From positions 1,061,498-1,125,497 of the forward strand of contig NW_003314292.1 of the NCBI RefSeq assembly GCF_000143415.4: a DNA stretch of 64,000 nucleotides, written 5' to 3'. Positions 1-64,000 of this stretch are shown here, piece after piece; position 1 is the first letter of the stretch; every line of letters begins with the position of its first letter. Under the pieces are notes generated by a model. It had not been told where the DNA came from and made no database searches. It worked only from the letters and a program-made list of their open reading frames with translations. This DNA is from Selaginella moellendorffii (taxonomy: Eukaryota; Plantae; Lycopodiophyta). A program made the position numbers and the translations under genes.

Positions 1-35
1 TAGCCTACGACATCTCGGGGAGTCGGTTCCTTACA
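1..35 (-). repeat. First 35 nt of the 3' LTR of copy 1
   Basis: Near-identical to 6335-6369; reads TGTAAGGAACC on the minus strand, directly after the PPT. Confidence 0.9.
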
Positions 36-36
36 A

Positions 37-47
37 CTCCACCACCC
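37..47 (-). promoter_or_regulatory. Polypurine tract of copy 1 (GGGTGGTGGAG)
   Basis: Purine-rich tract abutting the 3' LTR; the same tract lies at 9563-9573 in copy 2. Confidence 0.8.
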
Positions 48-777
48 ATAGAAAAAGTTCGATGCCCACATCAAACGTCTCTTTTTATCCTACGACTTGT
101 TGACCATGTCTCCGGGGGCATCCCCCCACTTAGCGGTGTGCCTAAGTTAGCCTCCCCGGCCAAGAGCCCATGACAACGAAATATAGGTGTCCCTATACCC
201 CTCACCTCACCACGCCCTAGTATGGGGTCGGGACTTGAACCCAGCCTTGCTTTACTAGGGGGTTGGGACTCGAACCCAACCTCCGTAGAATACGTCTACG
301 AAGTTGACCTATCCAACCCATGCTAATTAGCTTACCTTCGGCGCGCCTTCGGGTCCCAACATATGCCACTTGCTCAACTTTGCAAATTGATGTTTTTAAT
401 TGAACTTTGCATAAGTACAGAGAGTTCTGCCTTGCAGAAATTCCTCCACTAGATCTCGCACGTTCGCTAGGTTCTCCTCTAGTTCCCATGTTGCTTTGCA
501 GTGTGGAAATCCTTCCCACTTCACATGGAACTCTCTCACCTCGCGTCCTTGTCACTTGCTCTTGCGCGCATTGAGGATGGCCTCGACTTCGTATTCCTCT
601 TCCCCTTGAATAACCTCAGGTAAAGGTCTCACTTGGTCCTTGCGAAGCGGATCCTCAAAGTACGGCTTGAGTAAGTTCACGTGGAACACTGGGTGCATCT
701 TCCCCATCTCTCGAGGAAGTCGGAGACGGTAAGCCACTTTACCGATTTGTGCCTCAATCTCGTAAGGCCCCGCGAAC

Positions 778-829
778 CTGCTTAAGGAACTCAAGATCAA
801 TTCATTTACAGGAATACATGCATCTTTAG
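778..829 (-). other. Intron B in integrase of copy 1 (52 nt, donor reads CT)
   Basis: Removal restores KLTQR/FAGPY; ends in CAG. The copy 2 homologue has an intact GT donor. Confidence 0.75.
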
Positions 830-1247
830 CTTTGGGTCAACTTTCGGCTGATCCCACTTGGTAGTCTGAGGTTCTTGGTGTTCAGCCACACCTTCTCCCC
901 AGCTTGGAACTCTACATCCCGACGCTTCCGGTTCGCGTATTTGGTTTGCCTTTGTTGAGCCTGTTCCAAGGAATCCCTCACTAGATTCCAAATGCTGAAT
1001 CTTTCTGCCGTGAATGCCTCCATTGCGGGCAACTCTCCATGATACTCGGCCACGCCGAGTTCCACAGGACCTTTAATAGCTCGCCCATTGATGACTTCCC
1101 ATGGACTCACCCCGATACTCGAATGTGGTGAGTTGTTATAACACATTTCCGCAAGTCCTAAATAACTTACCCAATCGGTTTGGTCTCCCGAGACATAGCA
1201 TCGCAAATAATCCTCCAGCTGCCTATTCACCCTTTCCGTTTGTCCGT

Positions 1248-1293
1248 CTGTCAAGAAGTGTTAATGCCAACAACTTGACTTAATACCCCATAC
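1248..1293 (-). other. Intron A in integrase of copy 1 (46 nt, GT-AG)
   Basis: GTATGG...TTGACAG; removal restores the canonical HPQTDGQTERVN motif. Confidence 0.85.
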
Positions 1294-4200
1294 CTGTCTG
1301 TGGGTGATAGGCTGTGCTGAATTTCAACTTGGTGCGATACTATTCCAGGAGAGTCCTCTAAAACCTACTGGTGAAGATCTTATCTCGATCTGAGATGATC
1401 TCTTCCGGTCTTCCCCGCACTTGAACCACTTGTTTGAAGAATAGCTTCGCCACACCTTCCGCATCCACCTCCGTTGTGGTGGGTATGAAATGTGCCATTT
1501 TCAAAAATCGGTCCACCACCACGAATATCGCATCAAACCCCTCGCTTGGGGGGAGTCCCGTGATGAAGTCCATCGTAAGACATTTCCACGGACAATCTGG
1601 AATTGGGATGCTTTGCAACAAGCCCCCACTAGCCTTAGTCACGGCTTTTACCTGCTGACATTTTGGACATGTCTTTACATAGTCTTGGACATCCTTAGCC
1701 ATATCTGGCCAATGGTACTTCCTCTTGAGTAAGCCCATTGTCTTGGGCACTCCGCCGTGTCTTGCAAGAGGTCTGTCATGACACTCTTCTAAGGCTACCT
1801 TCCTTAGTTCCCCTTTTGGAACATACACCCTCGTTTGCTTGTAATAGATGAGTCTGTTGCGTTCTGCATAGCCCGTTTTCTCTTCTGTTGGCAGCTCACC
1901 TCTCTGGTGAGCTTCCCGTGCCTCTAGATTCCTCAGGAACACTTCTTGTGCTAGACCATCGTTCTCATATGCTGCCCGCACATCATTCCAGAAGGTTGCT
2001 GTTGCGCTGGATATTGCCAACCTCAAGCTCACTTTTCGACTTAGTGCATCCGCCCCGATGTTGCTCTTCCCAGGCTTGTACAGAATTTCGCAATCAAACT
2101 CGGCCAAGGCATTGGCCCACCGACCTTGTTTCCCTCTCAGGTCGGGCTGTGACAAGAAGTGTTTCGTTGCCACATTGTCCGTATAAACCTTGAAGTGTCT
2201 CCTAAGGTAGTGTCACCACTCCTTGAGCGCCTTGACCACCGCAAATAATTCCTTCTTGTGGGTAGGCCACTTCCGTTGAGCCTTGTCCAACTTCTTCGAG
2301 AAGAACACTACCGGATGGTTGTCTTGCTTCAAAACTGCGCCTAACACAAAGTCTGAAGCATCCGTTTCTACCTCAAAGTCCTTACCAAAGTCTGGTAATG
2401 CCAATACGGGAGCCTTCCTCAACTTCCCTTTGAGGTGGACGAATGCCGCCTCGCATTCCGCTGTCCATACCATCTTCCCTTTTCTTGTTTGGTCTGTTAA
2501 GGGCAGGGCTACTCTCGAATAGTGTCTGATAAACTTTCGATAGTAGTTGCATAGCCCCAAGAATGCCCTCAACTCGTGTACATTCAATGGTCACTCCCAT
2601 TCCTAGATCGCTTGGACCTTTTCCGGGTCCACCTTGAGCCCATCCTGGCCCACCACATGCCCGAGAAACTTTACCTCTTGTTGAGCAAAGTCACATTTGC
2701 TCTCCTTGGTATACAATTTGTGTTCCTTTAGTTTCTCAAACACCTTCACCAAGTGTTCGGCATGCTCCTTTAGCGTCTCACTATAGATCAGGATGTAGAT
2801 GACCATGAAGTGATTCAGATAGGGTACAAAGATGTCGTTCATCAGCATTGAAAACATTGCCGGCGCATTGCACAGCCTAAAGGGCATCATTAGAAACTCA
2901 AAGCTCCCATACCTTGTTCGACAGGTTGTCTTCTCAACATCTTCCTCGGCTACCCTGATCTGGTAGTATCCTGACCTTAGGTCAATCCTCGAGAAGTATT
3001 TTGCCTTTCCCAACCTATCGAACAGGTCCTCAATCCTGAGGAAAGGGTACTTGTTCTTCTTTGTATACTTGTTGAGCAACCGGTAGTCTATGCACATGCG
3101 CATAGATCCATCTTTCTTTTTCACAAATAACACCGGCGCCCCATATGGCGATTTGCTCAACCAAACATACACTTTGTCCACCAACTCCTCCAGTTGGCGC
3201 TTGAGCTCCTTAAGTTCTTTCTCGTTCAAACAATAGGGGGGACAAACCATCACCTCAGCACCCTCGACCAGCTCAATCTTATGTTCTATCGGTCGTGCGG
3301 GGGGCAACCCCGCCGGTAACTCCTCCGGCATGGTATCCTGGAATTGGTCCAACACCCATTGGATCACTAAAGGTACTTCTTCCGTTCCTGTCTTTTTGTC
3401 ACTCTTCACCGAAAGTAAGCACAAAAATGCTGCCTTAGTTCCTTTAGTGAGTTGTCCTCTCGTGGACACCAAGTTTAAGCAAGATTCTTTGGCCTGGCTT
3501 TGCCCTACCTTTAGATCCTGGGCCTCCACCCTGGACCTTCTTCCTTGGGCATTCGCCAGTACCACAAGGTTTCTACCTTGTCCATGCAGGGCTACCACGA
3601 ACCGATTGAACCAGTCCATTCCGAAGATCACGTCAAATCCTGCCATGTCTAACACGGTGAAATCCATGTCCACTTTCCATGTCCCTACTTCGACTCTCGC
3701 TTGTCGAAGTACCTCATCGGTGCTTTGGCTACCTTGAATAAACTCTATAGTCCTTGGTTTGCCTAGCCGCTGCACCGTTAGTCCGGCTTGCCGAACTATG
3801 TCTGCAGCCACAAAATTATTCAAAGCACCCGTGTCAATAAGGATCTTAACAAAGCTACCTCCGAGCTTCCCCCGGAGGGCTAGTAGATGTCCCGAACGAC
3901 TCTCTACCAAAGTTGCTAGTGTAATGAGTAACTTTGAGTTAGGGACTGGATCACATACCTTAGTTTGGACTTCACCCGACTTGATGGCCATATTGGCTTT
4001 GGCCTTCTTCGGGTAAGGACATTCCCTTAAAAAGTGTCCCACTTCACCGCAGTTGTAGCATATGTTGTTTCCCACGCTGCTATACGACTCGACCTTTTTA
4101 TCCATGGGTTTGTCTCTTTTCGCTTGACTCCCCCACGTACTCGCTCGCTGGCCACTAGATTTGCCTTTCCGGAACCCCGAGGACTCATTCTTAGAGAAAC

Positions 4201-5203
4201 TCTTCTTGAATTTCCCTCTGCTAAACATTCCCCTTGGTTTGGCCCCTTTGCTAAATGTGGATCCCGACCCCGTCGTGTTCCCCTTTCGCAGGTTATCGTT
4301 GAAATGCACCTTGATGGCCGCATCCAACGCTTCCTTGTAGTTGGTCGAGTTCCACCGCATCACTTCACCGTGAGCCCAGGTTTGAAAACCTGATATGAAG
4401 GCATGGAACGCATCCATATCCCCCATGTCCGTGACAAGTATCCTCTTTGCCATAAACCCATTCACATACTCCTGAATGGTTCCAGTCTGCTTCAGCCTAC
4501 TCAGCTCGTCCCTTAGATATGCAGAGTAGCATTCGGAGGAACGTAAATTGCGCGGATCCTCGCCTTTATCATTTCCCAAGTGGCCACCGGTCCTTCGTTG
4601 GCCTCTGTCTTTTTCCACCAAGACTTGGCATTATCTGCCAAGTATGGTTTTGCACATGGGACTTTCTCCGAGCTTGGTAATCGCAACGCTCGGAAATAGT
4701 CCTCCATATTGTAAAACCAATCCTCCACCACCTTATAGTCATTCACTCCCTTGAAGACCGGTGGGGGCTTTGGTTTGTACTTGGGAACTGCCTGAGGGAC
4801 TGATTCCACTTCGGTCTGTTCGACCTTGTCTGGTTTTACCTCAGTCCCTACCGAAGGGTCCGCACCTTCTGCTCTGCCAGCATCCGCAGTCTTTCGCTTT
4901 TTCTTCCGCTTCTCATCACGCTTTAGCTTGCATACGAGAGTCTCCAGTAGGGCATTGGTCTGCACCAATTGTCCTTCTAGAACATCCAATCGAGCCTTGG
5001 ACAACCGAACCTCGCCACCGGACTCCTGCTTGGAAGTTTCCTCACTGGAGTCCTCCTCGTGCAAGGATTCCTCATCCATAGCCTCTTGTTCGACCGGAGG
5101 CTCTAGCTCTGGCGGAGGTTCCATCTCCGCCTGGGTTCGCTTATGCCCTGCCCTTGCTATTTCCCAGCAATCCGCCTCTATCCTTCATTAGAACTGAGGA
5201 AAA

Positions 5204-5216
5204 GGCTCCGATACCA
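5204..5216 (-). promoter_or_regulatory. Primer binding site (initiator tRNA-Met type)
   Basis: TGGTATCGGAGCC, 3 nt downstream of the LTR terminal CA. Confidence 0.88.
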
Positions 5217-5219
5217 AAT

Positions 5220-6369
5220 TGTAAGCCACAAATTTTTCCTTTCCAATTTGCCAGCTTACCTCGCTATCCGACCAACTTTGCCTTGGCTTGTGCTAAGTTC
5301 CCTCACCAAAGTTCTCGCCTATGGTACCAGCTCCTACTTGGTCCTACTTGGTTTCAGCTACTCACTGCACGAGCAACGGAGTGTTAGCCATCCATCTACG
5401 GATTCCCAAATCTCTCCCAATCCCCCTCCCCGGGTTAGACTGGACTTAAGGTTTGGCTACACTCCCCGCAAGCATAAGCAGCCAAGCACACCAAGCCTCC
5501 AGATTCCTAACACCCCTTGCTACCACAAGACTTGATCATGGGACCCTCTAAATCCCAAGCCTTGGGTGCAACACTTGCTTCGGGACGTCGGGGAGAAACA
5601 CCGTGGCCTACCGGCCCGGTATGGGTACCTCTACCCTCCCACTTCCATCCCGAAGGGAAGGCCCAAGCCCCTAGGAAGGGTGAGGACCAATGAGCCACAA
5701 GGTACTCAAGTGGGGCACCACTCCACATGAGCCGGGAGCATCGCAGTCGGTTTCCCTTTCGGGAGTGGGAGCTGCTCTTGAGCACTTCCCTGGGTGGCCC
5801 CTCCGGCACCACTCAAGCCCATGCTCACTCTCACCCAAGGCCCCTCGACCCTAGTCTCAACCTCAAGTCGGTTTGGAAGCCGCACTAGAGAGTTCCTTCA
5901 AGACTGGTTCCTAGACCTCACTATCCCTACTATACTTTTGGAACCCCCTGCACCCCCTTCCCCCCCCCGCCCCCCCCCCCCCCGGGAGACACACGCTTTG
6001 GGCTTTCACCCCTTGAGCTGTATTAGTATGTGGACTTAGTCTCAGAATTGATCTCAGACTCGATCTCGGACCCGACTTCGGACTCGGTCTCGGACTCGAT
6101 CTCGGACCTGATCTCAAACTCGACTTCAGACTCGACTTTGGGCTCGGTCTTAGACCTGATTTGGATCTCGGACTCCGTCTCGAACTCGGTCTCGATCTCG
6201 GTCTCCGATTTGGCCTCGGCTCGATCCCGGACTCTATCTCAAACTCGGTCTCAGAGTCGGTCTTGGACTCGATCTTCGACTCGGTCCCATCCGATGAACT
6301 CTTTGTCATTTCAGTCAAGCTTTCGGGGATCCTTTAGCCTACGACATCTTGGGGAGTCAGTTCCTTACA
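5220..6369 (-). repeat. 5' LTR of copy 1 (~1150 bp)
   Basis: TGTAAG...TTACA termini; homologous to 9575-10626 and 1-35. Confidence 0.92.
6040..6290. repeat. Degenerate ~12-bp minisatellite within the LTR (GATCTCGGACTC-like)
   Basis: Tandem CpG-rich units; the counterpart at ~9660-9895 has a different unit order. Confidence 0.85.
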
Positions 6370-8272
6370 AAGAGTTGGTGGACAAAAGGTATGTTAGGTT
6401 GAGCAAGTCACCATATGGGGCGCCGGTGTTATTTGTGAAAAAGAAAGATGGATCTATGTGCATGTGCATAGACTACCAGTTGCTCAACAAGTATACAAAG
6501 AAGAACAAGTACCCTTTCCTCAGGATTGAGGACCTGTTCGATAGGTTGGGAAAGGCAAAATACTTCTCGAGGATTGACCTAAGGTCAGGATACTACCAGA
6601 TCAGGGTAGCCGAGGAAGATGTTGAGAAGACAACCTGTCGAACAAGGTATGGGAGCTTTGAGTTTCTAATGATGCCCTTTAGGCTGTGCAATGCGCCGGC
6701 AATGTTTTCAATGCTGATGAACGACATCTTTGTACCCTATCTGAATCACTTCATGGTCATCTACATCCTGATCTATAGTGAGACGCTAGAGGAGCATGTC
6801 GAACACTGGACAAAGGTGTTTGAGAAACTAAGGGAACACAAATTATATGCTAAAGAGAGCAAATGTGACTTTGCTCAACAAGAGGTAAAATTTCTCAGGC
6901 ATGTGGTGGGCCAGGACGAGCTCAAGGTGGACCCTAAGAAGGTCCAAGCGATCTAGGAATGGAAGCGACCATCGAATGTACATGAGTTGAGGGTGTTCTT
7001 GGGGCTATGCAACTACTACCGAAAGTTTATCAAACACTATTCGAGAGTAGCCCTACCCTTAATGAACCAAACAAGTAAAGGGAAGATGGTATGGACAGCA
7101 AAATGCGAGGGGGCATTTGTCCACCTCAAAGGGAAGTTGAGGAAGACACCCGTGTTAGCGTTACCCGACTTTGGTAAGGACTTTGAGGTAGAAACAGATG
7201 CTTTAGACTTTGTGTTGGGCGCAGTTTTGAAGCAAGACAACCATCCAGTGGCATTCTTCTCGAAGAAGTTGAACAAGGCTCAGCGAAAGTGTCTGCCCAC
7301 AAGAAGGAATTATTTGCGGTGGTCAAGGCGCTCAAGGAGTGGTGACACTACCTTGGGAGGCATTTCAAAGTTTACACGGATAATGTGGCAACGAAACACT
7401 TCTTGTCACAACCCGACCTAAAAGGGAAACAAAGTCGGTGGGTCAATGCTTTGGCTGAGTTTGATTGCGAGATTTTATATAAACCTGGGAAGAGCAACAT
7501 CGTGGCAGATGCTCTAAGTCGAAAAACAAGCTTGAAGTTGGCAATATCTAGCGCAATAGCAACCTTTTGGGATGATGTGCAAACAGTGTATGAGAATGAT
7601 GGACGAGCACAAGAAGCTCACAAGGTGTTGCTGAGGAACCAAGAGGCACGAGAAGCTCACAAGAGAGGTGAGTTGCCAACATAAGAGAAAACAAGTTATG
7701 CAGAACACAATGGACTCATCTATTATAAACAAATGAGGTGTATGTTCCAGAAGGGGTACTAAGGAAGATAGCCTTAGAAGAGTGTCATGATAGACCTCTT
7801 GCAGGACACAGTGGAGTGCCCAAGACGATGGGCTTACTCAAGAGGAAGTATCACTGGCCAGATATGGCTAAGGATGTCCAAGACTATATAAAGATATGTC
7901 TAACATGTCAGCAGGTCAAAGCCGTGACTAAGGCTAGTGGGGGTTTGTTACAAAGCATCCCAATTCCAGATCAGCCGTGGAAATATCTTATGATAGACTT
8001 CATCATGAGACTCCTCCCAAGCAAGGGGTTCGATACAATATTCGTGGTAGTGGACCGATTTTCGAAGATGGCACATTTCATACCCACCACAACGGAAGTG
8101 GATGTGGAAGGTGTGGCAAAGCTGTTTTTCGAACAAGTGGTTTGAGTGCAGGGAAGGCCAGAAGAAATCATCTCAGATCGAGATAAGATCTTCACCAGTA
8201 GGTTCTGGAGAACTCTCCTGAAACAGTATCGCACCAAGTTGAAATTCAACATAGCCTATCACCCACAGACAG

Positions 8273-8319
8273 GTATTGGGTATTAAGTTAAGTTTGATGG
8301 CACTAACACTTCTTGACAG
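8273..8319 (+). other. Intron A in integrase of copy 2 (47 nt, GT-AG)
   Basis: GTATTG...CACTAAC (branch-point consensus, 8301-8307)...GACAG; splicing gives HPQTDGQMERVN. Confidence 0.87.
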
Positions 8320-8737
8320 ATGGACAAATGGAAAGGGTGAATAAGCAGTTGGAGGATTATTTGCGATGTTATGTCTCGGGAGACCAAACCGATTGGGTAA
8401 GTCATTTAGGACTTGCGGAAATGTGCTATAACAACTCACCACACTTGAGTATCAGGGTGAGTCCATGAGAAGTCATCAATGGGCGAGTTATTGAAGGTCT
8501 TATGGAACTTGGCATGGTCGAGTATCATGGAGAGTTTCCCGCAGTGGAGGCATTCACAATGAAAAGACTCAACATTTGGAATCTAGTGAGGGATTCTTTG
8601 GAACAAGCTCAACAAAGGCAAACCAAGTACGTGAACCAAAAGTGCCGAGATGTAGAATTCCAAACTAGGGAGAAGGTGTGGCTGAACACCAAGAACCTCA
8701 GGCTACCAAGTGGGATCAGTCGAAAGTTGACCCAAAG

Positions 8738-8789
8738 GTAAAAATGCATGTATTCCTATAAATGAGTTGATCTTGATTTCCTTAAGTAG
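8738..8789 (+). other. Intron B in integrase of copy 2 (52 nt, GT-AG)
   Basis: AG|GTAAAA...TAG|G; splicing gives KLTQRFVGPY. Confidence 0.83.
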
Positions 8790-9574
8790 GTTCGTGGGGC
8801 CTTACAAGATTGAGGCACGAATCAGTAAAGTGGCTTACCGTCTCCGACTTCTTCGAGAGATGGGGAAGATGCACCTAGTGTTCCACGTGAACTTACTCAA
8901 GCCATACTTTGAGGATCCACTTCACAAGGACCAATTAAGTCTTTTACCTGAGATTATTCAAGGGAAAGAGGGAATACGAAGTTGAGGCCATCCTCAATGC
9001 GTGCAAAAGCAAGCGATAAGGACGCGAGGTGAGAAAGTTCCATGTGAAATGGAAAGGATTTCCACACTGCGAAGCAACATGGGAACCAAAGGAGAACCTA
9101 GCAAACGCGCGAGATCTAGTGAAGGAATTTCTACAAGGCAAAACTCTATGTACTTATACAAAGTTTAATTAAAGTATCAATTTGCGAAGTTGAGCAATGG
9201 CATATGTTGGGATCCAAAGACGCATCGAAGGTAAGCTAATAAGCATAGGTTAGCTAAGTCAACTAGGCATAAGGAACTACACCCGACTCCCCACGGGGAT
9301 GTCGAATCCGTAGATGTATTCTATGGAGATTGGGTTTGAGTCCCAACCCCCTAGTAAAGCAAGGCTAGGTTCAAGTCCCGACCCCATACTAGGGCGTGGT
9401 GAAGTGAGGGGTATAAGGACATTTATATTCCGTTGTCATGGGCTCTTGGCCGGGGAGGTTAACTTAGGCACACCGCTAAGTGGGGGGATGCCCCCGGAGA
9501 CATGGGCAACAAGTCATAGGATTAAAAAGAGGCATTCGATGTGGGTATCGAACTTCTTCTATGGGTGGTGGAGT

Positions 9575-10248
9575 TGCAAGGAACCAACTCCCTGAGGTGT
9601 CGTAGGCTAAAGGATCCCCGAAAGCACGACCGAAATGGTAAAGAGTTCATCGGATGGGACCGAGTCCGAGATCGAGTCCAAGACCGACTCTGAGACCAAG
9701 TTCGAGATAGAGTTCGAGATCGAGTCCGAGGCTGACTCCGAGACCAAGTTCGAGACTGAGTTTGAGACTAAGTTCGAGACAGAGTCCGAGATCCGAGATC
9801 GGGTTCGAGACCGAGTCCGAGGTCAAGTCCAAAGTCGAGTCCGAGATCAGGTCCAAGGTCGAGTCCGAGATCAAGTCCAAGACCGAGTCCGAGTACTAAT
9901 ACAAGTCAAGGGGTGAAAGCCCAAAGCGTGTGTCTCCTAAGGGGGGGGACTACAGGGGGTTCCAAAAGTATAGTAGGGATAGTGAGGTCTAGGAACCAAT
10001 CTTGAAGGAACTCTCTAGTGGTGATTCCAAACTGATTTGAGGTTGAGACTAGGGCCGAGGGGCCTTGGGTGGGAGTGGGCATGACTAAGCAGCCAAGCAT
10101 ACCAAGCTTCCAAATTCCTAACCTCCCTTGGTATAACAAGACTTGATCATGGGACCCTCTAAATCCCAAGCCTTAGGTGCAACACTTGCTTCGGGACACT
10201 GAGGCGAAACACCATGGTTTAACGGCCTAGTATAGGTACCTCTACCCC

Positions 10249-10279
<31 letters not shown>

Positions 10280-10626
10280 CTTCCATCCTGAAGGGAAGCC
10301 CAAGCCCCTAGGAAGGACGAGGACCAATGAGCCGCAAGGTACTCAAGTGAGGCACCACTCCACATGAGTTGGGAGAACCGCAGTCGATTTCCCTTCCGGG
10401 AGTGGGAGCTACTCTTGAGCACTTCCTTGGATGACCCCTCTGGCACCACCCGATGGCTAACGCTCCGTTACTCGTACAATAAGTAGCTGAAACCAAGTAG
10501 AACCAAATAGGAGCTGGTACAATAGGCGGGAACCTTGGCGAGGGAACTTAGCTAAAGCCAAGGCAGTGTTGGGTTGGATAGACAAGGTAAGCTGGCAAAT
10601 TAGAAAGGAAAAATTTGTGGCTAACA
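9575..10626 (+). repeat. 3' LTR of copy 2
   Basis: TG after the PPT, ending TGTGGCTAACA; homologous to 5220-6369 except for an internal inversion. Confidence 0.9.
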
Positions 10627-13495
10627 AGTACCTATAAAGCTTGTGTAAGGCCATAGTGTTTCGAAATGTTATCCCAAAGTTTTAAATGGTGGAAAGGAAG
10701 ATGAGCAATCCTCTTGCATAGTGACCAAAGGCATAATCACATGGTAAGGAAGTCTCAAAGGTCAGTGGGATATAGTGGTTGGGCCTTCGAGCCCTTACTT
10801 AGTGGTAGTGTTAGTGAACACAACCATGGATGGAGAAGGACTTGATGGGGACCAAAGAAAGGATATCAAGGAAAGGTGTTCTCTATGTCTTTAGGCATCT
10901 TAAGGATGCTAAAGGGTGATTCTAGGATGATTACTCGTGGATGAAGGACCCATTCTTTGAAAAACAAAACTATGGTATAGCTTTGGATTATATCTATTTA
11001 CCCTTGTCTCATTAGTGAGCACTTGGATCAAGTGCAAAAGTTAAGTGGTGCCATTTATGGGGTTAGCATATCCCCAAGTCCGGAATAGAACTTATAAAGG
11101 TTATGAGTGAGACTTATCCAAGTGGTCAAAAGTGTAGTTAAATGAATGGAAAATTTAATTGCTTATATGATAACAATCTTTCATAAGAGTGATTTTGTGA
11201 TGTATTTATGTTTTTTCTTTTTGTGGAAGTCAAAATTTGTGAGTAACTCCTACCTGGATGATTGTAGTGATGGTGATAGTAGTAGAGTTGGATAAGATTG
11301 TTTGCCTCACTCGATTGACATAGTGGTGACTATGATATGGGGAAAGGGTTTTGTAAAACTTGGAGAAGGGCTACTCTATTGTGGAGTCTATATGGTTGGC
11401 CATGCCTCAATAGCTTGTATTGACAATAGATTTGGCCTATCAAGATTTCCATTAAAAGGCTCCCAATCAGACATTCTTTAATCCCTAGTGCAATTTGAAT
11501 CCCAAACAATATGCTTCAAGGTAAGGAACCTTGTATATGCAATTAATTCTATTTGCTAATAGATTTTTTCTTATAATAAGAACAATGATTGTTGAGACTA
11601 TATTCAAGATGAACTTATGGGTTTATTTGTTTGGTTTGTGCAAAGATCTCTATTAGCTGTTTAAAAATATGGCCAATTCTTAAATAGAGGTATTACAACC
11701 CACCTTTATGTATTTTTTTGGTAAGAGTAGTTGTTCTTTGTTTTCCTTGGCTAAGTCTAATTTTTTATTTGTTTAGAATATGATATTCTTAACTCTTTCA
11801 CTAGCAACACTCTCTAGTTTTCCTCTAAAGAGAGACAAAAGCCAAGTAAGATTTCTTAGATTTCTCAAAAGTGTTGCATTAATGCTTCCACAGAAAAATT
11901 TAATTTTTATGTGTGATTGCATGATTTAGTGATTTGTTGTAGCCTATGAGGTTTGAGGACAACAAGAACATCACAATGATGCTTCCACAATGATCTGAAG
12001 ATGATGTTCTAGTTAAATCTTCATTTGTTGGTAATCAAGAGCTAAGATTTTCCTAGAAACTAGGGTCTAACTCTAGTTCAAATCAGGGGGATTTGCAAGA
12101 GATTTGTCCAGGAAAGTGTGTGCTACAACTTGTGTAGACAATCGGAACCATTGGTTGTGCCGCTGGATGAGAGAGGAGCAAGGCAAGATTAGATCAGGTG
12201 AGGAAGTGGAGAGTGTTCTGAAAGGAGGTTGATGATCTGATCTACATTCAGATGGGTTGTAGCAATCACAAAGACATTTTTTGGATTGTGACAATGGTTG
12301 ATTCTGATCTTTTTGATCTTTGCACTACCTTTTATGGAAGTCATCTTCTGAATAGACAACTTCATGAGGTGCACTTGTAGTGTGTCAATTTTTATGAAAA
12401 TCACTAGGATTTTGCTAGGTTAGCACACAAATAGGAGCTGTGAACCCCATTCCTTCAGACAAGCAGTTGCAATCCATTTAATTCTTCATAGGCATTGATC
12501 TGGATCTAGAGTCACGCAGATCATTACCAATTAATACAAATTTAAAATATAAAACTGGAAATTTCAAAATAAATAATAAAATAATGTAATGTTTTTATTC
12601 AGATTACTTGCTCTTGAAATTTCTTCAAGATGGCTTATGCACAGACATCAGCTCACCAACTTCAAGTGGAAAGATTGGCTGAGTATAAGTTAAAAGGCCC
12701 CGGGTTTACATATCATAGCTATGACTGGAATGTCTCTAAGTTTTCATGATTAGGGACCACCACACTCACAAAGCCAGCCTAATAATTCATCACAAAAATC
12801 CAAACTTAAAACAGCTGAAAGGAAAAAAGCAAATATAAAAAGAAAAAACAGAACAAAACAAAACCGACACAAAATAGCAAACCTTGTGGAATACAGCTTT
12901 ACAGCAAGAAACAAGCAAAAGAAGAGTTCAAAGCACATTTTGTATAGTACTAGAGCAAGTATGTGGTGAAGAGGGCTCCTTTGTGGTGCTGTTTGCAGCA
13001 CTTGACCTATGGCTTTGAGAACACTATCAATTCACAAAAGTATTGTAGGTCAAACCACACAATAACTATTATAAGCAAAACAAGTGTTTAATTCATAGGC
13101 AAATGACATACACTTATATAGAAATTGGCTGGCCCATAAAATTGTTTATAGAGATTTTCAAGAGAACATAACATCATCTTGTTCTCAAGACCATCTTGCT
13201 CTCAAGCCATGGATGCGCCTGCAATGATTGAGCCAAGAACTATTGGCCACAAACAAAGCATCCCATGGAAAGGCAGTTATTTTGAAGAATGATGAGCAAG
13301 TGAAGGAATTTTTTCTAGGGGAGACACTCAAGCATACAGGCTTGCTAAAGTTCATGAGATCGAGTTGGCTGTTCTTTGTGAAGTTCATCACTAAGTTGTT
13401 TGGCTAAAATTTAAAACTTTAAAAGAGTTCATCATTTCCAGTTTATAGTTTTTATTTAGTTATTTGAATATATTTTTTTAAATTTTATTTCCCCA

Positions 13496-13500
<5 letters not shown>

Positions 13501-13552
<52 letters not shown>
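13501..13552. repeat. (GA)26 microsatellite
   Basis: Perfect dinucleotide run. Confidence 0.98.
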
Positions 13553-13555
<3 letters not shown>

Positions 13556-14071
13556 TGAGTGTCTGGTCCACCTCAAGAGATCTCAATGCAATCCTGCACG
13601 GCCATTCAGCAAAAACTTTATCATACTGGAAATATAGCTCTAGAGCCCACAAACTGGGAGAATGCAAATTAAAAGGAAAAGATTTTACCATGTGGTCAAG
13701 TATAAAATTTTGCTTTAAGGAAATTCTTATAGCTTTCGAGATTATTTCGTTTCTGCAAAGGGCACACGATTGAAATTTTCACACTAGTTCCAGTAGAACG
13801 TGTCTGTATTTCTCATCCATGAAGCCGCTGCTGAGAACAAGGGCAAGGGTAGCAGAGACAGTTCCATCATGAATTTCTGGAAGGTCCTCACTTCTGACCT
13901 GCAACCCCTTCCAGATCATGCAATCTGGAGCATTCCATTTTTTCCTTTTGCATTGGTGGAACAAGCAGTGAAGACAATATTATTAATTGGGAGAAATATC
14001 TGCCTCAGTACTTAACCAGCAGGTTGAGTTTCTAAGCTGTGAAGGATGAGATACCATGTCTCATCAACATT

Positions 14072-14291
14072 AGTGACTGGAATCCACATGCTGATTTGCA
14101 GGCTCGTGCTCATGGGGTCAGACGAGCAAAGTAGGTATTAAAACTTGTTCCAGATGCTGTTACTCAAATTTTTTCATATGTCCAGGTGATGATCTAGATA
14201 GGCTCCGCTAATCAGTGCTTAGGGGAACTATTGAGGGGAGGATGATGAAGTTAACCAAGAAGAACATGGTGGTTGAGCATCTCGTGGCTGG
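14072..14291 (+). pseudogene. CHD3/PICKLE-type SNF2 helicase fragment
   Basis: Reads SDWNPHADLQA-RAH-GQTSK / VMI...RGTIEGRMMKLTKKNMVVEHLV, matching the PICKLE helicase C-terminal motifs, with deletions, a stop and one retained intron. Confidence 0.8.
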
Positions 14292-15313
14292 ACTATTCGC
14301 TCAAAATGCTTGGAAATGAGGGCTCGGGGTGTGAATACCTGAGCTGTATAATCTCACAGTTGAAGCTTTGGCTTTGCGGTGATATGGATGTCAAGAACCG
14401 GACCCGGAGCCACTGCCGCCGGTGGGGTAAGATGATATGATCTGGGGCTTGATGTCGTGGAGGCGCGCGCTGCTTTACAACCTTCCTTATGTTGGATTCT
14501 CATTGTCTTGTTAGAAAATGCAAGTTTAAATCAATGTGCAAGACAAATCAGGGGATGTGCCGGTTTGATCAGGGTGTTTTGGTCTACAAAGAAGATCAGA
14601 TCACATTGATGCTTCAACAGGTGCGTGAGAACAAACGATTTGACTAGTTCATCACTGCTTTTGACCCGTTTTCTCCTTTGCAGATCCTTGGCGTATCAGC
14701 ACACTGAGCAAGAAATATTTGAGCAGTACTTGTGGGGGTGACAATATAGGCAAAGTCTGGTAAGAACATTATGAATCCCTCGACATCATTGCTACCAAAC
14801 TCCATGGACCAGAACCTCCTCCAGATCAACAACAACAACAAGCAAGATGATAAAGTTTTTTTTTTCTCTGTTTTTTATTTTATTTTTCATTTTTAGATTA
14901 AAATAAAGCTGCTTAGTACATAAAACTTGAAAAACTATATTGATACAATGTTAGTGAGGCCCTCCAAGGGTAATAAGGTCCAAGAGTGACCAGAGGTTTA
15001 AATTCAGTATTGACATGATATAACACAAATTTGTTTTCAAACAACAAATACAAGAATTAAAATTTAAGACCGCCTTAGCCATGAAAATGTCTGTCAGATG
15101 ATGGCATTCCAAGATACACATTTCTCACGTTCATCTTCGGAACTGTTCTATGTGGAGTCTAAAACGCCCCTCAAAGTACCTATTCAGCGAGTAGATCGAT
15201 AATACTGTTGTCCAGGCATTGCAGTTGCGTGACGTGATCAAAAGGCAAGCTTCATTCTTTTGGTTTTCTCACGGAAAAGCCTTTTCTAGGTCCGTGTTTT
15301 CTTATGGTTGGCA

Positions 15314-16546
15314 ATGAGTCCTCCCTTGTGGAACAATCTTCTCGCAGCTTATGCAAAGGAAGGGCACTTCGATGAGGCCCGGAGGGCGTTCAAGAGAATG
15401 CCACAGTTCAGCATGGAGGCTTGCATTGCGATGTCCATCGCCTGCGTCAACAAAGGCAAACTCCAGTCCGCCCAGCGAGTCTTTGAGAAGTGCCACCACA
15501 AAGATATCCTATCCTGGAACTCTATCCTCGCAGCATTTGCAAGGAGCGGGCATCTCCTCGAGGCCAAGCTGGTGTTCAAGCGAATACCAAGACGTGATTT
15601 TGGATCCTTCAAAGGGATCATCGCAGCGTACGTGAAGAAAGGAAAGCCTCACAAAGGCAGGATGATCTTCCGAAGAATCCCGCAAACCTCACGGGTGTTG
15701 GATCCCGAGATATCGGAGATGCTGATCCGGGGATATGGAAGCCAGGGAATGGTGATGGAAGCCAAGAACGTCTTCGAGAGTATGCCTCAACCGAGCGCTT
15801 CGTGCTGGGCTGCCATGGTCGAGTGCTCCGTGAAGAACAAGCTGCTTGTCCAGGCCTCGTTGCTGCTAAACATTGCACCTCCACTCCAGGCTGCAGCTCT
15901 CGGGCGATTGATCCAAGCCTTTGGAGTGGAAGCCGGCGACTTCGACTCCGCCAAGAGACTCTTCGATGGCTTTCGCTCGGGATCCGGCGTGGAGGTCTGG
16001 AACACGATGCTTCGACTTTGCTGCACGGACGTCGGCAAGCTGGAGTTTGCAAAGGTGGTGTTTGACGCCATGCCCGAGCGGAACTTCTCGACGTGGGACT
16101 CCATCTTTGGTGCTTACTTGCGGCTCAAGAGCGTGGAGGAGTCGAGGATTCTGTTCGACAGTGTGCCGGAGAGAACAAGTAGCTGGTGGAGCTCGATGAT
16201 CTCCGCGTATACTCGGCAAGGCTATCCGGCTCAAGCGTTGAGGCTGTTCAAGCTCATGGACCTGGATGGATTCCGGCCCGACTATGGAACTTACGGCACG
16301 GCTCTTTTCGTTTGCTCCAGCGATGCGGACAAGGATGTCGTTCGTAAAGCCATGAGAATGTCCAAGCAACAGAGAGCCCGAGAGACCGCTCCAGTCGACA
16401 TTTCTTCTCCAGTCGATTCTCAGTCGATCTTGGAACCATGTTACGAGTTGGATCTACCATCGCCACAGCTTGCAAAGAAACAAACCAGACAAAAGCCACC
16501 ACCTGGGACAATTTCGAAGAAACAATTCAAAGAACGGGAGAGCTGA
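15314..16546 (+). CDS. Pentatricopeptide repeat protein (PLS-like short repeats; no E/DYW domain seen)
   Basis: Intronless ORF with repeats such as SWNSILAAFARSGHLLEAKLVFKRIP and WSSMISAYTRQGYPAQALRLFKLMDLDGFRPD. Confidence 0.9.
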   Translation: MSPPLWNNLLAAYAKEGHFDEARRAFKRMPQFSMEACIAMSIACVNKGKLQSAQRVFEKCHHKDILSWNSILAAFARSGHLLEAKLVFKRIPRRDFGSFKGIIAAYVKKGKPHKGRMIFRRIPQTSRVLDPEISEMLIRGYGSQGMVMEAKNVFESMPQPSASCWAAMVECSVKNKLLVQASLLLNIAPPLQAAALGRLIQAFGVEAGDFDSAKRLFDGFRSGSGVEVWNTMLRLCCTDVGKLEFAKVVFDAMPERNFSTWDSIFGAYLRLKSVEESRILFDSVPERTSSWWSSMISAYTRQGYPAQALRLFKLMDLDGFRPDYGTYGTALFVCSSDADKDVVRKAMRMSKQQRARETAPVDISSPVDSQSILEPCYELDLPSPQLAKKQTRQKPPPGTISKKQFKERES

Positions 16547-16655
16547 AAGGAGGCCGTTCTTACTTTTGGTGGAGGACGAAACGTTACAGGCACTCACAAA
16601 AGCCTGAAGATCTTCTTGGCTAACTCCTCTTTTCTCTTTTTTTTTTTTTTTCCTT

Positions 16656-18154
16656 CTACTCGACAACAGCAAGGCTGGAGAGTAGCAGGCTGGCCTTTTG
16701 TATCGCTCTGGGAAGCTCTTGCATCACCTGAGAAGATTAAAAGGCAAAGTGAAGAAGGGAAGAGCGAATTGCGAAGTTACCTCCTCGCGATCGTCTTCAG
16801 CAGTGATGAGGTGGCCAACTTGGTTGAAGGCAGCAATGAGAACTTTGATCGGATCTTTCACGCCCTGTGCACGAGAAGAACTTTGCTGGAGCTTCGAAAA
16901 GTTTCGGTACGTTTACCTCTGGATAGACGTGGTAAAACGAGAATGCCTTGCGCTCGGACAAAACTGGAAGACACTCTACAGCCTTGGCACCAATTCGCAT
17001 TCCTGTTTTCCAGCCCAAGAAACTTGTCAAAAATCTATCAAAGTTTTGTTCTCCTCGTACCTGTTGATAGATGTGAGACGTTTACGCCAAAAATGTGTGC
17101 CAGGAGTCTGAGACGTTTCTCTCTCGACTTTTCTTCGCTTTGGCCCGGCGATGGATTTGCTAATTGCTCAATGTACTGCAGAAAAAGTAGCCACCATTTT
17201 TCCAAGTGTGAGTGTTTCATACCTTCACATAGGCAAGCGTTTGAGTGTTTGGTTCTGGCAGAGTGGACAACGAGCTCTCTTTTTGCATCGCTGTTAGATC
17301 CGCTTCAATGGCCTGTTGGTTTTCATAGTTTCGTGGTCTCATGCATGCTTACGAGAACAAAAAAAACTTGGAGGAAAGCTTACCGAGGAACGATTCAAGC
17401 CTAGTTTGTCGTTGAAAATGGCAACGCTGTCTTCGATAGCAGCACAGATTTCGATGGCACTGCCTAATGCGCGGTACACTGCGCGCTAAGAAATACCACG
17501 AATCCATCAAAGTTTTCGTGTTCATGGTAGAGAAAGAAAAGGAGAAAACACTGACCTGGTCGACAAGGTATTGCACATATTTCTTCTCTCCAAACTTCCA
17601 TTTCTCGAATGGAGGAAGCTTTCGCGGCTGCACAACCGCAATGTCTCCCTGCAAAACAAATCTCATTAACTTCGTTCTTCTTCTTCTTTTTTTTCTAGCA
17701 AAAATACCTTGCTTTCCAAGAGCTGAATTCGCTTCACAAGTTGCTCGTAGAATGGCAAGTCATTCCCAAAAGAGCTGGCCGATGGACTAAAACTCTTGAG
17801 CTTGAGCTTCTCAAGGTCCTCTGGATTCTCTCCTCCGTCCCACGACTCTACTTGCACAAAATCCACCTTTCCTTTCGCTGCGACCTCGGGATCAATGTGC
17901 AGCCTTCTCTTCCGGTGCTTCACTTCCTAAAGGAAGCAATTGCTTCTGCAAAGAACAAACAAAGCACAAAGAAAGTTCTATACCTTCTCCACTTCTTTCA
18001 CCACACTCTTGAGCTCCTGCTGCTTTTTCGTAGCTGCCTCTTTCTTCTGTGGAGCACTCTGGCCAAATCCTCGTTTCGGAGGAATAGAATTTGTCACAAC
18101 GAGCTTAAGTTTCACTGTCGGTGGCATAAGCGTCGAGATTGCAATATGCGCCAT
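16656..18154 (-). CDS. Divergent heme-oxygenase-like protein, probably plastid-targeted (about 9 exons)
   Basis: Hand-spliced exons give YVQYLVDQ-RAVYRAL, LGLNRSSAIEADL, LPEPNTQTLAYVKYIEQLA, LLAHIFGVNVSHLSTGMRIGAKAVE and FSFY, colinear with plant HO1 (HY1) motifs; the frame stays open. Confidence 0.75.
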
Positions 18155-20282
18155 GGTGAGAGGACCTATATCCACAAACAAAACCGCAAATTCTACATGG
18201 GCGGGCCAGAAATGCCAATGCAGAATCCGAGAGTGATCTCGCTCACCGAAATGCGCCTACTCCAAACTTCTTTTTGGTTGATCCATCCAGATAGGTTTTT
18301 CAGAAAGGTTTTCTACATGGAGCCTGAGTTAAGCCAAGCCAACTACTAATGAATATAAATTTAATATAATAGTTTTCTTGAGACCAACAGATTCTTTCAT
18401 CTTCTAAAATTAAATTCTAAACATTGAGAACTAGCTTTAGATTCTATGTGGAAGCTTTAGATACGTTAACTTTTAAAAACTAAATGACATAATTGAAACT
18501 ATTATTATATATTTAAGATCACCTATTTTTGTCATGAATGTGATTATTGGTACTATAAGTTATGTGTCAATGAGTCTTTTTGGATATTATTATCTTCTAT
18601 GACAGCAAAAAATAAGTATTGTTATACTCTTTATTAATATCATTTGTAGTTATTCAGCATGGCACTAGTGGATTGTTTTTAAACATGATTATGAATGATC
18701 AATTAAGGTTGTATGGATTAGTTTATTAGTTCAATTAGTTATTGTTATAAACTTTTATTAGATTGGATTGAAGGTAGTGCAAACGCAAGTTTAAGGTTTA
18801 ATTAAGTTGAGTCCGAAAAGAAAATTATCAGAGATAAAGGATTAAATATGTAAATCATCTTCTTTTATTTAAAACAATAATCTGCAACAAAGTGTAATTT
18901 CATTATTCATATTTACATTATGCAATCAAGAATCCCTACATGTTAGTTATAATTGTCTTATAAATGGTGTGCCATGGATTGGATAGTGGTGAAGTGCTAA
19001 ACTATTTTGCTTAAACATGCTCACAAAAGACTTTCATTGTAATGCTCAATTCTTTTTAAAGAACTTTGTTATTGCTCCTTGGGTAACTTAGTGTTAGATT
19101 ATTTTTGAGTTAGACAGACAATAATATATACTTGTCTACGTTATAAATGAAGTGAGTGGTATTAAGTGTTATAAATCTATATCAATGAAGTGTGGCATTT
19201 ATGTTACATTTTATCATTTGAGTCAATACTTGATACTAGTATAAACCTTTATAGTAGTGGTATAGGCTTAGTTTGTGATATCATTTGATTGATTATCAAG
19301 TTATTTGATTTTTATATCATGTTTTTTGTGATCATGAGCAATGTATTTACAAAGTTACTTAATCAAACAATAATCAACACTAAAAGGGTTGATGGTGATG
19401 CTAGTTTATTTGCAAGTAATAGCATTATTTTTCATGATCCATCATGTTAAGCTGGTGTTAATACCTTGGTTCCTTGAGATTTTGTCCATTAAAGTTTTGG
19501 AAAAGTTGTAATATTTATTTACTATAACTTGTTGGTGAATTTATAGGTTGTTGATTGTTGATGGGTAAATTGTTAACTAAAGAATGTGTGAAATTAAGGT
19601 AATTGCATTGTTAACACTTATGATAATAAAAGTGGCATTGTTACATCAAATGATAAGGAGTTTTTCTTAGAGCTTGATTTTTCATGTTATTTCTCTTGTT
19701 AATGTTTTGGCTACATACTAGATTTTAAAAGTGATTGAAGAAGAGTATTAGTGCAATATAAATATCCAAATATATAATCTTTATGATTGAGTATTAGGTA
19801 TTCATTTTGGATGTCAATATCAAATATTGAACCATTCTATTTTCATAAAGTTATTATAAACTAATCAAGGGTTGAAGTTGAGTTTAGTTGCCTTAAACTT
19901 TATTTGGTAATCTGAATGATGTAACTTGAAAGGAAGGCAATTAAGTTGGATAAAGTTTAGAGTTAGCGTAGAAAAGTGGTTGATACTTATACCTTCTTCT
20001 TTAGTATTATACTTAGTGGCAAGTTGTATTTTATATTGGATTAAACTCTAGGAAAGTAGTAAGCTTTCACTAATCTTGACTTAGTCTTTGTGGCCTCTCA
20101 CCTAATTGAGGATAATGATGTTTAACTTAATTGTTTGTAGTTAAATTATTAGTATTCATACTGTAGCTTTGTCTATTAAGAGGTTGTGTACATATATAAA
20201 TCCCATCTTATAGTCTTTACTTTAGTTTTAGGTAAGTGCTAATTATTTATAACTAACCCATAAGTTTTTTAGTTATGCTTGG

Positions 20283-21476
20283 TGTCACGAATGTGATTTT
20301 GGGTATCGAAAGTTACTTGTCAACTAGTCCTTACGGACACTCTTACCTTACTGCCACGATAGCAAGAGGTCAATATTACTAGTTCCCTTTATCAGCCCCT
20401 CTTGTTCAAGTGTTAGTAAACTGGGCTTAACACCTATACTTAGCCAGATGGACATAAGGTAGGAACTCCTATGTGTTTTTAGCTGAACATACTCGGCCTA
20501 GCTCTTAGTTCTCTTTTGCTCTGTCTTGCACTGGCTTGACAAGAACCCTCGTGTATTGAAATTGATCTCTCAATATCACTGGATGATAGCTTACCGTGTC
20601 TACCAAACACCCTCACTATCATGCCCTTTGTGTTAGTCTCATTTCGGTCCCAAATATTATTTATAGAAAGTGTCTAGATTTGCTCATTTGACATATCTAC
20701 AGAATGTAGAGATTGTCCTGAACACAATGGTGTTCGTCCCGTATCCAAATTCACAATCTAGCGATATTCCATAATTAGTAAGTTTCGAGCTTGTCTCAAA
20801 GACGAACTCCTAATACTAAGGGAAGCTTGGGGTGAAAGCCCAAAACGTGTGTTTCTGAGGGGGGCGGGGGGGGGGGGTGTGGGGTTCCAAATAAATAGTA
20901 GGGATAATGGGTAGGTCGGGCCCTGAGGCATAGTCTAGCTCCCATTTGCGTGCCTGTCCTTGTTCTGTGTCCGGTCTAAGCCCAAGTTCCATTCCATGCT
21001 AGCTGGTAGAGTACCCATATTCTTGCGTTAGGCCACCAGTATGCCGAAATAGCGCCAAACTTCATTTAGCTCCGTTTTGCGTGCTAGTCCTGGCATTGGG
21101 ATGCTGGTTGCTTTAAGACTGTTCCAAGTCGCTCCGAACTCCTGTCCCTTCGCTCCTTAGGCTGTATGCTCAGAAGTTGCTCCATAGTTCGATTTTGTCA
21201 CTCCTTGGCTCCATACTTGGGAGTTTGGCACCATTCCTTCATTCAATGGCCCAAGGCCCTGAACCTTGGATTCTACACCACTGTCCCTTGGACATGTGGC
21301 ATATGTCATGTTTTGGTTCCACTTCATGGTGTTATCATATGGTAAATCACCATAGGATAAAGGGTCAAAACCATGTGTGCTACACTTGGACCTATTGACT
21401 AAACATGTTATGAATTCTTGTTATATAATTAGATCCGAGTAATCTATAAAAGTGTAATCTAGTTCTTATAGTTACA
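20283..21476 (+). mobile_element. Probable LTR of a second retrotransposon family, abutting the gap
   Basis: Starts TGTCAC and ends GTTACA (~1.19 kb); shares a GGGGTGAAAGCCCAAA / poly-G / TATA-like block with the LTRs above. A decayed copy of its 5' end starts at ~18530. Confidence 0.6.
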
Positions 21477-21478
21477 TT

Positions 21479-21662
21479 NNNNNNNNNNNNNNNNNNNNNN
21501 NNNNNNNNNNNNNNNNNNNNNNNNNNNNNNNNNNNNNNNNNNNNNNNNNNNNNNNNNNNNNNNNNNNNNNNNNNNNNNNNNNNNNNNNNNNNNNNNNNNN
21601 NNNNNNNNNNNNNNNNNNNNNNNNNNNNNNNNNNNNNNNNNNNNNNNNNNNNNNNNNNNNNN
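21479..21662. other. Assembly gap
   Basis: 184 N. Confidence 1.
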
Positions 21663-24099
21663 ATTCTCTAGAGGCTTAAACAAAAGTATCATAAGTACTT
21701 CAAACCTTAGTTAAGATAAGGAAGAGAAAGTTAGAAAAAATTGTTTTTCATATAACTACATTAAATTAAGAGCTTGTATATTATAGTGGTATATAAAAGT
21801 GATAAAAACTTCTTATAATTACCCTAAAACTACATTATAATTTTTATACAAAAATATTTAATTAATTTCTAAACTAGTTTTATGATATTTTTAAATAAAA
21901 ATAGTTTCATAATTTTAAATTTTTCCTATAATTAGTTGATTTTTATAAATAAAATTTTAATAATTTTTATTACTTTATACCTCTTTATGTACTAATACAA
22001 TCACCCCTTTGGAAATATAAATTTTTGTTGTTTAGAAATATTTAGGATTTAAGGTTTAGGGTTTATAAAAAATGATCAATACTTAGACTTTTACTCATCT
22101 AGATTAGTTAGAGGAGGGGACTTTTTACTAGAAAGGAGAGGATTTTTTTTTCTTTTTAAGAAGGGAATTTACTTTTGTTATGGACTACTTGGATTATTAG
22201 GTAATGGTGAAAAATCATTTAGAGTGTTTAGTAAATTAGTAGTTGGTGAATCTCAAATTTAGAAAACTCGAAAGGTTGAAAAGCACAAGTAAACACACAT
22301 TGCCTTCTCCCACCTTGAAGTGTTAATATAAAACTTAAGAATATATGTTGAAAGGTAACAAGCATTGATATGGTTATTCACAAATTTGAAACAAATGTGG
22401 GGTAGTTAGTAAAAGGAAGTATAACAAGAATACACCCCAACCTACTTAAGATTGAACATTATTTTGGCTGGAGCTGGCAATCTTGTTAACTATCAATACT
22501 TAATATTTCAAACACTTATAGAGATTGATACACATTTGGAATGTGACTGTTAACTTTCTTTAACCTATGTATCTATATAACTAAAATTAAACTTTCAATC
22601 TATAAAAAAAATTTGCCAATTGTAAACCTATAAAATACCATTAATCTTATATGGATCCTAACCTTCACTCAAAATAGCTTATTGCATGCCATTAAAAGAT
22701 TGAGAGGGCTCATTAAGAATTGAGGGAACAATCCTGCTAAATGGGAGTGGAATTGAGATAGAAGGAACAAGTAGTAAGTTCTCAATTTTATTCATGCCTT
22801 ATATATGCATGTCATATGTGTTAAATTTCCTTCTCTCCTTTCATAACAACTAATGCACATGCAAGTTTTACTAGACAGCTATTAAATAAGATAAAAATTT
22901 ATCAAAATATTTCAACAAGACATAGTTAAAGAAATTATCTTTTGACAGTTACCCCACTATCTTGGCTGGCAACTCTTCAATATTATAGAAGATTAGTACT
23001 GCCCAGAAAATGCTGGGTGAATACAAAAATCTCTAATTGAATGCAATTTATTTCTGCAATTTTGATATCTTTATGACATTGTCCTCTTTTATTTGGCTTG
23101 TATTCTATATAAAAATATAGTTATAATTGTCATATACCTGGACAATATGAACCATCTGTTGTATTATGAGTCTTGATATCTCACTATGTTTTAAAATTTT
23201 AAGAACATTAATATATTACTTAGACAAAGTAGAAGAACAATTATAAAGAATATTTTTATTAATATAGATGCAGTATTACTGAAGAACTTTAGAACACAAA
23301 GATATTAAGTATACCAACATATTACTATCTAAGAAAAAGTAAAAATAATTACCAGGAATAATTATTATTAATATAGATGTAGGAAGGAAACTTAATTATA
23401 TGGAATTTTTATAGCACTAAGATTTTAAGAACTTAGTCATGGCTCCATAGACTTACATGTCATTCCCAAGTAAAGAGCCATACCCAAACTTCTATATACC
23501 CAATCTTAGATTGCAAGAAAAATAGTTACATCCAAGCCTCCCTGAGCAAAGATCCTATGGCAATGGGATTTGTAATGATTATCTTTCTAAATCTTGCATT
23601 AATTAGTAAAATACACAATGTTTTCTTAAGTAGACTAAAATCCTTCTAAGACATTTAAATTTAAATGATAGCCTACCTGTCTACTTATTTGCCAGAATTA
23701 TTTTGACTTTTTTAATACTTAATACACTTCATAGATTAATATAAAAAAAGTACATCTATTTTTAATTTGAAAGGTTGTTTCTATATTTGTTGTTGTGATC
23801 ATGGAGCTACATTCTTGATAAGACCAAGCCAACCCAGCCATGTTTGAGCTGTGGAATGTCATCTTGGTTTTAAATTTAACTCTGATACCTAGATTACAGG
23901 CAAATGCATATTGCTGGATCAGTACAGACAAAGGAATGAAGAATTGTCATGTAGAATTGCTCAAAGCCATGGCTGCCAGGTTCAAGGCGACAGGACACTC
24001 ACCGCCATGGTCATGGAGCTTTCATACCGGAGTGTTGCTTGGAGAGTGTGCTGGGAGCTTCAAAACTGTAGCTGTATTATAACCCTCCCTGTTTATTCT

Positions 24100-25933
24100 T
24101 AGCAGCCTCGTCCGGATTCTCAAGGTTGACGAAGCCGAAACACTTCGACTTTCCATCGAAGTCCCCGGAGTACTCCTCTAAAGTACGTTGTCATGATTTT
24201 TATCTTTTTCGTTGCTGTCTTAGGTAAAGGTCCAATCTTAGAGGATTTCCCCATCTCTTAGGATCGACTATGAAGCTGGGTGGCGTGGCTGGGGCGGGAG
24301 GAGTGATGGGCATGGAGGACTGTGTGGTTTGTGTCGATGGCACCCCGGGTGACTGTAGGCGTCTGCCGTGTGCGATGGCGTATACATGGTGCCTGGCTGC
24401 CTGGCGGGCTTACGAGGAGTCTCCAGGAGGCATCTTGAGAGAAAAGGCGGAGGAGGATCTGCGGGAGTCGCACGCAGTGGCAATTTGTTGTGTGGCTGGA
24501 CACTTTATGGGTTCTTGCCTCGGCTCCATGTTCGTCACTGACAACGAGCTCTTCAAGCTCGTTGCTCTCCTCTACTTGTCTCGCCGTCTCCAGCATTCCA
24601 GCCGCTTCAAGGATTGTGCCCGTTATCTGGACGGGAGTGGCTGTGATGGCCCCAAGCTTCGTGCTTTCTCTGAGTTTGGTACCTCCCTCGGGATGAAACT
24701 GGCAGAGCGTGACCCGAAGCAGCGCCTCACTCATTGTCTGGACGAACTCTGGGGTGAGTCAAATTCTTCTCTTGTTCATCCGATTCGTCTGCTTTCTCAT
24801 TGCAGGTGACTGGCGCTCTGTTTTGGACAGCATCTTGCACACGGATTTCGTCTTCCTGATGCCTCCTCGCCATGAAGTAATCTTGTAAACTCACTTGCAT
24901 TTATTATTGCCACCTTTCATGACCCATAGGGCCCTGCAACCAGCTTGTTGCTGAAGCAACTTCGAAAGCATATCAAGGCTCTCAAAGGCACTCCCAAGAA
25001 GCGGCCGTTATGCAAAGTGAGGGACAAGGTAGCCTCTCATTACGAAGCCGAATTGGGCCGCAATTGGAGCGCGTCATACAGGCTCCATACTCAAAATGCG
25101 TCAAGGGAGTACATTTGGGGCAGGGACATTGGAGCGACTTGTGGATTACCGTATCCCAATGACGCCGAAGAATGGTCCAGGTATGGTTTTCTCACTGTCG
25201 GCCAAGCCGTGGAACTCCTCAAGGCTGCCAAGGACAACCAGCTCTTGGAGGCCCTGGTCATGGAGCCGCCTCCAAACTCCGTGCTCATTTCCAACATCAT
25301 GGCAATCCTCGACTGCACTGAGCATGCCCGGCTATGGTTGGCGAAGTCGAAGCTCCCAGTCTACTACAACTTCCCGCATCTGACATGTAAGTCATTCCTT
25401 CCATTCATCTTTCCTTCCGCCAGGTACCGCTCACTGCAATCGCAGATGCCAAGCTTCGGGATGAGGAATCAACCTCCACTCTTTCTCAAGAGTGTAAATT
25501 GGCACTAGAGTCTCCCCTGGGTTTTGCAGCGCGCATTCCGTCACCTGTGGAGAAGTTTCTGAGGCGTTTGGCTATCGATGCAAACGGGTAAACAAAAATC
25601 ACACAAACTGGCATTGGCTAAACCGTGCTTGTGTTGTACAGAGAGTTGCTTGATGACGAGGATGTCTCTGGCTGGTTTGCCGTGCTGCCGGAGGGCTTCA
25701 ACTCAGGCAAGATTCTTCTTCGCCGTCTCCAGATACCGAGAGGTGTGGGAAACGACCTCCAAGACAAGGACTGGCTTCGTCAGGTGTCTCACACAGTCAC
25801 CCTGCTATCGAAGTGTGAGCCGCTCGACAAGCTCAGGTATATTCTACGCAGCAATGTATCGCCCAAGGAACACGTCTCCGACTTTGTGCGCACAGCACAA
25901 GGCACGTCCGAAATAGACTGGCCTGAGTGTTAG
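24100..25933 (+). CDS. Multi-exon hypothetical protein (unrecognised; may be a pseudogene)
   Basis: GC-rich open frames 24270-24753, 24806-24877, 24930-25387 and ~25640-25933 separated by short GT-AG introns; no family recognised; start uncertain. Confidence 0.45.
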
Positions 25934-28830
25934 TGTGCTGCATCGTAGAATACGCAGAATCTACCTTGATGTTCCGGATTCCCCGCTAGATAAAATATTG
26001 AACTAAGAAGATCCAGAGTCTAGAGCATTCCATTACATATCCCCGAGTCTCTGACGAAGGAATCATCTTGAGAAGAGAAGGCCAGCGTTCACAACCACCT
26101 TTCGGCCTAGTGCTTTCAGATCCTTGCCGCCGCCGCCCACCAGGATTTCTCCCCGGGGCTCGCCCCAGGTATTGCTGGATGTCCGCCGCATCTTGCATCG
26201 TGCACAGCGGCGAGCTTGATCACGCTCCGGGGACTCGTGGAGCATCGTATCGGACCTCGCGCTCAAGCGGCTGGTCGCCAGGAGGTCGGTCTCTCGCCTT
26301 CACCTCGCAAGCGAGCGTCCGTGGAGGGCCGGCGCACTCCGAGCATGCAACTGGGGGATATTGTTGTAGGTTTTAGAGTTATTGAACTGATTGAACCATA
26401 AAATCATTACTGCTCATAAACCAATTGAAATCTCTTGTTAGGTCTATTTAAAAGAGCAAGAGTATAAAACCAAGGCTCAGGCTATTTTGTTGCATTTTTT
26501 TTTTTCTAAAACATGTTTTTGTTCATCTACTGATTTTGATTTTGAGCAGTTTTCCTTCTCAGATCTATGAAATGAATGGCGTCGTCTATCGTCAGAATTG
26601 GGAGGCAGGGCATTCTTCTATATCATGGTAGCAGTTTTTTTACTGAACCATATTGTTGCAACGCTTTAGGTATTTTGGATCCAATCTTAAGTTTTGGACT
26701 GTTCTTGGGCTACAAGATACCCACCTTGGCTGAGCAAAGTAAAGCTGGACCCATCTGGAACTGGTGGACTTTACACTCCCAGAGTGGCTCGGGGAAGCAC
26801 GCTTGATCATGGAAGAACACTAGGAGATTCATCTGCCAGAAGAGCTCTACCGCCACCTTAGATAAATCCGCACTAAGTCGTGAGCATCGTGAGATTATGA
26901 GGATGAGAAAGAGGCTGACATGAGCAAACAAAGATAAAAAATTCACCTATGATCTTAACCACGTTTTTTTTCCAGGCCTTCCACTTTGGCTGCAAGTTGA
27001 ATTATCTTTGGTCTAAAGAAGAAAAGGTTCAAACTGAGAATCTAACCACAGATACCCGGATATCATGTTTTCCATGGGTCTTGTAAAAGACTTTGAGGCT
27101 GATCATTAAATCATAATAAAGCTATATAAAATAAAATCGTTATATACAGTGACTATAATAGATGTGTTTATATTACTATCTTACTACCATATTGCCAGCG
27201 AGCTAATTTTATATCTAGTTGCTTTTGACAAGCCTAATGAGGCTCACCTAAACACATTGTCGAATGTTAGTATATTTGTTTTAACTAGCAGAAGATGAGG
27301 TAAAGTAGACATATGGATCACAAAAGCTCACTACTTATATATTGATTTGCTTAAGCAACTTTGTAAGTGGTAGTGGATATTCCAGATATATCTTAGGATA
27401 TTCTAGAAATACTATCATCATGATGTTAATAAATTATAAACATATTTATAATTTATAAAATTTCTTAAACTTGGTGTAATATTCTATATTTATTCTTTTC
27501 ATTTTTTTTTCGCAATATAAATCCTTGCTCAAAGAAAAGTTGAGTTTAAGAAGAGTATCTTATCATCTCTCTTGTATTTTTTTTTTTCATTATCTATCTT
27601 CTTAATCCAGAACATGTCTTACAAATCTCACACTATCATCCTAAGAGCTCTTTCTTTGCTTTTATTCTGGATCATCCACGAAAAAAAGAGGAGGATTTTT
27701 CTTTGACACATCCAACTGCATTGTGAGAGAATTGATTGAGTCAGGAATTCTCCTTGTTGTAGGCTCTATAGGCCTTCCTCTCCCCCTGGCACCTTTTCTT
27801 TCTTGGATCTCTAGAAACAAAAATCACTTGTTCTTTGTTTTGTATGCAATGAACTGTTGACATTGGCATCCTTTGTCTCACAGAGTTATGAGAGGTTTCA
27901 TAGCTCCCTTAGCACAGCCTCATGGGAAAGTTGTCAAGTGAGCTTAACTTGAGTCAATGGAAGTATAAATTGATACCAACAATCAAAACAAGAACGAAAA
28001 ACTTGACACCACCAGATTCAGCACTTATGCTGTCAAAAGACAGGAACTTTGCAGCAAACACGATCCTTGTCTTGCTCTACTGCATCTGACTTTGGAGAAT
28101 CAGGCTATGACATCTTTGCAGTCTCTTCTCTATAAGTATCGCTATAACTCTCCCAAATCATTGTAAGAATCCTGGTGATTATCCCTATAGAAGTGTTTCT
28201 TTGTGAAGCTTTAGGATGTGCTAGTTTCCTCCAAAACAAGTAGTTTCTTGTCATGATGGTCTCCTGAGCAGCAATTTTAAAATTATCACCAGACTGATGA
28301 TGGAACAATTGCTGCATTATGTCACTACCAACTGCCAAAGTTGCTGTTTACTGCCTCTCTCCCTTGAAAACCTCAATGGTCTGGAAAAATTGACATACTC
28401 CATTCCTATATGGACAACATTGTGGTGAGAAAAGAACGAAGTCCAATCTATGAGTGTCTTTTTTTGTACCAAAATAAAAATAAAAATGAAATGTTATCCA
28501 CTTTCTTTATGTATTTATATCCTGTTTTACATCTTCTTGTTAATCTTGTTGTTGCACTTGTTCCTTCTAAAATATTGATCCTCCTTGCGCTGATCTTCTC
28601 TCCTAGAGGAGATTCATAAGCAAGAGTATAATTCAGAGAATCACTAACATCACTGCTGAAAACATTGCTCCCTTCTCAAAGAAGAGCAATATAACCCACA
28701 AAAGAAAAACAAAGAAAACTACACCACTTTTCATGCTGATTGGAATATGCAATCAAAATTCAAACCCAATGATTGTTAGGGCCAGTGTCTAGGTCTCGCC
28801 GAGCGGTAAGAGTTATCGACCGATTCAAGC

Positions 28831-30293
28831 ATGGCTTCTTCACGCATTTCGATCCTATCAGCTCGGTTACCGTCCACAAATCTCAATGTAGGTGGAGCTT
28901 CTCCGATCAAATCAACTATTGCCTTTTTCTTTCTCTCGCAGGGCTCTCATCAAAGTTTGGGAGCGGCAACGATGGACCTTCTTCCAGCGCTTCATAATCA
29001 CTGTAAGAACAGGAGCGCTACTCTTTTAAGATGTTCCAGAGCTGCTGCTGCTACCAACGGAAACTCGGCAGTTTTGATGCAAAAGAAGAAGGAAGAAAAA
29101 GACGACGAGAAGATCGATCACTCGCCCCGGCATCTCTTTCAGTATCCAGATGGGCCATCGCAAGCAACGTTTTTTCGATTTGACGATGTGGAAGAAGTTT
29201 CTTCGGCGCTGGCCGAGTATATCGTCCAAGTTTCGAATGAGGCTATCAAGCAGCGAGGTAAGTTCACTTTCGTGCTCTCGGGTGGTTCCATAGTGAAGGT
29301 AACTGAAAGTTTCCTCTTCATCTTCTTCGTTTTTCGTTTTTAATTTTGTTGTGAATGATTTTCTTGCATCCAGGCTTTGCGATTTCTCGCGGAAGGCCCC
29401 GTTTTTCACAGCATTGCTTGGGACAAATGGCATGTTTTCTGGGTGGACGAACGAGTGGTCCCTTTGAACCACGAAGATAGTAATTACAAGCTCGCCAAGG
29501 TGAATGAATTGTGTGCTTTTTTGCACGTTTTTTTTTCCTCTCTGATTTTATTTTTCTACAGGACGAGTTTTTGTCCAAGGTGCCAATTCCTCACGAACAA
29601 ATTCATGCAATCCAGAATTTCCACGATGAAAAGGCTGCGGCCCATGCATACGAGTCAAAGCTAAGGTCGTTTCTCTATCTTTTGTTCTTTAGTTCTTCAA
29701 TGGAAATGGCCTGGACAGGGAGCTTGTGAGGAAGAAAGTGATCACAACGAAAACCGCCAAGAAGTTCCCACGCTTCGACTTTGTAAGTTCGCTCTTTCGC
29801 TGCTCTCCTTCTCAGCTAAATTCAAGATGATATTTCACAGGTACTCTTGGGACTTGGTCCAGATGGCCATGTCGCCTCGCTATTTCCAAATCGTCCATCG
29901 CTAGCTGAAGAAAAGCTATGGGTGCTTCCAATATCCAACTCTCCAAAGCCTCCATCGAAACGAATCACAATGACACTTCCATGCATCAACGCTGCCGAGC
30001 ATGTAAGTGGTGACGAGGAGATCTTCCAGATTTCTTTCTTTCTTTTTTTTTTTTCTTCTCTACAGGTTGCGTTTGTGGCCTTGGGCTCTGGAAAAGCTCA
30101 TGTTCTTCACAGAGTTCTCGAAAGACCAGCACTCCCAGGCTCGTTACCAGCTCAAATGGTTAGAGTAGACGATGGAAACTTGGTGTGGTTTGCCGACCAA
30201 GGCGCCACTTCGGAGCTCCACCTGGAGAATTGGAACAACGCAAAGCAGTTCCCCTTCTTCGATTTCAAGCAACCCGCGAGCGTTTCAAGCTAA
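28831..30293 (+). CDS. PGL: 6-phosphogluconolactonase (plastid-type, spliced)
   Basis: [49 protein letters not shown] and [13 protein letters not shown] motifs; transit-peptide-like N-terminus. Confidence 0.95.
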
Positions 30294-30506
30294 GTCGAAA
30301 ACTTTCCTTTCTTCATCCAACGCAATAAAACTGTTCGTGCTAGAGAAGCTCTCCCGAGTTAAAAGAGTGAAGGAATTCACATCGGCTTCCAACTTCATCC
30401 TAAAGTGGCTAGAAGATGAAAGAAAATACAAGTTGTGTGTATATTCATTCGTAGCTTGGCGACTTTGTCTTCGCTGCTCCTGTGAGATCTCTTCTCGTCG
30501 TCGTCG

Positions 30507-32124
30507 TCAAGCAGGCAGAGGCTCGCTGGTTTCCGGTTCTGGTGCCTCTGCCGACGAGACTGCTGATGGACCACTTGTGGGAATGAAGGACTTCACTGCT
30601 GGAGTGACACCACCGGGGGCGATTGCACGGTTGACAGCAGGAGCAGGCTCGGGACTGGGTGCTGGAGCTGGAGTAGTCGCCGAAGGAGCCATGATAATCT
30701 TCTTTTCTTTGATGATGTGTAGCACCTTGTTTGCTTCGTCGATGAAGGCTTCGTATCCCTCTATGTTCCGGATGACTATATCGATCTGTGAGAGGCATAA
30801 GATAAGCCAGCTTCTTCTCATAAGGAGTATAAAAGAGATATCTACCTGTAGGAAACCTTCACAGTTTGCCTTCAACGTTCTCAAAGCTACCTCTGCTCCT
30901 TCCGAGTAGGGGTATCTGCAGTAGCAAGTTTTCTTAAGCTAAAAACGCCTTGAAACTCTATAAACATACCCATAGATTCGGCACGAAAGTGGAGGAAACG
31001 CCAAGTACTTCAAGTTTTCTCTCCTGGCGACGAGAAGAGCAGCCCTGGAAACAAAGACATTTGGTCACATCCAGCAAGATAATATTGAAGAGGAGAGATA
31101 GTTACTTGTAGGCTTTCTCAAGGTAAGGATCCGACTCTCTCACGTTGGTCGTCTCGTCTTTCTTATAGACTGGTCCAACAGTGTGGATGACACGAGCTAC
31201 AGGCAAGTTGAAAGCTCTGCAAGACATCTATGCCTGTCAAGTTCGCTTGAAAAGAAAAACTAGCAGACCTGGTGCTGATAGCATCTCCAACCTCGGCCTT
31301 GATGCCTTGCGGAGCAACATCGGGCAGCCTCTGAGTAGCGTCCAAAAGTCTCGATCCAGCAGCTTTAAACAAAACTGGACCAAGAAGAAACCAAGTTACG
31401 AGAGGAAAACAAAGCTTTCGCTTTCATACCGGCATTCACAGCAGGTCCGGTGTTGAGCCTCTTGTTGCCGGGAGCAATCTATAACAAAACCACATAAAAA
31501 CATCAAAAGGAGAAGGAGAGAAAAAAGAATGGTACGTACCACAGCATCATACTTGCCATCGACATGCCACTTCGAGAGATCTCCAAAGTAAATGGTAGTG
31601 AAGCAAGTCTCAGACATCTTATAGTGGACGCGCTGGAGGAGCTCGGTTGGCGCTGGAGGAGGAGTGAGCCACTCCATGACTTTGGACTTCTGCTTGGTCG
31701 GATCGTAGGGTCTTGGGGTTCCTGGCTTTGGCCGCGGAGTTCCTGGAAGCCCAGGAATCTGTGTCCCCGGAAAGTTAAGTCCCAAAGCTCCAGTGAATCC
31801 CGGGGACATGGTGGGAGGCTTTGCGCAAGTCGATTGCTTCTCGATCGGCGCCACCGGAGCCACGGACGATGCTCGTCCCGGCGGCTTGGCCTCGGCGTTG
31901 CTGCTCTCGGAATCGACTGGCGGCGGAGGTGGCGGCGGCTGCCTGGTGCGATTATCCGTTGGAGGCTGGCTGACCCTCTTTGGCACCGCTGGAGTCGACG
32001 ATGGCAGTGGAAATTCGCGACTGGCGCTCGTCTGGAAGGCACGGGCAGCGCCGGAGAGGAGATAGACGCTGCTACCGCTGCCGCCATGGCCGACTCTTCG
32101 CCGGAGCGCCTGCATTGCCTGCAT
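30507..32124 (-). CDS. Macrodomain (Appr-1-p processing family) protein with long Pro-rich N-terminus
   Basis: GDLSKWHVDGKYDAV, LFKAAG, AFNLPVARVIHTVGPVY and LAFPPLSCRIYGYP across GT-AG introns; start codon approximate. Confidence 0.87.
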
Positions 32125-32377
32125 TGGAAGGGATTTCCTGCAAGGGATGCGCGGTAGAACCCTAGCGCTGGACAGAGAAAAGCTAACCCTAGCTGGACGC
32201 GCTGCCGCCTGGGATGCGCTGCAAGCCGCCTTGGAAGAGAACACGCAGCACCGGAAGAACCCTAAACCCTCAGGGTATGGGGGAGGGTTTATGTGTCAGC
32301 CGTCCGATCAAAAGCATATTCTCCTGGGAGAGATATTTTACCGTTTAGGGTTTTTGGGGAGAAAATCGATCGGAGGG

Positions 32378-35206
32378 ATGAAGAATGCGTCCTCGTCTTC
32401 TCTCCGCTACTGCTGGCGGCATCGGATTTCCTCGCGGCATTCTTCGTTTGTAGGTTGGAGTAGAGTAGGATTGCTCGATTCTTGCGTCAATCGCCGGTTT
32501 TTGAGGCGCGGGAGCTTCGTCCGGCAAGCGAACGCTGGATTCTCCTGGCGGGATAACCAGGCATTCGCGGAGAGGCGAGCTTATGCGACATCGGCCAAGA
32601 TCAAGCACGGCTTCGTTTGCGAGAATTGTGGGACGATTCACGCGAAGTGGCATGGATTTTGCAACCAGTGTCGGCAGGCCAATAGCTTGAAGGAGTTTAC
32701 AAATGTAGTGAGTAGTGGGAGCAGTGGAGGAGGAGGAGGAGCTGGGGCGAGGGCAGTGGAAGGAGTGGGATTGGCCGATAGAGCCAGTGCCAATGGTGGG
32801 ATTGTAGAGTTTGGAAAGAGGATGAATAGGCCTTACTTGGGAGCCAAGGCCGAGCTCAAGCCTCAACGCTTGGCCGAGATCACAGCGTCGAAAAACCACT
32901 TGCATTGGCGGCTGTCACTGTAAGTTTCACTCCTTTCTAGCTGGTTTTGGAAGTTTCTTAATGGATTCTTCCACAGGCCTGGGAAGACGGGCTCGGAGAT
33001 AGCCAGAGTTCTTGGAGGAGGTCTTGTTCCAGGTTGATTGAATTACCCTATCATTCAGTCTTTTCTTATGCTTACATCCTCCATATATTTGCAGGCTCTC
33101 TGATTCTCGTCAGTGGTGATCCTGGAGTTGGCAAAAGCACGTTGCTCTTGCAGGTTTGTGCTGGAATTTTTTTTGTCTCGCTCGAATGCATGTATTTTAA
33201 CAGAAGTATCCCAGTTGGCGGAGATTGTCTCAGTTGGGGCCGATGAAGCAGCTCCGGTCCTCTACATCTCTGGGGAGGAGGTAATAAATTTCAAAGTCGG
33301 ATCTTTAAACATCAAGTCTTGCTTTTTGTTCATTGTAGAGCGTTGAGCAAATCGGAAACAGAGCGGAGCGGCTAAAAATTGAGTCCAACGAGATTTTTAT
33401 CCTGTCTGCTACAGATCTTGATGTAAGCTGTGTCGAGCTTTCAACTTTTATGACATGGTGGGTCTTGCAGGTTGTTCTTACGTGGATTCAAGAAATTGTT
33501 CCGCGTGCTGTTGTGCTAGATTCTATCCAGACAGTCTATCTACCAGATGCTTCTGGAAGTGCAGGAAGTATTTCTCAGGTACGCGAAAAAGCCTGAGCAT
33601 TTATTTAATCTCTTGCTTATACCAAGTAAGAGTTTTTCAGGTCAGAGAATGCACTTCGGCTTTGCTACGGGTAGCGAAGAAGACAAACACTGCCATTTTT
33701 CTGGTGGGTATGTATGCTGGAATTTCTACCTGATAGACCATAACTATTGGCGATATAAAGATTGGGCATGTAACGAAATCTGGAGAAATAGCGGGGCCAC
33801 GTACATTGGAGCACATGGTTGATGTTTGTCTTCACTTGGAGGTAAGAGGTTTTTATCTTTGTTCGTTTGAGGTTGCCATATATTTCTTGTCTCTAGGGAG
33901 ACCGTCTTTTGTCTCAGCGGCTTCTAAGATCACTAAAAAATCGCTTCGGTTCTACGAAAGAGGTGACTGTCTTCCAGCATTTGCTTTTAAATTGAATCTC
34001 GCTGTTTTATCTTTATTACAGGTCGGCGTGTTTGAGATGGTCGACAACGGTTTACGAGCGGTAGAAAATCCCAGTTTGATGTTTCTTTCTGATAGAACTG
34101 GGGAGGACAGTAATGCATCAGCCACCGTTGGGGTGGCTTTGGAAGGATCTCGGCCGCTGCTGGTTGAAATCCAGGTAAGCGACTTCTAGGATTTACGTTG
34201 GATGATGATACTTTTAGCCAAATCTGAGCGTTGTCTGGCTGCTCTAGCTTTCCAGGTTCAACGAGAGACCGGTGGTAGATTCTTTGGAATTTCCCGAGTT
34301 TCGAGTGAGCTGGACTGCCAAGAACAGTTTTTCTGACTTGCCGTGATCTGACTTTAAAACCGAGAAGCGTATCTGACAACGATCAAAAGCTAAAGTTTTC
34401 TCCGGCATAAACGCGCGTTTTGCAGGCCTTATGCTCTCCTGCCACTTCACTGCCAAGTAAAAGAACGTTCACTGGAGTGGATCCATCTCGATTCAATCTG
34501 ATTGTTGCCGTAAGTCACTCCATAAATATTCTCCACTTTTGTGAGGCTTGACGCTGTGATGCCAGGTCTTACTCAAACAAGCGCGCTTGAGACTTGCAAG
34601 ACAGGTGCGTTCTGTACTTTGTGATAGCAAAAGTTCTTATGCTGAAAGACTGGTCTAGGATATTTTTGTTAATGTCGTTGGAGGCTTTCGTTTGGAAGAG
34701 CCCGCCACAGATATTGCTGTTGCCGTCGCTATTGCCAGCAGGTACTTTCTCTCGACTAGCTGGGCATACCAACTCACGAGCTTCGTCTTGCTTGCAGCTA
34801 TATAGAAAGGCCGGTTCCTCGGGACACAGTCTTCGTTGGTGAGCTAGGACTCGGGGGAGAGCTGCGCTTTGTAAGTTGTTACGTGGTTTCTCACTTTTCA
34901 ATGCTGGAAATTCCGTCCATGCAGGTAGCTCAACTCGAAAGGCGACTGTTTGAGGCATCCAAGCTGGGTTTCAAGAAATGCATCGTCCCACAGGGTGCTA
35001 AAGGAGTCAAGGTGGACGGGATGGAGCTTATTCTTTGCTCGAGCCTCAAGGACGTTCTAGAGAAAGTCTTCAACTACAAGAGCCTGCCCCAGCAGCGAAA
35101 GAGTGGAGCCACGGTTCATTTGGATGCGTTTCCGGAAGAAGACGGGGTGTGTGGTGAGGTCCAAGTCGGTCAGGACGCTCTTGACGATGATCTTGCTAAT
35201 GGGTAA
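32378..35206 (+). CDS. RADA: DNA repair protein RadA/Sms, organellar type
   Basis: C4 zinc finger FVCENCG..WHGFCNQC, Walker A GDPGVGKSTLLLQ, DSIQT, KNRFG motif and Lon-like C-terminus (EASKLGFKKCIVP); many short introns. Confidence 0.95.
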
Positions 35207-35392
35207 TCGTAAAGTTTTAATCTCACAGGTGTACATATAATTTAGCAGCTTATACGAATTTTAAATGTTCCAAGGCTAGATCTAGCAATATGATTGGCGG
35301 TCTTGATTGTTCTCTTATCCTCAACAGGCATCACCCAGAAGAGCGTGGAGGATCTGTGATTGTCTCCTACATCATTGCTTTAAAGTCAGTCA

Positions 35393-35560
35393 AGGATGGA
35401 TTGTCCTCACCTGCCTCTCCTTGGATCAAGCTCCATTTCCAATGAAAGATTCACTCTTCTTCTTGTGGCTCAATCCTCTACATGCCACTGGTTCCAAGCA
35501 GCCACTCCAGCATAGCTCTGCATGACGAGGAAGGGGATCACACAAGCACTATCCAAAGGT
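35393..35560 (+). pseudogene. Decayed copy of the 5' end of the ABCC gene
   Basis: ATGGATTGTCCTC...TCCTTGGATCAAGCTCCATTTCCAATG...TGGCTCAATCCTCT matches the reverse complement of ~53620-53830, with deletions. Confidence 0.85.
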
Positions 35561-36145
35561 CTTGTTCCTAATAATGTAAAATACATTAACTTTGTTTAGT
35601 TTCATATAAAAATAAGAAATTAAAGAAAACATTATTTTAATTAAGATTATAGTTAAAATTATTCCTCCACAAAAAATTTTTAAAACCATTTTTATAAAAT
35701 GTTATTACTGTTTTTAAAATTGCAAATACTATGCATTTTAAGAAAAATACATTATTTAAAATAATTAGATTTGGGAGGTCATCAAAGTTTAGTACTATTC
35801 AAATCCAAGGACATTTAACTTTAAACATCCCAAAACCTTTAACCGATTGGAAAAAAAAGTAATCATGGGCTCTTTTCTTCTATATTTGAATTTTTATAGA
35901 TTGTCTTTTAAATCATTTCTTTTGGTTACTTACAATCTATTACACTTCCCTACAAGTTTATGCCCTCATAAACAGAAACTAAGATTTGCAACTTTAATGA
36001 AAGCCACACTCCCTTGACACCTTACCTTTCAGGTCGAGTTTAGCTGAAACAAATTATACCAACCAAATATCAATTAACATGTGGTGTGATTCTCTTAACC
36101 AACCAACAAAAGTCAATTCAAAAGTTCAAAAATAAGGAAAGACAG

Positions 36146-37676
36146 TTACATGATCTCCAAGGCAGTAAACCTCGAACCAGTAGTAGCAAAACGTATTTCC
36201 GAAAAAAGAAAAGTCAAAAGCTCTAAACACCCCTTTGCCTTACCCTGGTGTATCTGACCTCCAACAGGAATTACGATAGCATCATTCTTTCCGTCCACAA
36301 ACCACTCTAGTATGTCCCCACGTTTAATCACAAACTTGCAAGAGCTGACTTTACAAACAAGCTTGAGGTCCTTTCCCTGATCAAAAGCCACTATATCTAT
36401 TCGGGAAAACAAAAAAAAGAAGAGAGGTAAATTTAAAGCATTATTACCTTGAGGTCCATCAGCCTTATGCAGGGGTCCCTGGGACGTCGGGGCTCGCAAG
36501 AGGTAACGGGTTTGGGTACTTGAGGGTTCCCATTGACTGAGAACAGTAATATCGTTATATAGCTATAACTAGTTTACTGTACGTACCTAGGGGGCGCAAA
36601 CCATGGGGTCTAACACCATATAACTCTACCATCTCTTCTTCGTCTTCAGACTCAGATTCATCGGGAGGATCGGAATATATATCGATTGGGCCTTCCTCTT
36701 TGTCCTCTGCGGCACTGTGTAGCTGTCCACTCACCTCTTGAGTCATTCCAGAGGCCACTTTCTGTCGCAGCAGCTCTCCAACGGGAACTACTGCGAATGT
36801 CCTGCATTCATCGGTCCCTACATCGGCAATCTGGCAGCAAGCTTCCTCGAGGCCCTGTACTAGTTCGCGCGTTACAAGCTGGTTTGCGGATCGAAACTAT
36901 AGAATACTCACAAGTGCGTCAATCCGAGTGGTGAAAACGCTAGTATAATCGCTATCCATGTGACACTCTAGGTGTCTTGATGCAACAATAAGATAGGAGT
37001 CTGCTGTAGTCAGCCGCTCCTGCGTGCACAAGCTTCCAGAATAACAAATTTCAACAAAAGGGTAGTAGAAAGGTAGACTGCTGCTTTGAGGGGGACTAGC
37101 ATTTTTGAGACGGTAGAGAGAACTTGGACGGGTCAGCCTCTCGTCCTTCCCACTTCGGCACAGTATCACCGATGCAAGGGCCTCGCCAAACACATACACA
37201 TGTGCGTCTCCAAGCACCACCACCAAGGACCTGGTTTGGGCACACCAATCCTATAACCAAAACCAAACCAAACATTCACAGAAACAGAAGTAATCAGACA
37301 GGAAGAGAGATTACCACATACCCAGCAATCTGATGTTCCCACCAGAGCCCGCAGCTCGTAATTCATGCTGCAAAAGAACCGCGTCTTTTTAAAAAGTACA
37401 ACGCACATATTCTTACTTTCTGAATGCGAGCTCCAAAGCTTGTGGCGTACCGCACGTTGACAGCTCCAGAGATGCTCGAATGTGATCCATGAGTCGATAT
37501 CGGCGTAACTTGAGAAGTTCGAGATGTACAGAATACAGTTGCGTATCTCTTACGTCCGGGTAAGCTGCATGGAAAATCACCACAACGCGCTCCTGCACTC
37601 TCCCTATCTCTGCCAAGCACACCACACAACTAGTCATATCCTGGGCCGGCTCGACCATCACTGCCTCCATCGCCAT
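36146..37676 (-). pseudogene. Unresolved spliced locus ending in an N-terminal macrodomain fragment
   Basis: FVIKRGDILEWFVDGKNDAIV (~36270-36340) resembles the start of the macrodomain at 31.6 kb; the rest of the domain is not found; upstream exons unrecognised. Confidence 0.45.
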
Positions 37677-37764
37677 CTGTTGGGTTAGGGCTATTGATTA
37701 AATACCCTAAAACCCTGAAATTAGGGTTCTTCGTCTGGGGCCGTCCTCCATACCCTTTTGGGTA

Positions 37765-39247
37765 ATGGCGGCGGATAAAAAGCGCCTGGATCCAACAATG
37801 GAGCCGGGCTACAATCCTGCGGATGTTCAGGCTGGGTAAGTGTCTTGGTCATTTAGCAATCTCATCCGCTTCTTCTTTAGCTGGTATTCTTGGTGGGAGG
37901 CGTGTGGATTTTTTGGAGCGGATGCGGCCAATGCGTTTGAATAATTTGGGAACTTGGTTGAAGGATGTAAGCAGCTGTACAGAATTTTGTTTCTCCGTTC
38001 ATGCTGTGATTTATTTTCTTTCTCACTCTGCAGGACTTTCAAGCAGTCCAGAAGAAAGAATTGGAAGCAGTGTATACACCCTTCGTCCCTGAAGCCTTCG
38101 AGGTACTTGCTTGATCACGTAAATCAAGTTCCTGATTTCCAGCTTCTTATCTCATATAGTTACACAAACCTTACTTCAGTCGAGAAGATCGTACGTCAAA
38201 CAGCTTGATTGATCCGCCTTCCATAGCAACAGCAAATACCAGGCCTTGTTGATCATACGCCATAGACGGCCTTCCCCGGACTCTAAGAAGATCCTCGCTT
38301 TCCAGCCGCAGAGGTTATCAAAGGCGCGTGCTATGGGAGAAATGCTTACAGCCACGTACGTAAATCTTGCTGGCCACAAACTTTGCGTGCTTTCCAGACA
38401 TGCAGGAATCGAACAGCAATCAATCGCGAAAGCCACCAGTACCAGCGGACGCATCAGAATGTGCAAAGATTTCTTGCAGCAGTGCTTTCACTTGGAAGAC
38501 CGACTGCGAGCCAAGTACAATCCCAATCCCGTGCTAGGCTGGCGAAACCTTGCGCGTTCGTTGGGTATACAAGACTGACAAGAACACAGCGATTTCGCTA
38601 AAGAAACTCTGCAAAATTGCAGAGCAAAATACATCGCTTCCAAGTGGTACAATCTTACTCTCGTTCTCCACAGCGAGCTTACATCCAAGGTAGTTCCTCG
38701 CCTACTTTATGTACTTGTTCAAGAACTTGCGATGGAAATCACTCCTGATCGTATCGTTGATGAAACGCTTCACCTACTTGGTAGCCTGGTGCTTGAACAC
38801 CACATCGTCGTTCCGCCTCCTCTTCACGGCAGACAAGCTGCCACCACCACCGCGGCGACGTCGGTGCCAAATTGCTCTTACGAGCTTGAATCTTCGGCAT
38901 CTTGCCCAAGATGGTTAACGTGGAAACTGTCGTGGTTTGATACCGAGCTGAAGATTGGAGAAGAGCCTCCCCAGCTTGTCAAGAGGGCCCTCAAGCAGCG
39001 CTGTGGTGTTGTGCTGGAAGATGATGGCATTGGTCGAAGATGGTCTTGCACAGGCACGATGAAAACTACGGTTGTAATGCACGAGATTCAACTTCTGAAA
39101 AGCTCGAGCAATCCAAACGAGCTCGAAGGGAAGGTTGAAGGAGAAGGGGAGCACATAGCTCCACTCAAGATGACCTCTAGCAACTCCTCTAAGCTCAAGA
39201 ATCCTAACTTACAACACTATGCTTTTCAATATCCATTTATCAACTGA
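37765..39247 (+). CDS. Multi-exon hypothetical protein (unrecognised)
   Basis: ATG after telo-boxes (37683-37727), short GT-AG introns and open frames 38246-38578 and 38732-39247; integrity uncertain. Confidence 0.35.
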
Positions 39248-39353
39248 GGGAAGTGAAAAATTTCAACAATGCAAGAACTTCCTTTGCAAGTTGTAGGTGT
39301 GAGTGAATACTGTCTAGACTAGGAGGGTTGGAATAGCTGGAAAAAAAGCGGCT

Positions 39354-40335
39354 TTACACCTTCTTGACGCCATTTGGATGGATCTCTGCCGCGAACTGGA
39401 CGCTGTCGACGATCTTCGCCCCGCGTGCGGCAGTGAGATATAATCCCATATGGTGCGCGAGATCCTGCGCATCAATTCACCAAATCAATCACGGTAGGAT
39501 ATTTGAGGGAATGTTTCATACTTGTGGATGCGCCACAGCGCCAATTTCCTTCGCAACTGCCAGAGGCAAATCATAGGTGGAGCATCCTTGAGCGTAGACC
39601 ACGATTTCTTCCAGCGGTGGCGAGATCCCGTGGTTCCTGACCGAGGTCATCGTCGCCACGAAATCTAGCACACAAATGTCCGTGCAAACCCCCACCACCA
39701 AGATCTGGAAGAATTTTAATGCAAGCCTTTCTTCTTGGACAAAGAAAGAATTTTTCCTTACCCGTTGAATCTTGTTTGCGTTGATCCAGTCCACGACCGT
39801 GTTGGATCCATCTGGTCTCATCGCTCCCACAAATCCATTAATGCAATCCTTTCGCACGAGCACAACCTCGTCATCGTCCTCGAGCCACTTAAGGTCTGAT
39901 CCAAGCGAAGAATCACTAGATAGCGATCGAAATCGACGAGATTTTTCGAGGGCACCGACCTGGGACGAGTTCTTCCTCTCCAGAGCCCACAAGGCAATGC
40001 GGGGGATACGGATTCTCCGGCTTGTTTGGGTCGTGGCAATCCAGAAACGCGAGAACAGGCAAGTGCCTGGATCGAAATTCTCTGGCGATCCTCACGGTCT
40101 CGTCGACCATGCGCTCCACTTGAGCATCTGGGGCCCGAGGAGCCTGCATAGATCAATAAGAAAGTCGAGCGAGAGAGTGGATTCCTCTACTGACCAGATT
40201 TCCGTGACCAACGGTGCAGAATCCGTTGACTTCGTCGAGGACGACGAGCCCAGTTCGCTCGTCATCCCCAATTCTAATGCACAAGTGCTCCATCCGGACA
40301 GGGAGCTCCGCCTTCACCCACGAAATCAAATCCAT
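39354..40335 (-). CDS. Nicotinamidase / isochorismatase-like hydrolase (NIC1-like)
   Basis: GLVVLDEVNGFC, FLDCHDPNKPENPYPPHC, KDCINGF and VVGVCTDICVLDF; five exons join in frame. Confidence 0.93.
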
Positions 40336-40851
40336 GGTGCAGCGATGACGGTGACGAACCCTAAATATGTATACAAGCAAAGCATGAAAGTTTGACTCTT
40401 TTAACCACTATTATCTGATCTGGACCATTATCAAATGGAGGGTAGGGATTGCACAACAGCACAACATGAAATGTTGTCATTAAGCATTTGTTTTAGTTTA
40501 TAACTACGTTAGAGTTTTTGTAATTTTTGCTAATGGTTAAGTACCCTGGAAAAATGTTCTTGAAAAATGAATTTTAATAATGTTATGTATACTCAATAAG
40601 TGCTATAAAAGGTTGACATGTGTTGTTTGATGACTTTTATGATTATTTAAAAACCTATCTAAATATTTGAATTTATAGCTCAATTTTGTAAAATGTGCTA
40701 CTAAGATGTTGATAATGGGGATACAATTGGATAATTCTAACAATATATTATGAGTTGTTTTTGCTAGTTACTATAGTAATACCGAACCTGTAGTAATTAT
40801 TAATAGAATATTAGGTTTTTAAAGCTTTCATATATTAGATGGTCATTTACT

Positions 40852-40852
<1 letters not shown>

Positions 40853-40899
<47 letters not shown>
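40853..40899. repeat. (AAT)n microsatellite
   Basis: About 15 perfect trinucleotide units. Confidence 0.97.
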
Positions 40900-40900
<1 letters not shown>

Positions 40901-41852
40901 TATAAAAAAATTATATATTTTTCCTAAATTGCATAATATTTATATGATACCAGAAAATTAATATTACAATTTATAAAATTAATGTGGAGGAATAATTTTA
41001 ATTATAATCTTAATTAAAAAATATTTAATTTAATTTCTAGTGTGAGTGCATAGAATATAAAAATGGAATACAAAAATGTGCATATCAATTAGCCCAAAAA
41101 CCTTAGATTTTATACATGAGCAAATAATCTAGATTGAAATCAATTCAACAACTATCAAAATCCCACTATATTAATATTAGTATATGGCATTATAATTGTA
41201 TACTTGGACTTCACATCATCCCTTCCTCTCATAATGATGAAAAAAAATTAAGGTTCTCTAGTAGAAGGGTTGGAATCTAGAAGAATATTAGGAAGAGGCA
41301 TCGGTGAATCTGTAAATAATGCCATTTATTCCTACTCCCTTGTATAAAGTGGTTTTAAATGTTACATATTCATAATTTTTGGAGGATCAACCTATTAAAT
41401 GTCATGTCAAATTTTATAAATTTGCAATCTAACTTGCTAGAGCACTTAATATTAAACAAATTACATATCATAAAATTGGGAAAATAAATTAACTCTAAAT
41501 CATTTATTTTATACTTTGCAAGGGGATGATAATAGGAGTTATAATGCCATTCTTGTTCCACTTGTAGGCAGCCCAATGTCAAATTCAATTCATTTGCATT
41601 TTTATTTAAAGTAATTCTTATGTATTATAATGATTTACTTTGTGATAGCAAACATAATATATAATATTTTTTAAATGTTATTCCTAGAATCAAACTTTGA
41701 ACACTTAATTAGTTTTAATGGAAAAAATTATGTATAAAATTCAACTGTGTTTAAAAATTTTAATTATAGTTTATTGAATGCCAAATTAATTTCATCATTT
41801 AGATTTAAGGACATTAATACTATTTATTAGAGTGATATAATAATAATATCTT

Positions 41853-43745
41853 CTAATTAATATTAAACAAGTCCATCTCCATACTACTTGAGCTTTGGGC
41901 CTCAACTCGGGCGAGAAGGGTCCATCCATCTCCAGATGCATGTAGGTCGTTCACGGCCACAACCCTCACGATGTCCCCAAATTCTATGTTCATGTATCCC
42001 TGAAGAAAATAACCAGTCAAAAGTACAAGAAGAAAAACAATAATACCTGGTATCTCTTGAGAAAAGCTTGAAGTTCTCTCATCTTTGATTTCATTCGCGC
42101 GTGTTCGTTGCTCGCTATAGCGGCACTTACTTCCAAAGGGGAGTGTCCGATCATCCTCTCAACCAGCTGGAAAATCGGAGACCGTAGTCTTGACTAAACA
42201 GAATTGAAGCTTTACCTCGTGGTTCACTAAAGCTTCTGTTAAAAGGCTCCCATCTTCGATGTATATCGCCAGCCGGTATGCATTGCGATCCTTGAAAAGG
42301 AACTCTTTCACGGCTGTAAGGAAACACTGTATCCAGAAAACGAATCGTGCTTTCTTTTTTCTTTTCTTTTGTTACCTTAACTCGGCCTGATTGAACTACA
42401 CCGGACTCCATAAACCGCCTCTGTAGAACCGCCAGATACGTAAAGGGAGGGGACTCCAGGCTGTCTGCGGCTGAAAAATGGACGGGCATATGTCACGAAA
42501 ATCTGAAGATCATAAAACTTACTGCGCAGTTGTCTTCTACTCCTGGTTTCATTGGATTGGAGGGAAAGCATACGAATACGCGAAGTTCCCAGGCCGATAG
42601 AAGTCTCGGAAGGTGTGCCAGACAAGGTCCGATGCGTAGTTTCGTCCTGTCCTGGAGGTGAACATCAAAAGCATTAGGCAGGGAGAGAAAACCTGAAAGG
42701 CCTTCTTTGTGTTTACTTGGTGTTTGTTCACTGTAGGAATATGAACCGCGAGAAAAATCTTCTATAGAAACAGGTGCTTGCCTTCCTGAAGACAAAAAAG
42801 TAGAGACAGAAAATCAAAATACAAGGATAGAAGAACGAAAGAAAGAAGGCAAACACAGTCACTGTGCAAAAGTTAGACCTGTATATGGATGATCACGAAC
42901 AGTCGAAGAAGGTTGCTGCTCACTTCCAGGATTGGCTGCAGCACCATTGTTTTCTTGGACGTCAGGAGTTCGGGGCCAGGCAGCTTGTGTAAGTTGCTCT
43001 TCCAACGATGGTGGAGTAGTACCACGCGGGTGCCTGCAAATATCCTTAACTAGTACACGAAGAAGAAAACTTTACCTGTTTCCCCGAGGAGGTTTGTTTA
43101 CTTGATGTACCACTCTCTGTCGAGCCTCTTCAAGCTCTTGGACAACACCTCCTAGAACAGTAACAATTTCCGGGACAAGAAGAAACATCCCTCTCCGGAT
43201 GCAGACATTCCTTACGCAAATCTGCGGTTGGGAGAAAGAAAAATCATGGAAAAGACTTTAAAGGATTTCTTGAACGTGTACCTTCAAACCAGCTGGTTGT
43301 AAGACTTTGAGCTGTGGGATAGGACGATACTCAATGCCAAAAACTCGTTGAGCACCGTCGGTCATGGATAGCTTCAAGCATCGACTTCCAATTCCAGCAT
43401 TTCTTTCCTGGTAGCGATCCTTGAGGCCGCAGCAAATGTCCACCGTTTCATCTACCTGTGTGCCATGCTCCCGTCGATAAAAAAAAATATAGAAAAACTT
43501 TCACTTACTTGTAGAACGAAAGGGCCCGCTAGCTCCACTTTGTGCATCGCCTGGACCCCTGGAGGAAGCACAGCATCGGTGACGAGATTGAAATCGGCAG
43601 CGAGGAGCTGCGCAAAGCATTTCTCGGCGCACAAGTCTACCGGCAACTGTGACGCTCCGATCTGCTCGCGCAGGCAAGAAGAAAGCCCCTGCGCCTTAGG
43701 CCGCATTCCGCGAGAAGCCATAATCTCCACAACCCGCTCCTCCAT
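41853..43745 (-). CDS. RMI1: RecQ-mediated genome instability protein 1, apparently full length
   Basis: LAGPFVLQVDE, RCLKLSMTDG..VFGIEYRPI, IRRGMFLLVPE..VLGG (OB fold 1); PFTYL, IEDGSLLTEALV, MIGHSP (C-terminal OB fold). Confidence 0.9.
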
Positions 43746-43836
43746 CGAAATCCCAAAACCCTACTAGGGTTCTAAGCATCCCGCCATTTTGCTAGCTTGA
43801 AAGGTTCCAGGAATATGCTTGCCAAGCAAGGGCTTT

Positions 43837-44322
43837 ATGGTGTTTTGCCGCGCGCACTCTCTTCTCTTCCAGATCGCGCATTGCGGCAATTCGATCCTGC
43901 CGTGCCGAGGATATCGTTCCCCAAGACGCGCCACGGCGTGACATGGGACGATCCCTGCCACTGGCTGCGAAATTCGGACGAATCAGCACGCGCAATCGAC
44001 CATGGCTGGGACAAGGGAGCTGCAGCGCCAGATCCGCCAGGAAATGGCGAGTAGGATGGAGAAGGAGCTCGCGTCGCTGCCAGAGCGCTGGGGGCATTGG
44101 TGAGTTCTTCCCGTTTGAACTTTTTAGTTTTTGGCTTAGACGAAAAGCTTAATGACAATGTAGGAACTATTTCGTGCAGATCCCACAAGGGAAAGAGTTT
44201 CCCATCTACTCGAGACGAAGAGCCCGCAAAGGTGGAAGGCTGAAGGCTTTCTTGACAAAATTTTCTCGACAAGAAGCAGAGTGAAGTGATGATCGACATC
44301 AATGCGCTTGCTGCGAAGCACG
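43837..44322 (+). pseudogene. Oligopeptidase B 5' fragment
   Basis: KTRHGVTWDDPCHWLRNS etc. matches 59040-59522, with frameshifting deletions; truncated. Confidence 0.9.
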
Positions 44323-44683
44323 ATAAAGTTTTGAGGATCTATCCTTCGTTCTCTCGTCGTAGCTATCATGAGGATGATCGATCGAAAGGACCTGCATTGC
44401 GATGAATGAGATTCACAAAATTCGGCACTCTGAGACCAGGAAAGGAAACAAAGCGACTAGAACAAAAATCAGGGAAGAGCTCACCACAGGCCACCGCCAA
44501 CGGCCTGTGGCAACAAGTTTAATAATCCAACACATGATTCAACACAGCAATCCAGGAACATATAACTCGTCTTTGAAAGCATCGAGCTCATAAGACCAAA
44601 CGTTTTGTGACGACTTAGTTTATAGCAGAACTTAGAGAAATTTTTGTCACTGCCTCGTATAACTCAGGTTTTTCCATGGTGAA

Positions 44684-44715
44684 GCGCAGCTGGTGTAGTG
44701 GTAGTATCCTCCCAC
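44684..44715 (+). pseudogene. 5' half remnant of tRNA-Gly(CCC)
   Basis: GCGCAGCTGGTGTAGTGGTA-GTATCCTCCCAC resembles the plant cytosolic tRNA-Gly(CCC) 5' half as I recall it, minus ~5 nt; no T arm. Confidence 0.5.
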
Positions 44716-44897
44716 CTCATCCGGATGGCTTATCTCCAAACAGATAGAGTCCAATGTTTTGGGCGAGAAGACACTAGCGTCACTACTTGGCCTTGTCCCA
44801 TGAAATCGCCACCGTCCATCAAACATCATCCCAGCCGTCGATATAAACCCGTTTTGAAGAAGCTAGGTCTTCCATTCAGCAAGAAGGTCTGGGAGCG

Positions 44898-45821
44898 ATG
44901 GCGCGTGACACCGGTGAGTTGAGCGAGGATGACTGTAGTGAGCTTCTCAAGTTTTACATGAGGGGCAAGCGGCTGGGATGTGGAGGGCAAGGGCAGGTTT
45001 TCATGATCCATAATGGCCGCAACACATATGCTGGAAAGTTGTTTCGATCGGGGAGTGATGCCGAGAGAGAAGCTCGGCTCATGTCCAAGCTTCATGCCTG
45101 CCCTGGGGTCGTCTCCTTCAAGGGCTTTGTCCGGGAGAGAGATGGTGCCAAGTGCTATGGCACCATCGTCATGGAGCTGTGCGGCCCAAACCTATGCGAG
45201 GGATTGATCAACTGCGGGCCGATGAGGGAGGAGGATGCAGCGAAGACCATCAAGAAGCTGGCTGAAACGCTCAAGGAGATCCACTCCAGGGGAATTATCC
45301 ACCGGGATCTCAAGCCGGAGAACATTCTTGTCAAGCTCAATGCCACTGGTGTGCACGATGTTCTGATTGGAGACTTCGGGATAGCCACAGACCTGCACAG
45401 GGAGATGTCAAAGTACTGTGGCACGGAAAAGTATATGGCACCAGAGGTGATGGCGAGGAAGGGCCGCAAGGGAGAATCACAGAACTTCTACACGGCAGCC
45501 ATTGATGTGTGGGGTTTGGGAGTCATTGCGTACGAGCTGTTGAAAGGTCACAAATCGAGAATGGAAATCGATTTCTTGAGAGCGGGAGCATTTCCAACTG
45601 GTTTTGGCTCAGACCAGGCGGAGGATCTTCTCTGGGGGATGTTAGCTGTCGAACCGAGCAAGAGGGTAACGCTGGACCGTGTGCTTGCACATCCCTGGAT
45701 CGTGAAGCATTGCAGCAGCAGTAGCAAGATCGAGACGACGACACGCAGCAGGCGCTGTGGAATGAAGAGGAGTCTTCCCAGCGGCAGCGACTTGATCGTG
45801 AAAAAAGCTCGTGCAGCTTAA
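44898..45821 (+). CDS. Intronless Ser/Thr protein kinase (CAMK-like), 307 aa
   Basis: GCGGQGQV, catalytic Lys (YAGK), HRDLKPEN, DFG, YMAPE and DVWGLG motifs. Confidence 0.92.
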   Translation: MARDTGELSEDDCSELLKFYMRGKRLGCGGQGQVFMIHNGRNTYAGKLFRSGSDAEREARLMSKLHACPGVVSFKGFVRERDGAKCYGTIVMELCGPNLCEGLINCGPMREEDAAKTIKKLAETLKEIHSRGIIHRDLKPENILVKLNATGVHDVLIGDFGIATDLHREMSKYCGTEKYMAPEVMARKGRKGESQNFYTAAIDVWGLGVIAYELLKGHKSRMEIDFLRAGAFPTGFGSDQAEDLLWGMLAVEPSKRVTLDRVLAHPWIVKHCSSSSKIETTTRSRRCGMKRSLPSGSDLIVKKARAA

Positions 45822-46031
45822 GAACAAAAGCCAGCACCAGTTCGGTAAGCATCGTTTTTGATTGAAGAGTACAGGTACTAACTTTGCTTGCTTGGTCACC
45901 GGGTGGAATTTTTTTTGTGAGACAATGATCTTCTTGTCGAGAAAGATTTTCTATGGCAATGCAAGTACTGTCTTTGCAAGTTATGAAGTTTCTTTTCTAT
46001 TCTCTTGATGGGAACAGTCAAATTCAATATA

Positions 46032-46142
46032 GTGGAAGGGATCGCTGATGATCCTGGCGGCAAATTGGAAGAGCTTCAACTCGCGCAAGAAGCCTCCATC
46101 CATTTCCGGATAGTCGTTCACGGCCACAACCCTATGCTGGAG
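46032..46142 (-). pseudogene. Remnant of RMI1 last exon and 3' flank
   Basis: AGGGTTGTGGCCGTGAACGAC..GATGGA matches 41900-41970; the counterpart is at 60303-60410. Confidence 0.7.
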
Positions 46143-46317
46143 AACATAAAAGATTCCCATAACCTTCAATGTCAACTGTAGGGGAAGAACCAGTGCTGCT
46201 CAATGAGATGAAGTTGCCATTCCCAACAGTGGTGGAGCCATATTGTACAAGCAAACCCACACTAACTTGCACCAGAAAGGAGCATAGAATGAGGGAAGAC
46301 ACCACTGAAGCTGCCAT
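46143..46317 (-). pseudogene. Truncated copy of the secreted PEBP-like gene
   Basis: Signal peptide plus LLVQYGSTTVGNGNFISLSSTGSSPTVDIEGYG, then breaks into the RMI1 remnant. Confidence 0.8.
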
Positions 46318-46509
46318 TAGAAAATTGATTGATGAATTGATGAGCATTTATTCCTTGATTTATATAAAATGCAACACCTAATTCTGTCGATGCATTTGAT
46401 AAATTGTGCAAGTTTTCTATAAAAAAATAGTGAATCAAATTGTCTTACCAAGAACAAATAAATACATATACAACTGAAAACAAATGACTACAAATACTTT
46501 GATCATAGC

Positions 46510-46758
46510 TCAACTTGACATGACTCAACATATCTCTTCATCATTTCTTTTGCAAGACCACCAGTAGAAGAAACAATGAGTGAACACAAACAATTGTAGC
46601 CTGCTTGGCAGCATGGATGCTCAAGAACAGTGCTCAAGAACAGTGCCAGACACACAGGGATGCATTATTTTAGGAGATGAGCGAGAATTCTCCCAATTGG
46701 GGAAATGGCCAATTGCGACCAAGCTGAGGACAAGAACCTTTAGTCCTCTAGAATCCAT
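46510..46758 (-). pseudogene. Deleted copy of the nsLTP gene
   Basis: Homologous to 48985-49305, with several small deletions. Confidence 0.8.
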
Positions 46759-47289
46759 TAGAGACACTCCACAGGTAGCAGCAGGAGCTCAGAATATTTC
46801 TTAGCTAACAAGTAAAACATGAGCTTCTTTGACAAATTACATGTGATCAACGTAAGACTTTTACAAATCAAGCTAATATCCGCTTGTCTCGTCTCCACAA
46901 TAATTGCATTTCTTGCCAAGTTCTCCTTTTTCATCATGGAGAAATAAAGGTTCACCCTTTGGGGTCACCATAAACAAAATATGTGTTTCCAATGAAGATT
47001 AAATACTGTTTTCTGGCTTGACGGCTGCGCGGCATTGGAGCTTTTGAGTTTGACTATAAAGATGAGATGAGTAATAACAATGGAGAGATTAAGTACGATT
47101 CAGCATCATAATAGAAAACAAAACTCTTAACCTCTCACTCCATCACTCAATCCTTTTAAATGATATGGAAGTTGTGAAGATGGCATTCTGTCTCTCTTGA
47201 AGTTCTTCTCACACGTGCAAGAAGGTTGTGGGCCGGATCTTGTCATGGTTTCAAGGCATGCTCTAGCTGCAGAGAAGCTCGAGAAATCC

Positions 47290-48238
47290 TAGGAGTGAAA
47301 ACAAGAATTTAACAGGAGAGCCACTTCCTGGAATCGACTCCATAGTGCACAATACACGACCTGGCCACCAGCCATATACTGTCCTTCCCATCGCATGCCA
47401 AGTTGTCCATCAACGACAGATCATGAAACTCCTTGTCACGGCGTGACCCACTCTTCTCCCTGTCTCTCAAAGATGATCAGTCCCTCATAGGTATTGCTCA
47501 CCATCAAAAGCTGGTCCCGATCCAGCTGAAGGTAGCACCACCTATAAAATTCCAGCTCCAACCCATTGGCATCAACGTGAAAAGCTCTCCAGGAGCCCTC
47601 CCACAGGTTGTATATTGCAAACGTCTGGGGATTCGTGCAATACGTCACCACCTTACCGTGATCCAGCACCGGATAGAAGACCTTCTGCGCTCTGATATAT
47701 TCAGGTCTTCCTAGGCATTCTTCGTGCCTGGACCACTCGCCTCGAGCCGAGTCGTAGATGTATAACGAGGGTGCAAAACAGAACAATCGATCCCTTTCGC
47801 GGCTGTACACCACCATGTGAGTTAAGCTGCTGAGAACTGGCGGCAAAGGAACTTTCAAAGGAAGGAGTTGAGATCGCTGTAGCGCCAGACAAAGATGGAG
47901 GATAAGTACGAAAACTTGGCCATGCACAGCAAGCCGGTGTCGCTGCTGGCGATCCTCACGCCCACCGGCAGCGTCTGGAAGAGGCGCCACTCGCTGCGCG
48001 GGGAATTCTCAACCAGCTTGACGAAGAGGCATCCGTGAGGCAGAAGTGAGGGATGCAGCGGTGGCGTGCGTACCATTTGCGGAATCTGGGATCGTCGATT
48101 GTTCGTCGCCACTTGCGGCACACGCACCTCGCCTGGCAGAGATCGATTACGGACAGCCTCAAGAAGAAGATCTGCCACGAATTGCATCGTGTATACTCCG
48201 CTATTCACCTACAAAAGCCAAAGATGGCCTTTTTCCAT
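47290..48238 (-). pseudogene. F-box protein pseudogene
   Basis: F-box motif RLSVIDLCQARCVCRKWRRTIDDPRF, then SSDTGLLC in another frame; several frameshifts; limits approximate. Confidence 0.75.
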
Positions 48239-48279
48239 AAATGGAATCACTTACTACTTGATCTTGATAACGAAAATCT

Positions 48280-48773
48280 TTGAAATAACATCAATGCGTG
48301 AAGGAGACGGTTTGGAGAGGGCTTCCACAGTGGTATTGATGGATGATATCAGCCAGTGAGTTGACAAGTCGACTATCGGCTTTACCAAGGGATTCTTCTG
48401 TGGCACAAACAAGTGTGGTTCCTTGCATTGAATGGATTTGGGTTGAGAGATACATAAGGCTCCAAAATACTGCCCTTTACAGCTCTTGTACCAAGCCACC
48501 ATCATCAAATTTTAAAACCAAAACAAATAAGTTGAAGTTACCTTGCAATCCATAAGTTGATGCTATTTGAGCAGCCATAACCACTGAGAACAAACGAACA
48601 GTGCCATTCTTCCCATATCCTTCAATATCAACTGCAAGGGCAGAACCAGTGCTGCTCAATGAGATGAAGTTGGCATTCCCGACAGTGGTGGAGCCATATT
48701 GTACAAGCAAACCCACGCTAACTGGAACCAGAAAGGCGCAGAGAACGAGCCAAGACACCAGTGAATCCGCCAC
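48280..48773 (-). pseudogene. PEBP-like pseudogene
   Basis: Homologous to 56078-56660 over both exons; start codon reads GTG; deletions and frameshifts. Confidence 0.8.
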
Positions 48774-48984
48774 TAGAAAATTAAATGATACCTTGAGATT
48801 TATATAAAACGATAAATTATGCAAGTTTTTAGTGAATCAAATTGTCTAGTTTACTTTCGTAATAATTAAAGAACCAACTTGCATATAAATACATATACAA
48901 CTATATACACTTTTGAATGCCACTGAAAACAAATGCTCCATGATGGTTTCGCCTGTAAAGAACATTAGCATGCACATTCAGTGA

Positions 48985-49305
48985 CTACAAAATACTTTGA
49001 TCATAGAACTTACATTGATAATCCTCTGGGAGCTTGAGTTGACATGACTCAACATATCTCTTCATCATTTCTTTTGCAAGAACACCAGTAGAAGAAACAA
49101 TGAGAGAACACAAACAATTGTAGCCTAGAACATTCACCGCTTGGCAGCAGTTCATGTCTGGATGCTCAAGAACAGTGCCAGATGCTACACTGGGAACGCA
49201 TTCTTTGAGGTGATGAGCTCGATCGCACTGAGAATTCCCGCAATTGGGGAAATGGTCAATTGTGACCAAGCTGAGGACAAGAACGGTTAGTGCTCTGGAA
49301 TCCAT
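48985..49305 (-). CDS. Non-specific lipid transfer protein / prolamin-fold secreted protein
   Basis: Hydrophobic N-terminus and 8-Cys pattern C-C-CC-CLC-C-C; a GTAAG donor near 49013 suggests a short second exon, so the 3' end is uncertain. Confidence 0.8.
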   Translation of the reverse strand: MDSRALTVLVLSLVTIDHFPNCGNSQCDRAHHLKECVPSVASGTVLEHPDMNCCQAVNVLGYNCLCSLIVSSTGVLAKEMMKRYVESCQLKLPEDYQCKFYDQSIL

Positions 49306-49517
49306 TAGGGGCAACTCCACAGGTAGCAGCAAGGAAGCCTTTCTAGCTTCGAATATTTCTTAGCTAACAAGTAAAAACATGTAGTTTGTTTGACAAATTG
49401 AGCTACATTGTGATTAAAGTAATAGACTTTTAAAAATCAAACTCTTACTATATTAGAAAGGTGGTGCTAAAAGTTGGTGACTAATTGATATTACCTTTGG
49501 CGCTAAAGTATTGCGAT

Positions 49518-52500
49518 TCACTTATCACAACTTGACCAGTATTCCGCCACCAGCTTTGCAAAGAGAGAGTTTTGGTTGTCAAGCAGAGCTTGAGGAGAAT
49601 CACACTCAACCATGTATCCTGCGAAAAAAGATAAGAAAAAAGATGCTTGCTTCCCCGACTTACCATTTTTGAGGCCGAGAATGAGATCACTGTCTATAAC
49701 AGTGGAAATTCGATGAGCAACCGTGATCACTGTGCAGTCGCTAAACTCGTCCCTTATAACTTTCTGGAGAACAGCGTCGGTGGTGGAATCGATCGACGAA
49801 GTAGCTTCGTCGAGGACGAGAACTTTGCTCCGTTTGAGCAAAACCCGAGCCAGGCAAAAGAGCTGCCTCTGCCCAGCGCTCCAGTTCTCGCCATCATCGC
49901 TCACTTGAAAATCCCACCACTCAAGTAAGAGACCAAAAAAAGAGGAGGAGAAGTGTTCATACCGAGTGAGTCGAGCTGCTTTGGGGTTTCCTTCACAGCT
50001 TTCAAAAGCTGACACTTTCGCAAGCTCTGTGATAATTGTGAGAGTTCTAAGCGAAAAAAAAAAACCTCGATCAACCGGACTTACTTGCCAGATTTGCTCG
50101 TCCGAGAACTGCTGCAGTGGATCCAAGTTCGAGCGTACAGTTCCTCGAAACAAGAAAGCTTCTTGAGGAATGACTCCAATCCGGGTTCTCAGATCAAACA
50201 GTCCGATGGTTGTGACATCAATGCGATCGATAAGGATCCGACCACCGTCGGGCTCAATCAAGCGAAACAAGGCACTGATCAACGTCGTCTTGCCACTTCC
50301 AGTTCGTCCAACAAGTCCAACTTTCTTGCCTCCGGGAAACATACATGAGATTCCTTTGAGCACCAAAGGACTGTTGGTTCTGTATCGAATCTATAGGAAA
50401 AACATGTTAGCATGATCATGATGGGTTTATCTTTTCTTACTTGTAAATTTTGGAGCTCAACTTCTCCATGCGCAGGCCACTCCGCTGGTGGTCGATTTGA
50501 TTTGATAACCAAAGGAGCTTCCTCTGGCAACTTCATATACTGGCTTATTCTCTCCACAGCAACAATGTAGCCCGATAAGTAACTTACGGCTTGGATCAAG
50601 AAAACTTGGCAGCCATTTAGAGCAAACGCATAGGTGAGAGAGAGACCAGCAAAACCTGACAAAGAACATACACAAAACAGAAGGAAACCTTGAAAAAATA
50701 AGTCTTTTTCTATCATACCGGAGGAGAGTTGATCTCGAAAGATCACTACGAGCAAAGCCGCAGTTAAAAGCACGATCGTCCCAAGAAACTCCACTCGAAG
50801 GGAAAGCCACTCGTATCCGGCGTAAGTGTGCAAAGAAACCGAAGCATCCGAGTTGACGAGTTTCATGTTTTCTCGCGTAAACATGCTTTGTTTTCTAAAC
50901 GCTCGAATAGGGACGGCGCCATTCACAGTTTCTCCAGTGTGGTTTAGAACCGGTGCTTTCGTCGTCCCGTTGATCCGGACGAGTTCCCGAGCAGTTTTTA
51001 AGTAGTACCTCTGTAAGATCAAAGAGGTGATCATATGAAAACGAAGGAAAAACGAACCTGGATTCTCCAAAGAATAGCGAGGGTTGGAATGGCTACAAAG
51101 AGGATTTGCCAGGTGACGAGCGTGATAATCACCACCATTCCGACCATTTCGGACAATCCCGATAAGGAAAAATTGAAGTAGCTTTGCACTTCTACGTCCA
51201 AAATGCTCATATCCGACGAAGCCTGGAAACAATGAACACTGAGTAAAAAGAAAAGAAGAAAAGGAAGCGTACTCTGCTGAGAATCCTCCCGAGCGGAGTT
51301 GAATCAAACATCGCCATGGGTGCACGAAAGAGCGAGTTTATAAGACCCGAGAAGAAGGCCCGAGAAGCTCGCAAGCCGATGCTAACAAGGAATCGAGCTC
51401 TGGCATAGACAAGTCCAGTGCTGGCGAAGGAGATCGCTGTGAAAACCCCAATCAAAGTTTGGACGCTCGTGTTGGGATTCGCAACTTGTGTGGCCAGCCA
51501 ATAGTTGCTCGAAAGCACTCCAAAAACGAAGAGAGCTTGGAAAACGAGCACTAATCCCAGCAAAGATCGACTACCACTTCCGTCGATGTAGTCGAGGTAT
51601 GGTTTTAGTCCCAGGTTCCCTGCTGCGATCTCTTCGTCCTGGATCAATTGTTGGTAAGAAGTTTTGTTCTCGCTCGACTTCGAGAGCTGTCTTTGATAAG
51701 TTTCGTGGCGATGGCTTTCGCTGTTGGTGTGATGAACTTGGAAGATAAAAGAGTCCTCGTGAGCGTTCACGAGCCTCGAAAAAATATTCCCGGAGCTGAT
51801 GAGAAGTTCTTGGTAGCTCCCGGACTGGACAATGCGTCCAGACTCCATCACCTGAATCGTAGAAAAAGAATTGATAATCGATTGTCAGAGAAGTTGACGG
51901 CAAAACATACCAGGATCTTGTCCACTGATGAAAGAAACTCCACTTGGTGAGTAACCAATATCACTGTTTTGTTCCTCAGTTCTTGGAGTATACATGCCTG
52001 TCAAAGATCTCAAAGAGAAGCTAAAAAGAAACTAGACTTGCCTGGAACAACGTAGCAGCAGTTTGAGCATCAACAGCGCTAAAAGGATCGTCCAAAAGAT
52101 AAATCTCCGCATTCGCGTACAAAGCTCTCGCGAGTTGGAGCCTTTGCTTCTGCCCCCCGCTCAAGTTGAGTCCTCGCTCACCAATCTCGGTTAAATCCCC
52201 GTGAGAGAAGCCTGCGAGATCTTCCTCGAGAGCACAAGCCTTGATCACTCGCTCGTAGAAAGTTTTGTCCATGGCCTCCCCGAATAAAATGTTCTCTCGA
52301 ACGCTACCACTCCGGATCCAAGCGGTCTGCGAGACGTAACCTATGCTTCCACAAACTTTGGCCTACAAAGTGGTGGTTTACAAGCGTTCTTGTCGAAAAG
52401 CAAAACGAGATAAGTACCTTGCCAGAAAATCTTGGAACTTCTCCAAGAATCGAATGCAAGAGTGTAGATTTTCCAGATCCAACAGCACCACAAACTGCGA

Positions 52501-53827
52501 TGAGCTCTCCGCTCGTGATTTTCAAGCTCAAATCCGCCAAAGAGAACTTTCCAGTTTCTTCCCAGGCGAAGGTGGCCGAGTCAATAGAGATCACGTCGTG
52601 TTGCCGCGAGAAAAAATCCCTCTCCACTGCGTCCTCTTGCAGCTCCGCGTCCTGGAAGAACTTGGAGAGCCTCTCGAGCGACACCCGAGCTTGGATCATC
52701 GCGGTAAGAACGTCGGGGAGATTTCTCACGGGCTCTTGAATCACCCGAAAGGTGGCGAGCACTGTGAACACGAGTGTGGCATCGAGCTTGATCGAGAGAG
52801 GGATGCAAGTCGCGAAGACCACCGAGGCGGTGACGACCGGAGACATCCAAAACATGACGCTCCCGGCAGCCCAGATTTGCTTCACTCCATAGAGCCACGC
52901 ATACTCTCGAGCACGAAAGCTCTCGATAAGTTGCTGGAAGTATCTCTCCCAGGCCTGGAGCTTGATGATCTTCATGCTGGAGAGAATGGAGCTGCTCACT
53001 CGCAATCGCTGATCCTGGGCAACCATCAAGTTATACTGGTTTCGCTGCTGGATCTTCGCGAGTGGAGCTTGGATGGCGGCGGTGATGAGGATGACGAGCA
53101 GCCCCGAGAGCGTTGCCAGGCCAACAGTGGAGACCAAGATGGCGAGAGCGATGGAGATCTGGAGTGGAACCGTCCAGAGCTGGTGAGACCACCAGAAAAA
53201 CTCTCCCAGGCGATAGGCATCCACAGAGATGTAGCTGACGATCTCGCCGCTGGCATGGCGCTGGCGGGATTGATGCGAGAGCTTGAGCTCCTTGGCGTAG
53301 ATGGCGGCGACGAGCGACGATCGAAGGCGAAGGCCCAGGCGGCGAGCGCCAAAAAACCAGTGTCGCTGTGACAGACATTCGAGGATCTTGGCGGAGAAGA
53401 GGGCGGCCACGAGAAGATAGCCTCTTGTTCTCCCCGGCAAGCCACCGCCACCATTGCTAGCAGCAACGAATCTCGTGAAGTAGCGGAGGAACAGTGGGTT
53501 ACAAGAGATGGCGATGGTTTTCACCAGTGCCAGCGCTCCTGTGCGCCAGATCTCCCGCCAGTGGCATCGCGCGATCGCCCAGAAGAGGCTCGAGGGGGTG
53601 TGATCGTCTCCTACCTTGGATAGCGCTTGGATCAATCCCGCGTGTGTTCTCTCGGCGGTGTCGTCCTGGTCGCGCAGCGCTGGAACATCGCATCGCTGGA
53701 GTGGCTTCTTGGCGCCGGTGGCGAGCAGAGGATTGAGCCACGAGAAGAAGAGCGAATCTTTCCAAGACGAACCATGACCATTGGAAATGGAGCTTGATCC
53801 AAGGAGAGGCGTGCGAGGACAATCCAT
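49518..53827 (-). CDS. ABC transporter C family (MRP-type), spliced
   Basis: [11 protein letters not shown]1, NBD1 ([26 protein letters not shown]), TMD2 ([12 protein letters not shown]), NBD2 ([22 protein letters not shown]). Confidence 0.95.
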
Positions 53828-54132
53828 CCTCGGCCACCGAACCTCTTTGGCTTCTTGCTAAACCGACAAGGTCCGTGGACTACCTTTAGGGCAGACGGTA
53901 AAGGTATATGCTTTTTATCTTGTTACGCGGGAACAGAAATTTTAGGTTAATTCTTCTTCTCTCTCCTCCCACGTTTGTGGAGCTGGGAGCGAGCTCTCGC
54001 CCATCCACCAATCTCCTCCAATGCGGTGCTAATCCGCGAATCGCCGCGCCAGGCAAGGAGATCTGGAGCTCCGCTGGGGCATTTTCACAATGCGGAGGTA
54101 GGGTTCTCCACTCCACGGGGTGTCCTCCCGCC

Positions 54133-55608
54133 ATGGAGCCATGGCGCTTCCTCAAGCCCCAAATGTGGGACGATCTCTTCACGCCCCAGGCGGCGTGGAT
54201 CGAGGAGACAGGCCTGGTGGATTTCATCAAGCTCAAGCTCAAGGCCATGGATGTGGAGCTCGTCCGCAAGGCGACGCAAGGGTATGACTCCGAGTCCAAG
54301 ACGATCCACGTCCCGGAGCTTGGCAGCATGGAGCTGAGCGACAAGAGCGTCGGCGAGGCGCTGTGCCTCCCTTACGGCTCCGATCTGGAAGAGATCCCCA
54401 CCGAGTATAACTCCCAGCTCCATGGCCCCGAGATCCAGAAGTACTTCAGCGAGAAAGGCCATAGCCAGGCCAGTGGCTGGAAGCTGTGCGAGGTGAAAGA
54501 GCACGTCATGCGCGTCTACCTCGAGTTCCTGGTGAAGAGGATTGGGCTTCGTCTCAACAATCAAAGGGTGAGTGGAGCCACCGCCTATCCGGCCTGTGCC
54601 ACTCGCTCCACCAAGAAGATCTTCAACTGGGCACAGTTCGTGGTGCTCAAGATGCACAAGGAGCTCAAGGAAGGCAAGCCGGTCACCACCGCTCACTACT
54701 TGAGCATGGTTCTCCAGCACCACTTCGATCTTCCAGGGGTGGATTTGCAGCCGACGATGCGCTTCGCCACCACTGGCGAGCAGTCGGGAAAGAGGAAGAG
54801 ATTGTCGTGGGAGGACAGGTCCAACGAGCGGGATGGAACTCCGGACGAGGATTTGATCGTGGAAACGCTACGTCAGGGTGACGAGCTTCGAGAGGTGGCC
54901 ATCAGGCCTTGTTCTTCGTCGTCGTCGCTGCCTTCTTCCAAGTTTGTCTTCGGTGAATCGTCCGGCGGCTCCAGAGGCGGAGATCTCACCTTCTGCTCGA
55001 TGCAGCAGAAGCAGGTTTTGAGCGCCGTGGACGGGATCTTGAAGCAGATGAAGCAGACCGTGATCCAGCAAAAGGAAGCGCTCATCTCGTCCCTGTGGCA
55101 AGCCCAGCAAGCGGTGGCCCAGCTCGAGACCCCGGAGCGTTCTCTCGACTTCGATCAGCTCACCGCGAGGTACGCGCAGCTCCAGCAGGACTACCGCTCC
55201 GTGTGCCACCAGCGAGACGTGCTGCTCCAGCAAGTCACGGATCTCCAAGACCAGTTCAGAGCTTCCGACGAGCTCCACTCGCAGAGGCTCGAGGAGGCGA
55301 ACGAGCGGTTGGCAAAGGCCACACGGAAGCTCACCGAGGCTAAGCAAGCGAATAGAGCAAAGCACTCGCACTCCACGGCCGATCTTCACGAGAGCGACTG
55401 CATCATGGAGTATGGATTCAGCCGATCGGAGCTCGAGAATGTGGAGCATATGATCATTGGGCATCGCTCGAGCTCCCAGGCGAAGCACGCTCGTTTCCCG
55501 ATCAGTTGCGAAGACAGCCATCACGGGCGAGGCAATGCAAGTGCCGAGGCAGTAAGCAGCTGGTTGTTTGCTACTTCCGCGGCGTCCAAGGGGCAGTTTA
55601 CCATATGA
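54133..55608 (+). CDS. Intronless protein with a plant-transposon-like N-terminal domain and C-terminal coiled coil (491 aa)
   Basis: Long GC3-rich ORF; GLVDFI..VELVRKATQGYD..ELSDKSVGEALCLP..FNWAQFV recalls accessory proteins of plant transposons (family assignment is inference); KRKR NLS-like motif. Confidence 0.7.
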   Translation: MEPWRFLKPQMWDDLFTPQAAWIEETGLVDFIKLKLKAMDVELVRKATQGYDSESKTIHVPELGSMELSDKSVGEALCLPYGSDLEEIPTEYNSQLHGPEIQKYFSEKGHSQASGWKLCEVKEHVMRVYLEFLVKRIGLRLNNQRVSGATAYPACATRSTKKIFNWAQFVVLKMHKELKEGKPVTTAHYLSMVLQHHFDLPGVDLQPTMRFATTGEQSGKRKRLSWEDRSNERDGTPDEDLIVETLRQGDELREVAIRPCSSSSSLPSSKFVFGESSGGSRGGDLTFCSMQQKQVLSAVDGILKQMKQTVIQQKEALISSLWQAQQAVAQLETPERSLDFDQLTARYAQLQQDYRSVCHQRDVLLQQVTDLQDQFRASDELHSQRLEEANERLAKATRKLTEAKQANRAKHSHSTADLHESDCIMEYGFSRSELENVEHMIIGHRSSSQAKHARFPISCEDSHHGRGNASAEAVSSWLFATSAASKGQFTI

Positions 55609-56077
55609 AACCATGTTTGAGAAGAAGCTATATGGTGGTGGTAGTCGCGAGTAATTAACGTAAGCATCCATTTTTTATGCACTGATTCATTTGGCTACTG
55701 AATGTTTCAGGACTGGTTGTGCAAATTATTGAAGCCAAGCGACAAAAAACTATCGCGTTCCGAAAGCCAGGCTTTTCGTTGGACTTTTGTACAGAGGAAA
55801 CTTTCATGTATCGTACGTTGGAATTAAAAAGGTGGTTAGGACCACCACACACTAGACTAACATTCTTTTTTTTTTAATCTACTGTAGAAGACAAGATGGT
55901 CCATCCCGTTTTCTTGTGTAAGGACAAAAAATAGCATTTGAGGTCAATCACAAATGCTAATGTTTAAAACCACGTTTTCCTTGTGTAAGGATAAAAAAAT
56001 CTCTCTTGTAGGGCAATCACACAAGATCCACTTCTATTAATGCCAAGTAGCTGATAATCAATAGCAACTTTAATTAT

Positions 56078-56660
56078 TTAGTTGAGCGAGGTGGTGAAGG
56101 AGACAGTCTGGAGGGGACTTCCACAGTGGTACTGTTGGATGATATCGGGCAGTGAGAGAACAATGCGACTACGCATGGGCTTCACCAAGGGATTCCTCTG
56201 TGGAACGAGCACGAAATCATATGTGTGGTTCTTGGCGTTGAATGGATTTGGGTATGGGATATTCTTGCCAGTGTTGGAAGGAGATACATAAGGCTCAAGA
56301 ATGTTACTCTTCACAGCTCCTACAAACAAAAACCACAAATCCAATCTATCAATTAAAGATGAAAAAAGAGAACTTGCCAGAGGTGCCTGCTGGAATGTTT
56401 GCAATCCAAAAGTTGACGTAAGGATAAGTTTTGTTTGGAGTCGAGAGTGCCTTTTGATCCGCCATCACCACCGAAAACAGGCTAACACTGCCATTCCCAT
56501 GAAATCCTTGAATGTCAACAGTGGGAGCTGAGTCAGTGCTGCTCAAGGAGATGAAGTTGCCATTTTCAACAGTGGTGGAGCTATATTGTACAAGAAGACC
56601 CACAGCTACATGAGCAAACAAGAAGCAAAGAAGAAAGCAAGACGCAATTGATACAGCCAT
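56078..56660 (-). CDS. Signal-peptide-bearing divergent PEBP-fold (FT/TFL1/MFT-like) protein, 174 aa, 2 exons (56660-56378, 56319-56078)
   Basis: GC-AG intron gives 525 nt in frame; colinear similarity to PEBP: LxVxY..V.NG..P.V.I.G..F..VM.D..W...IP..T..Y.SP..H.Y.FVL..Q..R..Y..G.P. Confidence 0.75.
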
Positions 56661-56829
56661 ATTCTTTAAAAATGATATTTTGCTTGGGCTATTCTTTTGA
56701 GATTTATATAAGACTAGGTAGCTAAAATTATGTCAAGTTTCTAATGAAATCTAATAAGTAAATTCAAATTGATGCTGCTGTTTCTTAGTAAAATTATATT
56801 TTCAAGAATTTCTGTCGGCAAACTTGAAT

Positions 56830-59522
56830 TTAGATTGCCTCCAAGTTTTTTATTAAGAATGCAAAGCCATAAGCAGTCTCCTTGAGATGAGAGTAGCGTC
56901 CGCCATCTCCGAAGTGACCCCCACTCATATTGGTCTTAAAGACTAAACATTCTGCTTGACAAGAATGCCGAAGAGCTGCAATCCATTTAGCAGATTCCCA
57001 GTAACCAACCCTGTATGAAACGACAATTTATCAATGCACTTAGGAGCTCTCAAACACGTACCGGGTGTCAAGGAACGATGAGGTTACTAGCATCGCTGGA
57101 TACCTTACGCCTGGCTTGATGTTGTCATAAGGAGAGTAATTTCGGATGCAATCAAACGCTGCCTTGTCCGATGATGGATCACCCCATTCGTCATACTCGT
57201 GCTCTGTTAGACTCAATGAAGAGTCTAACATTGTGTTGAGGATGTCAAGGAATGGAACCTGTCATGCAGATAGAGCTCTTGAAGCAAACACAATTCAATG
57301 ATCGCCATACCTTCAAAATTATAGCTCGAAAGAGGTCCGGTTGCAAGTTCACGGCTGCCCCGACCAAAAGTCCACCAGCGCTTTCACCGAAAGCAGCAAT
57401 CTTGTTGCGAGAAGCATACTGATTTTCCACCAAGTAACGCACGCAAGCTATAAAGTCTTTGAACGAATTCTCCTTCTTCAGCAGCTTTCCTTCCGAGTGC
57501 CAAGCCTTTCCTAACGTCCCACTCCCCCTGGATTCCACAAATCTCAGTTACGACATGGAAGGAACAAAAAGCAAACTTCACCTTACGTGAGCGAATGCGA
57601 GCACCCAGCCACGATCGAGAAGGCTCAGCCGGTCACTCGAGAAGCTCATGTCAAGCAGCTCGCCGTAGGCACCATAGCCTGTAACCAAAGCGGAATTTTC
57701 ACCTTTCCTTTCGAACTTGTTTGAGTACACAATTGTCAAAGGCACCCGAACGCCGTCATGAGATGTAGCAGCAAGATGCTTCATACAATATGAGCCCGTG
57801 TCCACTCCCACAATTTTCACTTGCTGCAATAGTGTCACCTCTCCAGTCGTCAAATCGACATCATACGTTGCTTCGGGCATCTAAAAACGAAAAAAGAATT
57901 GTCCACAACGAACATCTAATGCAAGAAAGAAAGAGAGCTTACCACCAGTGAAGATATCGACAGCCGTAGAGTAGACGAATTGAAGTCACAGTTTGCTCCA
58001 GGAGTAAGAACTGTTATCCCGGAGGGAAGGTTTACTGTCCAAGGAGGAGTTTTCAGGCTCTGAAAGGAAAGAGCTTAGTGAGACCAAAACTTTTACCATA
58101 TGCTTACATCCAGGTTGAAAACATGCACAATGGGAAGACCATTTTGTCGTCTGTATAAGATCAAATGCTTCGCAAAAATATCCATATCCTCCATCCAATT
58201 TTCGCTGTCGACTGGGACAACCTCCTAAAGTGTTTCATTTTTTGCTGTGAAAAAAACGAGAATTGACGTACCTCCCACGCCTTCGAGGTCAAGCTATCTG
58301 TCTTGCAGCGGACAAGCCGATAGTTGTTTCCTAGCGACGCTAGCTTCTTGTCGCCCAAAAAATTGGTAAGAATATACAGGTGCTCTTCATGGTGTTCCAC
58401 GAAATACTGGATGCCATCAACTCTATCTGCAACTTTCCGCAACGTTGTGGCTGAAGTTTTCGGATCTACCAGAAAAACCTGTCCTGTAGAGGCTCGAGCA
58501 ACACATTTGTGAAACGCAATTACCTCAGAGGACGTCTTTGAGTTGACATTAATCAAAACGTACTGCCAGTTTTTGGTTCTTGTAACATCAACAAAGTTCT
58601 TTGGATTGTCGTCGTGATAAATTGCAATGTCATCATCTTTAGATTGCAAGTTCCGCAACAAAACCCTGTTGAGATCGAGAAAAAATGATTCTAGAAGAAA
58701 CTTCAAATAGAAACCTGTGAGGTCGATGTCCTGCATCACTACAAGTGTAGTAAAGATAGTCTCCAGTATCAGACCACTCCACACTTACTACACCATCGGT
58801 TTTGTGCTCCAGGAGGAGGCTATCAGTCTCCAAGTCTTTGACAAACAATGTGAAGATCTCGTTGCCACCCAAGTCGATTGTGTACGCTAACAGTTTGTGG
58901 TCTCTGGATAGCTTAAAAACTCCAAGCTGTGCATGGCCTACACTTGTGTAATTAGGAAGAAAAGAGAAACAAGGAAAGATCCTCAAAACTTTACCATGCT
59001 CGGCAGCAAGCTCATTGATGTCGATCATAACTTCACTGTTCTTGTCAAAAAAACTTGTAAAGAAAGCCTTCAGCCTTCCACCCTGGCGGGTTCTTCGTCT
59101 CGAGTAGATGGGAAACTCTTTCCCTTGCGGGATATGCACGAAATAGTACCTACATTGTTTCTAAGTTCCTCATCTAGGCAAAAAAAAAAAAAAAATCAAA
59201 ACGAGCAAGGAAGAACTCACCAATCCCCGCAGCGCTCTGGAGGCGATGCGAGCTCCTTCTCCATCCTGCTCGCCATTTCCTGGCGGATCTGGCGCTGGAG
59301 CTCCCTTGTCCCAGCCATGGTCGACTGCGCGTGCTGATTCTCAGCCTGGAGATACGCGATGACGGCCGGATCCTCGGAATTTCGCAGCCAGTGGTAGGGA
59401 TCGTCCCATGTCACGCCGTGGCGCGTCTTGGGGAACGATCTCCTCAGCGCCGCAGGAGCGAATTGCCGCAATGCGCGATCTGGAAGAGAAGAGAGTGCGC
59501 GAGAGAAGCGGCAAAGCGCCAT
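56830..59522 (-). CDS. Oligopeptidase B / protease II (S9A), organelle-targeted, spliced
   Basis: HGVTWDDPYHWLR, GYGAYG, AFAHVRG, GESAGG nucleophile motif, EWGDP, YSPYDN, DTR and GGHF. Confidence 0.95.
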
Positions 59523-59599
59523 AAAACCCTAGACCCTGCTTGGCAAGCATATTCCTGGAACCTTTCGAGCTCGCAAAATGGCGGGATGTTTAGAACCCT

Positions 59600-60410
59600 A
59601 GTACGGTTCTCTCTTGCCTGGGCGAGAAGATCGGAGCGTCTCAGTTACCGGTAGATTCTCGCGCCGAGAAATGCTTCGCGCAGCTCCTCCGACGCAGAGG
59701 TCCAGGCAATGCACTTATGTTCTACAAGTAAGTGGAAGGTTTCTATAGCTTTTCATCGATGGAAGCATAGCACACAGATAGATGAAGCGGTGGACATTTT
59801 CAAGGATCACTACCAGGAAGGAATTGGAAGTCCAAGCTTGAAGCTATCCATGACCGATGATGCTCAACGAGTTTTTGGCATTCACAGCTCAAAGTATTAC
59901 AAGTCTTTGCCTTGATTTTTCTTTTCTCCCAATGCGTAAGGAATGTCTACATTCGGAGGGGGATGATTCTTCTCGTCCCGGAAATTGTTACTGTTCTTGG
60001 AGGAGCTTGATGAGCCAAGAAAACAGTGGCGCTGCACCGGAAGTGAGCAGCAACCTTCTTCCTGATCAGGTCTAACTTTGCGCAGTGACTGTGTTTGCTT
60101 TGTTCTTCCTCTCCTTGTATTTTGATTATCTGTCTCTACTCTTTTGTCTTTAGGAAGGCAAGCACCTGTCTCTATAGAAGATTTTTCTCGCGGTTCGGAT
60201 TCCTACAGTGAACAAACACCAAGTAAACACAAGGAAGGCCTTTCAAGTTTTCTCTCCATGGGTAATTCTTTTTATCTTCACTTCAGAACAGCATCGGACC
60301 TCCTCCAACATAGGGTTGTCCCCGTGTGCATCCGGAAATGGATGGAGGCTTCTTGCCCGAGTTAAAGCTCTTCCAATTTGCCACCAGGATCATCAGCGAT
60401 CCCTTCCATT
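59600..60410 (+). pseudogene. Heavily deleted RMI1 pseudogene
   Basis: Colinear fragments of RMI1 from 5' to 3' with many deletions; start lost. Confidence 0.88.
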
Positions 60411-60619
60411 GTATTGAATTTTACTGTTCCCATCAAGAGAATAGAAAAGAAACTTCATAACTTGCAAAGACAGTTCTTGCATTGCTATAGAAAATCTTTC
60501 TTGACAAGAAGATCATTGTCTCACAAAAAACATTCCACCCGGTGACCAAGCAAGCAAAGTTAGTACCTGTACTCTTCAATCAAAAACGATGCTTACCGAA
60601 CTGGTGCTGGCTTTTGTTC

Positions 60620-61543
60620 TTAAGCTGCACGAGCTTTTTTCACGATCAAGTCGCTGCCGCTGGGAAGACTCCTCTTCACTCCACAGCGCCTGCTCCGTGT
60701 CGCCATCTCGGTCTTGCTACTGCTGCTGCAATGCTTCACGATCCAGGGATGTGCAAGCACACAGTCCAGCGTTATCCTCTTGCTCGGTTCGACAGCTAAC
60801 ATCCCCCGGAGGAGATCCTCCGCTTGGTCCGAGCCAAAACCAGTTGGAAATGCTCTCGCTCTCAAGAAATCGATCTCCATTCTTGACTTGTAACCCCTCA
60901 ACAGCTCGTATGCAATGACTCCCAAACCCCACACATCAATGGCTGCCGTGTAGAAGCTCTGTGATTCTCCCTTGCGACCCTTAGTCGCCATCACCTCTGG
61001 TGCCATGTACTTCTCCGTGCCACAATACTTTGACATCTCCCTGTGCAGGTCTGTGGCTATCTCGAAGTCTCCAATCAGAACATCGTGCACACCAGTGGCA
61101 TTGAGCTTGACAAGAATGTTCTCTGGCTTGAGATCCCGGTGGATAATTCCCCTGGAGTGGATTGCCTTGAGCGTTTCAGCCAGCTTCTTGATGGTCTTCA
61201 CTGCATCCTCCTCCCTCATCAGCCAGCAGTTGATCAATCCCTCGCATAGGTTTGGGCCGCACAGCTCCATGACGATAGTGCCATAACACTTGGCACCATC
61301 TCTCTCCCTGACAAAGCCCTTCAAGGAAACGACCCTAGGGCAGGCGTGAAGCTTGGACATGAGCCGAGCTTCTCTCTCGGCATCACTCCCCGATCGAAAC
61401 AACTTTCCAGCATATGTGTTGTGGCCATTATGGATCATGAAAACTTGCCTTTGTCCTCCACATCCCAGCCGCTTGCCCCTCATGTAAAACTTGAGAAGCT
61501 CACTACAGTCATCCTCGCTCAACTCACGGGTGTCACGCGCCAT
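60620..61543 (-). CDS. Second kinase copy, open frame but probably impaired
   Basis: 307 aa, near-identical to 44898-45821, but DFG reads DFE and the glycine loop reads GCGGQR. Confidence 0.75.
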   Translation of the reverse strand: MARDTRELSEDDCSELLKFYMRGKRLGCGGQRQVFMIHNGHNTYAGKLFRSGSDAEREARLMSKLHACPRVVSLKGFVRERDGAKCYGTIVMELCGPNLCEGLINCWLMREEDAVKTIKKLAETLKAIHSRGIIHRDLKPENILVKLNATGVHDVLIGDFEIATDLHREMSKYCGTEKYMAPEVMATKGRKGESQSFYTAAIDVWGLGVIAYELLRGYKSRMEIDFLRARAFPTGFGSDQAEDLLRGMLAVEPSKRITLDCVLAHPWIVKHCSSSSKTEMATRSRRCGVKRSLPSGSDLIVKKARAA

Positions 61544-61699
61544 CGCTCCCAACCTTTCTAGACCTAGCTTCTTCAAAACGGGTTTATATCGACGGCTGGG
61601 ATGATGTCTGATGGACGGTAGCGATGCCACGGGATCTTTGCTGTGAAAAACGAGAACCCAAAACATTGGTAAGGATATACCAGAAAATACTGGATCATA

Positions 61700-62655
61700 A
61701 AATCTATCTGTAACTTTCCTCAACATTGTGCCTGAAGTTTTTGGATCTCCCAGAAAAGCCCGTCCTGTAGAAAGGCTCGAGCAACAGGCAATTACCTCAG
61801 AGGGCGTCTGCGAGTTGACATTAATCAAAACGTATTGCTAGTTTTTGGTTCTTGTAACATTGACAAAGTTCTTTGGATTGTTGTCGTGATAAATTAGAAA
61901 CAAAACAGTTATTCTAGAAGAAAGTTTAACTAGAAACCTGAGGTCAATGTGCTGAATAACTACAAGTGTAGTAGAGATATTCTCCACCACTCCACACTTA
62001 TTACACCATCGGTTTTGTGTTCCAGGAGGAGGCTATTGGTCTCCAAGTCTTTGATAAACAATGTGAAAATCTCATTGCCACCCAAGTCGATTGTGTATGC
62101 TAACAGTTTGTGGTCTCTGGATAGCTTGAAAACACCAAGCTACGCATGGCCTACACTTGTGTAATTAGGAAGAAGAGAGAAACAAAACAAGAAAAGATCC
62201 TCAAAACTTTACTGTGCTTTGCAGCATCACTTCACTCTGCTTCTTGTCGAAAAAACTTGTCAAGAAAGCCTTCAGCCTTCCACCTTTGCGGGCTCTTTGT
62301 CTTGAGTAGATGGGAAACTCTTTCCCATCTGCACGAAATAGTTCTTACATTGTCACTAAGCTTTTCGTCTAAGCCAAAAACTAAAAATTAAAACGAGGAA
62401 GAACTCACCAATCCCCCCAGCGCTCTGGCAGCGACGCGAGCTCCTTCTCCATCCTACTCGCCATTTCCTGGCGGATCTGGCGCTGCAGCTCCCTTGTCCC
62501 AGCCATGGTCGATTGCGCGTGCTGATTCGTCCGCAGCCAGTGGCAGGGATCGTCCCATCTCACGCCGTGGCGCGTCTTGGGGAACGACGCCGCAGGATCG
62601 AATTGCCGCAATGCGCGATCTGGAAGAGAAGAGAGCGCGCGAGAGCGGCAAAGGG
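61700..62655 (-). pseudogene. Oligopeptidase B 5' pseudogene fragment
   Basis: Matches ~58420-59515, with deletions and stops. Confidence 0.9.
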
Positions 62656-62711
62656 CCGACCCTGCTTGGCAAGCATATTCCTGGAACCTTTCAAGCTCGC
62701 AAAATGGCGGG

Positions 62712-64000
62712 ATGCTTAGAACCCGTCCTAAGGCGCAGTGGCTTTCTTCTTGCCTGCGCGAGCAGATGGGAGCGTCACAGTTGCCGGTAGACTCGTGCGC
62801 CGAGAAATGCTTTGCGCAGCTCCTCGCTGCCGATTTCAATCTCGTCACCGATGCTGTGCTTCCTCCAGGGATCCAGGCGATGCACAAAGTGGAGCTAGCG
62901 GGCCCATTCGTTCTACAAGTAAGTGAAAGTTTTTCTATATTTCTTTTTATCGATGGGAGCATGGCACACAGGTAGATGAAACGGTGGACATTTGCTGCGG
63001 CCTCAAGGATCGCTACCAGGAAAGAAATGCTGGAATTGGAAGTCGATGCTTGAAGCTATCCATGACTGACGGTGCTCAACGAGTTTTTGGCATTGAGTAT
63101 CGTCCTATCCCACAGCTCAAAGTGTTACAACCAGCTGGTTTGAAGGTACGCGTTCAAGAAATCCTTTCAAGTCTTTTCCTTGATTTTTCTTTCTCCCAAC
63201 CGCAGATTTGCGTAAGGAATGTCTGCATTCGGAGAGGGATGTTTCTTCTCGTCCCAGAAATTGTTACTGTTCTAGGAGGTGTTGTCCAAGAGCTTGAAGA
63301 GGCTCGACAGAGAGTGGTAAATCAAGTAAACAAACCTCCTCGGGGAAACAGGTAAAGTTTTCTTCTTCGTGTACTAGTTAAGGATATTTGCAGGCACCCG
63401 CGTGGTACTACTCCACCATCGTTGGAAGAGCAACTTACACAAGCTGCCTGGCCCCGAACTCCTGACGTCCAAGAAAACAATGGCGCTGCAGCCAATCCTG
63501 GAAGTGAGCAGCAACCTTCTTCGACTGTTCGTGATCATCCAGTGACTGTGTTTGCTTTCTTTCTTTCGTTCTTCTATCCTTGTATTTTGATTTTCTGTCT
63601 CTACTTTTTTGTCTTCAGGAAGGCAAGCACCTGTTTCTATAGAAGATTTTTCTCGCGGTTCATATTCCTACAGTGAACAAACACCAAGTAAATACAAAGA
63701 AGGCCTTTCAGGTTTTCTCTCCATGCCTAATTCTTTTGATGTTCACCTCCAGGACAGGACGAAACTATGCATCGGACCTCGTCTGGCACACCTTCCGAGA
63801 CTTCTATCGGCTAGGGAACTTCGTGTATTTGTATGCTTTCCCTCCAATCCAATGAAACCAGGAGTAGAAGACAACTGCACAGTAAGTTTTATGATCTTCA
63901 GATTTTCGTGACATATGTCTGTCCATTTTTCAGCCGCAGACAGCCTGGAGTCCCCTCCCTTTACGTATCTGGCGGTTCTACAGAGGCGGTTTATGGAGTC
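62712..64000 (+). pseudogene. RMI1: RMI1 duplicate (original start and one splice donor deleted; runs off the window)
   Basis: Near-identical to 42404-43700 inverted; alternative in-frame ATG at 62712; intron donor deleted at ~63541. Confidence 0.8.

What the first reader, a model, noticed from the sequence alone, without database searches (positions are those of the whole stretch)
56078..56660. Apparently secreted, highly divergent PEBP (florigen-fold) protein
Seen: 174 aa with a ~21-aa signal peptide (MAVSIASCFLLCFLFAHVAVG) and three N-glycosylation sequons (NGS, NKT, NHT). The mature part tracks FT/TFL1/MFT end to end, and its single phase-1 GC-AG intron falls near the position of the third FT-family intron. 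The anion-pocket motifs DPDxP, HW and GIHR are replaced by DQKAL, FW and KNHT, with a ~10-aa insertion. Known: characterised plant FT/TFL1/MFT proteins are cytosolic or nuclear and lack signal peptides; a secreted PEBP exists in animals (PEBP4). Inference: an apoplastic neofunctionalised PEBP family (lipid carrier, protease inhibitor or mobile signal).
Basis: partly seen in the sequence, partly recalled or inferred. Interest (0 to 1): 0.78.

Follow-up and report, generated by a model that had tools for sequence, protein, structure and literature searches.

The report
Secreted-type divergent PEBP gene, Selaginella
This is an intact but unannotated spikemoss gene for a very diverged relative of the flowering hormone FT that carries an export-type leader and has lost FT's pocket motifs; it belongs to a small lycophyte-only gene family whose function is unknown, and no RNA from this copy was seen.

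Summary
A two-exon minus-strand gene (56660-56078; 58-nt GC-AG phase-1 intron) encodes 174 aa. It is collinear without gaps with Selaginella moellendorffii paralogs that UniProt auto-names 'PEBP-like protein'. The window is S. moellendorffii v1 scaffold GL377596.1; I found no annotated model for this copy.

Pfam finds nothing on the exons or on the closest paralog. PEBP ancestry is nevertheless firm:
- Paralog against solved structures: Hd3a E 4.5e-5.
- Subfamily profile against Pfam-positive lycophyte relatives: hhalign 99.5%.
- AlphaFold model of the paralog against FT: Z 16.4, rmsd 2.4 A over 139 residues.

A 10-residue insertion is present.

A hydrophobic leader with a V-x-G site and two conserved glycosylation sequons point to the secretory pathway. 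This was tested only by heuristics.

dN/dS is 0.12-0.21, including on this copy's own branch, so the protein has been under selection. All four paralogs compared have a GT donor where this copy has GC. Two subsampled RNA-seq runs gave no reads on the gene, so splicing and expression are unproven.

An exhaustive profile search found relatives only in S. moellendorffii and one clubmoss. The scan has flagged this family before on other DNA of this genome. Function is unknown.

The parts
56378..56660 (-). Exon 1: start codon, leader and N-terminal half of the PEBP fold (residues 1-94 plus the first base of Gly95)
   Evidence: 74% identical to P0001 residues 1-94 without gaps. phmmer against solved structures: Hd3a E 0.031, TFL1 E 0.036.
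56598..56660 (-). Signal-peptide-like leader, residues 1-21, with a putative cleavage site after Gly21 (V-x-G)
   Evidence: Heuristics. Paralogs keep the hydrophobic character while the sequence diverges. In the AlphaFold model of the paralog this part lies outside the fold and has low pLDDT.
56445..56459 (-). DQKAL (residues 68-72), in the place of the PEBP signature DPDxP
   Evidence: Alignment with Hd3a; family alignments.
56409..56414 (-). Asn83-Phe84, in the place of the canonical pocket His-Trp
56320..56377 (-). 58-nt phase-1 intron with a GC donor (CTG|GCAAGT) and an AG acceptor
   Evidence: Four paralogs have CTG|GTAAGT at the same site. Splicing of this copy was not observed.
56078..56319 (-). 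Exon 2: C-terminal half of the fold (residues 95-174) and the TAA stop
   Evidence: 85% identical to P0001 residues 97-174. dN/dS on this copy's own branch is 0.12.
56249..56278 (-). Ten-residue insertion (residues 109-118) ahead of the GxHR position
   Evidence: hhalign gap of 10 columns against Pfam-positive relatives; MAFFT alignment.
56222..56233 (-). KNHT (residues 124-127), in the place of GIHR. The His is kept, and NHT is a conserved N-glycosylation sequon.
   Evidence: Subfamily B has NNS at the same columns.
56703..56710 (-). TATATAAA, 43-50 nt upstream of the ATG; a possible core promoter
   Evidence: Read from the sequence. The paralog locus L001 has TATAAAT at a similar distance. 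This is a consensus match only.

Best explanation
This is an intact, unannotated member of a lycophyte-restricted branch of the plant PEBP (FT/TFL1/MFT) superfamily.

Shown: the mature part (residues ~22-174) is homologous to plant PEBPs. In the closest full-length paralog it is predicted to adopt their fold. The coding sequence has been under purifying selection, including on this copy's own lineage.

Inferred:
- The N-terminal 21 residues act as an ER signal peptide cleaved after Gly21.
- The protein is N-glycosylated at the conserved Asn56 and Asn125 and leaves the cell or stays in the endomembrane system.
- The FT N-terminal arm is replaced by the leader. DPDxP, the pocket His and the GxHR Arg are replaced, and a 10-residue insertion sits at the mouth of the pocket. 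It therefore cannot work like FT/TFL1 (14-3-3/FD complex) or like a canonical phospho-ligand-binding PEBP.
- My best guess is an extracellular binding protein: a stoichiometric inhibitor or ligand carrier of the kind seen for secreted or inhibitor-type PEBPs elsewhere, probably with a defence- or surface-related role. The family is tandemly amplified and often lies beside LTP genes.

Identity is near certain, secretory routing is likely, and the specific activity is a low-confidence guess.
For: Gene model.

Homology:
- P0001 against solved structures: Hd3a E 4.5e-5, FT 3.6e-4, TFL1 2.6e-3.
- Subfamily profile A1: Hd3a E 7.4e-4.
- A1 against Pfam-PBP-positive relatives: hhalign 99.5%, E 1.4e-22.
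- Wider family profile: Hd3a E 2e-20, end to end.

Fold:
- AlphaFold2 model of the paralog: pLDDT 80, pTM 0.78.
- Foldseek: all 49 hits at E<=1e-3 are PEBPs, topped by Hd3a/FT.
- VIA: FT Z 16.4, rmsd 2.4 A over 139 residues, covering model residues 19-174.
- The independent ESM Atlas model is nearest to a TFL1 cluster, TM 0.71.

Selection: dN/dS 0.16-0.21 against four paralogs. On this copy's own branch: leader 0.14, mature exon 1 0.18, exon 2 0.12.

Secretory routing:
- Leaders are hydrophobic in all family branches; the subfamily A leaders keep the site before LLVQY.
- Sequons are conserved in subfamilies A and B.
- A Cys pair is conserved in subfamily C.
- The language-model neighbours are secreted PEBP clusters.

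Restricted range: 10 hits at E<=1e-3 among 1.84 billion representatives, nine from S. moellendorffii and one from Diphasiastrum.
Against: - Pfam PBP does not match the exons or P0001.
- Window exon 1 alone reaches only E 0.03 against Hd3a, and exon 2 alone finds nothing.
- The fold was predicted for a paralog about 79% identical, not for this protein, because the joined step was left out.
- No SignalP-type predictor or experiment was available. The leader has no basic n-region and an 18-residue hydrophobic core, so a signal anchor is possible.
- No RNA reads lay on the gene in two RNA-seq runs (9.2 million reads each, about 12% of each run). The only contig crossing the intron is unspliced and probably DNA.
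- This copy's donor is GC where all four paralogs have GT.
- No LTP gene lies beside this copy.
- There is no functional evidence of any kind.
Confidence: 0.55

Rival explanations
1. This copy is a recently disabled or silent paralog. The T-to-C change at donor position +2 impairs splicing; intron retention would stop translation after 103 codons. Alternatively the promoter is inactive. Either way the family is real but this member no longer makes the 174-aa protein.
For: It is the only one of five compared genes with a GC donor. Two RNA-seq runs gave zero reads on the gene. I found no model for it in the v1 GenBank annotation, although the window is that assembly. The same window holds a decayed copy and a fragment of the family.
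Against: Both exons are intact. dN/dS on this copy's own branch is 0.12-0.18 over dS of about 0.38, so any disabling must be recent. The rest of the donor (GCAAGT) matches the consensus that GC-AG introns need (general knowledge of plant splice sites). The intron is U-rich with a clean TAG acceptor. The RNA test was shallow and covered few conditions.
Confidence: 0.25
2. The hydrophobic N-terminus is not a cleaved secretion signal but a signal anchor or an ER/vacuole-targeting element. The PEBP domain then stays membrane-tethered or inside the endomembrane system rather than in the apoplast.
For: There is no basic n-region. The hydrophobic stretch of about 18 residues runs straight into the first beta-strand. 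No predictor or experiment was available.
Against: A conserved small-x-small site lies directly before the first strand in all subfamily members. The more distant relatives P0010, P0006 and P0012 have classical leaders. There is no C-terminal KDEL/HDEL; the protein ends in TSLN.
Confidence: 0.15
3. It is an ordinary intracellular MFT/FT-like regulator that acts through 14-3-3 and FD partners, and the leader is an artefact of start-codon choice.
For: The best sequence and structure matches are FT, Hd3a and TFL1.
Against: The ATG at 56660 is the first start after an in-frame stop, and all paralogs start there with equivalent leaders. The FT N-terminal arm is absent. DPDxP and GxHR are lost. The Arg aligned in P0001 with Hd3a's Arg, which from memory is a 14-3-3 contact, is Ser in this copy.
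Confidence: 0.03
4. The family was acquired horizontally from an animal or nematode secreted PEBP, as NCBI's automatic names ('26 kDa secreted antigen-like', 'protein D2') might suggest.
For: Automatic names of the related subfamily. The language-model neighbours are arthropod and chordate secreted PEBPs.
Against: Plant PEBPs outscore animal ones in sequence (76-68 bits against 60-46) and in structure (Z 16 against 12.5-13.3). The clubmoss relative has a phase-1 intron at the place where, from memory, FT-family intron 3 lies. The genes sit in ordinary plant genomic context.
Confidence: 0.02

Closest known systems
Plant EuPEBPs (MFT-like, FT, TFL1/CEN; structures 1wkp, 3axy, 1wko, 1qou)
   Same: Best sequence and fold matches, end to end from the first strand to the last. 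Kept residues are the first Asp of DPDxP, the Tyr two places before the pocket His, the His and Tyr of GxHRY, and the IP motif. The intron has the phase of FT-family intron 3 and lies 3 codons from its position. That position is counted from the IP motif; FT exon 1 length is from memory, and exon sizes of 62 and 41 bp are from PMC6514984.
   Different: An N-terminal leader replaces the FT N-terminal arm. DPDxP, the pocket His-Trp and the GxHR Gly and Arg are replaced. There is a 10-residue insertion, no C-terminal tail, two exons instead of four, and N-glycosylation sequons. Below the Pfam PBP threshold.
Signal-peptide-bearing lycophyte PEBPs: S. moellendorffii subfamilies B (P0007-9) and C (P0006, P0010, P0011) and Diphasiastrum complanatum P0012/P0021
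   Same: These are the nearest relatives outside its own subfamily (E 1e-13 to 7e-5 in a 1.84-billion-protein library). Hydrophobic leaders are seen in P0006, P0010 and P0012; P0011's N-terminus is weakly hydrophobic, and the subfamily B leaders were not examined. The lycophyte-only range is shared.
   Different: The clubmoss protein keeps HW and GIHR and passes Pfam PBP at 52 bits. Subfamily C passes Pfam at 26-34 bits, is intronless in the one gene checked (P0010), and has a conserved Cys pair and no sequons. This subfamily has gone furthest from the canonical motifs.
Secreted or periplasmic PEBPs of other kingdoms (vertebrate PEBP4, Toxocara TES-26, Trichuris Tm16 5tvd, E. coli YbcL 1fux)
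   Same: A PEBP fold behind a signal peptide. The language-model neighbours are such clusters. Tm16 and YbcL are structural matches at Z 13.3 and 10.7.
   Different: These are analogues, not orthologues: they score below plant PEBPs. To my knowledge they keep the canonical pocket motifs, which this protein has lost. That point is from memory and was not tested here.
Yeast carboxypeptidase Y inhibitor Tfs1 (1wpx_B)
   Same: A PEBP fold used as a stoichiometric protease inhibitor. Structural match Z 14.9 over 154 residues. It is a model for a non-lipid, protein-binding role.
   Different: It is cytosolic. From memory, inhibition uses its N-terminal segment, which this protein lacks. No protease partner is known here.

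Membership tests
PEBP superfamily (Pfam PF01161 PBP) | Match to the Pfam PBP profile above the gathering score (24 bits) | tested here: not met
   No hit for either exon at E<=10 or for paralogs P0001 and P0002. Relatives P0006, P0010, P0011 and P0012 pass at 26-52 bits.
PEBP superfamily (Pfam PF01161 PBP) | Significant sequence homology to proven PEBPs | tested here: met
   P0001 against Hd3a, E 4.5e-5. Subfamily profile, E 7.4e-4. hhalign to Pfam-positive relatives, 99.5% and E 1.4e-22. Window exon 1 alone is marginal, E 0.031.
PEBP superfamily (Pfam PF01161 PBP) | PEBP beta-sandwich fold | tested here: met
   Tested on the paralog about 79% identical, not on this exact protein. FT Z 16.4, rmsd 2.4 A over 139 residues. 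Foldseek E 1e-9, TM 0.65-0.73. The ESM Atlas model matches a TFL1 cluster at TM 0.71.
PEBP superfamily (Pfam PF01161 PBP) | Signature motifs DPDxP and GxHR lining the anion pocket | tested here: not met
   DQKAL and KNHT in their places. The pocket His-Trp is Asn-Phe.
Plant EuPEBP (FT/TFL1/MFT) | Four exons, with exon 2 of 62 bp and exon 3 of 41 bp (PMC6514984) | tested here: not met
   Two exons. Only one intron remains: phase 1, 3 codons from the position where (from memory) FT intron 3 lies.
Plant EuPEBP (FT/TFL1/MFT) | Cytosolic or nuclear protein without a signal peptide, with an N-terminal arm packed on the fold | tested here: not met
   A hydrophobic leader replaces the arm. The fold alignment starts at residue 19.
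Plant EuPEBP (FT/TFL1/MFT) | Binding to 14-3-3 and FD-type bZIP partners | not testable with these tools
The Arg aligned with Hd3a's Arg in P0001 is Ser in this copy.
Secreted PEBPs (by mode of action, not descent) | Cleavable N-terminal signal peptide | tested here: inconclusive
   Heuristics only: hydropathy 2.68 over 12 residues and a V-x-G site after residue 21, conserved in the subfamily paralogs. No SignalP and no experiment.
Secreted PEBPs (by mode of action, not descent) | Protein found outside the cell | not testable with these tools
   No proteomic data were available. No paper in the library names the paralogs' locus tags.

The most novel reading that the evidence does not exclude
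Lycophytes evolved a second, extracellular PEBP lineage from an MFT-like ancestor. It has progressively rebuilt the ligand pocket: the clubmoss form is still canonical, while the Selaginella subfamilies have lost the motifs and gained a glycan site at the pocket. It now acts in the apoplast or cell wall as a binding protein or inhibitor, possibly together with the lipid-transfer proteins it is repeatedly duplicated with. This would be a use of the florigen fold not known in plants.
Probability: 0.2. Interest if true: 0.75.

Novelty: new variant of a known kind. Interest (0 to 1): 0.5.

Why it matters
A wide survey (PMC8408984) states that lycophytes, like bryophytes, have only MFT-like PEBPs, and characterised plant PEBPs work inside cells. 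Here a multi-copy lycophyte lineage is under purifying selection, carries export-type leaders and has a dismantled anion pocket. If it is expressed, the florigen fold was recruited to the secretory pathway in an early vascular-plant lineage.

The family also offers a natural series of pocket states, from a canonical clubmoss form to the Selaginella forms, for asking what the PEBP pocket is for. For this copy specifically, the practical points are that I found no model for it in the GenBank v1 annotation and that it depends on a GC-AG intron.

Tried and rejected
- The word-index protein search with exon 1 alone was blind, because full-length relatives exceed 1.75 times the query length. Repeating it with the 103-codon open frame and region 1-94 found P0001.
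- Pfam on both exons and on P0001 found nothing relevant.
- phmmer of exon 2 against solved structures found nothing.
- Rfam on the whole window found nothing.
- RNA evidence: no run on record as RNA holds the stretch. Laying two raw RNA-seq runs and two contig sets gave no reads on the gene and one unspliced, probably genomic, contig. This is uninformative about silence.
- Exact look-up of the neighbouring 566-aa ORF found no record.
- Paper searches for the paralogs' locus tags and for 'PEBP-like' plus 'lycophyte' found nothing.
- I considered and rejected a spurious ORF (conserved frame, low dN/dS), a non-PEBP fold, an intracellular FT-like role and horizontal transfer from animals (see the rival explanations).

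Full report
**What is there**

The finding lies on the minus strand.
- Exon 1: 56660-56378, that is 94 codons plus one base.
- Intron: 56377-56320, 58 nt, beginning GCAAGT and ending TAG.
- Exon 2: 56319-56078, ending in TAA.
- Product: 174 codons.

The ATG is the first start after an in-frame stop. A TATATAAA box lies 43-50 nt upstream.

If the intron is not removed, the exon 1 frame stops after 103 codons.

I never joined them into one protein.

**Is the splice model right?**

The closest database protein is P0001 (SELMODRAFT_445941, Selaginella moellendorffii, 174 aa, UniProt auto-name 'PEBP-like protein').
- Exon 1 aligns to its residues 1-94 at 74% identity without gaps.
- Exon 2 aligns to residues 97-174 at 85% identity without gaps.

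The genes of P0001 and of three further paralogs (L001, L004 and two in L005) all have one short phase-1 intron (49-71 nt) at exactly the same codon. In all four the donor is CTG|GTAAGT. The window copy alone has CTG|GCAAGT.

It is a T-to-C change at +2 of a conserved donor. The remaining donor positions are consensus, which is what functional GC-AG introns need (general knowledge). Splicing of this copy was not observed.

**Source**

A 20,924-bp stretch of S. moellendorffii v1 scaffold GL377596.1 is 100% identical to window 34898-55821. No annotated protein corresponding to this copy turned up. The only hit to exon 1 in the 57-180 aa range is P0001 at 74%. The long fused model P0026 on the same scaffold comes from other copies, at 77% and 89% identity. 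The copy therefore appears to be unannotated.

**Is it a PEBP?**

Pfam says nothing for the exons or for P0001 and P0002. Other evidence is consistent and strong.
- phmmer of P0001 against all solved structures returns plant PEBPs as its four best hits: Hd3a 4.5e-5, FT 3.6e-4 (two distinct sequences) and TFL1 2.6e-3. A fifth row at E about 1 is noise.
- The subfamily profile A1 gives Hd3a 7.4e-4.
- Window exon 1 alone gives Hd3a 0.031 and TFL1 0.036. Exon 2 alone gives nothing.
- An exhaustive HMMER search of 1.84 billion representatives with A1 found just 10 proteins at E<=1e-3. Nine are from S. moellendorffii and one from the clubmoss Diphasiastrum complanatum.
- Four of these relatives pass the Pfam PBP gathering score: P0006, P0010 and P0011 at 26-34 bits, and P0012 at 52 bits.
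- Profile-profile comparison of the window's subfamily with these Pfam-positive relatives gives 99.5% probability and E 1.4e-22 over 144 columns.
- A profile of the whole lycophyte set matches Hd3a at 2e-20 from the first strand to the last.

An AlphaFold2 model of P0001 has pLDDT 80 and pTM 0.78.
- Foldseek matches Hd3a, FT, TFL1 and CEN best, at E about 1e-9 and TM 0.65-0.73.
- All 49 hits at E<=1e-3 are PEBP-fold proteins.
- VIA-align gives FT Z 16.4, rmsd 2.4 A, 139 residues, model residues 19-174.
- The ESM Atlas's own single-sequence model of P0001 is nearest to a TFL1 cluster, TM 0.71. The fold call therefore does not depend on my alignment.

Caveat: the fold was predicted for a paralog about 79% identical, not for this exact protein.

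**Motifs**

The alignments show the following.
- DPDxP is DQKAL (residues 68-72).
- GIHR is KNHT (124-127), with the His and the following Tyr kept.
- Ten residues (109-118) are inserted ahead of it.
- The Tyr two places before the canonical His is kept as Tyr81. From memory this is the position of FT Tyr85.

Within the lycophyte set there is a graded series:
- the clubmoss protein keeps HW and GIHR;
- Selaginella subfamily C has HYW and a lone His;
- subfamilies A (this one) and B have gone furthest.

**Intron position**

The clubmoss gene has a phase-1 intron in the tenth codon counted from the Ile of the conserved IP motif, plus a second phase-0 intron. From memory, with FT exon 1 at 201 nt, that is exactly where FT-family intron 3 lies. 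Exons 2 and 3 of 62 and 41 bp (PMC6514984) also imply phase 1.

In the window gene the intron is in the seventh codon from that Ile, in the same phase. 'Near the third FT intron' is fair. The three-codon offset lies in a loop with indels.

The one subfamily C gene I checked (P0010) is intronless.

**Secretory features**

Residues 1-21 form a hydrophobic leader: the 12-residue hydropathy maximum is 2.68, and a V-x-G site lies before Leu22. There is no basic n-region.
- Every subfamily paralog has an equivalent leader and site, although the sequence diverges.
- P0010, P0006 and the clubmoss protein have classical leaders.
- In the model the leader lies outside the fold and has low confidence.
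- It replaces the N-terminal arm of FT.

The three sequons are real.
- NGS/T56 and NHT125 are conserved throughout the subfamily.
- Subfamily B has NNS at the NHT columns.
- NKT76 is private to this copy, which in turn lacks the NTS110 of its paralogs.

Subfamily C has no sequons but has a conserved Cys pair.

These features fit ER entry. No dedicated predictor or experiment was available, so secretion is an inference, and a signal anchor cannot be excluded.

**Selection**

Nei-Gojobori dN/dS was computed exon by exon and the counts summed.
- Window copy against four paralogs: 0.16-0.21, at dS 0.66-1.05.
- All other paralog pairs: 0.12-0.23.
- Three-taxon branch estimates for this copy's own lineage: dS about 0.38, with dN/dS 0.14 (leader), 0.18 (mature exon 1) and 0.12 (exon 2).

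Exon 2 has therefore been translated in frame through most of this copy's separate history. Any loss of splicing would have to be recent.

The same window gives a contrast: a frame-broken copy at 48297-48773 and a fragment at 46159-46317.

**Expression**

No run on record as RNA holds the stretch.

I laid two raw RNA-seq runs (9.2 million reads each, about 12% of each run). They gave no reads on the gene and one read on the neighbouring gene's end.

A 447-nt contig from a small run of unknown type crosses the intron unspliced, as genomic DNA would.

This neither shows nor excludes expression.

**Context**

- Upstream of the gene (higher coordinates, same strand) is a prolyl-oligopeptidase S9 gene.
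- Downstream are a 566-codon ORF with no Pfam match and an ABC transporter gene.
- No LTP-like gene lies beside this copy. LTP-like genes do lie beside the decayed copy in the window and beside paralogs in L004 and L005.

**Literature and prior notes**

A broad survey states that lycophytes have only MFT-like EuPEBPs (PMC8408984). No paper in the library names the paralogs' locus tags. Automatic annotation already labels the paralogs 'PEBP-like protein' and labels subfamily C '26 kDa secreted antigen-like', 'protein D2' or 'FLOWERING LOCUS T-like'.

Earlier notes of this scan describe the same family at several other places in this genome. I used them as leads and re-tested fold, leader, motifs, taxonomic range and literature myself.

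**Verdict**

PEBP descent and fold and a secretion-type leader are supported in silico. Apoplastic location, function and expression of this copy are not shown.
- Best explanation: an intact member of a lycophyte-only, secretory-pathway branch of the plant PEBP family with a dismantled anion pocket, probably an extracellular binding or inhibitor protein.
- Main rival: this particular copy has recently fallen silent or lost splicing.

Noticed in passing
window 48297-48773 (-) and 48985-49332 (-): A decayed copy of the same PEBP-like family. It has frame breaks and a missing middle part, and about 47-51% identity to paralogs in one tblastn alignment. An intact-looking LTP-like ORF, 81% identical to the N-terminal part of P0003, lies directly upstream of it.
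   Followed up: partly
window 46132-46347 (-) and 46503-46758 (-): A truncated 5' fragment of the family (leader plus the first ~53 residues, then unrelated sequence). Beside it is a fragment of the LTP-like gene.
   Followed up: partly
window 42404-46142 versus 60303-64000: An inverted segmental duplication at 94-96% identity. It carries a protein-kinase gene on each arm (44898-45821 + and 60620-61828 -). The finding lies between the arms.
   Followed up: partly
L005:5001-6164 (P0003), and P0026 and P0004 on GL377596.1: GenBank v1 gene models fuse the LTP-like gene to the PEBP-like gene (P0003, P0026) or run the PEBP-like gene on into unrelated sequence (P0004). The PEBP-like gene at L005:5583-6164 has its own ATG and leader, so the P0003 fusion is probably an annotation artefact.
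   Followed up: partly
window 53908-55608 (+): A 566-codon, GC-rich (55%) ORF with no Pfam match, overlapped by long antisense ORFs. Part of it is annotated in v1 as a 491-aa gene with no Pfam family on record. An exact look-up of the 566-aa product found nothing.
   Followed up: partly
window 2603-4621 (-): A retrotransposon pol/gag ORF with zinc knuckle, aspartyl protease and reverse transcriptase domains.
   Followed up: no
window 18001-24000 and 40001-42000: Stretches with G+C of about 0.30-0.33, against 0.45-0.55 elsewhere.
   Followed up: no
L002:5001-5877 (Diphasiastrum complanatum): The clubmoss relative P0012 combines a classical leader with intact HW and GIHR motifs. It has a second, phase-0 intron after Gln139. 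From memory, FT-family genes have no intron there.
   Followed up: partly
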